Source: Macrostomum hystrix (taxonomy: Eukaryota > Animalia > Platyhelminthes). Taken from it: a DNA stretch of 64,000 bases. Positions 1 through 64,000 of the stretch are shown in pieces. The position numbers and the translations under genes were made by a program. Where the stretch lies: NCBI GenBank assembly GCA_950097015.1, contig CATNEN010000014.1, positions 1,364,001 through 1,428,000 on the forward strand, read 5' to 3'. The number at the start of each line of letters is the position of its first letter. Position 1 is the first letter of the stretch. Below the pieces are notes generated by a model, which searched no databases, had not been told where the DNA came from, and worked only from the letters and a program-made list of their open reading frames with translations.

Positions 1-3000
1 CTTCAGATAGGCAGTCAATTCCGGTTTGAAAGCTACCGCGAACTCGGCGCCGGTGATGGTGGAGCAGTGCTGCATGGAGCAGTTCCTGGCCATACTCAAA
101 TCAAAGCTCTCAGGCCCTGGACGCTGCAAGAAGAGGACATTGCTGCCAGACTCTACCGAGTATTTCGGCATGCCGATCTTCTCCGCATCGCCGGGGCTCA
201 CGGTGGCGCGGCACACGATGCGATGCGAGAAATCCCTGCCCATGGACGATTCGCGCGGCGGGACACTGTCAATCGTTATGTTGATGGTTCGCCTGCCCGG
301 CACTGACGTCACCGTGTCAACAATGACAGGCTGGCGCGGACTAAACAGCGAGTTGAATTCGTTCAACTGCAGCTCCTTCCACGCAGAGGCTTCACGAACA
401 ACCGATGTTGAGAACACGGCACTGGCAACCACCTGGTCCAAGTTGCTAAAAAATGTGGTGCAGTTGTAAGACATGGACTCGCCTTCCATTGCGTAGATCC
501 TGGGCGGCAGGTTGCCGGATACTACACTGGAGCTTTGAAATGGCTTATAGCTGAAATGTGGCATGCTGACAATATGTACATTGAATGTGAAGCTAACACC
601 ACCGGCCTCGCAAGTGTACTGGCCAGAGTGACTGTTGTCCACGGTCTCCGTGAACTCAATGACATTGCCAGTCTTTGAGACTAGAATGCCGTCAACATTT
701 GACCAACGGTATGGCGACCATGCCACTAACGTCCGTCGATTATTGTCTTTGCTGATGTGCGTAAATTTGTAGGTCGTCAGGGGGTCGGTGCAGATGATCG
801 GGCAGACAAGAGGCGTGGCGTCCATGCCAGAGAAGATAAAAATAGGATCATTGCTCAGGTTGGCCGGCAGCTTGCAACTGGCATTTGTGCCCTGCCTGGT
901 GTACATCACTTTATCTTTAGATATCCTCTCTTTGACAGCAAAATCGCGGTCATAGGGCCTTACAGAACCGGAGAACGAGAGTGTGGTGCAGATTCTGATT
1001 GCAGAGGAAGACATGTTATCAAAGATGCTAGCAACGATGCTGCTGAGGCCGAAGGTTGCATAGTGCAGCTCGCCAGTGGCTAGATTCAAGTACATATGCT
1101 TCAGCAGCTGCAGTCCTTTTTCTTCCAGCTTTGAGTAATAATTGACAAACATAGCGGTAGTTGTCATATAGCGCATCTGGCTCGCACAGGGCCCTGCGTC
1201 AAAACTGAGCACTGCACCAATGTTGATTTTTGACCTGAGAAAGGCTGGTGCTGACTTAAGCGCACTAACAATGCTTTGATCAATAAATTTCACGGTGCCA
1301 AAATCTGATGCCATCCTGAAATTTATCAAGAATTCATATGCTTCTGGAGTGAGGAATCTCAGCATGGCATTTGAGCCAGACACCGGTTCGCTGTTCCAGT
1401 CTCCCAGGGGGTCCAGGCTCCACACGAAGACGCTATTGGACTGGAACTTCAAATCCGGCTGCCCAGACACGCGGACCTGCACGGAGAGCTCTAGCTTCTT
1501 CCTAAAGACATCAACCGACGGCAATGAAGAAGGCTCAAGAATGAATTTGAATGCGTTCGGCTTGCCTTTAACTGGCTGCAAGGAGAATGGGATCGGGGTG
1601 TCTTCACACTGCAGCTCGCGACCGGTCACGGCTGACAAGTCAAGATCGAGCTCGTCGTTGGTATATGGGCACTTGTACTTGAGAACAGCTGAGTAGCCTA
1701 TCTGCTGGTTTCTTTTGCCAACAAGAGTAATGTTGATTGTAAATCTTTGCTTCGGCATCAGAATGGCGAACATGTTGGGTCCGCCAACCTCCCACACATC
1801 ATCCCAGGAGAGGAGGATCTTGCCAGTCTGTGAATAACTGAAGCGCACATTCTCGGAGTCAGCATGTAGGTCTGGCTGGTTTTTCTGCGCAGCACCAGGC
1901 ACGTGCGCTAGAGGCATCGCATTGCCCTGAACGAAGAGAATGACATGGTTGAATTTACCAAAACTGGGGATATAAGGTAACTATAGATCTGGAAGTGGGA
2001 TATAAGGTGAATATAGAACTGGAAGTGGGATATCAGGTGAATATAGAACTGGAAGTAGGATATCAGGTGAATATAGAACTGCAAGTGGGGATATCAGCAG
2101 GGACCAGCTGTGCCGAACATCCCGGCGCATCATTCCAAGAAACTGTAAAAGGCGCACCTGGAAGTCGATGCTCAGGACGATTGACTGCAGACTGCTGGTC
2201 ACATCAAAGTCAGTTGAGTAGAAGCAGCGAGGATCGGCCCTGCAGTCTTTGTCACCGGCAGCTACGTTCTTAGAACCGTACCTGTCTTTGTGCATCCGAA
2301 GGTTCGCCAGGTCGGCGAGGCTGACGGAGCCGGGCCGGTAGCGGAGGTTGAAAACAGGCGTGAGGGTTTTGCGCTTCTGCAGCTCGGCAAGAACTTTCTC
2401 GTCCGAGGTTGGGAGGACCTGTCGGGCGGTGAAGAGTCGGTAAAGTCGCGAGTGAGTGAGGGCGGGAAATAACGGGTCCATTAAATTTTATTTCCGACAG
2501 CGCACCTTAAATGACAGTCGATTTGTGTTGCTATCGAATAAGATTTCGGACACGCCTGGCTGGTTGATGATGGCTAGGTCAGTGAGGTAGACATTGTCAA
2601 TCTTGAACATGGCGACCACTTCGACGTCGAATTGCTTCAGATAGGCAGTCAATTCCGGTTTGAAAGCTACCGCGAACTCGGCGCCGGTGATGGTGGAGCA
2701 GTGCTGCATGGAGCAGTTCCTGGCCATACTCAAATCAAAGCTCTCAGGCCCTGGACGCTGCAAGAAGAGGACATTGCTGCCAGACTCTACCGAGTATTTC
2801 GGCATGCCGATCTTCTCCGCATCGCCGGGGCTCACGGTGGCGCGGCACACGATGCGATGCGAGAAATCCCTGCCCATGGACGATTCGCGCGGCGGGACAC
2901 TGTCAATCGTTATGTTGATGGTTCGCCTGCCCGGCACTGACGTCACCGTGTCAACAATGACAGGCTGGCGCGGACTAAACAGCGAGTTGAATTCGTTCAA

Positions 3001-4599
3001 CTGCAGCTCCTTCCACGCAGAGGCTTCACGAACAACCGATGTTGAGAACACGGCACTGGCAACCACCTGGTCCAAGTTGCTAAAAAATGTGGTGCAGTTG
3101 TAAGACATGGACTCGCCTTCCATTGCGTAGATCCTGGGCGGCAGGTTGCCGGATACTACACTGGAGCTTTGAAATGGCTTATAGCTGAAATGTGGCATGC
3201 TGACAATATGTACATTGAATGTGAAGCTAACACCACCGGCCTCGCAAGTGTACTGGCCAGAGTGACTGTTGTCCACGGTCTCCGTGAACTCAATGACATT
3301 GCCAGTCTTTGAGACTAGAATGCCGTCAACATTTGACCAACGGTATGGCGACCATGCCACTAACGTCCGTCGATTATTGTCTTTGCTGATGTGCGTAAAT
3401 TTGTAGGTCGTCAGGGGGTCGGTGCAGATGATCGGGCAGACAAGAGGCGTGGCGTCCATGCCAGAGAAGATAAAAATAGGATCATTGCTCAGGTTGGCCG
3501 GCAGCTTGCAACCGGCATTTGTGCCCTGCCTGGTGTACATCACTTCATCTTTGGATATCCTCTCTTTGACAGCAAAATTGCGGTCGTAGGGCCTTACATA
3601 ACCGGAGAACGACAGTTTGGCGCAGATGTTGAATTCAAAGAAAAAATTCTTACGAAAGCTGCTAGCAAAGGTGCGGCTGAGGCCGTAGGCTGCATAGTGC
3701 AGCTCGCCAGTGGCTAGATTCAAGTGCATATGCTTCAGCAGCTGCAGTCTTTGTTCGTCCAGCTTTGAATTATAATTGACAATCGTGGCGGTTCTTGCCC
3801 AATCATAGAACGGGTAATCACAGCCCACATCGTCAAATATGAGCACTGCACCAATGTTGATTTTTGACCTGAGAAAGGCTGGTGCCGACTTAAGCGCACT
3901 AACAATGCTTTGATCAATGAATTTCACGGTGCCAAAATCTGATGCCATCCTGAAATTTATCAAGAATTCATATGCTTCTGGAGTGAGGAATCTCAGCATG
4001 GCATTTGAGCCAGACACCGGTTCGCTGTTCCAGTTTCCCAGGGGCTCCAGGCTCCATACAAAGACGCTATTGGACTGGAGCTTCAAATCCGGCTGCCCAG
4101 ACACGCGGACCTGCACGGAGAGCTCTAGCTTCTTCCTAAAGACATCAACCGACGGCAATGAAGAAGGCCCAAGAATGAATTTGAATGCGTTCGGCTTGCC
4201 TTCAACTGGCTGCAAGGAGAATGGGATCATTGTGTTTTCACACTGCAGCTCGCGACCAGTCACGGCTGACAAGTCAAGATCGAGCCCGGCGCTGGTATCC
4301 GGGCACTTGTACTTGAGAACAGCTGAGTAGCCTATCTGCTGGTTTCTTTTGCCAACAAGAGAAATGTTGATTGTAAAGCTTTGCTTCGGCTTCAGAATGG
4401 CGAACATGTTGGGTCCGCCAACCTCCCACACATCATCCCAGGAGAGGAGGATCTTGCCAGTCTGTGAATAACTGAATCGCACGTTCTCGGTGTCAACATC
4501 CTTGGACACTACAAAGCTGGCGCATGCCAGCCAGAGCAACAGAATGCTTTGGGAAAGCATGGGCTGCAACAAATGAACTTCTGTAATTAGGCTTAACAT
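1..4599 (-). CDS. Large secreted/membrane Ig-superfamily-like protein built of tandem ~772-aa modules (3' end beyond the window's left edge). Exons 4560(4599)-2506, 2418-2158, 1926-<1
   Basis: ORF 2488..4599 has a signal-peptide-like start (MLSQSILLLWLACASFVVS, ATG at 4560) and an Ig-like motif (C...AWS...HSGQYTCEAG). Sequence 1-~1860 repeats 2635-~4494 (offset 2634 = 878 codons) and is open in the same frame when translated by hand. The two in-frame stops (TAA 2488-2490, TAG 1981-1983) each fall in a phase-0 GT-AG intron: AAG|GTGCGC 2505...2419 cgacag|GTC, and CAG|GTGCGC 2157...1927 tcattctcttcgttcag|GGC. Confidence 0.75.
1966..2098. repeat. 30-bp minisatellite (~4 copies) inside the predicted intron
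   Basis: Repeated unit atatagaactggaagtgggatatcaggtga. Confidence 0.9.
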
Positions 4600-5992
4600 T
4601 CATTGTTCTACAGTATTACACAGGTGGTAATTGGAATGCATTAAAAAAATAATTACTCAGATTATAATAAAAGAGTCAATGAGCTCATTGCAAAAAATAG
4701 AATTGGAATTTAAATAAGCCAACAGCTGATGGCTTTTTGAGTATCACTAGATTAAAAGAGAAACTCGAAGAGAAAGAAATACCGTAAAAATGAATTTAGA
4801 ACAAATTAACAACTGATAAATTATTACATACATTTTCTATAAACAAAGATTCTGTATAATCTTGGAAGGCTATAACGCTACTGCAATACTCCATGAAAAT
4901 TAAAAAAGTTACATTTTCTAGCAAAAAATTTTTAGGGATGTGGCCTACAGCTTAATTGATATAGTTGGTCATATATGATAATATATTCAAACAGGGACTA
5001 TACATTGACACATGTAACATTCGAACATTAATCAAATATTTGCAATTACCCGAGAAGACTAAATTTTGAATCTAGGAGCCCATGAGACTAGCTTCATTTA
5101 ATTGTAAAATGATTGATGAGCCAATATGAACTTAATTGTTTATTGATAATAGGTACAAAAGTACAAATAGGACAGCAATGAAACAACAACATACTAAATG
5201 CAGTGGTGTTTTATGCACATAAATATACGAGTATTTTTAGTCGAATTATATTAATAGATTTTAAATTTATAATCAGGTGATGTTTTGTGTTTAAGCTTGG
5301 GAAAAAAAATTGAAATTTAGAGTTTTAGTTCATATCTTTAAGGTTATGGAAAGGTGCAATTCGATTATTTAAATAATATGACTGTAATTTTGAAATTGAT
5401 TATTACTAGCTTATAGGGAGCAGATTTCTTTTATAACAGTGGATCTGTTGATTTGACTATGAGTGGATTTTCTTAGATATTTAAATGCAAATATGTTATC
5501 CTATATAATCAGATATCTTATGTAGTAAACATAGTTTACCAGCAACTTGAACTGATTCGGTACAGAAGCAGATTCTGACGCATCGAATGACTGGAAGAAT
5601 TCATCTTGTAAAAAGGCAAGGGTCTTCCTGCTGCCAGATTATCCCAAAGCCGCTTTGAGCTTTTGGAAAAGTGCAACTCGATTATTTAAATAATATGACT
5701 GTAAATGTACTTGTACATCAAAGCTGCGGACTGTGAAGTGATTTAAGATCTGATAAAAAATGAGATAAAATCATAGCAATATTGACAAAATACTTCAGCT
5801 TTGGGGCAATCAACACCTTAGAGAGAAGTCTGCTAAAATAGACTGGAATACAATTTACCATATTTTGGAAAGTAAGGAAACTTTGTTGGTTATTATTTCT
5901 TTTTCTCATTCCCCACTTACTTTTCTGATCTACATTTTTACCTTCTCTCATTCATGACTTATTCTCCCTTGTCATAGATATCGTTTTGCCTC

Positions 5993-6290
5993 AAAAGAGA
6001 AGAAAAGCAGAGAGAGAGAAGTGATAGATAATGAAGAAGACAGAAATAACAGAGAGAGTAGAAAAGAAGAAAAAACAAAAAGCAAAAGAGAAGGAGAAAA
6101 AGCTGAGTAGAAGAGACAGAGAATAAAACAGCGAGAGAGAAGAAGAGAAGAAAAGCAGAGGGAGATAATTGAGAAGAATAATTAAATGAAGGAAAACAGA
6201 AAAATAGTAGAAGAGAAAGAAAGTGGAAGTAAAGGAGAAGAAAGTCAAAGAGTTAAGGAGAATAAAAAGAAAGAAGTAAAAAAGAAGAGT
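5993..6290. repeat. Purine-rich (A/G) low-complexity tract
   Basis: Almost entirely A/G on the + strand (gaagaaaagcagagagagag...). Confidence 0.85.
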
Positions 6291-6312
6291 TTTTGCCATC
6301 CACATGAGTTCC

Positions 6313-6920
6313 TCACTCACTATCGGTCTCTTGGTCCCAGATGATGAGTTTTTCAGCGAGATCGTTGTTTCTCAGACCATGGCAGAACCGAGCTCTGATC
6401 AGGGACTTTGCTTCAGTGAGCGAGAGACACGCCAATCTGGTGTAGGACACTAGTCTGTCAAAGACTGACATAGACTTATTGCTGGTCTGGGCTGCGGCTT
6501 CCTGTTCCACATATTCTTTGTCCTTCTTTGTCCGTCAGTGTACCTATCCTTGAGCACACCGAGAGCAGTCTCAAAAGGCGTCTGGTCGCCGGTGAATGAT
6601 CAGGTATGACACCAGTTGGGCCTCCCAGGAGTCGAACTTCATTTTCGGCTGATAAGCCGGTGGAGGGCGGAGCTTAGTCATATCCGACGGCGACGGCGAC
6701 GGCGAGGAATGAGAGGATTGGGTGGACTGGCAAGGTGCTCCTCCAGCATCCTATGAAGGATGCCAAGGTCTGGGCGAGCATGACCCGCTTGTTAAAACAA
6801 GGGGCAGCGGCGGTAGCTTCACCAGCATGCTCTGGGAATTTGGATTCGGTGGATGCCGACACTGCGGCGTTTTCACCGCCCGGTGGCGCCATGACCTGGT
6901 TTTCCCCGTTGTCTGACATG
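6313..6920 (-). pseudogene. Degenerate Ty3/Gypsy-type gag remnant
   Basis: Frameshifted peptides RPPPAYQPKMKFDSWEAQLVSYL and LIRARFCHGLRNNDLAEKLI resemble retrotransposon gag motifs. They lie downstream (minus strand) of the PBS at 7482-7497. Confidence 0.6.
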
Positions 6921-7481
6921 GTGTCGCAACGTCAGACAGCAAGAGCAACCACAGGGAGAGGCCTGTGTCAGGCAATTGGAACAGAATGGAGTGAAAGCAG
7001 AATCAAGCTAAATCGAAGTGATGCCGAGGATTGCGGGGGGTGTAGGGCGAGATGGCGAGGGAAGGTGAGTTTAATACTTGCCTGACTGGGGCAAACCACA
7101 CAAATCCTCCTACAGGGGAGAATCCTATCACGAAAATCCCTAAGCTAACAGTCAGGCGATAGTCCCTGCAAATAATTTTACACAGCGGGACAACCTGGCA
7201 ATGCGGAATAGCTCAACGACTTGTCGACAGCTGACGGTGACCGGACTGCTCGCTCGGCGCGGTACACTCGCTCGCCACGGATCTTCGGACCGGGGCCGGA
7301 CTCTTTAAGAGTCACGCAGTCGAGCCCACCTCGATGTAGCATACCCGAAACCCACGGGCTCAACTCCTCCAGAGTCACGCAGTCGAGCCCACACTATGAT
7401 GCGGCAACAGCGGTGCTCACACCCATGGCACGATGATGGCCGCTGGTCTCGCAGTTGGAAGCCGACAGTGCAGAGCAGAGC

Positions 7482-7497
7482 CTCGGTGGGACCTCCA
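7482..7497 (-). promoter_or_regulatory. Primer-binding site complementary to the tRNA-Gln 3' end
   Basis: Plus-strand ctcggtgggacctcca equals the 3' end of eukaryotic tRNA-Gln plus CCA. On the minus strand it reads TGGAGGTCCCACCGAG, 7 nt after the LTR terminal CA. Confidence 0.8.
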
Positions 7498-7504
7498 AAA
7501 TTTA

Positions 7505-8148
7505 TGTGACGATGAGTTCCGGCTGTGCTGGATTGGCAATGGCAAATTGACTTACCATTTATACCGTTATAACAGAGATATAACTTTTCTACAGCACTAA
7601 GTAAAGTGCTGTAGCGGTATCTCTAAGTTTGTATTTGTAGATTTCATTTGCTCTGCTGGTGACGATATTGTATTTGTACACGGCGAACAAGGTCGGGTTG
7701 CAACGCAGATGGGGGGCGTGACTGGTCAATGAATGGCAGTGGCATTAGTAGACGAACAGATCGTTGCAATGATGGATTTACAGATAGTGGCAGTGGTGGA
7801 CTAACAAATAGTAGCTATTGTGACTAACTCAGGAGAACAGGTGGCGAGTCTTGGCAGGCAGAGCAGCGCAGTGCGAAGCGGCAGTGGAAGAGCTCGCTCG
7901 GGCGGGGATCGGCAATAAATAGGCCGGCGCAAATTTTAACAAAATGTATACTGCAGTGCGGGATTGGCTAGAAAATGAACAGCCAGTTGAACTTTGCAGA
8001 TGAGCGTGGACGATTGGCATGAGCGATTGGCTGAGAAGAAAGTAATCATCACGGGTGGCGCAAGGGACTCAATGTACGTTGACGTCTACTTCCAGTAGCA
8101 ATCTAAGAAGTAAACGGAATTGCAAAAATTGGGATAGCTAGCGTTACA
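7505..8148 (-). mobile_element. 5' LTR (~644 bp) of a truncated LTR retrotransposon
   Basis: Minus-strand termini TGTAACG...CGTCACA (TG...CA with an imperfect terminal inverted repeat), directly followed by the PBS and the gag remnant. No second LTR seen in the window. Confidence 0.7.
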
Positions 8149-8399
8149 TTAATTTAAATTTCATAGCGCCTACTGCAGGAAGTGACAACGTCACGTTAAG
8201 AAAAATATGTACCTCAGTTAAGGCATTATTTGAGCAAATTATATAGTATATTATGATATAGTATAGTATACACTATTACAAAGTTGTTTAAGATACTGCA
8301 AGCGGAGTTATAAAAATACGAGCGTAATATCTTTTCAAAATAAATAAATTTATTTATAATAAAGCCTATAAATAAATAAATATATAAATAAGACGTACG

Positions 8400-8450
8400 A
8401 GTATGACTCGAACCTGGGCCACTCTCAACACAGGCAGACACCGCTGAGTT
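8400..8450 (-). repeat. Degenerate tRNA-derived SINE-like head fragment
   Basis: Minus strand ctcagcggtgtctgcc...ggttcgagtc contains partial A-box and B-box-like motifs. Confidence 0.35.
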
Positions 8451-9595
8451 TCAGAAGTTGTTAGCATTAACTGCGACATCCGCATATTAGTATGCAATTC
8501 TCAATAGAAACTTCCTCTTTAGCATCAATTTAGCATCAAGACACGAGTTATTTTGCATTGGCGACACATGTATATATCTAACAGCCTTAGTGGCACGTTT
8601 TTTGGAAATTAGACACTTAAACGCACATTTAAACATCACTTTCACGTCTATACGACTGATCTAACGAAATCTAGAGCCAGAAGTTGTGCCATTTTACTAA
8701 AAACTATACCGTTTTTTTCTGTAGAGTTAAGTAAAGTTATATTTGTCCTAGCACTTTCACGTACGTGATAGTTCAGCTATTTGAGCATCGAATAAAAAAA
8801 TCTCAAAAATCGTTGCGCAAAAAAATAATTCGACTTTAAAACTTCTACCCCCTGTTTTGTACATTTTATATGTCACATGTGAAAAGTACCTGTTAGAAAT
8901 GGTCATCTACTCAAGTGCTTGGCGTCGTTGGAAAGACCATTTGACACCAAACTCGAAATAATTGGGTCCCTTTTCTATAAAAGCGTAACACAACGTCTGT
9001 TTAAGAAGAGAGACCCTCGCCTCAAATTTATCCGGATTTTGAGTCGCTGCTCAGCCACCGTTCGATTTGAAGACTAAAAAGTGTACTCGATTGTGCTACC
9101 ATGTGTTTGACACTAGGCTATGAAGGTCCCATGTCAGCAGCTGAGGGAGTGACTGAACGAGGGCTGAGGAATATGGACATACTATGCTACATAAGGATAT
9201 ACTATGCTACATAACTTACTAGATATAATTGTTTTTCTATAATTTTAGCAACCGTGGTCAGTTTGATGTTTTTATTCCAGCAACGCGCTTCAGTTTCTCA
9301 AATATCAGACGTTTTGTGATTCAATAGAGTATATACTAAGCAATCGTCCGCACTTGAAATTGAAAAGCACTTTAAAAAGGAAAATAATAGTGTTCGCTAC
9401 TGGTACTACGCGTTCGCCAGTGGAGTTGCACTGTCTATGGCACAAACGCTGCAGAATTTATGCTCTTAGCCTCGGCAGGCAGTCGTACAAACTTCTTTTG
9501 TTGCACTCGCTCTGAAGTTTCGTTTGTATGCGCAGAGCAGTAATTCTGCGAACATGGAATAGCGAACATAATAGCACTGTCCCTAGACAGTGCCT

Positions 9596-9998
9596 GAGAT
9601 CTGGCACTAGAACTCAGATCTGACACTAGAACTCAGATCTGACACTAGAACTCAGATCTGACACTAGACCTCAGTTCTGACACTAGAACTCAGATCTGAC
9701 ACTAGAACTCAGATCTGACACTAGAACTCAGATCTGACACTAGACCTCAGATCTGACACTAGAACTCAGATCTGACACTAGAACTCAGATCTGACACTAG
9801 AACTCAGATCTGACACTAGAACTCAGATCTGACACTAGAACTCAGATCTGACACTAGACCTCAGATCTGACACTAGACCTCAGATCTGACACTAGAACTC
9901 AGATCTGACACTAGAACTCAGATCTGACACTAGAACTCAGATCTGACACTAGACCTCAGATCTGACACTAGAACTCAGATCTGACACTAGAACTCAGA
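9596..9998. repeat. 19-bp minisatellite (~21 copies)
   Basis: Unit actagaactcagatctgac. Confidence 0.95.
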
Positions 9999-10159
9999 CG
10001 GAAATTACCGTTCACTAATTACTTGTCATGCCTATAGTTTGTAGATTGAGAGCTTCCTGGACACTTACGTTTTCACATACCTGAGAAACCGAACACTCTT
10101 ACTGGAAGTCTCGGCCAAGTTCACACCGCATGACAATTGTGCTGCGAGGGTCGCAAACC

Positions 10160-10860
10160 CTACGATAATTCATGCTTTATGCAACTCCGAGGATAAATCA
10201 TGCTTCCTCCTCGATAAATCATGCTTTATGCAACTCCGAGGATAAATCATGCTTCCTCCTCGATAAATCATGCTTCTCTCTTGATAATTCGTGCTTTCCC
10301 CCGATAATTCATGCTGTCCCCCGATAATTCATGCGACCCTCTCAAATATTCATGCTTATCCTTCGATAATTTTGGCAACCGCTTTGATAGTTTATGACTT
10401 CCCCTCAATAATTCATGCTTCCCATAGATAACTTCTGCTATTCAGTCGATAATTCATGCTTCCCATAGATAACTTCTGCTATTCAGTCGATAATTCATGC
10501 TTCGTCATGGTCCCTCGACAAAGCATGCTACCCTCTCGACAAATCTTGCTACCCCTCGATAATTTATGCTACCCCCACTATAAATCATGCTACTCTCAAC
10601 ATTTGATGAAGTTCCCTCAAAAGTAAAAGTTTGCTGTTCGCTCGATTATGCATGAAACAACCTTAAGTAATCAAGCTATTCTTGAAGTAAATAACGCTCT
10701 GAAGCCTGGAGTACAAAAATAATTTAAATTTTCAACCATAATTTTATACTTATCTTTTCTTGAGATATCTCCTTAATAAATCGTGCTGTCTCCCTGATAT
10801 TTCATGCTTCCCCTTAATAGTTCATGCTACCCCCTTGATAATTCATACCTTAATAATAAT
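10160..10860. repeat. Degenerate ~21-bp repeat family (gataattcatgct..ccc); related copy at ~21830-21970
   Basis: Recurrent gataa(a/t)tcatgct motif. The segment gatatttcatgct...ccccttgataattcatac is shared with 21850-21890. Confidence 0.7.
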
Positions 10861-11505
10861 TGCAGGAGGGCTGTGGGCTATTGCACATCATTTGGTGGCA
10901 CTAGACCCTCAGCCAGCGGGAGGCAATTCTGCCCATTTCGCTGACTCATGAGCACAAACGCACACAGATACTGTACACAGGCATACACTCACACAGGTGT
11001 GTACATCTGCCCTGACTTTCTCATCGCCAGGCAGTGTACAATTAACTGTGCCTTGGAGGTTGGCCCTCAAGGGCTTAAATTGCACGACAAGCCCCCCAGC
11101 CTTCTCTCCGTGGCTGCGCCCAAAATAAATGTGGCCTCGCCGTGGAATCAAACTTAGGGACCGTGGTGCAAGAGGCAAACGCGATAACCGCTCTTCCACC
11201 GACCCCCGTTTACTTAAGTAAGTTGAGACGGTCTATTTGAGTAGGCTGAGACTCTTCATTTCAGTATTTCCCTGCAATCTTTATGAATATTAGGTTTTAT
11301 TCATTCAGGGATCACCTGACGGGCACTGCCATTTTGTGAGCCGATGGTCACCAGGGGCTAGCGAAATGTGCGGTTCCTCCGCCTCCTCGCTGCGTCTGCC
11401 GGTCGGGCGCACCCTGCAGCTCAGTCAAGAACGGCAGGCTGCGACTAACTCTCTAGCTGAAGGACAGCTGACTAAACTATAAGTTTCAGTAAACATTTAA
11501 TTTTT
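10855..11505 (-). mobile_element. tRNA-derived SINE-like repeat (tRNA-like segment 11132-11207, ATT-repeat tail near 10855) plus ~300 bp of shared upstream sequence
   Basis: Minus strand ggtggaagagcgg (A-box-like)...aagtttgattcc (B-box-like). Homologous copies at 14913-15305 (inverted), 22648-22845 and 46600-46662. Confidence 0.65.
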
Positions 11506-13142
11506 AATTAATTAAAAACAGGAATCCGTATGTGAAAAGACAAAAAACAGTCACGCAGCTGGAGTTCGCGTAAAAGGCTGCATTCCTTATCTCAATTTCT
11601 ATTTACAAAAGAGAATGCTGCATTGAAAGGCACAGTTTTTAGAAAGATATTTTTGCATGCGTTAAGCAAAAAATCAATATAAAATTATTTTACTCGAATA
11701 GCTGGTGGAGTCTTCAACAGAAATTTAGATAGAAGTCGAAGTGAAAAAAACTTACTGAAGTCAGTTTGCGCATTTAACAGGACTAGGCAGCCCACACATG
11801 TAAAATTCGGCATTCCTTGCCTTTAATTTCTGTTTACAAAATAATGCTGCTTTTTATGAATAGTGAAAATAAAAAAAGAAATTTTCTTGCATACGTTAAG
11901 CAAATAATCAAGCAACCAAGCAACATAGGGATTCCTACCCAAAACAATTTTTAGGAAACTTTAAAACCTGTCTGGTACTTATGCCAGCTCTACTCAGCAC
12001 TCTCTTTTCACTTCTCTCGCGTGTCGGAAAAGACAAGAAACATTTTGAGAGGAGAGTGTTGGGCGCGAATAGGAATAATATCCCTCGCGGCCGGTAGAGA
12101 AGGCAATGGATGGTCTTGAATTGGGTGGGCGAACTTTGATGGCATATTAGCACGGTGTTTTAAATTGCGCTTCACGGTAAAATCTGAATTGAAAATGCAG
12201 TCATAATTTTCGGGTAACTTTTTCCGCAAATTTCCGAAAAGTTTTGTTTCTTCAGGGCTTTCACTTTTAAGAAAGAGAACGAAATTCGCTCGTTCTTTTT
12301 TAACAGTCGCCACCAGCTCAAAATATCAAATATCAAAATATAACCAGCTCACAACAAAGAGCAGTGTTGTCTATGGAGAAACTTAACTTGTGGCTACACA
12401 AAAATCAGTGCTGGAATGCTGCTGCGGCATTCCTGCACCCCATGGAACGAATGTATTTAATCATAAAGAAACATAGAACAAGAATAAAATTGCAAAGTGA
12501 CGATAAATTCAAAGTAGTAACGCTCAGGTCACTTGAGTCTGCATGAAGTCAATATTGGAGCGTAGTAGACTGCATCACATATCACTCAAATGCAAACTCC
12601 ACTACGTTGCGTTCGCCGATAGCTATACGATCTTCATGCGCTTTGTTAAGGCAGTAGAAACCGTCACAGTGGATCAGTGGATGCGCCGGCGCTTGGCGCT
12701 GTTGTAATGACAGGCTGGTTACCAGTAGAAACCGCGGTGTCAAAGCAGTCTCACTGCCACCGAACTACACGTTGTCGCTGCAGTCAGTCAGGGCACGTGA
12801 ACAACCGTTGTGAAACCGCTTACAGAGCAGTAGTTCAAGTGAATTAGTGGAGGTGCTATGGTGGAGTTAATAATTTGTTAGGCGAGCGTATTGATAAGTA
12901 ACTTCTTAACTAGATGTGCATAGCTGTGTCAACACCACAGGCGAAAGTGCGAATTTATAAATAGATTACATCACAGCTTTTCTCGCCCGTTCGTGTGTGT
13001 GTGTTTGATTTGAACACGTATAATGTACATGGCAGACTTCAATTCAATGATAAATTGCTAAATGCCAGCGAGACATATACTCCTTCCTTAATTACTACAA
13101 CTTATATAAACCATCCAATTTTGTTTCCATTTCAATCGGTAA

Positions 13143-13560
13143 ATGCGTCCAAAAGTTTTCTTAATGTGTCCAACCATTTTCTTTATGTGTCCAAAGGTTT
13201 TCTAAATGTGTCCAAAGGTTTTCTAAATGTGTCCAAAGGTTTTCTAAATGTGTCCAACAGTTTTATAAATGTGACCAACAGTTTTATTATTTGTGTCCAA
13301 CAGTTTTATAAATTAATGTGACCAAAAGTTTTATAATTTGTGTCCAACAGTTTTATAAATGTGTCCAACAGTTTTATAAATTTGTCCAACAGTTTTATAA
13401 ATGTGTCCAACAGTTTTATAAATGTGTCCAACAGTTTTATAAATGTGTCCAACAGTTTTATAAATGTGTCCAACAGTTTTATAAATGTGTCCAACAGTTT
13501 TATAAATGTGTCCAACAGTTTTATAAATGTGTCCAAAAGTTTTCCTAAATGTGTCCATTA
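13143..13560. repeat. 21-bp minisatellite
   Basis: Unit aaatgtgtccaacagttttat. Confidence 0.95.
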
Positions 13561-13904
13561 GTTGCCTGCTATAGGGGTGTCATAAAATAGCTGCTAAAGG
13601 GGTGTCATAAAGTGTTGTCATTAGTTATCTGCCACTAAACGGGGTCATAGGTTACCTGCTAAATGTGTCATTAGTTCTTTGCTAAAGGAAGACGTTCGTT
13701 GCCTGCTTCGGGGCATTCATTACCTGCTGAGGGACTTTGGTCGACATCCTTGCGTAGCAGTTTGTGTAAATCTTTCTCAATTGTTCCTGGCGTACTTATT
13801 TTTATTTTTCTTGTTTTAAATTTAAATACTTAAAACGTGTTATTGGAAAATTACCTTTCTGGTAAAAGAGGACATTCTTCTCTGCTGAAGGGGATCATCG
13901 GCCA

Positions 13905-14098
13905 CCTGCTTAAGGCATTGGTTACCTGCTTAACGCTTTGGTAACCTGCTTAAGGCTTTGATTACCTGCTTAAGGCATTGGTAACCTGCTTAAGGCATTG
14001 GTTACCTGCTTAACGCTTTGGTAACCTGCTTAAGGCTTTGTTTACCCGCTTAAGGCATTGGTAACCTGCTTAAGGCATTGGTTACCTGGTTAAGGCAT
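13905..14098. repeat. 20-bp minisatellite
   Basis: Unit ggtaacctgcttaaggcatt. Confidence 0.9.
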
Positions 14099-14912
14099 TC
14101 GTTCTTTGCTAAAGGGAGACATTGATTGAATCCTGCGAAGGGATATTGGTTGACTGCTGGGAAATATTTGTTGCCTGCTGGGCTGAGTAAAATCGTTTCT
14201 CTGCTATATGGGGGCAATGGTTTCCTGTAAAAAAGGGACAAAAATTTTGTGCTGCCGGTTTCGTAGCCTGCTATTATGGTGGTTCTCTTCTGTTTGGAGG
14301 TAATTGGTTACTTGCTGCTGGGGGAACAATAATGGGGAATCGATGTCAACTGGGGGATCATTGTCAACTGGGGGATCTTTGTAGCTTAAAAAAGCTGAAA
14401 ATTCAGCTGCTAAAAAATAAATACTAGACGAATTAAAGATATTCTTGCTCCCCGAAAGGGGGCCAAACTTGCTAGTCTAATATACTAAAAATAAAATCTT
14501 GCTTGGTCGCTTGTAATTGATTTTCTCCCGAACGGCTCAACTGATTTTCAACATTTCTTCACCAAAAGATGCCAAATATGGGGACAATTATACACGTCTT
14601 TTTATTATGCTTAACTTCATTGATAATGGGATTAAATTTTCGAGAAACTGTTTCAGATAGGATTTTTTTATATGCTGCTGTGGGGATTTACTTCTCTGTT
14701 TCTGAGGGGGGATTATTTCTCTGCTGCTGGGAGGCAATTAGTTTTGTGCTACTGGGGGATTGTTTTCTGCTGCTGAGGGAATTCTTTCTTTGGTTCTGGA
14801 CAGACATTTGTTATTTACTGCCGGGGGGACATTGGTTATTTGCAACTGAGGGGACTTTAGTTCTCTGCTACTGCTGTCTATTCGAATATGGATATCCTGT
14901 CTTTACTTAATT

Positions 14913-15305
14913 TGAAATTAAATGTTTACTAAAACCTATATTTTAGTCAGTTGTGATTCAGCTAGAGAGTTAGTCGCAGCCTGACGTACTGACTGAGCTG
15001 CTGGGTGCGCCCGACCGGCAGACGCAGCGAGGAGGCGGAGGAACCGCACATTTCGCTAGCCCCTGGCGACCAACGGCTCGCAAACAAGGCTGCGCACCTC
15101 AGGGGATCCCTGAATGAATAAAACCTAATATTCATAAAGACTACAGGGAAATACTCAAATGAAGAGTCTCAGTCCCAAATAAACGGGGGTCGGTGGAAGA
15201 GCGGATATCGCGTTTGCCTCTCGCACCATAGTCCCTAAGTTCGATTCCACGGCGAGGCCACATTTATTTGGGGCGCAGTCGCGGAGAGAAGTCTTGGGGC
15301 TTTGA
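14913..15305 (+). mobile_element. Inverted copy of the SINE-like repeat at ~11087-11505
   Basis: Reverse complement of ~11087-11503. The tRNA-like segment 15185-15260 has the B-box agttcgattcc. Confidence 0.75.
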
Positions 15306-16037
15306 CAGGTATATATATTATTTCACAATTACATATTGTCAAACATTGTCTTGACTTTGATATTTTCATCTAGCTCCGAAGAGAAGTACGTTTATTATTT
15401 TGCAGAAGGACCCTTAATTATTATTCTGGTAAAGTTTCAGCATCAGGTTTTTAATGATTTTTTCTTCTACTCTTCTATCATCAACAGTTGAAACTTTAAA
15501 TTGTTAATTTGATTTATTTGGCTTTTTGGTTTCGGGTATAAATTGTGAGCACTTTCGATTAGTTACTGTCGAAGCGTATATTTGCTTGCTTTTTTATCGC
15601 TCTTCTGCCAATAAAAAAAAACTTTGAGTGCAGCAGCAAGTGATATTCGATACAAAACTGAGAAAATAATTTTCGAGCATATAGCTGCCATATGTAATTA
15701 TATTCAGAATATATTTTAACATTTTTTCGTGCAACGCGCCTTATAGCGTTTTTGTTTCAAAACTTCGTGAAGACTGATCAATCATGTCGAGCTGTTAGCG
15801 TTTTATACGAGCTATTTTCAAAACGAAAGAAAAGTGAATTCCTGAAATTCTTGTTATATTCAAAACTAGGATTACTTCAAAACTAGTTAGTAAGAAGACT
15901 GCAGTCTTTTACGTTGGGGCGAACAGCGTGGGGGTAGAGGCAAGGTAATGGTGCAGCCTAAATTTACAATAGATCTGTAGCGACTTCGTATCGCCCCGCG
16001 TTGCCGCTTTCCTGCTTCGCTCTCCCAGCTCCCGCTC

Positions 16038-16079
16038 CGATATATATATCTATATATATATATATGTATATATATATAA
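16038..16079. repeat. (AT)n microsatellite
   Basis: Directly visible. Confidence 0.9.
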
Positions 16080-19000
16080 AAACTTTAAAGAACAAAGAGC
16101 AGACAATAAACTTGCTTACATTGTTATCCTGTAATAAAATGAATGTCCTAGCTGGAGCGTGAGGTATTTAAAGCTAGCGACTATTCACTATTCACCGGGG
16201 TCGGTGTCCTACCAATCGTTTCAATAGCAGCAGGGAAATCTGGAATTAAATAGCGTTAGAGACTGGTAGCGAGCGAAGTGGAATAGATAAGCGATGAGAC
16301 CCGTGTGTCGTCCTCCGGCCCGGCGAAACTCCCAATGAAAAAGAATAACACAGTATGAACGCGAAGACTCGAATAATTTGATTAGGAGTGAGTTAATTGG
16401 CTGTGACTATAAGATTCCAGATACGAATAGGAATTACTTTGAATATAGTTTACTTGACTTAAAAGTTATACTGACAGAATAGATGTTCACACGGAAATAA
16501 ATTATAGCGTGCTCACAGTGAGAAGCAAGTCTGCATGGTCTAACAATTTGGATATAACAATTTTACTTAACTGGCCTACATCCGCGCCCTACTCTTCCCG
16601 AGAGGCTCCGGTTGTCTCTGCTTTCAGCGCTGCCCCGACAGATCCTATCGGTTGGCACTCCTTCTGCCTGACGGCGGAGTCTCCGAAGAGAGCACGTACT
16701 GACTTCGACAACAAGCGCCTATCTAGACCACCCTTGTCAGCGGCGCACTCTCAAGACGCGTAGCGCCGAAAGCTACCTAACTGAACAAGCGGAGCGTGGT
16801 CGGGCGGGGAGGGACAAAACAAGTGGACTAGTTTGCACGTGCTTCTCACAGTGTGAGGCGAATTGCGAAGAAAAAGATAATTTGGACTACAAAAACACGC
16901 TTCGTTATATAGAGTCATTTTAACCCCAAATTAGGTCGATCGGCGAGGTGGATGCCTGGCTGTAGCTTGAGCCAAGGCGACAAATCACAGTAGACTTGCG
17001 ACCGCCGTTCTGAGCCCCGGGGTCGCTTCTTGCCGAGCGTAGACAGGTAGTGAGGCCGGGTCGCTCGCTGATTGGCCGGGACCGTAGCCCAGGGGTAGCG
17101 CTCGCGGGGTGGTGGGCGTCCGTTCCCCCAGCTGGTCCGGCCCGGCTTGGCGTGGGTGAACTCTTAGCAAAATACACGTGTCTAAAAATAAGTACTGAAT
17201 AATAACACGGGCAAACAAGCTGACACTACAATCCATTTATTATAAGCTTTGGCAATTGGTACAACCAAAGATAAAATATAGAAAAACGATGTTGCAAAGG
17301 CAAGTTGCAACATAAATGCAATGCTCCAGCAAAATACAAAACACACAGACAAACACATTAAACAGTCAAAGAAGCAGTAAGTAAAATGCAACACTTACAA
17401 GTAACATGTATGCCATTGATCAGCATACATTATGATGCAGAAAAGAATAATTGGAAACATACAGTACTTTGAAAACTTAAAACATTAAGGCAAAAAGTTG
17501 AACACTTTATTTATATGATACAAACATGTAGAAATCAGAATATGTTTATATATTTATATCATAGCTTTATAGATATAGTCGGCTTGCATGATACATCTTT
17601 CATGGTGTTGCAGGCTGCCATTATAAGAATGGAATGGGTGGAATTAATGAATGGAATTGGTGGATTTTTCCACTTTTCACTTGTCATTTATCTGAGTGAA
17701 CATATTTTGCCAATGTAAAAGTGACCTTATTTAATGCAGTTAAGCATTACCCTAATTAAATGTGTACAGGATCAAATATGGGTAATAAGCAAAGATACAA
17801 TTAGCAGACATTAAAAAGTAACTAAATAAAAATAATTGCACTGCGAGATTGGATTTTGAATTCGAGGCGACCGCGTTCCAGCAACAATGTAGAAATAAAA
17901 CATTTAATCAACAAAAACTCGTGCGCTAAAAGTGAATACAACATAAAGGGATTTCTACTCACTGCTATATTCTTTCCTGCATTTAGATGCACAAAAAATG
18001 CACAAACTGAATATGCACTTGTTTTAATAAAAGCTATTCAAAAATCTCGACGCAAGCATTTTCTGCAAGGCGGTCGGTTTATCAATGAAAAAACTAAAAA
18101 AGTAGCAATCATTTAGGATTTTATCATCAAAATGAAAACCGTTTGCCAAACGGGAAGCAACCACAAAAAGTTGAACTACCACAGATACTGTTTATCATCA
18201 TCGGAACTTGCAAAATCTTTCAATAGCAAATAACGGATGCTTCAAAAATGATAGTGTCCAAAATTTGTACCCCTTACCTTCATGTACTCAATAGGATCCA
18301 GACACAACACACGTTAACCAATCTAGCCGTGTGACATGTCGTTGGAATGTAGACAACATTCCGCGTCGATTGAAGCCATCCGCGCTCAAATCCATCAGGA
18401 ATTCGCAGACTTATACACAAAAGTACACAGAAATAATGTACATGCTGTGCATAATTACATTTTCAGGTACTAATCTTACCAGGTAATACGTGTAGCGACG
18501 GCAGTATTTTTCCCATATACCCACATGGGATGTGCATCTTTCAATACCAAGCTCAAGGAGTATTACGCCCTTTTCGCCTCCAGCCGTAGGTTTGAGCACA
18601 GCAAGGTCTGCACCGGTCCATCTTTTGCACTTTTGGAAATTGAAAAATCGCTTTCCTGCCTCGCCTGGGCCAAGCATGCCCGCAACTTTTGTGTCTCAAC
18701 TTTTCTCCGTGCCATAAAAAATGTGCGCTGGAAATGAGTTTGCGTAAAATCGATTTCCAAAAAATGGGCAGTTTTCCGTTGCCATGGCAACCAACCGCCA
18801 TAAATCGGATAACCCTATATGTTACCTACCCAACGACACCACCCGCGAGGCAAACGGTTGAGGCAGTCTCAAATGGCGCCCAATATACCTTGAAAATGCG
18901 TGATTTTCGAGGTGTTTTCTATCTCACTACGTACGCTGGATCTTAGGTGGGGCTCACTCCGATTTCGCCCGTCGGCCCCTGCCAGGGCCTCGGTGCTCGG

Positions 19001-19918
19001 CGCTTCGCGCCTCGCGGCTCAATACTACGTTCGCCCCCAACTAGCTATTCATAGCAGGCATTATTCTTTTTTTAAATTAGTTGTTTTTAGCAGGGAAGCA
19101 ATCATTTTGAAAGCATAATAATTCAAAGGAAAACATGAAATAAAATATAATAGCGCAAGATTTCAACGGATGGCGTACATGAGATAACAAGAAAATTCAT
19201 GTAATTTTTGGGGTTAGGCATTAGATACATAAGGAATATCTTGATTTCTTGAAGAGATAGCATGGATTTCCAGGATTTCCGGGAACAAACGGAATACTTC
19301 AAGGGTGTCGAGTTAGACTATAAACTAAGTTAAATGAGAATAAGTAAGTTATGTATTATTTGCCTTTGAACAGAAAAGAGCGAGAGATCGTCTCATGGCT
19401 GCGCGGGACCTGTTTGAGCGGGCTGCAACGAGGGCCATAGACCAAACAAATAGCACAGTAAATAACGATAGAAGAAAAGGACACAGATGGATTAAAGAGC
19501 TGGTTGAACTGAGAAATTAAAAGACCGCAAAACAAGTGCGATAAATGGAGGATGAAATCCGACACGCTCTGGGGGCGTCATAGCAGATAAAAGTGCAAAA
19601 GTCGAAGCATTTAGTGGATTTTAGTAATTTTTGTTGTACGTCTAGACAACATCACGTTAGTATCAAAGATGCCATCACGGATTTTTTATGACGGAGGGCC
19701 CGGCAGTCGCGGTCTGATTGTCTGATCGACGAGTCGGCAGATGGGTCGTTAAACAGGTTGTCGTTCGAACCGGACGAGTGGACAGGCTGCAACTGGGTCA
19801 GCGGCCGGGCTCCTGGGCGGGGCAGGCAGCTGAGCCGGTGGGTTAACCACCGGCTTGGTGGGAGGACGATTCGTTGAGTTGGCAAGCGTCGACATCGGAC
19901 TCCAGGGGAACTAGATGA

Positions 19919-21340
19919 CTAGATGACTAGGGGCATAGACCGGCGGACCATGTGACCGGAAGCGGTGCGGAGGGTGACGTATCGGATGACGCGAGCGGGA
20001 TCTGGGTAGAGTTGGACGATCCGACACAGCCTCCAGGTGGCCTGACGCGTCGGCTCGGCGAGGAGGCAAGCCTGGCCGGGCTGAAGATTTTGGGTGGGAG
20101 ATCGCGTTTTGTTGCGGCGTCGTTTCTGCAGATGGACCGAGCGTAGATGGCTGAGGTATTCACGGCTCCATCGGTTCCAGAATTCGTTCAGGATGGTTTC
20201 ACGACGGCGGTGGAGGGCTCGAAGACGGTCAGCGGTTGGGGAGCCAGCATGGAGGAGCTTGTCGTTGAGGGCCGGAAGCATGTGGTGAGGACCGACACAG
20301 AGGAGGTCAGCTGGAGTCAGCGGTGACGGGTCTGCTGGGTCGCTGGAGACGGTAGTCAGTGGCCGGCAATTGAGGATGGCTTTGATCTTGACGAAAAGAG
20401 TGTGGAGCTCCTCGTCTGAGATTTGCTTGCGCAAAAAGGCAGGACGTAGGCTGGACTTGGTCAGCGCGACGTTTGACTGCTCCTTTGACTGCTTGACTGC
20501 AGTTTGACTGCAGTTTGACTGCTCCTTGATGCCACGGGGCGCGGACTGGAACGAGTTTGAATTCAAGGGGCCGTTGTGCGGCCATCGGTTGGAAGTCGGC
20601 GTGTGCAGCTTCCTCTAAAACGCGGTACCAATGTGGTTCGTCAGAAACTCGCTAGCTGCTTGAAAAGCAGTGGCCCGGTCCAGAGAGATAGTGCATTTTG
20701 TGAGGCCGCGACGGCTCAAGAAGCGCTCGAATGCGTGAATGATATCGTTAGCGGAGTAGTCTTAGAGGACCTCGATGTGAACTGCGCGGGTCGTACAGCA
20801 GGTAATGAGAAGGTGAAGACGGGACCAAGTTGGTCGACAAGCACAAATTAGCAAAAGGCCCGGCTTCGATTTTGAGGCGCTATTTGGGCAGTGGGCCGTG
20901 TGGGTGTGGTGAACCTTTTGCAAGGCGACACTGGATGCAGCTGGCGAGGGTGTCGCGGACAGTGAGGAGCCCTTTCGGGATCCAGTATTTCTCGCGGAGC
21001 ATGGCGAGAACGTTAGAAGCACCGGCGTGGCAGTTTTCACGGTGGATGAGCAGGGCGAGTAGCCGTGTCAGGCGATGGTCGGGTGGCAGCAACAGCGGGT
21101 ACTTGGAACCCTCGTCCATGGAGGCATTGGAAAAACGGCTACCAAGGCGAAGGAGACCGTCGGAGAGGTGCAGGTCCATCTGGGGGATCCGTAGCTGAAT
21201 ATCGGGTGAAAGGCGCTGCGCAGCTGAGCTCCGCTAAGGTGGCGGAAGTTCTCATGACGTTACAGCTGAATCCGCTGTTGACCAGCACGACGTTTAGCTT
21301 AGTGTGGTGCGAAGAAAACGTAAGGCCCCAGCCGGCCAAG
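19919..21340 (-). pseudogene. BEL/Pao LTR-retrotransposon integrase remnant (H2C2 zinc finger, catalytic core, C-terminal domain) with frameshifts and stops
   Basis: Peptides YPLLLPPDHRLTRLL..IHRENCHAG..LREKYWIPKG..VRDTLASCIQCR; TCCTTRAVHIEVL*; FLSRRGL; PVRAPWH; AILNCRPLT; LTPADLL; FWNRWSREYLSHL. These are characteristic BEL/Pao pol motifs. Confidence 0.9.
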
Positions 21341-21616
21341 CATGCGTCATTTTATTAGAGCAAACCGGGGGGTGGTGCAACTATCGATTGGCATATCGAC
21401 GTACATATCGCAAGCAGATAATTGGTTGGGCCAATGCACGCGGTTCTAGGCACAGCTAGCCAACATTCCGAGCACACATGTTAGATTAGAATATTACACT
21501 ATCCTACCCAAGATGCTAATCATGATTTTAAGCGGAAAAAGATAACCTCGCTTTAAAGCCATGAAAAAGAAAAATCAGAAAAAATATGCGACCTATTTTA
21601 ACTTATTTCAAAACAT

Positions 21617-21822
21617 ATCCCCTGAACCCAATAGACCATGCTAGCACTTTGATATATTTTAATATCCATTGACAAAGCTTGATATCCCCTCAACCCAATA
21701 GACCATGCTAGCACTTTGATATATTATAATATCCATTGACAAAGCTTGATATCCCCTCAACCCAATAGACCATGCTAGCACTTTGATATATTATAATATC
21801 CATTGACAAAGCTGGATATCCC
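21617..21822. repeat. 67-bp tandem repeat (~3 copies)
   Basis: aacccaatagaccatgctagcactttgatata... recurs at 21625, 21692 and 21759. Confidence 0.9.
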
Positions 21823-22189
21823 CTCGACACTTTATGCTACCCCTCATTTTATGCTTCACTTTGATATTTCATGCTACCCCTTGATAATTCATACGATCCC
21901 ACTCGTTAATAAATGCTTTCTAACTGATAATTCATGCTTCCTCCCTGATGATTTATCCTTCCTCGTTGATAACTACTGCTGTTTAACTTTAACATTTTTC
22001 ATTATTTTTTCCTCTAAAGGGGTCTTGGTTGCTAGCAAATATGCAAAAAATGAAAATCTTGCTTGTTTCAAGGCTGAGCTGGCTTCTGTTATCAGTGCCG
22101 CACTGAGAGATCTATTAATTTCATTTGTTGAATTGCATTCAACTAGAATAGCACACTAAGAGGCTAAACGCTGGACGGGCTCACCTCCA

Positions 22190-22610
22190 GCTTCCTGACC
22201 ATCTGTCTCCTCAGCTGCACTGGGAAGCTGGCCGAGCGCTAGGTGAAACTGGCGTTCTTCATCGAGAGCAACAACTGCCTGCATGCAAGCCGGCTTCCGA
22301 GGACCAAGGAACAGGTGGCGGCGCTACCAAGTACATCGCGGACCGCTTCGAGACGAAAAAGCCGGCGAACCGGACCGCTTCTCTGCTCGCGGACGTCTCC
22401 AAAGCGCATGAACTCCGCCTGTGGAGAGCCGCCCAGATCGCCAAGCTCGTACACAACTACACAAGGGCGTGTCAGTCTGCTTCATCTGCTGTGTCCGCGG
22501 TCTATTGACGGACCGTAGAACCTACGTCCGCTGGTGCGGCGCGACGGACAGGATGCTGACTTTCTCTGACGGGCTTCCTCAGGGATCAGTTCCGCCGTAG
22601 CCGGCGCTGC
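22190..22610 (+). pseudogene. Non-LTR (LINE, I/Jockey-like) reverse transcriptase fragment
   Basis: Hand translation across frameshifts: FLTICLLSCTGKLAER*VKLAFFIESNNCLH; LLADVSKA; LTDRRTYVRWCG..TFSDGLPQGSVP (RT motif G(L/V)PQGS). Confidence 0.8.
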
Positions 22611-22647
22611 CAACCTTGTTCGAGCGGGCACTCCGGCAACGCCAGAA

Positions 22648-22845
22648 AACTTAGGGACCGTGGTGCGAGAGGCAAACGCGATAACCGCTCTTCCACCGAC
22701 CCCCATTCACTTAAGTAAGTTAAGACGGTCTAATTGAGTGGGCTGAGACTCTTCATTTGAGTATTTCCCTCTAATCTTTATGAATATTAAGTTTTATTCA
22801 TTCAGGGATCCCTGAGGGGCACTGCCTTGTTTGCGAGCCGTTGGT
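22648..22845 (-). mobile_element. Third partial copy of the SINE-like repeat, next to the LINE fragment
   Basis: cttagggaccgtggtgc...cttccaccgacccc...gagactcttcattt matches 11153-11345. Confidence 0.75.
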
Positions 22846-23079
22846 ATTTTTTTCTTTGCTTTTCTTTTCCCACTTAAAATCATGATTCGAATGATTTTGG
22901 ATGGCATAGCATGAGTAATTAGGAGTGTATTATAAAGTTTTTCCCTGACAGCATAAATTATCGAGAAAACAGCAAGTATTTGTCCAGAACCTTCATCAAA
23001 TGTTGAGAGTAGCATGATTTATTGTGGGGCTAGCATTATCGTTGGGTAGTGTTTGCTAATATATAATAGTATATCCTTA

Positions 23080-23420
23080 TTCCTCGGTCCTCATTCAGTC
23101 ACACCCTCAGGCCTCATTCAGTCACTACCTCAGGCCTCACTCAGTCACTCCATCAGGCCTCATTCAGTCTCTCCCTCAGCCCCCATTCAGTCAATCCATC
23201 AGCCCCCATTCAGTTACTCTCTCAAGCCTCATTCAGTCACTCCCTCAGCCCTCATTCAGTCACTCCCCCAGCCCTCATTCAGTCACTCCCTCAGGCCTCA
23301 TTCATTCACTCCCTCAGGCCTCACCCAGTTACTCCCTCAGGCCTCATTCAGTCACTCCCTCAGGCCTCATTCAGTCACTCCCTCAGGCCTCATTCAGTCA
23401 CTCCCTCAGGCCTCATTCAG
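23080..23420. repeat. 23-bp minisatellite
   Basis: Unit cctcaggcctcattcagtcactc. Confidence 0.9.
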
Positions 23421-23791
23421 TAAGGAATATGTATTTGTTTGCTTATTTGCAGTAAAGTGCGTCATTGGATATTTATTAGCCCGTTTGTGTCTAAGTTTGA
23501 TTATTCTCTGTACATGCAGCAGCGGCTCAGTTGATTTGCGCGAACCTTTGCAGCGCCTCTCACTCTGATTACTTAAGATGGGCAGTAGCAAAAGTTTATT
23601 TAAAAAATCGCAAAATGGGAAGGCGAAAATCTAATCTTACCTGACATGCAGAAGAAATTTGCGCTCGTAATTAAAACATCTTAGTAAAATAAAAGAAATC
23701 TGACCTACTTTAGCTACATATACTACATATACTAGTGAATAGTAGTGCGTCTGTTCACATTCAGAAAATATCGATCAGCGCCGGGGCAGGA

Positions 23792-24193
23792 TCAGCAGTC
23801 GCCAGCTTGCTGCTGCTCATCCAGCAGCTTGAGCTCGGCGTCGGCCTCCAGAAACATTGGCTCCTGGCCGCACAGCTCTCGGTGCTGCTCCAGCAGGCTG
23901 TGCAGCTTCAGCCTGGCTGCCGCCAAGCGATGCTCAGTGTCCGGCACCATCATCTGCGACTCGCGCAGAACCTCCTGGCGCTTGTGCAGCCGGTGCTCGG
24001 CGTCATCAGCGTCCACGGCGTTGCCGATGTCCGGCGCCCCCGACTTCAACGCCTCCAGCTGGGCCTGAAGGCTGGCAGATTCAGCCTTGTACACCTGCAG
24101 CTCCTTTACCAGGCGGCGAATCACACCTGTGTAGATGCGCACCTGCTTCAGGGCGGCAGCTACCATCGGCGATGGGGTGGAAGTCAGAGACAT
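23792..24193 (-). CDS. TBCA: Tubulin-specific chaperone A (cofactor A), intronless, divergent
   Basis: LKQVRIYTGVIRRLVKE...KRQEVLRESQMMVPDTEHRLAAARLKL matches the TBCA pattern (QIKIKTGVVKRLVKE...KQAEILQESRMMIPDCQRRL). Likely start is the ATG at 24193 (133 aa) within ORF 23792..24259. Confidence 0.85.
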   Translation of the reverse strand: MSLTSTPSPMVAAALKQVRIYTGVIRRLVKELQVYKAESASLQAQLEALKSGAPDIGNAVDADDAEHRLHKRQEVLRESQMMVPDTEHRLAAARLKLHSLLEQHRELCGQEPMFLEADAELKLLDEQQQAGDC

Positions 24194-24491
24194 CGTGGAG
24201 TCCAGTTGCTGCTGCTGTTGCTTCTTATTTAAATAAGCTTTTGGCTGTCCCTTTGACAATTTTAACTATTTTACTCTCTTCCTCTGCTAAAGATATCTCC
24301 TTGTATTTCAATCCAAAGCCTAGACTGTTGCGTTCTAGACGAGTTGGCAGAAAACAATAGTCTATGGCCGCTAGAGGTGCCTCTTCTGTTAGCAAAAAAT
24401 AAAAGTGCACTGTAAGCTTTTTCTCATGGACATCTATATGCAACACCTGGACTGAAAGCCGGAAAAAACTCGCGATTGTTTTACCTGATGA

Positions 24492-24655
24492 GGCTGAGTA
24501 CAGCGTGTTTAGCTGAGTACAGTGTGTTTAGCTGAGTACACTGTGTTTAGCTGAGTACAGCATGTTTAGCTGAGTACAGCGTGTTTAGCTGAGTACAGTG
24601 TGTTTAGCTGAGTAAAGCGTGTTTAGCTGAGTACAGCGTGTTTAGCTGAGTACAG
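24492..24655. repeat. 19-bp minisatellite
   Basis: Unit agctgagtacagcgtgttt. Confidence 0.9.
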
Positions 24656-25249
24656 CGGCTCAGAAAATTTGCGCTTACTCTTGAGACGTCACACATCTCA
24701 GTGCGCTACCATGCCAGCCACGCAGATCGAATTTGGTGGAAAACAATGGGATAGCGAAGCTTGCCAGCCAACGTTTGCCAGCGAGACATTAGCCAGCCGA
24801 ACTTTGCCCCTCAGATCAAGCAGAGATGGCAAACTTCGTAGAACCCGAAAACAATATCGAGATGACCATGCTTTTCAACCCATACATTCAAGAATTACGA
24901 TTAGGAACTTTTACCACAATTTTTTTCTATCCCGCCCTGACCTCCGCAACCGCGTCAGGCCGATCGGCACTTTCAGGATAACAGCAGAAAGACCACGTAT
25001 GTATTAAAAAATACTTTTTTCTTTTCTTTTGTCTGTATCTCCGAAAATATTCAACATATACTATGAAAAGCCATGAAAATCGCGAACACTCTATTCGATG
25101 TAACGACTTTCAAAATCACAAAGCATCGGCATCAACAAGATATTCAACGATTCTCGTCGAAAACTTATGCGAGAATCGAAAAAATTTTCTGCTCACAAAA
25201 TTTCATTACGTAACTATGACGGCTACTATTGCTGCTTTTATATTAGACG

Positions 25250-25325
25250 GGGGCGAGTGGCTCAGCGGCTAGCGTCGCTGCCTCGCACTCCAATGGACGC
25301 TAGTTCGATTCCCCCTTCAAGTCAC
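25250..25325 (+). repeat. tRNA-derived SINE-like head
   Basis: gagtggctcagcgg (A box)...agttcgattcc (B box), with no clean cloverleaf or acceptor stem. Confidence 0.45.
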
Positions 25326-26024
25326 GATTAATTTCGGTTTAGACAGTAGCGACCGGCGGAGGTGCACCATATTTCGTGCAATCAAAGCTTGAAATAATAG
25401 CTTCGCTCCTTGTGCCTGTTCTGCGTTGTGTGAGTTATTTGCGTTGGCGCTGGGGCGTGAGGCCTTGCGGGGTGGCTGGGGGGGACGGGTGTACACCGCC
25501 GCGCGCTTTCTGGATTTCCGTCAGCGCGATTGGATAAGTGTACACTCATCACCCGGTCCCCGCTGAGGACTGATTTCTTATCAGCCTTCCGCCCCGGCTT
25601 GGTCTGCTCTGTGCGTGTGGGTGTAGGTGTGGGGGGCACTGCTGCCTATTCTGGGTGCCTCCTGCCCTCCCCAGCTGGTCTGTGCTGCCGTGTGTGGTGC
25701 CTGCTCAGGGGGGTTTGTATGACGCCAGAATGAGAAATTACGCATGAGATATATGCGTAAAAACCAAGATCCATGCTTGCGTAAAAACTGAATTAAAAAA
25801 ATAGTGTATATTTAAGCACTGCAAAACAAAGACAGAATTTAAGTTCTAATCGCAAAAAGCAGAACAAAATCTGAAAAACTACTGCCAATAGTCTTGGTAC
25901 ATATCTTTTTAATTGTACCAACTAACAATAACTTTTTAATCTTAAAATCAAAATATTAACACACCAAAAGTGTGGGTAAAGATGTGAAAAAGCTGTATAT
26001 ACATGTAAGACTGCGAATGAGGCC

Positions 26025-26385
26025 ATAAATGTAAACGTGAGTGAGGCTGTGAATGTAAGTAAGGCTGTGAATGTGAGTGAGGCTGCAAATGTAAGTGAGG
26101 CTGTGAATGTGAGTGAGGCTGTGAATGTGACTGAGGCTGTGAATGTGAGTGAGGCTGTAAATGTAAGTGAGGCTGTGAATGTGAGTGAGGCTGTGAATGT
26201 GAGTGAGGCTGTAAATGTGAGTGAGGCTGTGAATGTGAGTGAGGCTATAAATGTGAGTGAGGCTGTGAATGTGAGTAAGGCTGTGTATGTAAGTGAGGCT
26301 GCGAATGTGAGTGGAACTGTGAATGTGAGTGAGGCTGTGAATAAAGTTGTGAGTGTGAATAAGGCTGTGAATGAGGCTGTGAATG
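26025..26385. repeat. 18-bp minisatellite
   Basis: Unit gtgagtgaggctgtgaat; also present degenerately in each spacer of the following array. Confidence 0.9.
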
Positions 26386-29300
26386 ATTTCACAGCGCTTA
26401 AGATTTGCAGCATGTCTGTGTCATTTTGAATAGCTGTATATCCCTCCCATTGTGTGTCACTTCTTTGTTATCCATTGCTTACTGTATATTGACAGCAGCG
26501 GATCTCACAGTGTTTATGATTTGCAGCATGTCTGTGTCATTTTGAATAGCTGTATATCCCTCCCATTGTGTGTCACTTCTGTGTTATCCATTGCTTACTG
26601 TATATTGACAGCAGCGGATCTCACAGTGTTTATGATTTGCAGCATGTCTGTGTCATTTTGAATAGCTGTATATCCCTCCCATTGTGTGTCACTTCTGTGT
26701 TATCCATTGCTTACTGTATATTGACAGCAGCGGATCTCACAGTGTTTATGATTTGCAGCATGTCTGTGTCATTTTGAATAGCTGTATATCCCTCCCATTG
26801 TGTGTCACTTCTGTGTTATCCACTGCGTACTGTATATTGACAGCAGCGGATCTCACAGTGTTTATGATTTGCAGCATGTCTGTGTCATTTTGAATAGCTG
26901 TATATCTCTCCCATTGTGTGTCACTTCTGTGTTATCCACTGCTCACTGTATATTGACAGCAGCGGATCTCACAGTGTTTATGATTTGCAGCATGTCTGTG
27001 TCATTTTGAATAGCTGTATATCTCTCCCATTGTGTGTCACTTCTTTGTTATCCACTGCGTACTGTATATTGACAGCAGCGGATCTCACAGTGTTTATGAT
27101 TTGCAGCATGTCTGTGTCATTTTGAATAGCTGTATATCTCTCCCATTGTGTGTCACTTCTGTGTTATCCACTGCTTACTGTATATTGACAGCAGCGGATC
27201 TCACAGTGTTTATGATTTGCAGCATGTCTGTGTCATTTTGAATAGCTGTATATCCCTCCCATTGTGTGTCACTTCTGTGTTATCCACTGCGTACTGTATA
27301 TTGACAGCAGCGGATCTTACAGTGTTTATGATTTGCAGCATGTCTGTGTCATTTTGAATAGCTGTATATCTCTCCCATTATGTGTCACTTCTGTGTTATC
27401 CACTGCGTACTGTATATTGACAGCAGCGGATCTCACAGTGTTTATGATTTGCAGCATGTCTGTGTCATTTTGAATAGCTGTATATCCCTCCCATTGTGTG
27501 TCACTTCTGTGTTATCCACTGCGTACTGTATATTGACAGCAGCGGATCTCACAGTGTTTATGATTTGCAGCATGTCTGTGTCATTTTGAATAGCTGTATA
27601 TCTCTCCCATTGTGTGTCACTTCTGTGTTATCCACTGCGTACTGTATATTGACAGCAGCGGATCTCAAGGGCTACTCAATGAATTAAAAATGCAGAAAAA
27701 CTGAGTATTCGAAACCCAAACTAGATCAGTGAGTCTGGCTGTGAATGAGGTACTGAATGAGGCAGTGAATGTGAATGAGGCTGTGAATTAGATCGGGTGA
27801 GCTAGCTTTAAAGCAAGTTATGCCTTGCTTTACTTGAACCAGGTAATTGTCATGATTGCGCAATAATCCCCTTTTTGTGTTAGTGTTTTATTTTTAATAG
27901 GAACGCAGTTCTGGGGTAAGTAATACTCAATCTGTTTTTGGTCCTTATCTGTTGGAGGTGTGATTGACAGTTTTGCATGCAGTCATGAAGCTACACTGTT
28001 CATTATTGACACCAGGTTGATATAAACGTATCTTTTTTTGACTACAATACTTACATTAACAATACCAATATTCTTGCGCAATGCCGTTAGCACCCCCAGT
28101 TTTAGGCCTCTCCAACTGTTGCGAAATGTCGAAAAAATCGAGCTTCTGTTTCGGTCTCAAGGTTTGTGCTGTGCACGAGGTTGTAAATGTGGCTATGAAT
28201 GTTAGTGAAGATGTGAATGAGGCTGTGAATGTGAGTAAGGCTGTGAATGTAAGTGAGGCTGCGAATGTGAGTGGGGCTGTGAATGTGAGTGAGGCTGTGA
28301 ATAAAGTTGTGAGTGTGAATAAGGCTGTGAATGAGGCTGTGAATGATTTCACAGCGCTTAAGATTTGCAGCATGTCTGTGTCATTTTGAATAGCTGTATA
28401 TCCCTCCCATTGTGTGTCACTTCTGTGTTATCCACTGCGTACTGTATATTGACAGCAACGGATCTCACAGTGTTTATGATTTGCAGCATGTCTGTGTCAT
28501 TTTGAATAGCTGTATATCCCTCCCATTGTGTGTCACTTCTTTGTTATCCACTGCGTACTGTATATTGACAGCAGCGGATCTCACAGTGTTTATGATTTGC
28601 AGCATGTCTGTGTCATTTTGAATAGCTGTATATCCCTCCCATTGAGTGTCACTTCTTTGTTATCCACTGCTCACTGTATATTGACAGCAGCGGATCTTAC
28701 AGTGTTTATGATTTGCAGCATGTCTGTGTCATTTTGAATAGCTGTATATCTCTCCCATTGTGTGTCACTTCTGTGTTATCCACTGCGTACTGTATATTGA
28801 CAGCAGCGGATCTCACAGTGTTTATGATTTGCAGCATGTCTGTGTCATTTTGAATAGCTGTATATCCCTCCCATTGTGTGTCACTTCTGTGTTATCCACT
28901 GCGTACTGTATATTGACAGCAGCGGATCTCACAGTGTTTATGATTTGCAGCATGTCTGTGTCATTTTGAATAGCTGTATATCTCTCCCATTGTGTGTCAC
29001 TTCTGTGTTATCCACTGCGTACTGTATATTGACAGCAGCGGATCTCAAGGGCTACTCAATGAATTAAAAATGCAGAAAAACTGAGTATTCGAAACCCAAA
29101 CTAGATCAGTGAGTCTGGCTGTGAATGAGGTACTGAATGAGGCAGTGAATGTGAATGAGGCTGTGAATTAGATCGGGTGAGCTAGCTTTAAAGCAAGTTA
29201 TGCCTTGCTTGACTTGAACCAGGTAATTGTCATGATTGCGCAATAATCCCCTTTTTGTGTTAGTGTTTTATTTTTAATAGGAACGCAGTTCTGGGGTAAG

Positions 29301-32300
29301 TAATACTCAATCTGTTTTTGGTCCTTATCTGTTGGAGGTGTGATTGACAGTTTTGCATGCAGTCATGAAGCTACACTGTTCATTATTGACACCAGGTTGA
29401 TATAAACGTATCTTTTTTTGACTACAATACTTACATTAACAATACCAATATTCTTGCGCAATGCCGTTAGCACCCCCAGTTTTAGGCCTCTCCAACTGTT
29501 GCGAAATGTCGAAAAAATCGAGCTTCTGTTTCGGTCTCAAGGTTTGTGCTGTGCACGAGGTTGTAAATGTGGCTATGAATGTTAGTGAAGATGTGAATGA
29601 GGCTGTGAATGTGAGTAAGGCTGTGAATGTAAGTGAGGCTGCGAATGTGAGTGGGGCTGTGAATGTGAGTGAGGCTGTGAATAAAGTTGTGAGTGTGAAT
29701 AAGGCTGTGAATGAGGCTGTGAATGATTTCACAGCGCTTAAGATTTGCAGCATGTCTGTGTCATTTTGAATAGCTGTATATCCCTCCCATTGTGTGTCAC
29801 TTCTGTGTTATCCATTGCTTACTGTATATTGACAGCAGCGGATCTCACAGTGTTTATGATTTGCAGCATGTCTGTGTCATTTTGAATAGCTGTATATCCC
29901 TCCCATTGTGTGTCACTTCTGTGTTATCCACTGCGTACTGTATATTGACAGCAGCGGATCTCACAGTGTTTATGATTTGCAGCATGTCTGTGTCATTTTG
30001 AATAGCTGTATATCCCTCCCATTGTGTGTCACTTCTGTGTTATCCACTGCGTACTGTATATTGACAGCAGCGGATCTCACAGTGTTTATGATTTGCAGCA
30101 TGTCTGTGTCATTTTGAATAGCTGTATATCCCTCCCATTGTGTGTCACTTCTGTGTTATCCACTGCGTACTGTATATTGACAGCAGCGGATCTCACAGTG
30201 TTTATGATTTGCAGCATGTCTGTGTCATTTTGAATAGCTGTATATCCCTCCCATTGTGTGTCACTTCTGTGTTATCCATTGCTTACTGTATATTGACAGC
30301 AGCGGATCTCACAGTGTTTATGATTTGCAGCATGTCTGTGTCATTTTGAATAGCTGTATATCCCTCCCATTGTGTGTCACTTCTGTGTTATCCACTGCGT
30401 ACTGTATATTGACAGCAGCGGATCTCACAGTGTTTATGATTTGCAGCATGTCTGTGTCATTTTGAATAGCTGTATATCCCTCCCATTGTGTGTCACTTCT
30501 GTGTTATCCACTGCGCACTGTATATTGACAGCAGCGGATCTCACAGTGTTTATGATTTGCAGCATGTCTGTGTCATTTTGAATAGCTGTATATCTCTCCC
30601 ATTGTGTGTCACTTCTGTGTTATCCACTGCGTACTGTATATTGACAGCAGCGGATCTCAAGGGCTACTCAATGAATTAAAAATGCAGAAAAACTGAGTAT
30701 TCGAAACCCAAACTAGATCAGTGAGTCTGGCTGTGAATGAGGTACTGAATGAGGCAGTGAATGTGAATGAGGCTGTGAATTAGATCGGGTGAGCTAGCTT
30801 TAAAGCAAGTTATGCCTTGCTTGACTTGAACCAGGTAATTGTCATGATTGCGCAATAATCCCCTTTTTGTGTTAGTGTTTTATTTTTAATAGGAACGCAG
30901 TTCTGGGGTAAGTAATACTCAATCTGTTTTTGGTCCTTATCTGTTGGAGGTGTGATTGACAGTTTTGCATGCAGTCATGAAGCTACACTGTTCATTATTG
31001 ACACCAGGTTGATATAAACGTATCTTTTTTTGACTACAATACTTACATTAACAATACCAATATTCTTGCGCAATGCCGTTAGCACCCCCAGTTTTAGGCC
31101 TCTCCAACTGTTGCGAAATGTCGAAAAAATCGAGCTTCTGTTTCGGTCTCAAGGTTTGTGCTGTGCACGAGGTTGTAAATGTGGCTATGAATGTTAGTGA
31201 AGATGTGAATGAGGCTGTGAATGTGAGTAAGGCTGTGAATGTAAGTGAGGCTGCGAATGTGAGTGGGGCTGTGAATGTGAGTGAGGCTGTGAATAAAGTT
31301 GTGAGTGTGAATAAGGCTGTGAATGAGGCTGTGAATGATTTCACAGCGCTTAAAATTTGCAGCATGTCTGTGTCATTTTGAATAGCTGTATATCCCTCCC
31401 ATTGTGTGTCACTTCTGTGTTATCCACTGCGTACTGTATATTGACAGCAACGGATCTCACTGTGTTTATGATTTGCAGCATGTCTGTGTCATTTTGAATA
31501 GCTGTATATCCCTCCCATTGTGTGTCACTTCTTTGTTATCCACTGCGTACTGTATATTGACAGCAGCGGATCTCACAGTGTTTATGATTTGCAGCATGTC
31601 TGTGTCATTTTGAATAGCTGTATATCCCTCCCATTGAGTGTCACTTCTTTGTTATCCACTGCTCACTGTATATTGACAGCAGCGGATCTTACAGTGTTTA
31701 TGATTTGCAGCATGTCTGTGTCATTTTGAATAGCTGTATATCTCTCCCATTGTGTGTCACTTCTGTGTTATCCACTGCGTACTGTATATTGACAGCAGCG
31801 GATCTCACAGTGTTTATGATTTGCAGCATGTCTGTGTCATTTTGAATAGCTGTATATCCCTCCCATTGTGTGTCACTTCTGTGTTATCCACTGCGTACTG
31901 TATATTGACAGCAGCGGATCTCACAGTGTTTATGATTTGCAGCATGTCTGTGTCATTTTGAATAGCTGTATATCTCTCCCATTGTGTGTCACTTCTGTGT
32001 TATCCACTGCGTACTGTATATTGACAGCAGCGGATCTCAAGGGCTACTCAATGAATTAAAAATGCAGAAAAACTGAGTATTCGAAACCCAAACTAGATCA
32101 GTGAGTCTGGCTGTGAATGAGGTACTGAATGAGGCAGTGAATGTGAATGAGGCTGTGAATTAGATCGGGTGAGCTAGCTTTAAAGCAAGTTATGCCTTGC
32201 TTGACTTGAACCAGGTAATTGTCATGATTGCGCAATAATCCCCTTTTTGTGTTAGTGTTTTATTTTTAATAGGAACGCAGTTCTGGGGTAAGTAATACTC

Positions 32301-35300
32301 AATCTGTTTTTGGTCCTTATCTGTTGGAGGTGTGATTGACAGTTTTGCATGCAGTCATGAAGCTACACTGTTCATTATTGACACCAGGTTGATATAAACG
32401 TATCTTTTTTTGACTACAATACTTACATTAACAATACCAATATTCTTGCGCAATGCCGTTAGCACCCCCAGTTTTAGGCCTCTCCAACTGTTGCGAAATG
32501 TCGAAAAAATCGAGCTTCTGTTTCGGTCTCAAGGTTTGTGCTGTGCACGAGGTTGTAAATGTGGCTATGAATGTTAGTGAAGATGTGAATGAGGCTGTGA
32601 ATGTGAGTAAGGCTGTGAATGTAAGTGAGGCTGCGAATGTGAGTGGGGCTGTGAATGTGAGTGAGGCTGTGAATAAAGTTGTGAGTGTGAATAAGGCTGT
32701 GAATGAGGCTCTGAATGATTTCACAGCGCTTAAGATTTGCAGCATGTCTGTGTCATTTTGAATAGCTGTATATCCCTCCCATTGTGTGTCACTTCTGTGT
32801 TATCCACTGCGTACTGTATATTGACAGCAGCGGATCTCACAGTGTTTATGATTTGCAGCATGTCTGTGTCATTTTGAATAGCTGTATATCCCTCCCATTG
32901 AGTGTCACTTCTTTGTTATCCACTGCTCACTGTATATTGACAGCAGCGGATCTCACAGTGTTTATGATTTGCAGCATGTCTGTGTCATTTTGAATAGCTG
33001 TATATCCCTCCCATTGTGTGTCACTTCTGTGTTATCCACTGCGTACTGTATATTGACAGCAGCGGATCTCACAGTGTTTATGATTTGCAGCATGTCTGTG
33101 TCATTTTGAATAGCTGTATATCCCTCCCATTGTGTGTCACTTCTGTGTTATCCACTGCGTACTGTATATTGACAGCAGCGGATCTCACAGTGTTTATGAT
33201 TTGCAGCATGTCTGTGTCATTTTGAATAGCTGTATATCCCTCCCATTGTGTGTCACTTCTGTGTTATCCATTGCTTACTGTATATTGACAGCAGCGGATC
33301 TCACAGTGTTTATGATTTGCAGCATGTCTGTGTCATTTTGAATAGCTGTATATCCCTCCCATTGTGTGTCACTTCTGTGTTATCCACTGCGTACTGTATA
33401 TTGACAGCAGCGGATCTCACAGTGTTTATGATTTGCAGCATGTCTGTGTCATTTTGAATAGCTGTATATCCCTCCCATTGTGTGTCACTTCTGTGTTATC
33501 CACTGCGCACTGTATATTGACAGCAGCGGATCTCACAGTGTTTATGATTTGCAGCATGTCTGTGTCATTTTGAATAGCTGTATATCTCTCCCATTGTGTG
33601 TCACTTCTGTGTTATCCACTGCGTACTGTATATTGACAGCAGCGGATCTCAAGGGCTACTCAATGAATTAAAAATGCAGAAAAACTGAGTATTCGAAACC
33701 CAAACTAGATCAGTGAGTCTGGCTGTGAATGAGGTACTGAATGAGGCAGTGAATGTGAATGAGGCTGTGAATTAGATCGGGTGAGCTAGCTTTAAAGCAA
33801 GTTATGCCTTGCTTGACTTGAACCAGGTAATTGTCATGATTGCGCAATAATCCCCTTTTTGTGTTAGTGTTTTATTTTTAATAGGAACGCAGTTCTGGGG
33901 TAAGTAATACTCAATCTGTTTTTGGTCCTTATCTGTTGGAGGTGTGATTGACAGTTTTGCATGCAGTCATGAAGCTACACTGTTCATTATTGACACCAGG
34001 TTGATATAAACGTATCTTTTTTTGACTACAATACTTACATTAACAATACCAATATTCTTGCGCAATGCCGTTAGCACCCCCAGTTTTAGGCCTCTCCAAC
34101 TGTTGCGAAATGTCGAAAAAATCGAGCTTCTGTTTCGGTCTCAAGGTTTGTGCTGTGCACGAGGTTGTAAATGTGGCTATGAATGTTAGTGAAGATGTGA
34201 ATGAGGCTGTGAATGTGAGTAAGGCTGTGAATGTAAGTGAGGCTGCGAATGTGAGTGGGGCTGTGAATGTGAGTGAGGCTGTGAATAAAGTTGTGAGTGT
34301 GAATAAGGCTGTGAATGAGGCTGTGAATGATTTCACAGCGCTTAAGATTTGCAGCATGTCTGTGTCATTTTGAATAGCTGTATATCCCTCCCATTGTGTG
34401 TCACTTCTGTGTTATCCACTGCGTACTGTATATTGACAGCAACGGATCTCACAGTGTTTATGATTTGCAGCATGTCTGTGTCATTTTGAATAGCTGTATA
34501 TCTCTCCCATTGTGTGTCACTTCTGTGTTATCCACTGCTTACTGTATATTGACAGCAGCGGATCTCACAGTGTTTATGATTTGCAGCATGTCTGTGTCAT
34601 TTTGAATAGCTGTATATCCCTCCCATTGTGTGTCACTTCTGTGTTATCCATTGCTTACTGTATATTGACAGCAGCGGATCTCACAGTGTTTATGATTTGC
34701 AGCATGTCTGTGTCATTTTGAATAGCTGTATATCCCTCCCATTGTGTGTCACTTCTGTGTTATCCACTGCGTACTGTATATTGACAGCAGCGGATCTCAA
34801 GGGCTACTCAATGAATTAAAAATGCAGAAAAACTGAGTATTCGAAACCCAAACTAGATCAGTGAGTCTGGCTGTGAATGAGGTACTGAATGAGGCAGTGA
34901 ATGTGAATGAGGCTGTGAATTAGATCGGGTGAGCTAGCTTTAAAGCAAGTTATGCCTTGCTTGACTTGAACCAGGTAATTGTCATGATTGCGCAATAATC
35001 CCCTTTTTGTGTTAGTGTTTTATTTTTAATAGGAACGCAGTTCTGGGGCAAGTAATACTCAATCTGTTTTTGGTCCTTATCTGTTGGAGGTGTGATTGAC
35101 AGTTTTGCATGCAGTCATGAAGCTACACTGTTCATTATTGACACCAGGTTGATATAAACGTATCTTTTTTTGACTACAATACTTACATTAACAATACCAA
35201 TATTCTTGCGCAATGCCGTTAGCACCCCCAGTTTTAGGCCTCTCCAACTGTTGCGAAATGTCGAAAAAATCGAGCTTCTGTTTCGGTCTCAAGGTTTGTG

Positions 35301-38300
35301 CTGTGCACGAGGTTGTAAATGTGGCTATGAATGTTAGTGAAGATGTGAATGAGGCTGTGAATGTGAGTAAGGCTGTGAATGTAAGTGAGGCTGCGAATGT
35401 GAGTGGGGCTGTGAATGTGAGTGAGGCTGTGAATAAAGTTGTGAGTGTGAATAAGGCTGTGAATGAGGCTGTGAATGATTTCACAGCGCTTAAGATTTGC
35501 AGCATGTCTGTGTCATTTTGAATAGCTGTATATCCCTCCCATTGTGTGTCACTTCTGTGTTATCCACTGCGTACTGTATATTGACAGCAGCGGATCTCAC
35601 AGTGTTTATGATTTGCAGCATGTCTGTGTCATTTTGAATAGCTGTATATCCCTCCCATTGTGTGTCACTTCTTTGTTATCCACTGCGTACTGTATATTGA
35701 CAGCAGCGGATCTCACAGTGTTTATGATTTGCAGCATGTCCGTGTCATTTTGAATAGCTGTATATCCCTCCCATTGTGTGTCACTTCTGTGTTATCCACT
35801 GCGTACTGTATATTGACAGCAGCGGATCTCACAGTGTTTATGATTTGCAGCATGTCTGTGTCATTTTGAATAGCTGTATATTCCTCCCATTGTGTGTCAC
35901 TTCTGTGTTATCCATTGCTTACTGTATATTGACAGCAGCGGATCTCACAGTGTTTATGATTTGCAGCATGTCTGTGTCATTTTGAATAGCTGTATACCCC
36001 TCCCATTGTGTGTCACTTCTGTGTTATCCATTGCTTACTGTATATTGACAGCAGCGGATCTCACAGTGTTTATGATTTGCAGCATGTCTGTGTCATTTTG
36101 AATAGCTGTATATCTCTCCCATTGTGTGTCACTTCTGTGTTATCCACTGCGTACTGTATATTGACTGCAGCGGATCTCACAGTGTTTATGATTTGCAGCA
36201 TGTCTGTGTCATTTTGAATAGCTGTATATCCCTCCCATTGTGTGTCACTTCTGTGTTATCCACTGCGTACTGTATATTGACAGCAGCGGATCTCACAGTG
36301 TTTATGATTTGCAGCATGTCTGTGTCATTTTGAATAGCTGTATATCCCTCCCATTGTGTGTCACTTCTTTGTTATCCACTGCGTACTGTATATTGACAGC
36401 AGCGGATCTCACAGTGTTTATGATTTGCAGCATGTCTGTGTCATTTTGAATAGCTGCATATCCCTCCCATTGTGTGTCACTTCTGTGTTATCCACTGCGT
36501 ACTGTATATTGACAGCAGCGGATCTCACAGTGTTTATGATTTGCAGCATGTCTGTGTCATTTTGAATAGCTGCATATCCCTCCCATTGTGTGTCACTTCT
36601 GTGTTATCCACTGCGTACTGTATATTGACAGCAGCGGATCTCACAGTGTTTATGATTTGCAGCATGTCTGTGTCATTTTGAATAGCTGCATATCCCTCCC
36701 ATTGTGTGTCACTTCTGTGTTATCCACTGCGTACTGTATATTGACAGCAGCGGATCTCACAGTGTTTATGATTTGCAGCATGTCTGTGTCATTTTGAATA
36801 GCTGTATATCCCTCCCATTGTGAGTCACTTCTGTGTTATCCACTGCGTACTGTATATTGACTGCAGCGGATCTCACAGTGTTTATGATTTGCAGCATGTC
36901 TGTGTCATTTTGAATAGCTGTATATCCCTCCCATTGTGTGTCACTTCTTTGTTATCCACTGCTCACTGTATATTGACAGCAGCGGATCTCACAGTGTTTA
37001 TGATTTGCAGCATGTCTGTGTCATTTTGAATAGCTGTATATCTCTCCCATTGTGTGTCACTTCTGTGTTATCCACTGCGTACTGTATATTGACAGCAGCG
37101 GATCTCAAGGGCTACTCAATGAATTAAAAATGCAGAAAAACTGAGTATTCGAAACCCAAACTAGATCAGTGAGTCTGGCTGTGAATGAGGTACTGAATGA
37201 GGCAGTGAATGTGAATGAGGCTGTGAATTAGATCGGGTGAGCTAGCTTTAAAGCAAGTTATGCCTTGCTTGACTTGAACCAGGTAATTGTCATGATTGCG
37301 CAATAATCCCCTTTTTGTGTTAGTGTTTTATTTTTAATAGGAACGCAGTTCTGGGGTAAGTAATACTCAATCTGTTTTTGGTCCTTATCTGTTGGAGGTG
37401 TGATTGACAGTTTTGCATGCAGTCATGAAGCTACACTGTTCATTATTGACACCAGGTTGATATAAACGTATCTTTTTTTGACTACAATACTTACATTAAC
37501 AATACCAATATTCTTGCGCAATGCCGTTAGCACCCCCAGTTTTAGGCCTCTCCAACTGTTGCGAAATGTCGAAAAAATCGAGCTTCTGTTTCGGTCTCAA
37601 GGTTTGTGCTGTGCACGAGGTTGTAAATGTGGCTATGAATGTTAGTGAAGATGTGAATGAGGCTGTGAATGTGAGTAAGGCTGTGAATGTAAGTGAGGCT
37701 GCGAATGTGAGTGGGGCTGTGAATGTGAGTGAGGCTGTGAATAAAGTTGTGAGTGTGAATAAGGCTGTGAATGAGGCTGTGAATGATTTCACAGCGCTTA
37801 AGATTTGCAGCATGTCTGTGTCATTTTGAATAGCTGTATATCCCTCCCATTGTGTGTCACTTCTGTGTTATCCACTGCGTACTGTATATTGACAGCAGCG
37901 GATCTCACAGTGTTTATGATTTGCAGCATGTCTGTGTCATTTTGAATAGCTGTATATCCCTCCCATTGTGTGTCACTTCTTTGTTATCCACTGCGTACTG
38001 TATATTGACAGCAGCGGATCTCACAGTGTTTATGATTTGCAGCATGTCTGTGTCATTTTGAATAGCTGTATATCCCTCCCATTGAGTGTCACTTCTTTGT
38101 TATCCACTGCTCACTGTATATTGACAGCAGCGGATCTCACAGTGTTTATGATTTGCAGCATGTCTGTGTCATTTTGAATAGCTGTATATCCCTCCCATTG
38201 TGTGTCACTTCTTTGTTATCCACTGCGTACTGTATATTGACAGCAGCGGATCTCACAGTGTTTATGATTTGCAGCATGTCTGTGTCATTTTGAATAGCTG

Positions 38301-38600
38301 TATATCCCTCCCATTGTGTGTCACTTCTGTGTTATCCACTGCGTACTGTATATTGACAGCAGCGGATCTCACAGTGTTTATGATTTGCAGCATGTCTGTG
38401 TCATTTTGAATAGCTGTATATCTCTCCCATTGTGTGTCACTTCTGTGTTATCCACTGCTCACTGTATATTGACAGCAGCGGATCTCAAGGGCTACGCAAT
38501 AAAAAAAATGCAGAAATAACTGAGTATTCGAAACCCAAACTAGATCAGTGAGTCTGGCTGTGAATGAGGCAGTGAATCAGGCTGCAGTGAATGTGAGTGA
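26386..38600. repeat. Higher-order satellite: blocks of 116-bp monomers separated by a 684-bp spacer
   Basis: ORF starts recur every 116 bp. Spacer landmarks at 28081, 29461, 31073, 32453, 34065, 35213 and 37521 give periods 1380, 1612, 1380, 1612, 1148 and 2308 = 684 + n x 116. Confidence 0.97.
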
Positions 38601-38921
38601 GGCACATTGTACCTAATCTATGTTTCATACTCGTTGATGCACATCTTTCATTTTGAAATAAAGTAATATGCTGTAAAAATGAGTCACTACTGAAATGAGA
38701 CAGTCCACCCCTTTTGAGTCTAAAAGCATAATGGGTTTGACACGTTCCATGAATGTTAAATTATTTTGACAACCCCATTCCGAACCAATAAAAATTAGAG
38801 TGAACATTACTTGTTGATGTCAAACTGCCACTTCATATAAAATGGGACTTCAACTGGCTTTTCAAAAAGCCAGATTTCTAATTCTCAATTAATTTCATTT
38901 TTTCTATATATAATAATTCAA

Positions 38922-41900
38922 ATGTCCAAACAATTTGAGTTTATAAAACAGCTGATAAGCCGCAAAGGCAAACGCTATGACGTCGCTAAGCGGCAAAAGT
39001 CGTTTGAGAAAGAGCTCGCCGCGTCTGATCGATTTCAGTCAATGGTAAGTGAAAGTGAAGAGCATACTTTTACTAATAACTGCCCTGTCCCTACCACACT
39101 GCCCTGTCTCTACCACATTGCCCTGTCTCTACCACACTGCCCTGTCTCTACCACATTGCCCTGTCTCTACCACACTGCCCTGTCTCTACCACACTGCCCT
39201 GTCTCTACCACACTGCCCTGTCTCTACCACACTGCCCTGTCTCTACCACATTGCCCTGTCTCTACCACACTGCCCTGTCTCTACCACATTGCCCTGTCTC
39301 TACCACACTGCCCTGTATCTACCACATTGCCCTGTCTCTACCACACTGCCCTGTCTCTACCACACTGCCCTGTCTCTACCACATTGCCCTGTCTCTACCA
39401 CACTGCCCTGTCTCTACCACATTGCCCTGTCTCTACCACACTGCCCTGTCTCTACCACATTGCCCTGTCTCTACCACACTGCCCTGTCTCTACCACACTG
39501 CCCTGTCTCTACCACATTGCCCTGTCTCTACCACACTGCCCTGTCTCTACCACACTGCCCTGTCTCTACCACACTGCCCTGTCTCTACCACACTGCCCTG
39601 TCTCTACCACACTGCCCTGTCTCTACCACACTGCCCTGTCTCTACCACACTGCCCTGTCTCTACCACACTGCCCTGTCTCTACCACACTGCCCTGTCTCT
39701 ACCACACTGCCCTGTCTCTACCACACTGCCCTGTCTCTACCACACTGCCCTGTCTCTACCACACTGCCCTGTCTCTACCACACTGCCCTGTCTCTACCAC
39801 ACTGCCCTGTCTCTACCACACTGCCCTGTCTCTACCACACTGCCCTGTCTCTACCACACTGCCCTGTCTCTACCACACTGCCCTGTCTCTACCACATTGC
39901 CCTGTCTCTACCACACTGCCCTGTCTCTACCACACTGCCCTGTCTCTACCACATTGCCCTGTCTCTACCACACTGCCCTGCCTCTACCACACTGCCCTGT
40001 CTCTACCACACTGCCCTGCCTCTACCACACTGCCCTGTCTCTACCACACTGCCCTGTCTCTACCACACTGCCCTGTCTCTACCACACTGCCCTGTCTCTA
40101 CCACACTGCCCTGTCTCTACCACACTGCCCTGTCTCTACCACACTGCCCTGTCTCTACCACATTGCCCTGTCTCTACCACACTGCCCTGCCTCTACTCTA
40201 CCAATAACTGCAATTTCTCTACTCAGACTGATGCGTCTCAGCCCGGCTCAGCTCAGCAGCCGCCCGGCGCAGCTCAGCAGCCGCCCACCGCAGCTCAGCA
40301 GCCGCCCCTCGCAGCTCAGCAGCCGCCCACCGCAGCTCAGCAGCCACTCGCCGCAGCTCAGCAGCCGCCCCCCGCAGCTCAGCAGCCGCCCCCCGCAGCT
40401 CAGCAGCCGCCCCCCGCAGCTCAGCAGCCGCCCACCGCAGCTCAGCAGCCGCCCACCGCAGCTCAGCAGCCGCCCCCCGCAGCTCAGCAGCCGCCCACCG
40501 CAGCTCAGCAGCCACTCGCCGCAGCTCAGCAGCCGCCCACCGTAGCTCAGCAGCCGCCCACCGCAGCTCAGCAGCCGCCCACCGCAGCTCAGCAGCCGCC
40601 CGCCGCAGCTCAGCAGCCCAAGTCGCGTGCCGGGCAGGAGTATATTTGCCCATTCGGTGACTGCATGCCAATCAAAGAGTCCCGCTTTAGTGAACACATC
40701 AAAAGAGCGCATATGAATCTGATCGAAGAGACAAAACAAAATCTGGCAAAGGATGGGCTTCCTGAATTTATTCTGCACAAAAGAGCCCTCCAGATTCTGC
40801 GTGCTTCTGTTAAGCTTAACACGCATCAGCTGACTGCCGGCCCAATGGCAGAGAAGGCGGTACAGTGCGAAATCTGCGGCGAGTGGCGCAACGACACAAA
40901 TTTGCTGGCGAGCCACAGACGCAACAGCCACCCAGACGCAGCAAGAGCTGCAAAGGAGCAGAAGCTGACTGAGGCCAGAAGCAGAGTGCCGGCTAGACCA
41001 GCCGTGGCCGAGCACCCGTCGACAGACGACGTTGAGGCACTCTGTGCATTCTTGGCCAGCTCTCTCGGTGGGCGCAAGAAGCCGGCAACGGTACGCGAAA
41101 TTCGTTGCTACCTGAAGCGGCTGATGCGCTCACTTGACATCGACTCATTTAACTCACTGGTCATCGAAGACCAGCGCGACCGAATCAGCGCGTATTTGGA
41201 TAACCTTTCCTACTCGATGCTCAAGCAGAGCGTCTCTGCGCTGGAAAAAGTCGGCAACTTTATGGTCACCCGACGCTATCAACAAGTGATTGAGGATGGG
41301 CTGCTGCAGCATTTAACATCATACAGGCAGTCGACAAAGAATTGGACTGCTAGTTCCATGGGTCCCAAGGCAAAATATTACGCGGACCTGATGGACCGGA
41401 AGGAAGAAGAGCTCATGACCGGCGACCAAATTAAGGCCGTCTTCGAGATGAAGACCACCGTCCTGGAGGAGGCTAGGCGCACAAAAGACCGGTGAGTTCT
41501 TATAATCTTTAAAGTGGCACTTAGATTTTGAAGTGGCACTTAGATTTTGAAGTGGCACTTAGATTTTGAAGTGGCACTTAGATTTTGAAGTGGCACTTAG
41601 ATTTTAAAGTGGCACTTAGATTTTGAAGTGGCACTTAGATTTTGAAGTGGCACTTAGATTTTGAAGTGGCACTTAGATTTTAAAGTGGCACTTAGATTTT
41701 AAAGTGGCACTTAGATATTGAAGTGGCACTTAGATTTTAAAGTGGCACTTAGATTTTGAAGTGGCACCTAATCTTTGAAATGGCACCTAATCTTTGAAAT
41801 GGCACCTAATCTTTGAAATGGCACCTAATCTTTGAAATGGCACCTAATCTTTGAAATGGCACTTAATCATGGGATGAAAAAATCTTGGCCTCAACATTGA

Positions 41901-44225
41901 CACAGGACGGTGACATTCCTGGCCATCGGGATGTGTATTTGTTTCGGCGATGGAAACGCCAACCGGCAGGGCGTGGCCTCCGCCTGCAAAATTTCGGACG
42001 CACGCCGGTGGCTGAAGTCGCCGAATGAGCCTCTCAAAGTTAAAGAGCATAAATCAAATGAGGGCCACGGCTCAGCGTGGGCAAGTGTAACGCCGTGCGC
42101 AGACCTGGTGATGCAGGTCCTGGCGCAACGATTTGCGGAGAGCCCGAGCGACGACGCTCCGGCGTTTCTATTCCCGTACGGCTCTTTCGACCGCCTATTT
42201 TACCAGTATAGAAAAAGATACTCACCGCTGCTGCACAATGTCACTGTTTCTAAATTCCGCGAGTGGCTGGAAACGATGGGTCTGGAATCCGCCACGGCGG
42301 AAGAACAGCGCTTGATGGCAGACCATCAAAATCACACCGAAGGAGTGCAGCGCCGATTTTACCAGGTAAGATTTACTCAAGTTATCTATAAAATCGCTTC
42401 ACGAACTAGGAATTTCTCAAGCTGGAAGCTTTAATACATATATACTTGCTTTAGCAATAGCTTCACTTTCACTCTTTGAAAAGCTTCACTGTATAGTATT
42501 TTTTGAGAAATTATGAAACAAAAGAGTCCAAATAAGAATGTATTGTTAAAATTAAGTTTGCTTTTATTATTATTAACCTTTTTATCCCACCACTTTGCTA
42601 ATCAGACCCAGACTAAGAAAAGAAGAGAGAAGGGCCGCCAGCTCACAAAGCGACTGGTCACAGAGGGCGCCGGCGTGCGTGAAGAGGACGTAAACGCCAA
42701 GGCTCCGCTACTCGGCAACGACCTGCAATCGGCTGCTGGCAGCTTAGCGAGCAGAATTAACTGCGCCGCCAGTGAGTGCATTATTGTTAAATAAGCTTTG
42801 TGAATTGAGATTTTGATGAATTGTGACCTCAGTGAATTTCGTCAATTTGGCCAAGTGAATCAGGACCTCAGGGAGTCAGGACATAAGGGAATCGAAACCT
42901 GTATGCTTGTATGCCAAGTCGCAGTGTCGGTGCTATAAAGAAAGTAGCACCGACTTTCTATATTATATTTTTTTAATATAATGGGTGCAGAGGCTATAAC
43001 AATTATATAAATACATTATCAAATATGACACCGTTTTTTAGCTGCCGACGGCGGTATTCGCAGAAAGCCAGCCACTACCGCATCCGCAAAAGCCAAAGCC
43101 AAGCCGTGCCGGTGGCAGAAAACAACCGACGCTTCGGTGGCTGGTCCGAAGGCGAAACGGCCGAGTGCCGGCGCCGTTCTGCCTGAGAATGCTGCTGCTG
43201 GCGCCGTTCTGCCTGAGAATGCTGCTGCTGGCGCCGTTCTGCCTGAGAATGCTGCTGCTGGCGCCGTTCTGCCTGAGAATGCTGCTGCTGGCGCCGTTCT
43301 GCCTGAGAATGCTGCTGCTGGCGCCGTTCTGCCTGGGAATGCTGCTGCCGGCGCCGTTCTGCCTGAGAATGCTGCTGCTGGCGACTTTCTCGACAGCTTG
43401 ACAAATCTGTCGTTCTCTTCTTCGCTGGCAGATTTTAACCAAGAGCTGCTTGAGGAATTGTACAGCTCGGCTGCGGGCTCCTCTGGCGTCGCTGGCGCTG
43501 ATCTGCCCGCGGAGTCGGCTGCGGGCTCCTCTGGCGTCGCTGGCGCTGATCTGCCCACGGAGTCGGCTGCAGGCTCCTCTGGCGTCGCTGGCGCTGATCT
43601 GCCCGCGGAGTCGGCTGCGGGCTCCTCTGGCGTCGCTGGCGCTGATCTGCCCACGGAGTCGGTTGCGGGCTCCTCTGGCGTCGCTGGCGCTGATCTGCCC
43701 GCGGAGTCGGTTGCGGGCTCCTCTGGCGTCGCTGGCGCTGATCTGCCCACGGAGTCGGCTGCGGGCTCCTCTGGCGTCGCTGGCGCTGATTTGCCCGCGG
43801 AGTCGGTTGCGGGCTCCTCTGGCGTCGCTGGCGCTGATCTACCCGCGGAGTCGGCTGCGGGCGCAACCCGCAAAAGGCGGCTGCCACCAGCTGCCGACCA
43901 ATCCTGCAAACGGCAGAAACTGGAGCCTGGCACGCTGGTGCTAGGGTACTGGCCGACCAATGGCGAATGTTGGTGGCCAGCAATGGTTTGTCTGCCACGA
44001 CGCGGTTCGAGATGCACAAGAGGAGTGAGCATGATACATGTGCATGTGCAATTTTTCGACGCCCCACCGTCAAGTGCGTGGTTGCACCAGTGGCGGTTCG
44101 TGGAAAATTCAATGGCAGCACCACGAGGCGCATCACAAGAGCTGAGAGAAGCCTTCGAGCAAATGGCAGCTGCTTCAAAAATAAGTGCTGAAGACCGTAT
44201 TGACAGATTCCTGAACTCTGTGTAA
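38922..44225 (+). CDS. Crypton-like tyrosine recombinase fused to two C2H2-type zinc fingers and a C-terminal PWWP domain. Exons 38922-39044, 40227-41491, 41906-42365, 42606-42771, 43042-44225 (3198 nt, ~1065 aa)
   Basis: All four introns are GT-AG with matching phases (0, 2, 0, 1): ATG|gtaagt...ctcag|ACT; CG|gtgagt...cacag|G; CAG|gtaaga...atcag|ACC; A|gtgagt...ttttag|CT. Recombinase motifs: NRQG (R at 41964), VKEHK, SKFR, HQNH-x8-Y (FY, Y at 42360). Zinc fingers: CPFGDC..HIKRAH (from 40647) and CEIC..HRRNSH (from 40866). PWWP: PGTLVLGYWPTNGECWWPAMV...HVQFFDAPPSSAW (~43920-44110). Confidence 0.8.
39070..40195. repeat. 19-bp minisatellite filling intron 1 of the recombinase gene
   Basis: Unit ctctaccacactgccctgt. 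Confidence 0.97.
40245..40620 (+). repeat. Coding 21-bp repeat (AAQQPPx, ~18 units) in exon 2
   Basis: Unit gcagctcagcagccgcccacc, in frame. Confidence 0.9.
41507..41862. repeat. 19-bp minisatellite in intron 2 (two sub-types)
   Basis: ttagattttgaagtggcac, then ctaatctttgaaatggcac. Confidence 0.95.
43168..43862 (+). repeat. Coding repeats in exon 5: 30-bp (GAVLPENAAA x7) and 48-bp (AGSSGVAGADLPAESA x8)
   Basis: Visible in ORF 43137..44225; unit lengths are multiples of 3. Confidence 0.9.
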
Positions 44226-45467
44226 CTTTCTACGCTTAATTAGGCCAAAAAACGAAGGCAGCAGATTCTGATCGATTCAAAGAGGGTGATTATAGGAAGA
44301 CAGTTCTAGGAGAGTGATCGAAAGCAGATTGGGCAAGCTCAATTTAATGCATAGCAGCGGTGCCAACACCTGTGCTGCGCGGTTTTTTCTCTGTTGCACT
44401 TTTTCTGCGCTTTTGTACTATTTCAACATGCTATTAAAACTATTTTCTAACTTGTGAAACATGTCAATATAATATAATATTTGAAACTTGTAACTGAAAA
44501 TTCGTATGCACATAAAATATAATTTGAAAATGTGAAAATAAAGTAAATAATAAATTTATATATATAACTGAAATAGCTGGACTTGTGTCTAATACGATTG
44601 ACCTCAAACCCTTTAAAGCTGCGACCGAAATATTTTCCCATTTCTACTATTAGTAGCTTATAATGCAAAATTTACAGTTTCTTTGCAAAACTTTTATGTG
44701 TCATATTTCGAAATATTCTGGTCGGATATATTTTTTTGGAGTGTCATATCTGTGATGTGGCCTGTCGGGTATCCCCTACGATGTGCGTCATTTCTTTGTT
44801 TCGTGTCATCACCGCTAACATGGGGGAGGCGGTGCGATGGTCGCTAAGCGCCTAGTTCGCCGGTCTGGGGCGTGCCGCTCCGTCGCTTGTGCGACAAGTG
44901 CCCGGGCCCCCTGCAAATACATAGAGAATGTTTATACATAGCAATTTTGGTTGGGTCTTCGATAAGAATCACTGAATATCTTGACAATGCTAACTTTGAA
45001 AGTAAGCACATCGTAAGGGGTGTAAAATTTAGATCCACATGATGCACTTTCACGAAAATCGGCCATTCTGTTTGGGAGCTATCGTGAAGTATATGAAGTA
45101 TGCAAAGTATGAAGTATATGCACTGCAACACAGCTGCATTGTATTAGGGAGAAGCGACAGAAAATGAGCAGCCAGAAAAGCTGCCAGTCTCAAGACATGG
45201 ACACCAGCATCATAAATATTTTTGCTGATTTTTGCTGTTGGCAAATTAATGATTGGAACATGTGTAGTAAAATACTCGTATCTGTGTTTAAATTAGAGGT
45301 GCAAAACAGGAAAGCAAAATAATAATTACACTTTTCGCGAGACCTCGGTACAAACTCTCGATGCTAGCTTGGATTCTTAGAAACACTTCATTTACGCTCG
45401 TACTATAGACAGGTATATTTAATGCTGTTAATAGGCTAAAATGCAAATAAGCAAATTATCAGTGTCA

Positions 45468-46944
45468 CTAATCATCGATGCAGTCCCCTAGCACATCGGG
45501 GCAGTAGGGCAGGAATCCCGCACAATTGTCCGAGCCGCACAGGCAGGCCAGCAGGCGGCGGTGGACGTCAGGAGGGGGCGGCGGCCCGTAGGAGATGGTG
45601 AGCTCCTCGCCGGGCTGGACGGGCCGTCTAGCGAACAGCGCCAGCCACGGGATCTCGGAGTCGATGCGAACCGGTACCACGGACACGTTGGGCGAACAGC
45701 TGTGGTTAAGGTACCTAGCGGGGTGGCTGGACTCGCTGGCGTCAACGATTGTCAGCTGCTGGCTTTGCTGTCCCTCAGCGGACAGCCGCTTTGTTAACGG
45801 CTGGTCATGGAGATCTTCGGCTGACACATAGAGCCGCTTTCGCAGCTGATCTGACTGCTGTTGCTGGCCTGCAGTCAGCTGATCTGACTGCTGTTGCTGG
45901 CCTGCAGTCAGCTGATCTGACTGCTGTTGCTGGCCTGCAGTCAGCTGATCTGACTGCTGTTGCTGGCCTGCAGTCAGCCGATCTGACTGCTGTTGCTGGC
46001 CTGCAGTCAGCTGATCTGACTGCTGTTGCTGGCCTGCAGTCAGCTGATCAGGCTGTTGCTGCTGACACGTCTGTGCCAGCTCAGCTTGTGTCGACTGCAC
46101 CATCAGCCGCTCTCGCAGTACGAAAATGAAGTTGCCGCAGCCGGTGCCACGCAGCGCCTCTCTGCGCAGCATCTCGGTTGGGCTAATGACTTCGCCCGGA
46201 TAAACGCCCACGAAATCACCTGGCTGGAGGCCGAGGCGAGTTCGCGCCCCGAGTCCAGCCGGGGTGCCAGTGTCAAACACCTCTAATAGGTCGGCGGGCG
46301 GGCAGCGGAGGCCTCGTCCGACTGTGCGGTTGCGGCAGACCGACGACAATATCGTCGCGTCCGCACAGGCGCAGCTGGCGCCGCATTCGTGAACCCTGGG
46401 CAGCGGCGCCTGTCTGTGGACAGGTTGGAAGTCGGGTCAGGGAATGTATGAGGACAAGAAGCAAAGACTGGGAAGATTGCAGATAAATAATATTCAGCAT
46501 TTTTAAGGGGGCTGGGGGCACGGACGCATCAATGGCGACTGTCGACTCGCAGCCAGCGAGGGGCACACAGTGCCCGGGAGTTGGCTCTAGTGAGCATAAA
46601 TTTCACGACAAGCCCCAAAGCCTTCTCTCCGCGGCTGCGCGTCAAATAAATGTGGCCTGTCGCCCAGGACTGGAGCTGACAAGCTGTGCGCACCTGTCAT
46701 CATCGCACAGGTAGGCCATTCGCAGGCGGCCCGTGTCGCTGCAGTACCAGGAGGAGAAGGCAGCGCTCAGGCAGGCGCAGGTGTCAGCGCCCGTGCAGCA
46801 GTTAGCAACGGCGCCGGAGGAGACCCGGCAGTCGCAGCTGACCCGCAGCTGGACGAAGCGGCTCCAGTCGGTGGTAGGACCATAGACAACAGGGCACGAG
46901 TTGGAATTTGAGCTCGAGTTCGAATCGGCGCTGCTGTCGTGGTC
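45468..46944 (-). CDS. SETMAR: SETMAR-like histone-lysine methyltransferase (pre-SET/SET/post-SET, no transposase). Exons 46944-46694 and 46413-45468; first exon not resolved
   Basis: Pre-SET cysteines (CDC..CC..CAC; VHECGASCAC..CRNRTV). SET motifs GVYPGEV, RYLNHSCSPN..VPVRIDSEIPWLALFA..GEELTISYG. Post-SET CLCGSDNCAGFLP. The VRIDS.P.LALFA and C.C...C.GFLP strings are typical of the SETMAR SET domain. Phase-2 intron AG|gtgcgc 46693...46414 ccacag|A. Confidence 0.8.
45838..46070 (-). repeat. In-frame 33-bp repeat (QQQQSDQLTAG, ~6-7 units) inside the SET domain
   Basis: Unit ctgatctgactgctgttgctggcctgcagtcag on the + strand. Confidence 0.9.
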
Positions 46945-47612
46945 CTGAAGGCGATTACAAGGACTCCAATCACTACAATTGATTTACTCACTACACTACA
47001 ATTCCCTAGTGTAAAATGTGCACCTGCACTATCTAGGGTAGAAATTGGGGTGAGTGTGACGGCATTCCCAGTCTACGGACTGAACAGCTGTACACACCGT
47101 TTGGAAGCGCCGCGCAATAGCTGGGGCTGTGCGGTGTCGGTGCAGGTGCTATTTCTAGTTGTTTTCTATATTCTACTTTAAAAGGCTTGAAGAAAACTTT
47201 GCGATGGATTAGCAAATGAACACAGTTAAGCAGGCTTTGATATTTATAGCATTTCAAAACTTGGCAAAATTTACCACAAAATCCGGCGCACCAAAGAGAG
47301 CACAAACTGTGCTAGCTACTCACAAGTAGCAAGAATGCATATATTTGTTGAACAGCAGGCTTACTATAGGGGAGGGTAAATGAGAAATTTCTATGCAGCT
47401 GCGACGAGATTGCAGATAAACGGAGAAAAAAGCACTGGGATCGCACAGGTGCAAAGAAAATAGCCGTGTGATTTCCTGGTAAAGCGACAACGCCACAGAA
47501 AACTCGCCAAATGCATAACAAAAGTGAATATGCTCACTGATACATAGCGGGAGAAACTAAGTTTAGGAAACCAACGACAGCATAAGCAGCAGCCAGCTCT
47601 CGACTGCAGAGT

Positions 47613-48242
47613 CTAAGCCGCCAAACCGCAGCCACCCAGCTGCATCTGGAACACCTCGATGGTGTCATTGTCCTCCATTTGCAGCGAGCTCGGAGTGTCA
47701 CTGTCCAGAACGTTGGCGCCATCGAAATAGAACCGGATGGCCTGCAGGAGCGGGAGCGGGTTGGTGGGTCTGGAGATGAACTTCTGAAGATTAACAGGCC
47801 GAGATTTGGGATTTGAACGGCTTGGGATCTGAAGATTAACAGGCCAAGATTTGGGATTTGAAGATTAACAGGCCGAGATTTGAGATTTGAACGGCTTGGG
47901 ATCTGAAGATTAACAGGCCGAGATTTGGGATTTGAAGATTAACAGGCCGAGATTTAGGATTTGAACTGCTTGGAATCTGAAGATTAACAGGACGAGATTT
48001 GGGATTTTAAGGGCTGTGGGTCTGAACGGTTTTCGCTCGGCTTCGGCCCCGCTCACCTGGTCCCTCGTGCCGGTGCGCTGGCAGTAGGCCGCCATGAGCT
48101 TGCTAAGCTGGGTGGTTCGCTTGATGAGGAACTGCACCACCGAGCCGTTCTTGCTCTGCACGCACACGCTGATTTGATGCGGCGATGGCGTGCCAGAGCC
48201 GCCTCCTTCGCTGATTTCGGCGCTGAAGTCCGCGCGAGTCAT
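47613..48242 (-). CDS. SUMO: Small ubiquitin-like modifier (SUMO), divergent. Exons 48242-48057 and 47741-47613 (104 aa)
   Basis: Joined protein ...HQISVCVQSKNGSVVQFLIKRTTQLSKLMAAYCQRTGTRDQ|AIRFYFDGANVLDSDTPSSLQMEDNDTIEVFQMQLGG-CGLAA*: SUMO pattern with di-glycine and a short propeptide. Phase-0 intron CAG|gtgagc...ctgcag|GCC. An upstream in-frame ATG also exists at 48272. Confidence 0.88.
47783..48005. repeat. Degenerate tandem repeat in the SUMO intron
   Basis: Recurring gaagattaacaggccgagatttgggattt. Confidence 0.85.
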
Positions 48243-48279
48243 GACAACTAGAGCTGAAACAAACTGACTCATGAGTAAT

Positions 48280-49490
48280 AAGACTGTGACCTCCACCCAC
48301 CTAAGACTGTGACCTCCACCCTCCTAAGACTGTGACCTCCACCGTCCAAAGCATGTGCCCTCCGCCCACCTAAGACTGTGACCTCCACCCTCCTAAGCCT
48401 GTGACCTCCACCCTCCTAAGACTGTGACCTCCGCCCACCTAAGACTGTGCCCTCCGTCCACCTAAGACTGTGACCTCCACCCACCTAAGACTGTGACCTC
48501 CGCCCACCTAAGACTGTGCCCTCCGCCCACCTAAGACTGTGACCTCCACCCACCTAAGACTGTGACCTCCACCCACCTAAGCCTGTGACCTCCACCCACC
48601 TAAGCCTGTGACCTCCACCCACCTAAGACTGTGACCTCCACCGTCCAAAGCATGTGCCCTCTGCCCACCTAAGACTGTGACCTCCACCCTCCTAAGCCTG
48701 TGACCTCCACCCTCCTAAGACTGTGACCTCCACCCACCTAAGACTGTGACCTCCACCCACCTAAGACTGTGACCTCCACCCACCTAAGACTGTGACCTCC
48801 GCCCACCTAAGACTGTGCCCTCCGCCCACCTAAGACTGTGACCTCCACCCACCTAAGACTGTGACCTCCACCCACCTAAGACTGTGACCTCCACCCACCT
48901 AAGACTGTGACCTCCACCCACCTAAGCCTGTGACCTCCACCCACCTAAGCCTGTGACCTCCACCCACCTAAGACTTGTGACCTCCACCCTCCTAAGACTG
49001 TGACCTCCACCCTCCTAAGACTGTGACCTCCACCGTCCAAAGCATGTGCCCTCCGCCCACCTAAGACTGTGACCTCCACCCTCCTAAGCCTGTGACCTCC
49101 ACCCTCCTAAGACTGTGACCTCCGCCCACCTAAGACTGTGACCTCCGCCCACCTAAGACTGTGACCTCCACCCACCTAAGACTGTGACCTCCGCCCACCT
49201 AAGACTGTGCCCTCCGCCCACCTAAGACTGTGACCTCCACCCACCTAAGACTGTGACCTCCACCCAAAGCCTGTGCCCTCCACCCACCTAAGCCTGTGCC
49301 CTCCGCCCACCTAAGACTGTGACATCCACCACCTAAGACTGTGACATCCACCACCTAAGACTGTGACCTCCAAACTCCTAAGAATGTGACCTCCACCCAC
49401 CTAAGGCTGTGACCTCCACCCTCATAAGACTGTGCCCTCCGCCCACCTAAGGCTGTGACCTCAACCTCCTAAGACTGTGACCTCGGCCGT
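48280..49490. repeat. 23-bp minisatellite immediately upstream of SUMO
   Basis: Unit ctaagactgtgacctccacccac. Confidence 0.95.
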
Positions 49491-50599
49491 CTTTAGTGGG
49501 CGGAGTACGATAGAACTATGCTATAAACTAATAACAATACAGTACAGAATCACACATAAGCTAAAGACAAGAAATGTATAGCCAGAAAGAATTTTCTAAT
49601 TGTATTTTGCAGTTTGTTATTTATTCAACTGACTAAAAATTGAACGCGACGGTTAAAAATTTTAGTTTACACAACATGGCGATGTTCACTTAGTTCACTT
49701 AGAATTTTAGAAAACATTTTAGTAAAGTTAGCTTTTTATAAGAACACATGTCTCGGCTGCACTAAAAGACAGAATATCAACTAATAAATCATTAAATGAC
49801 ATTGCGAGCTGGGGTGGATGTGCTGGAACGCAGTCCTTGTGTGCTGGTGTGCAGAACTGACTCACTGCCTGACAGTGGCTTGCTGGAGAGCAGCAGAAAA
49901 ATGTTCAGAGAGCAGCTGATACTAACCAACTGTTAATAGGCAAAGCATGTTATTGTTAGGCAAACAGAAAGTTAAAGGTAAATTTTAGGTAAATAGTGTC
50001 ATCTAGAGTTCAGTTGTAGCTATGGATATAGCTATGGGATGTTACGGATACGTTATTGAAACCATATCTTGTTTTACGCATCTTGTGTTCTTAAATATAG
50101 TTTGTGCTGAAGTAAGTTCAACAAAGCCTACAATGGGAGCTTATAATTCCTTGGTGTTTGGGACTCAAGGTCTGCAGAAACTTCAATGCCGCATACAAAT
50201 TGGGGTTGGTTTTTTTCCACCCCACAAAATTACCAAGCAGGCTGGCCCTCAGCAACGGGCCTAGGCGGATACTTCTTGTAAATGTGCAGCGCAAAATATG
50301 CTCACTGCTACGCTCTGAATGGCTCTTCATGTCGACCAGGACACCGGCTGCCTCCAGCTCCGAGAGGCACTCTTCGTCGCGTCGCTTTGCCCGGCGCTCC
50401 TGTTTTAAGGATTATGTATTAATAAGTTTAGTATGCCTTACCTTATTAGCTAAAGCATATTGCACCAGTATCCTATTGGTTTAGGCTTTTTATCGATTGA
50501 ATGGTGCAGCAGATATGTTGTCTTGCGATCATATCTCTCCAAGTTTCTCAAATCTCGAATGTACAAGCAACTATTGCAATAAGAATTATTGAATTTATG

Positions 50600-51230
50600 G
50601 CCTCACAGTTATCAAGCCCGCTTTGCAGAAGCTATTTAACTCAATCCTTAGGCCTGGATGTACTCCTAAACAATGGTCACTAGCATGAATAAGCCAAATC
50701 TACAAGAAGGGGTCTCGCAGTGATCCAAAAAACTGCAGACCAATAAGCGTCCCGCCAGCCATCGCAAGACTATTTGCATCAATTTACGATAATTTAATTT
50801 AATTTACAATAAATTAGAAGCACACATCAAAGCCCTGAACTCACTATCGGCTAGTCAAATAGGAAGCAGAAAAAGTTGTCGGACTTCCGATCACATCGCA
50901 ACCCTATTGACATTAATTCATAAAAATAAGAAGAAGAATAGACCTTTTTTGTAGACCAGGAATTCTTTAGATAGCGCAAAGGCCACGAACTACGTACAAA
51001 GGAAATTCGATATATTTATAGCTCGTACTAACAAAATATGGCTGGGGGTGACTTTGACATGGTTCACCAGCCAACCCTAGTCACACGACTAAAGCAGTTG
51101 GGCGTGAACCCAGCAATAATAAGTACTATTGAGATTATGTACTCAAGCGCGAAATTTCACTTCAAAGCACAGCTACTGAGGCGTGTCAAATCACAAATGG
51201 TGTCAGACAAGGATGCCCCCTCTTGCATAC
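50600..51230 (+). pseudogene. Non-LTR (LINE) reverse transcriptase remnant
   Basis: Peptides across frameshifts: LQKLFNSIL..PKQW; IYKKGSRSDPKNCRPISV; QIGSRKSCRTSDHIATL; DFDMVHQPTLVTRLKQLGV..IEIMYS; GVRQGCP (51199-51219). Confidence 0.85.
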
Positions 51231-51232
51231 TA

Positions 51233-54200
51233 CACCAGAGTCTGAATCATGGCTAAACCAGAGATTGATTCATGGCTAAACCAGAGTCTGAATCATGGCT
51301 AAACCAGAGATTGATTCATGGCTAAACCAGAGTCTGAATCATGGCTAAACCAGAGATTGATTCATGGCTAAACCAGAGTCTGAATCATGGCTAAACCAGA
51401 GCTTGAATCATGGCTAAACCAGAGTTTGAATCATGGCGAAACCAGAGTCTAAATCATGGCTAAACCAGAGCTTGAATCATGGCTAAACCAGAGCTTGAAT
51501 CATGGCTAAAACCGTGCTTGAATCATGGCTAAACCAGAGTTTGAATCATGGCAAAACCAGCGTTTCAATCATGGCTAAACCAGAGTTTGCATCATAGCCA
51601 ACCTGAGTTTGAATCATGGCTAAACCAGAGTTTGAATCATGGCAAAACCCGAGTTTCAATCATGGCTAAACCAGAGTCTGAATCATGGCTAAACCAGAGT
51701 CTGAATCATGGCTAAACCAGAGTCTGAATCATGGCTAAACCAGAGCTTGAATCCTGACTAAACCAGAGCTGGCATCATGGCTAAAACCGAGCTTGAACCA
51801 TGGCTAAACCAGAGTTTGAATCATGGCAAAACCAGAGTTTGAATCATGGCGAAACCCGAGTTTCAATCATGGCTAAACCAGAGTCTAAATCATGGCTAAA
51901 CCAGAGATTGAATCATGGCTAAACCAGAGCTTGAATCATGGCTAAAACCGTACTTGAATCATGGCTAAACCAGAGTTTGGATCATGGCTACAACAGAGTT
52001 TGCATCATGGCAAAACCAGCGTTTCAATCATGGCAAAACCCGAGTTTCAATAATGGCTAAACCAGAGATTGAATCATGCCTAAACCAGAGTCTGAATCAT
52101 GGCTAAACCAGAGTCTGAATCAGTGCTAAACCAGAGTTTGAATCATGGCTAAACCCGGGCTTGAATCATGGCTAAACCAGAGTTTTAATCAGAGCTAAAC
52201 TGGCGTTTGAATCATGGCTAAACCAGCGTTTGAATCATGGCTAAACTAGAGCCTGAATCATGGCAAAACCAGATTCTAAATCATGGCTAAACCAGAGTCT
52301 GAATCATGGCCAAACCAGAGTTTGAATCATGGCTAAACCAGAGTTTGAATCATAGCTAAACCAGAGTTTGAATCATGGCAAAACCAGAGTTTGCATCATG
52401 GCTAAACCAGAGTTTGAATCATGGCTAAACCAGAGTCTGAATCATGGCTAAACCCAGGCTTGAATCAAGGCTAAACTAGAGTTTGAATCATGGCTAAACT
52501 AGCGTTTCAACCATGGCTAAACTAGCGTTTCAACCATGGCTAAACCAGAGTTTGAATCATGGCTAAACCAGCGTTTGAATCATGGCTAAACTAGAGCCTG
52601 AATCATGGCTAAAGCAGAGTTGAATCATGGCTAAACCAGAGTTGAATCAAAGCTAACCAGAGTTTGAATCATGGCTACACCAGAGTTTTAATCATAGCTA
52701 AACTGGCGTTTGAATCATGGCTAAACCAGCGTTTGAATCATGGCTAAACCAGCGTTTGAATCATGGCTAAACTAGAGCCTGAATCATGGCCAAACCAGAG
52801 TTTAAATCATGGCTAAACCAGAGTTTGAATCATAGCTAAACCAGAGTTTGAATCATGGCGAAACCAGAGTTTGAATCATGGCTAAACCAGAGTTTGAATC
52901 ATGGCTAAACCAGAGTTTGAATCATGGCTAAACCAGAGATTGAATCATGGCTAAACCAGAGTTTGAATCATAGCCAAACAGAGTTCAAGCTAAACCAGAG
53001 TTTGAATCATGGCTAAAACCGTGCTTGAATCATGGCTACACCAGAGTTTGAATCATGGCTAAACTAGCGTTTCAATCATGGCTAAACCAGAGTTGAATCA
53101 TGGCTAAACTCGAGTCTGAATCATGGCTACACCAGAGTTTGAATCATGGCTACACCAGAGTTTTAATCATAGCTAAACTGGCGTTTGAATCATGGCTAAA
53201 CCAGCGTTTGAATCATGGCTAAACTAGAGCCTGAATCATGGCCAAACCAGAGTTTAAATCATGGCTAAACCAGAGTTTGAATCATAGCTAAACCAGAGTT
53301 TGAATCATGGCGAAACCAGAGTTTGAATCATGGCTAAACCAGAGTTTGAATCATGGCTAAACCAGAGTTTGAATCATGGCTAAACCAGAGATTGAATCAT
53401 GGCTAAACCAGAGTTTGAATCATAGCCAAACAGAGTTCAAGCTAAACCAGAGTTTGAATCATGGCTAAAACCGTGCTTGAATCATGGCTACACCAGAGTT
53501 TGAATCATGGCTAAACTAGCGTTTCAATCATGGCTAAACCAGAGTTGAATCATGGCTAAACTCGAGTCTGAATCATGGCTACACCAGCGTTTGAATCATG
53601 GCTAAACCAGAGATTGAATCATGGCTAAACCAGAGTTTGAATCATGGCTAAACTAGAGCCTGAATCATGGCTAAAGCAGAGTTGAATCATGGCTAAACCA
53701 GAGTTGAATCAAAGCTAACCAGAGTTTGAATCAAGGCTAAACCAGAGTTTGAATCATGGCTAAACCAGCGTTTGAATCATGGCTAAACTAGAGCCTGAAT
53801 CATGGCTAAAGCAGAGTTGAATCATGGCTAAACCAGAGTTGAATCAAAGCTAACCAGAGTTTGAATCATGGCTACACCAGAGTTTTAATCATAGCTAAAC
53901 TGGCGTTTGAATCATGGCTAAACCAGCGTTTGAATCATGGCTAAACCAGCGTTTGAATCATGGCTAAACTAGAGCCTGAATCATGGCCAAACCAGAGTTT
54001 AAATCATGGCTAAACCAGAGTTTGAATCATAGCTAAACCAGAGTTTGAATCATGGCGAAACCAGAGTTTGAATCATGGCTAAACCAGAGTTTGAATCATG
54101 GCTAAACCAGAGTTTGAATCATGGCTAAACCAGAGATTGAATCATGGCTAAACCAGAGTTTGAATCATAGCCAAACAGAGTTCAAGCTAAACCAGAGTTT

Positions 54201-57200
54201 GAATCATGGCTAAAACCGTGCTTGAATCATGGCTACACCAGAGTTTGAATCATGGCTAAACTAGCGTTTCAATCATGGCTAAACCAGAGTTGAATCATGG
54301 CTAAACTCGAGTCTGAATCATGGCTACACCAGAGTTTGAATCATGGCTACACCAGAGTTTTAATCATAGCTAAACTGGCGTTTGAATCATGGCTAAACCA
54401 GCGTTTGAATCATGGCTAAACTAGAGCCTGAATCATGGCCAAACCAGAGTTTAAATCATGGCTAAACCAGAGTTTGAATCATAGCTAAACCAGAGTTTGA
54501 ATCATGGCGAAACCAGAGTTTGAATCATGGCTAAACCAGAGTTTGAATCATGGCTAAACCAGAGTTTGAATCATGGCTAAACCAGAGATTGAATCATGGC
54601 TAAACCAGAGTTTGAATCATAGCCAAACAGAGTTCAAGCTAAACCAGAGTTTGAATCATGGCTAAAACCGTGCTTGAATCATGGCTACACCAGAGTTTGA
54701 ATCATGGCTAAACTAGCGTTTCAATCATGGCTAAACCAGAGTTGAATCATGGCTAAACTCGAGTCTGAATCATGGCTACACCAGCGTTTGAATCATGGCT
54801 AAACCAGAGATTGAATCATGGCTAAACCAGAGTTTGAATCATGGCAAAACCCGAGTTTCAATCATGGCTAAACCAGAGTTTGTTTCATGGCTAAACTATA
54901 GCTTGAATCATAGCCAACCAGAGTTCAAGCTAAACCAGAGTTTGAATCATCGCTAAACCCGAGCTTGAATCATGGCTAAACTAGCGTTTCAATCATGGTT
55001 AAACTAGCGTTTCAATCATGGCTAAACCGGAGTTTCAATCATGGCTAAACCAGAGTCTGAATAGTGGCTAAACCAGAGTTTGAATCATGGCTAAACCAGA
55101 GCTTGCATCATAGCCAACCAGAGTTTGAATCATGGCAAAACCAGAGCTTGAATCATGGCTAAACCAGAGCTTGAATCATGGCTAAAACCGTGCTTGAATC
55201 ATGGCTAAACTAGAGTCTAAATCATGGCTACACCAGAGTTTGAATCATGGCAAAACCAGCGTTTCAATCATGGCTAAACCAGAGTTTGCATCATAGCCAA
55301 CCTGAGTTTGAATCATGGCTAAACCAGAGTTTTAATCATGGCAAAACCCGAGTTTCAATCATGGCTAAACCAGAGTCTAAATCATGGCTAAACCGGAGCT
55401 TGAATCATGGCTTAACCAGAGCTTGAATCATGGCTAAAACCGTGCTTGAATCATGGCTAAACCAGAGTCTGAATCATCGCTAAACCAGAGTCTGAATCAT
55501 GGCTAAACCAGAGTCTGAATCATGGCTAAACCAGAGCTTGAATCCTGACTAAACCAGAGCTTGCATCATGGCTATAACCGAGCTTGAATCATGGCTAAAC
55601 CAGAGTTTGAATCATGGCAAAACCAGCGTTTTAATCCTGGCTAAACCAGAGTTTGAATCATGGCGAAACCCGAGTTTCAATCATGGCTAAACCAGAGTCT
55701 AAATCATGGCTAAACCAGAGATTGAATCATGGCTAAACCAGAGCTTGAATCATGGCTAAAACCGTACTTGAATCATGACTAAACCAGAGCTTGAATCATG
55801 GCTAAAACCGTACTTGAATCATGGCTAAACCAGAGTTTGCATCATGGCAAAACCAGCGTTTCAATCATGGCTAAACCAGAGTTGGCATCATAGCCAACCA
55901 GAGTTTGAATCATGGCTAAACCAGAGATTGAATCATGCCTAAACCAGAGTCTGAATCATGGCTAAACCAGAGTCTGAATCATTGCTAAACCAGAGTTTGA
56001 ATCATGGCTAAACCCGGGCTTGAATCATCGCTAAACCAGAGTTGAAACAAAGCTAACCAGAGTTTGAATCATGGCTACACCAGAGTTTTAATCATGGCTA
56101 AACTGGCGTATGAATCATGGCTAAACCAGCGTTTGAATCATGGCTAAACTAGAGCCTGAATCATGGCAAAACCAGATTCTAAATCATGGCTAAACCAGAG
56201 TCTGAATCATGGCTACACCAGAGTTTGAATCATGGCTAAACCAGAGTTTGAATCATAGCTAAACCAGAGTTTGAATCATGGCAAAACCCGAGTTTCAATC
56301 ATGGCTAAACCAGAGTTTGTTTCATGGCTAAACTATAGCTTGAATCATGGCTAAACCAGAGCTTGAATCATGGCTAAAACCGTACTTGAATCATGGCTAA
56401 ACCAGAGTTTGGATCATGGCTACAACAGAGTTTGCATCATGGCAAAACCAGCGTTTCAATCATGGCAAAACCCGAGTTTCAATAATGGCTAAACCAGAGA
56501 TTGAATCATGCCTAAACCAGAGTCTGAATCATGGCTAAACCAGAGTCTGAATCAGTGCTAAACCAGAGTTTGAATCATGGCTAAACCCGGGCTTGAATCA
56601 TGGCTAAACCAGAGTTTTAATCAGAGCTAAACTGGCGTTTGAATCATGGCTAAACCAGCGTTTGAATCATGGCTAAACTAGAGCCTGAATCATGGCAAAA
56701 CCAGATTCTAAATCATGGCTAAACCAGAGTCTGAATCATGGCCAAACCAGAGTTTGAATCATGGCTAAACCAGAGTTTGAATCATAGCTAAACCAGAGTT
56801 TGAATCATGGCAAAACCAGAGTTTGCATCATGGCTAAACCAGAGTTTGAATCATGGCTAAACCAGAGTTTGAATCATAGCTAAACCAGAGTTTGAATCAT
56901 GGCAAAACCAGAGTTTGCATCATGGCTAAACCAGAGTCTGAATCATGGCTAAACCCAGGCTTGAATCAAGGCTAAACTAGAGTTTGAATCATGGCTAACC
57001 CAGAGTTTGAATCATGGCTAAACCAGCGTTTGAATCATGGCTAAACTAGAGCCTGAATCATGGCTAAAGCAGAGTTGAATCATGGCTAAACCAGAGTTGA
57101 ATCAAAGCTAACCAGAGTTTGAATCATGGCTACACCAGAGTTTTAATCATAGCTAAACTGGCGTTTGAATCATGGCTAAACCAGCGTTTGAATCATGGCT

Positions 57201-60200
57201 AAACTAGAGCCTGAATCATGGCCAAACCAGAGTTTAAATCATGGCTAAACCAGAGTTTGAACCATAGCTAAACCAGAGTTTGAATCATGGCGAAACCAGA
57301 GTTTGAATCATGGCTAAACCAGAGTTTGAATCATGGCTAAACCAGAGTTTGAATCATGGCTAAACCAGAGATTGAATCATGGCTAAACCAGAGTTTGAAT
57401 CATAGCCAAACAGAGTTCAAGCTAAACCAGAGTTTGAATCATGGCTAAAACCGTGCTTGAATCATGGCTACACCAGAGTTTGAATCATGGCTAAACTAGC
57501 GTTTCAATCATGGCTAAACCAGAGTTGAATCATGGCTAAACTCGAGTCTGAATCATGGCTACACCAGAGTTTGAATCATGGCTACACCAGAGTTTTAATC
57601 ATAGCTAAACTGGCGTTTGAATCATGGCTAAACCAGCGTTTGAATCATGGCTAAACTAGAGCCTGAATCATGGCCAAACCAGAGTTTAAATCATGGCTAA
57701 ACCAGAGTTTGAATCATAGCTAAACCAGAGTTTGAATCATGGCGAAACCAGAGTTTGAATCATGGCTAAACCAGAGTTTGAATCATGGCTAAACCAGAGT
57801 TTGAATCATGGCTAAACCAGAGATTGAATCATGGCTAAACCAGAGTTTGAATCATAGCCAAACAGAGTTCAAGCTAAACCAGAGTTTGAATCATGGCTAA
57901 AACCGTGCTTGAATCATGGCTACACCAGAGTTTGAATCATGGCTAAACTAGCGTTTCAATCATGGCTAAACCAGAGTTGAATCATGGCTAAACTCGAGTC
58001 TGAATCATGGCTACACCAGCGTTTGAATCATGGCTAAACCAGAGATTGAATCATGGCTAAACCAGAGTTTGAATCATGGCAAAACCCGAGTTTCAATCAT
58101 GGCTAAACCAGAGTTTGTTTCATGGCTAAACTATAGCTTGAATCATAGCCAACCAGAGTTCAAGCTAAACCAGAGTTTGAATCATCGCTAAACCCGAGCT
58201 TGAATCATGGCTAAACTAGCGTTTCAATCATGGTTAAACTAGCGTTTCAATCATGGCTAAACCGGAGTTTCAATCATGGCTAAACCAGAGTCTGAATAGT
58301 GGCTAAACCAGAGTTTGAATCATGGCTAAACCAGAGCTTGCATCATAGCCAACCAGAGTTTGAATCATGGCAAAACCAGAGCTTGAATCATGGCTAAACC
58401 AGAGCTTGAATCATGGCTAAAACCGTGCTTGAATCATGGCTAAACTAGAGTCTAAATCATGGCTACACCAGAGTTTGAATCATGGCAAAACCAGCGTTTC
58501 AATCATGGCTAAACCAGAGTTTGCATCATAGCCAACCTGAGTTTGAATCATGGCTAAACCAGAGTTTTAATCATGGCAAAACCCGAGTTTCAATCATGGC
58601 TAAACCAGAGTCTAAATCATGGCTAAACCGGAGCTTGAATCATGGCTTAACCAGAGCTTGAATCATGGCTAAAACCGTGCTTGAATCATGGCTAAACCAG
58701 AGTCTGAATCATCGCTAAACCAGAGTCTGAATCATGGCTAAACCAGAGTCTGAATCATGGCTAAACCAGAGCTTGAATCCTGACTAAACCAGAGCTTGCA
58801 TCATGGCTATAACCGAGCTTGAATCATGGCTAAACCAGAGTTTGAATCATGGCAAAACCAGCGTTTTAATCCTGGCTAAACCAGAGTTTGAATCATGGCA
58901 AAACCCGAGTTTCAATCATGGCTAAACCAGAGTCTAAATCATGGCTAAACCAGAGATTGAATCATGGCTAAACCAGAGCTTGAATCATGGCTAAAACCGT
59001 ACTTGAATCATGACTAAACCAGAGCTTGAATCATGGCTAAAACCGTACTTGAATCATGGCTAAACCAGAGTTTGCATCATGGCAAAACCAGCGTTTCAAT
59101 CATGGCTAAACCAGAGTTGGCATCATAGCCAACCAGAGTTTGAATCATGGCTAAACCAGAGATTGAATCATGCCTAAACCAGAGTCTGAATCATGGCTAA
59201 ACCAGAGTCTGAATCATTGCTAAACCAGAGTTTGAATCATGGCTAAACCCGGGCTTGAATCATCGCTAAACCAGAGTTGAAACAAAGCTAACCAGAGTTT
59301 GAATCATGGCTACACCAGAGTTTTAATCATGGCTAAACTGGCGTATGAATCATGGCTAAACCAGCGTTTGAATCATGGCTAAACTAGAGCCTGAATCATG
59401 GCAAAACCAGATTCTAAATCATGGCTAAACCAGAGTCTGAATCATGGCTACACCAGAGTTTGAATCATGGCTAAACCAGAGTTTGAATCATAGCTAAACC
59501 AGAGTTTGAATCATGGCAAAACCCGAGTTTCAATCATGGCTAAACCAGAGTTTGTTTCATGGCTAAACTATAGCTTGAATCATAGCCAACCAGAGTTCAA
59601 GCTAAACCAGAGTTTGAATCATCGCTAAACCCGAGCTTGAATCATGGCTAAACTAGCGTTTCAATCATGGTTAAACTAGCGTTTCAATCATGGCTAAACC
59701 GGAGTTTCAATCATGGCTAAACCAGAGTCTGAATAGTGGCTAAACCAGAGTTTGAATCATGGCTAAACCAGAGCTTGCATCATAGCCAACCAGAGTTTGA
59801 ATCATGGCAAAACCAGAGCTTGAATCATGGCTAAACCAGAGCTTGAATCATGGCTAAAACCGTGCTTGAATCATGGCTAAACTAGAGTCTAAATCATGGC
59901 TACACCAGAGTTTGAATCATGGCAAAACCAGCGTTTCAATCATGGCTAAACCAGAGTTTGCATCATAGCCAACCTGAGTTTGAATCATGGCTAAACCAGA
60001 GTTTTAATCATGGCAAAACCCGAGTTTCAATCATGGCTAAACCAGAGTCTAAATCATGGCTAAACCGGAGCTTGAATCATGGCTTAACCAGAGCTTGAAT
60101 CATGGCTAAAACCGTGCTTGAATCATGGCTAAACCAGAGTCTGAATCATCGCTAAACCAGAGTCTGAATCATGGCTAAACCAGAGTCTGAATCATGGCTA

Positions 60201-63200
60201 AACCAGAGCTTGAATCCTGACTAAACCAGAGCTTGCATCATGGCTATAACCGAGCTTGAATCATGGCTAAACCAGAGTTTGAATCATGGCAAAACCAGCG
60301 TTTTAATCCTGGCTAAACCAGAGTTTGAATCATGGCGAAACCCGAGTTTCAATCATGGCTAAACCAGAGTCTAAATCATGGCTAAACCAGAGATTGAATC
60401 ATGGCTAAACCAGAGCTTGAATCATGGCTAAAACCGTACTTGAATCATGACTAAACCAGAGCTTGAATCATGGCTAAAACCGTACTTGAATCATGGCTAA
60501 ACCAGAGTTTGCATCATGGCAAAACCAGCGTTTCAATCATGGCTAAACCAGAGTTGGCATCATAGCCAACCAGAGTTTGAATCATGGCTAAACCAGAGAT
60601 TGAATCATGCCTAAACCAGAGTCTGAATCATGGCTAAACCAGAGTCTGAATCATTGCTAAACCAGAGTTTGAATCATGGCTAAACCCGGGCTTGAATCAT
60701 CGCTAAACCAGAGTTGAAACAAAGCTAACCAGAGTTTGAATCATGGCTACACCAGAGTTTTAATCATGGCTAAACTGGCGTATGAATCATGGCTAAACCA
60801 GCGTTTGAATCATGGCTAAACTAGAGCCTGAATCATGGCAAAACCAGATTCTAAATCATGGCTAAACCAGAGTCTGAATCATGGCTACACCAGAGTTTGA
60901 ATCATGGCTAAACCAGAGTTTGAATCATAGCTAAACCAGAGTTTGAATCATGGCAAAAACAGAGTTTGAATCATGGCTAAACCAGAGTTTGAATCATGGC
61001 TAAAATGGAGTTTGAATCATGGCTAAACCAGAGTCTGAATCATGGCTAAAACCGTACTTGAATCATGGCTAAACCAGAGTTTGCATCATGGCAAAACCAG
61101 CGTTTCAATCATGGCTAAACCAGAGTTTGCATCATAGCCAACCAGAGTTTGAATCATGGCTAAACCAGAGTCTAAATCATGGCTAAACCAGAGATTGAAT
61201 CATGGCTAAACCAGAGCTTGAATCATGGCTAAAACCGTACTTGAATCATGGCTAAACCAGAGTTTGGATCATGGCTACAACAGAGTTTGCATCATGGCAA
61301 AACCAGCGTTTCAATCATGGCAAAACCCGAGTTTCAATAATGGCTAAACCAGAGATTGAATCATGCCTAAACCAGAGTCTGAATCATGGCTAAACCAGAG
61401 TCTGAATCATTGCTAAACCAGAGTTTGAATCATGGCTAAACCCGGGCTTGAATCATGGCTAAACCAGAGTTTTAATCAGAGCTAAACTGGCGTTTGAATC
61501 ATGGCTAAACCAGCGTTTGAATCATGGCTAAACTAGAGCCTGAATCATGGCAAAACCAGATTCTAAATCATGGCTAAACCAGAGTCTGAATCATGGCCAA
61601 ACCAGAGTTTGAATCATGGCTAAACCAGAGTTTGAATCATAGCTAAACCAGAGTTTGAATCATGGCAAAACCAGAGTTTGCATCATGGCTAAACCAGAGT
61701 TTGAAGCATGGCTAAACCAGAGTCTGAATCATGGCTAAACCCAGGCTTGAATCAAGGCTAAACTAGAGTTTGAATCATGGCTAAACTAGCGTTTCAACCA
61801 TGGCTAAACCAGAGTTTGAATCATGGCTAAACTAGAGCCTGAATCATGGCTAAAGCAGAGTTGAATCATGGCTAAACCAGAGTTGAATCAAAGCTAACCA
61901 GAGTTTGAATCATGGCTACACCAGAGTTTTAATCATAGCTAAACTGGCGTTTGAATCATGGCTAAACCAGCGTTTGAATCATGGCTAAACTAGAGCCTGA
62001 ATCATGGCCAAACCAGAGTTTAAATCATGGCTAAACCAGAGTTTGAATCATAGCTAAACCAGAGTTTGAATCATGGCGAAACCAGAGTTTGAATCATGGC
62101 TAAACCAGAGTTTGAATCATGGCTAAACCAGAGTTTGAATCATGGCTAAACCAGAGATTGAATCATGGCTAAACCAGAGTTTGAATCATAGCCAAACAGA
62201 GTTCAAGCTAAACCAGAGTTTGAATCATGGCTAAAACCGTGCTTGAATCATGGCTACACCAGAGTTTGAATCATGGCTAAACTAGCGTTTCAATCATGGC
62301 TAAACCAGAGTTGAATCATGGCTAAACTCGAGTCTGAATCATGGCTACACCAGCGTTTGAATCATGGCTAAACCAGAGATTGAATCATGGCTAAACCAGA
62401 GTTTGAATCATGGCAAAACCCGAGTTTCAATCATGGCTAAACCAGAGTTTGTTTCATGGCTAAACTATAGCTTGAATCATAGCCAACCAGAGTTCAAGCT
62501 AAACCAGAGTTTGAATCATCGCTAAACCCGAGCTTGAATCATGGCTAAACTAGCGTTTCAATCATGGTTAAACTAGCGTTTCAATCATGGCTAAACCGGA
62601 GTTTCAATCATGGCTAAACCAGAGTCTGAATAGTGGCTAAACCAGAGTTTGAATCATGGCTAAACCAGAGCTTGCATCATAGCCAACCATAGTTTGAATC
62701 ATGGCAAAACCAGAGCTTGAATCATGGCTTAACCAGAGCTTGAATCATGGCTAAAACCGTGCTTGAATCATGGCTAAACTAGAGTCTAAATCATGGCTAC
62801 ACCAGAGTTTGAATCATGGCAAAACCAGCGTTTCAATCATGGCTAAACCAGAGTTTGCATCATAGCCAACCTGAGTTTGAATCATGGCTAAACCAGAGTT
62901 TGAATCATGGCAAAACCCGAGTTTCAATCATGGCTAAACCAGAGTCTAAATCATGGCTAAACCGGAGCTTGAATCATGGCTTAACCAGAGCTTGAATCAT
63001 GGCTAAAACCGTGCTTGAATCATGGCTAAACCAGAGTCTGAATCATCGCTAAACCAGAGTCTGAATCATGGCTAAACCAGAGTCTGAATCATGGCTAAAC
63101 CAGAGCTTGAATCCTGACTAAACCAGAGCTTGCATCATGGCTATAACCGAGCTTGAATCATGGCTAAACCAGAGTTTGAATCATGGCAAAACCAGCGTTT

Positions 63201-64000
63201 TAATCCTGGCTAAACCAGAGTTTGAATCATGGCGAAACCCGAGTTTCAATCATGGCTAAACCAGAGTCTAAATCATGGCTAAACCAGAGATTGAATCATG
63301 GCTAAACCAGAGCTTGAATCATGGCTAAAACCGTACTTGAATCATGGCTAAACCAGAGCTTGAATCATGGCTAAAACCGTACTTGAATCATGGCTAAACC
63401 AGAGTTTGCATCATGGCAAAACCAGCGTTTCAATCATGGCTAAACCAGAGTTTGCATCATAGCCAACCAGAGTTTGAATCATGGCTAAACCAGAGATTGA
63501 ATCATGCCTAAACCAGAGTCTGAATCATGGCTAAACCAGAGTCTGAATCATTGCTAAACCAGAGTTTGAATCATGGCTAAACCCGGGCTTGAATCATCGC
63601 TAAACCAGAGTTGAAACAAAGCTAACCAGAGTTTGAATCATGGCTACACCAGAGTTTTAATCATGGCTAAACTGGCGTATGAATCATGGCTAAACCAGCG
63701 TTTGAATCATGGCTAAACTAGAGCCTGAATCATGGCAAAACCAGATTCTAAATCATGGCTAAACCAGAGTCTGAATCATGGCTACACCAGAGTTTGAATC
63801 ATGGCTAAACCAGAGTTTGAATCATAGCTAAACCAGAGTTTGAATCATGGCAAAAACAGAGTTTGAATCATGGCTAAACCAGAGTTTGAATCATGGCTAA
63901 AATGGAGTTTGAATCATGGCTAAACCAGAGTCTGAATCATGGCTAAACCCGGGCTTGAATCATGGCTAAACTAGAGTTTGAATCATGGCTAAACTAGCGT
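51233..64000. repeat. 23-bp satellite array (>12.7 kb, roughly 550 monomers, runs off the window) with higher-order structure
   Basis: Consensus ccagagtttgaatcatggctaaa. Rare variants recur at long range, e.g. gaatagtggc at 55059, 58294, 59731 and 62628. Confidence 0.98.

Follow-up and report, generated by a model that had tools for sequence, protein, structure and literature searches.

Positions 38922-44225 of the 64-kb window, which is the whole stretch of DNA analysed here, contain on the + strand a real gene of five exons separated by four GT..AG introns in phases 0, 2, 0 and 1. The predicted spliced coding sequence of 3198 nt encodes 1065 aa plus a stop codon and has no internal stop; of the five GTRAG motifs that the + strand carries between 38850 and 44300, four are the predicted donors. 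In coordinates, splice sites and phases, this sequence-derived model agreed with the original prediction of five exons with canonical, phase-consistent junctions and a product of ~1065 aa. Its features are:

38922..39044, + strand: exon 1, a basic N-terminus of 41 aa with the ATG; donor GTAAGT, phase 0; no homologue support
39045..40226, + strand: intron 1, filled by a 19-bp tandem repeat (58.8 copies)
40227..41491, + strand: exon 2, with the AQQPP repeat, two C2H2-like fingers, the core-binding domain and the first catalytic-domain helix
40249..40618, + strand: coding repeat AQQPP, 21-bp unit, 17.6 copies
40647..40712, + strand: C2H2-like finger 1 (C..C...H...H); homologues lack the second Cys
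40866..40931, + strand: C2H2 finger 2 (CxxC..H...H), kept across the recombinase family
41025..41276, + strand: tyrosine recombinase core-binding domain, helical and SAM-like, matched by hhalign to XerD residues 6 to ~95
41492..41905, + strand: intron 2, phase 2, with a 19-bp tandem repeat; homology crosses it without a gap
41906..42365, + strand: exon 3, recombinase catalytic domain
42606..42771, + strand: exon 4, recombinase C-terminal helix and start of the linker; read-through leads to a stop after 678 aa
42772..43041, + strand: intron 4, donor GTGAGT, phase 1; the predicted splice that creates the recombinase-PWWP fusion
43042..44225, + strand: exon 5, with a linker of low complexity (coding repeats of 30 bp and 48 bp), an RKRR basic patch at 43869, the PWWP domain and the stop
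43917..44222, + strand: PWWP domain, MSH6/NSD-like, with cage residues W983 and F1009 present and Glu980 at the Tyr position
44537..44554, + strand: two AATAAA poly(A) signals, the first AATAAA after exon 3

The gene lies downstream of a tubulin cofactor A (TBCA) gene and is followed by SETMAR-like and SUMO-like genes; a BEL/Pao fragment is also among its neighbours. The neighbouring SET gene was rejected as cargo, its nearest solved structure being SETMAR (E 9e-22), and is an ordinary host-type gene. A 12-kb satellite array ends ~320 bases before the gene start, and insertion of the gene into this satellite is unsupported, the last unit being diverged (91%) rather than cleanly cut. Within 38501-45470 there is one 15-base AT-rich microsatellite tract (44466). 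The gene occurs once in the window, with no second copy or fragment. The absence of an adjacent RT or polB held in the frames examined across the window: no RT/RNase H or polB was found in 105 of the 111 frames listed (six satellite duplicates were dropped), although short exons could be missed in this way. Pfam detected no viral core genes, polB or capsid beside the gene, and neither an endogenous nimavirus nor a Polinton was matched. Features of DIRS/Ngaro elements (RT-RNase H beside the recombinase, terminal repeats) were not found. No terminal repeats were convincing, and the inverted repeats around the gene were at chance level or came from intron repeats.

The gene belongs to a tyrosine recombinase (YR) family, and the recombinase domain of exon 3 is evidenced by homologues, fold and profile comparison. 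The active-site positions are R483 (41964), K512 (42051, the second K of VKEHK), S578 (42249), R581 (42258), H606 (42333) and Y615 (42360), and the elements foreseen originally (R at 41964, K in VKEHK, SKFR replacing HxxR, H-x8-Y with Y at 42360) were all located as described. R, K, R, H and Y are invariant in the window protein and all six homologues. The His of HxxR is absent throughout, being replaced by Ser in the window protein and by Thr in 6/6 homologues and in L001, which is spliced. Pfam had been expected to recognise the spliced protein; it returned the PWWP domain, no phage_integrase-type match or other recombinase domain in exon 3, and for finger 1 a zf-Di19 match only below the cut-off. 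The YR fold sought for 41906-42365 was found with the predicted model of exon 3 (pLDDT 82.6; a single-sequence fold gave 42): all 22 chains with Z of at least 5 were recombinase-type or topoisomerase IB, unrelated rows beginning at Z 2.9, and the top ten Foldseek rows were all recombinase-type. The scores were modest, with no Foldseek row at E 0.001 or better and a best Z of 8.1 (rmsd 3.0, 131 residues), reached by a topoisomerase IB and equalled by IntI and XerA. In hhalign against 70 XerD-like sequences the match had a probability of 91.5, an E of 8.7e-7 and a score of 52.9, above all 21 controls (12.4 when reversed, 9.5-25.4 in 20 column shuffles). The second R, H and Y fell on their XerD counterparts at a low threshold; R483 and K512 were not placed on the XerD Arg and Lys, and both are assigned from invariance and spacing. 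The catalytic fold is shared with topoisomerase IB, whose active site is an R-K-R-H-Y pentad. Topoisomerase IB has an N-terminal cap and is not known to have the XerD-type core-binding domain seen here, and Pfam Topoisom_I matched neither the window protein nor the seven homologues scanned.

Exons 2-4 fall into a small family of eukaryotes that has six near-full homologues, one of them from Macrostomum lignano (homologue lengths 464-801 aa); the top row of the homologue search, P0001, was a repeat artefact and was dropped, and the fragments P0007 and P0009-P0011 were excluded from counts. A family HMM built from seven homologue sequences gave a single alignment (200 bits) over residues 163-640, spanning junctions 2-3 and 3-4. 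The M. lignano hypothetical protein BOX15_Mlig028483 (PAA91811.1, PAA87763.1, PAA93120.1) has the same two fingers and core-binding and catalytic motifs, likewise an N-terminus rich in repeats and, following the YR, a repeat linker, and 21% identity to the window protein over the core; its records are partial and stop inside the linker, so that they speak neither for nor against a C-terminal domain. Searches with Pfam, NCBIfam, PHROGs and PDB sequences did not recognise the family. Relatives made up 0/15 pattern matches in viral contigs, 0/30 in prokaryotic genomes and 1/43 in metagenome contigs, and none were found in phages; word-index searches for longer proteins, with exon 3 and with the PWWP domain, returned nothing, both being weak negatives. 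The window protein forms the longest branch of the family (1.62 vs 0.36-0.83). It keeps 22 of 42 family-invariant columns and has lost 20, compared with 75-91% kept by left-out homologues, and it is altered beside R483 and K512 at residues invariant in the six homologues. Among 1.84 billion representatives, no protein exceeded 33% identity over the catalytic core, apart from a single 50% match to an 84-aa fragment.

The C-terminal domain matched PWWP PF00855 in Pfam (27.5 bits, cut-off 25.6, E 4.4e-6), with MSH6 (E 7e-5), NSD3 and NSD2 as nearest relatives and a hit to the Atlas 0.89 PWWP cluster. Relative to the methyl-lysine cage Y18/W21/F44 of HDGF2, two of three aromatics are present by alignment (W983 and F1009), and E980 lies opposite the Tyr of GYPWWP. 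The PWWP identity therefore stood, being above the Pfam cut-off, whereas the proposed reading of H3K36me2/3 did not carry over: judged by alignment, H3K36me reading is doubtful because one of the three cage aromatics is missing. The gap in the cage might be made good by W975, which sits in an insertion of two residues. None of the seven homologues scanned had a PWWP domain, the near-full ones coming from contigs of 1.9-4.5 kb or being flagged partial and thus too truncated to tell, and the precomputed annotations of P0012 list none. Given such short or partial records, the absence of PWWP from the homologues cuts both ways.

Crypton DNA transposons, as outlined by Kojima and Jurka (2011, PMC3212892), are likewise eukaryotic YR elements without RT. 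According to the available part of that account, a C-terminal domain is absent from CryptonA and CryptonI and CryptonF ends in GCR1_C, whereas the window protein ends in a PWWP domain; CryptonA carries DUF3504, and PF12012 gave no match at E<=1 in exon 3 or the seven homologues. The window protein differs from the Cryptons as described there, CryptonV apart, in its two N-terminal fingers, TxxR/SxxR for HxxR and the PWWP tail. Nimavirus (majanivirus) YRs, in the portion of PMC10871703 available, combine a C2H2 finger, a SAM-like domain and a YR as in the window protein, show five of seven key residues, are in some cases multi-exon and, according to that text, differ from the YRs of DIRS, Starship and Crypton elements. 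They reside in viral genomes of 200-580 kb in crustacean telomere or rDNA repeats, and no such viral genes were found here; that text does not mention PWWP, and the likeness is one of description, not sequence. The host genes ZMYM2/3/4, QRICH1, KCTD1, KIAA1958 and WOC (as summarised in PMC3212892 and PMC13465315) similarly combine a domain derived from a YR with zinc fingers or other modules, but are of the DUF3504 type and mostly lack catalytic residues, whereas the window gene is of another YR lineage and keeps them. PHD/Chromo fusions (Grau-Bove et al., bioRxiv 10.1101/2021.11.30.470311) place a reader on a DNA-inserting enzyme, but one of the DDE type; the main text mentions no recombinase, and a PWWP case might be among the 823 fusions of Supplementary Table 6. 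In the literature searched, a scope outside which lay Repbase, Kojima's 2020 review and the Grau-Bove fusion table, no description of a YR-PWWP fusion was found. The suggested novelty of the architecture accordingly holds for the PWWP tail and not for the finger-finger-helical-YR part, which belongs to an existing family and resembles the published nimavirus layout. The tail, whose splicing is predicted, would be the sole new element.

Both alternatives proposed earlier, a transposon or a domesticated gene, stand, and nothing in the analysis demonstrates movement. We tentatively favour, at somewhat short of an even chance, an intact five-exon gene encoding a predicted Crypton-type YR; it likely acquired its PWWP exon from the host and is now probably a resident gene, not a jumping element. 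Its residence is suggested because host genes lie on both sides, no terminal repeats are convincing, one copy is present in the window, the branch is long and 22 of 42 invariant columns remain. Since animal Cryptons lack terminal repeats (PMC3212892) and can carry introns, missing ends and introns are no proof of domestication. Domesticated Crypton domains usually lose their catalytic residues; the window gene keeps them, which counts against residence.

A rather unlikely alternative is the transposase of a live Crypton-like transposon, which would excise as a circle and use its own PWWP to bias insertion to particular chromatin. The five retained catalytic residues, the resemblance to nimavirus integrases and the normal lack of terminal repeats in animal Cryptons fit this reading, as does the start of the gene just after a satellite array, given that CryptonV families target microsatellites (as indicated in PMC8869645 and PMC5753468). 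Reader-transposon fusions are also common, with 823 candidates in 172 genomes reported in the main text of bioRxiv 10.1101/2021.11.30.470311. Against it stand the absence of a second copy or fragment within 64 kb, the diverged satellite end without a clean cut, the housekeeping genes on the flanks, the long branch with 20/42 invariant residues lost, and the lack of any close match over the catalytic core beyond the 84-aa fragment.

From the splice signals, the YR is likely spliced to the PWWP domain. The exon-4 donor GTGAGT in the required phase arose in 2.0% of 20,000 shuffles, a test picked after the site had been seen. GC steps from 0.57 to 0.30 and then from 0.27 to 0.63 mark the ends of intron 4, and the exon-5 frame has no Met ahead of mid-PWWP and hence no start codon of its own. 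The spliced leader is a flatworm feature; a spliced-leader AUG at the 43042 acceptor would read another frame (ORF 43042-43401), not the PWWP. It is distinctly improbable that there is no fusion, with the recombinase ending at the stop 7 codons beyond the exon-4 donor and the PWWP exon belonging to another transcript or a minor isoform. The 678-aa read-through product does have the size of the homologues, in none of which PWWP was seen, and, according to the main text of a survey of candidate transposon-chromatin fusions, only 31% passed RNA validation (bioRxiv 10.1101/2021.11.30.470311). Intron 4 also contains eight ATG-to-GT mini-exons in the right phase, but none has a GTRAG donor (0/8); the 250 bases leave no room for a promoter, intron 4 has no AATAAA/ATTAAA, no poly(A) signal precedes 44433, and the composition shift sits exactly at the donor, not at the downstream stop.

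Least probable is a non-recombining protein, either a DNA-binding regulator tethered to chromatin or an enzyme on a recombinase fold that nicks and closes DNA in the manner of topoisomerase IB: topoisomerases provide 6 of the 22 best structural matches including the top one, the His of HxxR is missing, the residues beside R483 and K512 are changed and ZMYM, QRICH1 and KCTD1 are Crypton-derived regulators, but a XerD-type core-binding domain is present, the His-to-Thr change is family-wide and hence not decay, and R, K, R, H and Y are kept, whereas most of the tetrad is missing from the domesticated DUF3504 genes that have been published.

For the favoured resident recombinase, whose domains, catalytic residues and splice signals are present in the sequence, family knowledge suggests that the core-binding and catalytic domains would clamp a DNA site, Y615 would attack a phosphate, giving a 3'-phosphotyrosine link, and four subunits would exchange strands. 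The zinc fingers may supply extra DNA contacts, and the PWWP, on a flexible linker of ~300 residues, could hold the enzyme on nucleosomes, more probably through DNA and a partial cage than by tight H3K36me3 reading. DNA would then be cut and rejoined, with a bias set by chromatin, at cognate sites that remain from the ancestral element. A bolder version, which we consider improbable, is a host-owned, catalytically active YR that its chromatin reader steers. As the animal equivalent of Cre/Flp, it would rearrange or resolve DNA at chromatin-marked sites; the tandem arrays filling the source genome are possible substrates. If true, no earlier case would be known of a domesticated Crypton-type recombinase with its chemistry intact and a histone-reader module added.

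The recombinase family is probably under-annotated in animal genomes because it is invisible to Pfam, NCBIfam and PHROGs. To our knowledge, almost all known eukaryotic tyrosine recombinases come from mobile elements, host-kept ones being mostly catalytically dead, and targeting by chromatin readers has so far been known for DDE integrases that bear chromodomains or PHD fingers. In chromoviruses, SETMAR and the LEDGF tethering of HIV integrase, the reader is attached to or recruited by a DDE integrase or transposase. A YR bearing its active site together with a PWWP domain would be a chromatin-guided host recombinase or else a transposon whose targeting device is new, and either outcome would provide a clear test of how YR elements pick their sites.

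The gene at 38922-44225 is a real gene, modelled by spliced translation as five exons:

38922-39044, plus strand: exon 1
40227-41491, plus strand: exon 2, with an AQQPP repeat, two C2H2-like fingers and a core-binding region
41906-42365, plus strand: exon 3, the catalytic domain
42606-42771, plus strand: exon 4
43042-44225, plus strand: exon 5, with a linker and a PWWP domain

The gene carries these domains together with catalytic residues and splice signals, and its joined frame comprises 1065 residues with one stop. All four introns are GT..AG (phases 0, 2, 0 and 1), and four of the five GTRAG motifs on the plus strand of 38850-44300 are the model's donors. G+C content was 56-63% in exons 2-5 versus 29-36% in introns 2-4. 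Repeats of 19 bases fill introns 1 and 2, and tandem repeats, with unit lengths in multiples of three bases, make up ~330 residues of the protein. An HMM built from homologues alone matched residues 163-640 as a single piece (200 bits) across junctions 2-3 and 3-4, thus supporting both independently.

A search with exon 3 against 1.84 billion representatives gave seven matches: five near-full cores (P0002-P0006, 28-33% identity), one fragment, and P0001, dropped as a repeat artefact. P0012 came from an alignment search. A metagenome scan contributed one further spliced homologue (one of 43 pattern matches), L001, which lies on a contig of 2.5 kb and retains R, K, R, H and Y. L001 (1-2502) contained many short introns, none of them where window introns 2 and 3 fall. 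P0006 is a hypothetical protein of Macrostomum lignano; two further copies occur in that species, and the three may reflect its duplicated karyotype. The M. lignano records P0006 and P0008 (BOX15_Mlig028483) are partial and end within the repeat linker after the recombinase, which in the window protein precedes the PWWP domain. Two finger motifs, the helical region and the catalytic motifs were common to all near-full homologues. The wider clade of the core is probably common in animals, because large unnamed eukaryotic clusters made up 26 of the core's 30 Atlas matches (scores 0.96-0.97); Mollusca and Chordata were the commonest named phyla, and one nearby cluster was bacterial, with phage integrases forming 15% of its members.

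The exon 3 family has a real tyrosine recombinase fold. The alignment-based model (pLDDT 82.6) gave no Foldseek row at E 0.001; the best ten rows of the PDB search were all recombinase-type, and integrases or VLF-1 formed most of the named top rows in a viral structure library. In an unbiased search of 48,161 chains, all 22 chains at Z of at least 5 were recombinases, recombinase-fold regulators (MrpR and SroF) or topoisomerases (six), and unrelated folds set in at Z 2.9. Leishmania topoisomerase I (8.1), IntI (7.7) and XerA (7.6) tied at the top; a best Z of 8 alone is not strong, and it is the uniformity of the match list that points to the fold. Against 70 XerD-like sequences, the family profile scored 52.9 (probability 91.5, E 8.7e-7); the reversed control scored 12.4, and none of 20 shuffles exceeded 25.4. 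The XerD core-binding domain paired with the helical region, and at low threshold TxxR paired with HxLR, as did the final His and Tyr with their XerD counterparts; the first Arg and the Lys were out of register. R483, K512, R581, H606 and Y615 were invariant in six of six homologues. Together with the structural matches and the XerD profile, this bears out the original prediction of a catalytic domain with SKFR for HxxR and H-x8-Y. The HxxR His position holds Ser in the window protein and Thr in all six homologues, so the absent His is, on sequence comparison, a family trait. Nimavirus integrases, compared by description, share the C2H2, SAM-like and recombinase layout, with five of seven key residues reported (PMC10871703, available sections).

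The surroundings of the gene contained the following features:

1-4599, minus strand: a pair of long ORFs duplicated in tandem (703 and at least 660 aa), encoding a signal-peptide-like protein whose sole family match, to Ig-like, is weak (E 0.22)
19922-21233, minus strand: broken piece of an LTR retrotransposon of BEL/Pao type, with Integrase_H2C2 and DUF5641 lying in separate frames
23795-24265, minus strand: tubulin binding cofactor A gene (PF02970, E 2e-19)
26037-38603: 12-kb higher-order satellite array of about eight units, each combining a tract of 18 bases with a 116-base repeat (4-14 copies) and a ~550-base unique spacer; internal units nearly identical
45471-46983, minus strand: SETMAR-like SET gene (pre-SET, SET, post-SET), a 33-base Gln-rich repeat inserted within SET, no transposase seen
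47616-48323, minus strand: SUMO-like gene (Rad60-SLD matches), two exons, repeat-filled intron
51230-63994: 23-base satellite, about 560 copies, continuing to the window end

The SETMAR-like gene is convergent with the recombinase gene, and the adjacency of a lysine-methyl writer to a PWWP gene may be coincidence. RT, RNase H, polB and capsid families were absent from 105 of the 111 listed frames of 4600-28500 and 44226-51300 (six satellite duplicates left out), in agreement with the earlier claim that no RT or polB is adjacent. A live mobile element, rather than a resident gene, is disfavoured by the single recombinase copy in the window, the lack of convincing terminal repeats around the gene, and an upstream satellite that terminates in a diverged unit (91%) with no clean cut. 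However, animal Cryptons lack terminal repeats (PMC3212892, in part) and many Crypton-type copies contain introns (PMC13465315, in part), so the gene may still, though less probably, belong to a live element. No family member sits on a longer branch than the window protein (1.62 versus 0.36-0.83), which shares 21-24% identity with homologues that share 29-52% among themselves, and retains 22 of 42 family-invariant columns versus 75-91% for left-out homologues. This pattern, with all catalytic residues kept, suits a resident gene changing role after exon gain.

Judging from the sequence, the recombinase-PWWP fusion very probably exists. The junction 4-5 donor is GTGAGT in the required phase, as found in 2.0% of 20,000 shuffles in a post hoc test, and G+C steps coincide with the donor and acceptor of intron 4 (42772-43041). 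Read-through past exon 4, ending the recombinase without PWWP, would give 678 residues, an ordinary recombinase size, and none of seven homologues scanned showed a PWWP (a weak negative, since the near-full ones are either marked as partial records or lie on contigs of 1.9-4.5 kb, and the L001 contig stops just past a donor-like site), but it is improbable given the phased donor, the G+C steps, the absence of a poly(A) hexamer in 42360-44433 and of any exon-5-frame Met ahead of the PWWP middle.

The PWWP domain itself, as predicted, scored above the Pfam cut-off and 0.89 to the Atlas PWWP cluster; its nearest relatives are MSH6 and the first PWWP of NSD2/3. The predicted H3K36me2/3 reading fared less well: of the three cage aromatics (Y18/W21/F44 in HDGF2; PMC3119473, in part), W983 and F1009 are retained and Glu980 stands opposite the Tyr. 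Since PWWP domains also bind DNA (same source, in part), chromatin tethering is plausible by analogy, whereas H3K36me3 reading appears uncertain.

We infer recombinase activity by analogy with Cre/XerD and active CryptonF, in which a short terminal motif recombines with a matching target, causing excisions, inversions and translocations (PMC9977147, in part). Y615 would cut DNA via a 3'-phosphotyrosine, strands would be exchanged between cognate sites, and the fingers, together with the PWWP domain that follows the long linker, would bias the choice of sites reached.

In the literature searched, Repbase aside, no such fusion was found, and works naming both terms use them separately in the parts available. 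Unclassified tyrosine recombinase groups are noted (PMC6681497, in part). Among 823 candidate reader-transposon fusions, mostly PHD and Chromo and 31% validated, Supplementary Table 6 could hold a PWWP case (bioRxiv 10.1101/2021.11.30.470311, accessible portion); chromodomain retrotransposons are another type (10.64898/2026.05.21.726589, in part). Reader-transposon fusions in general are thus well known, and the new element is the pairing of a tyrosine recombinase with PWWP, a likely fusion with a predicted reader function.
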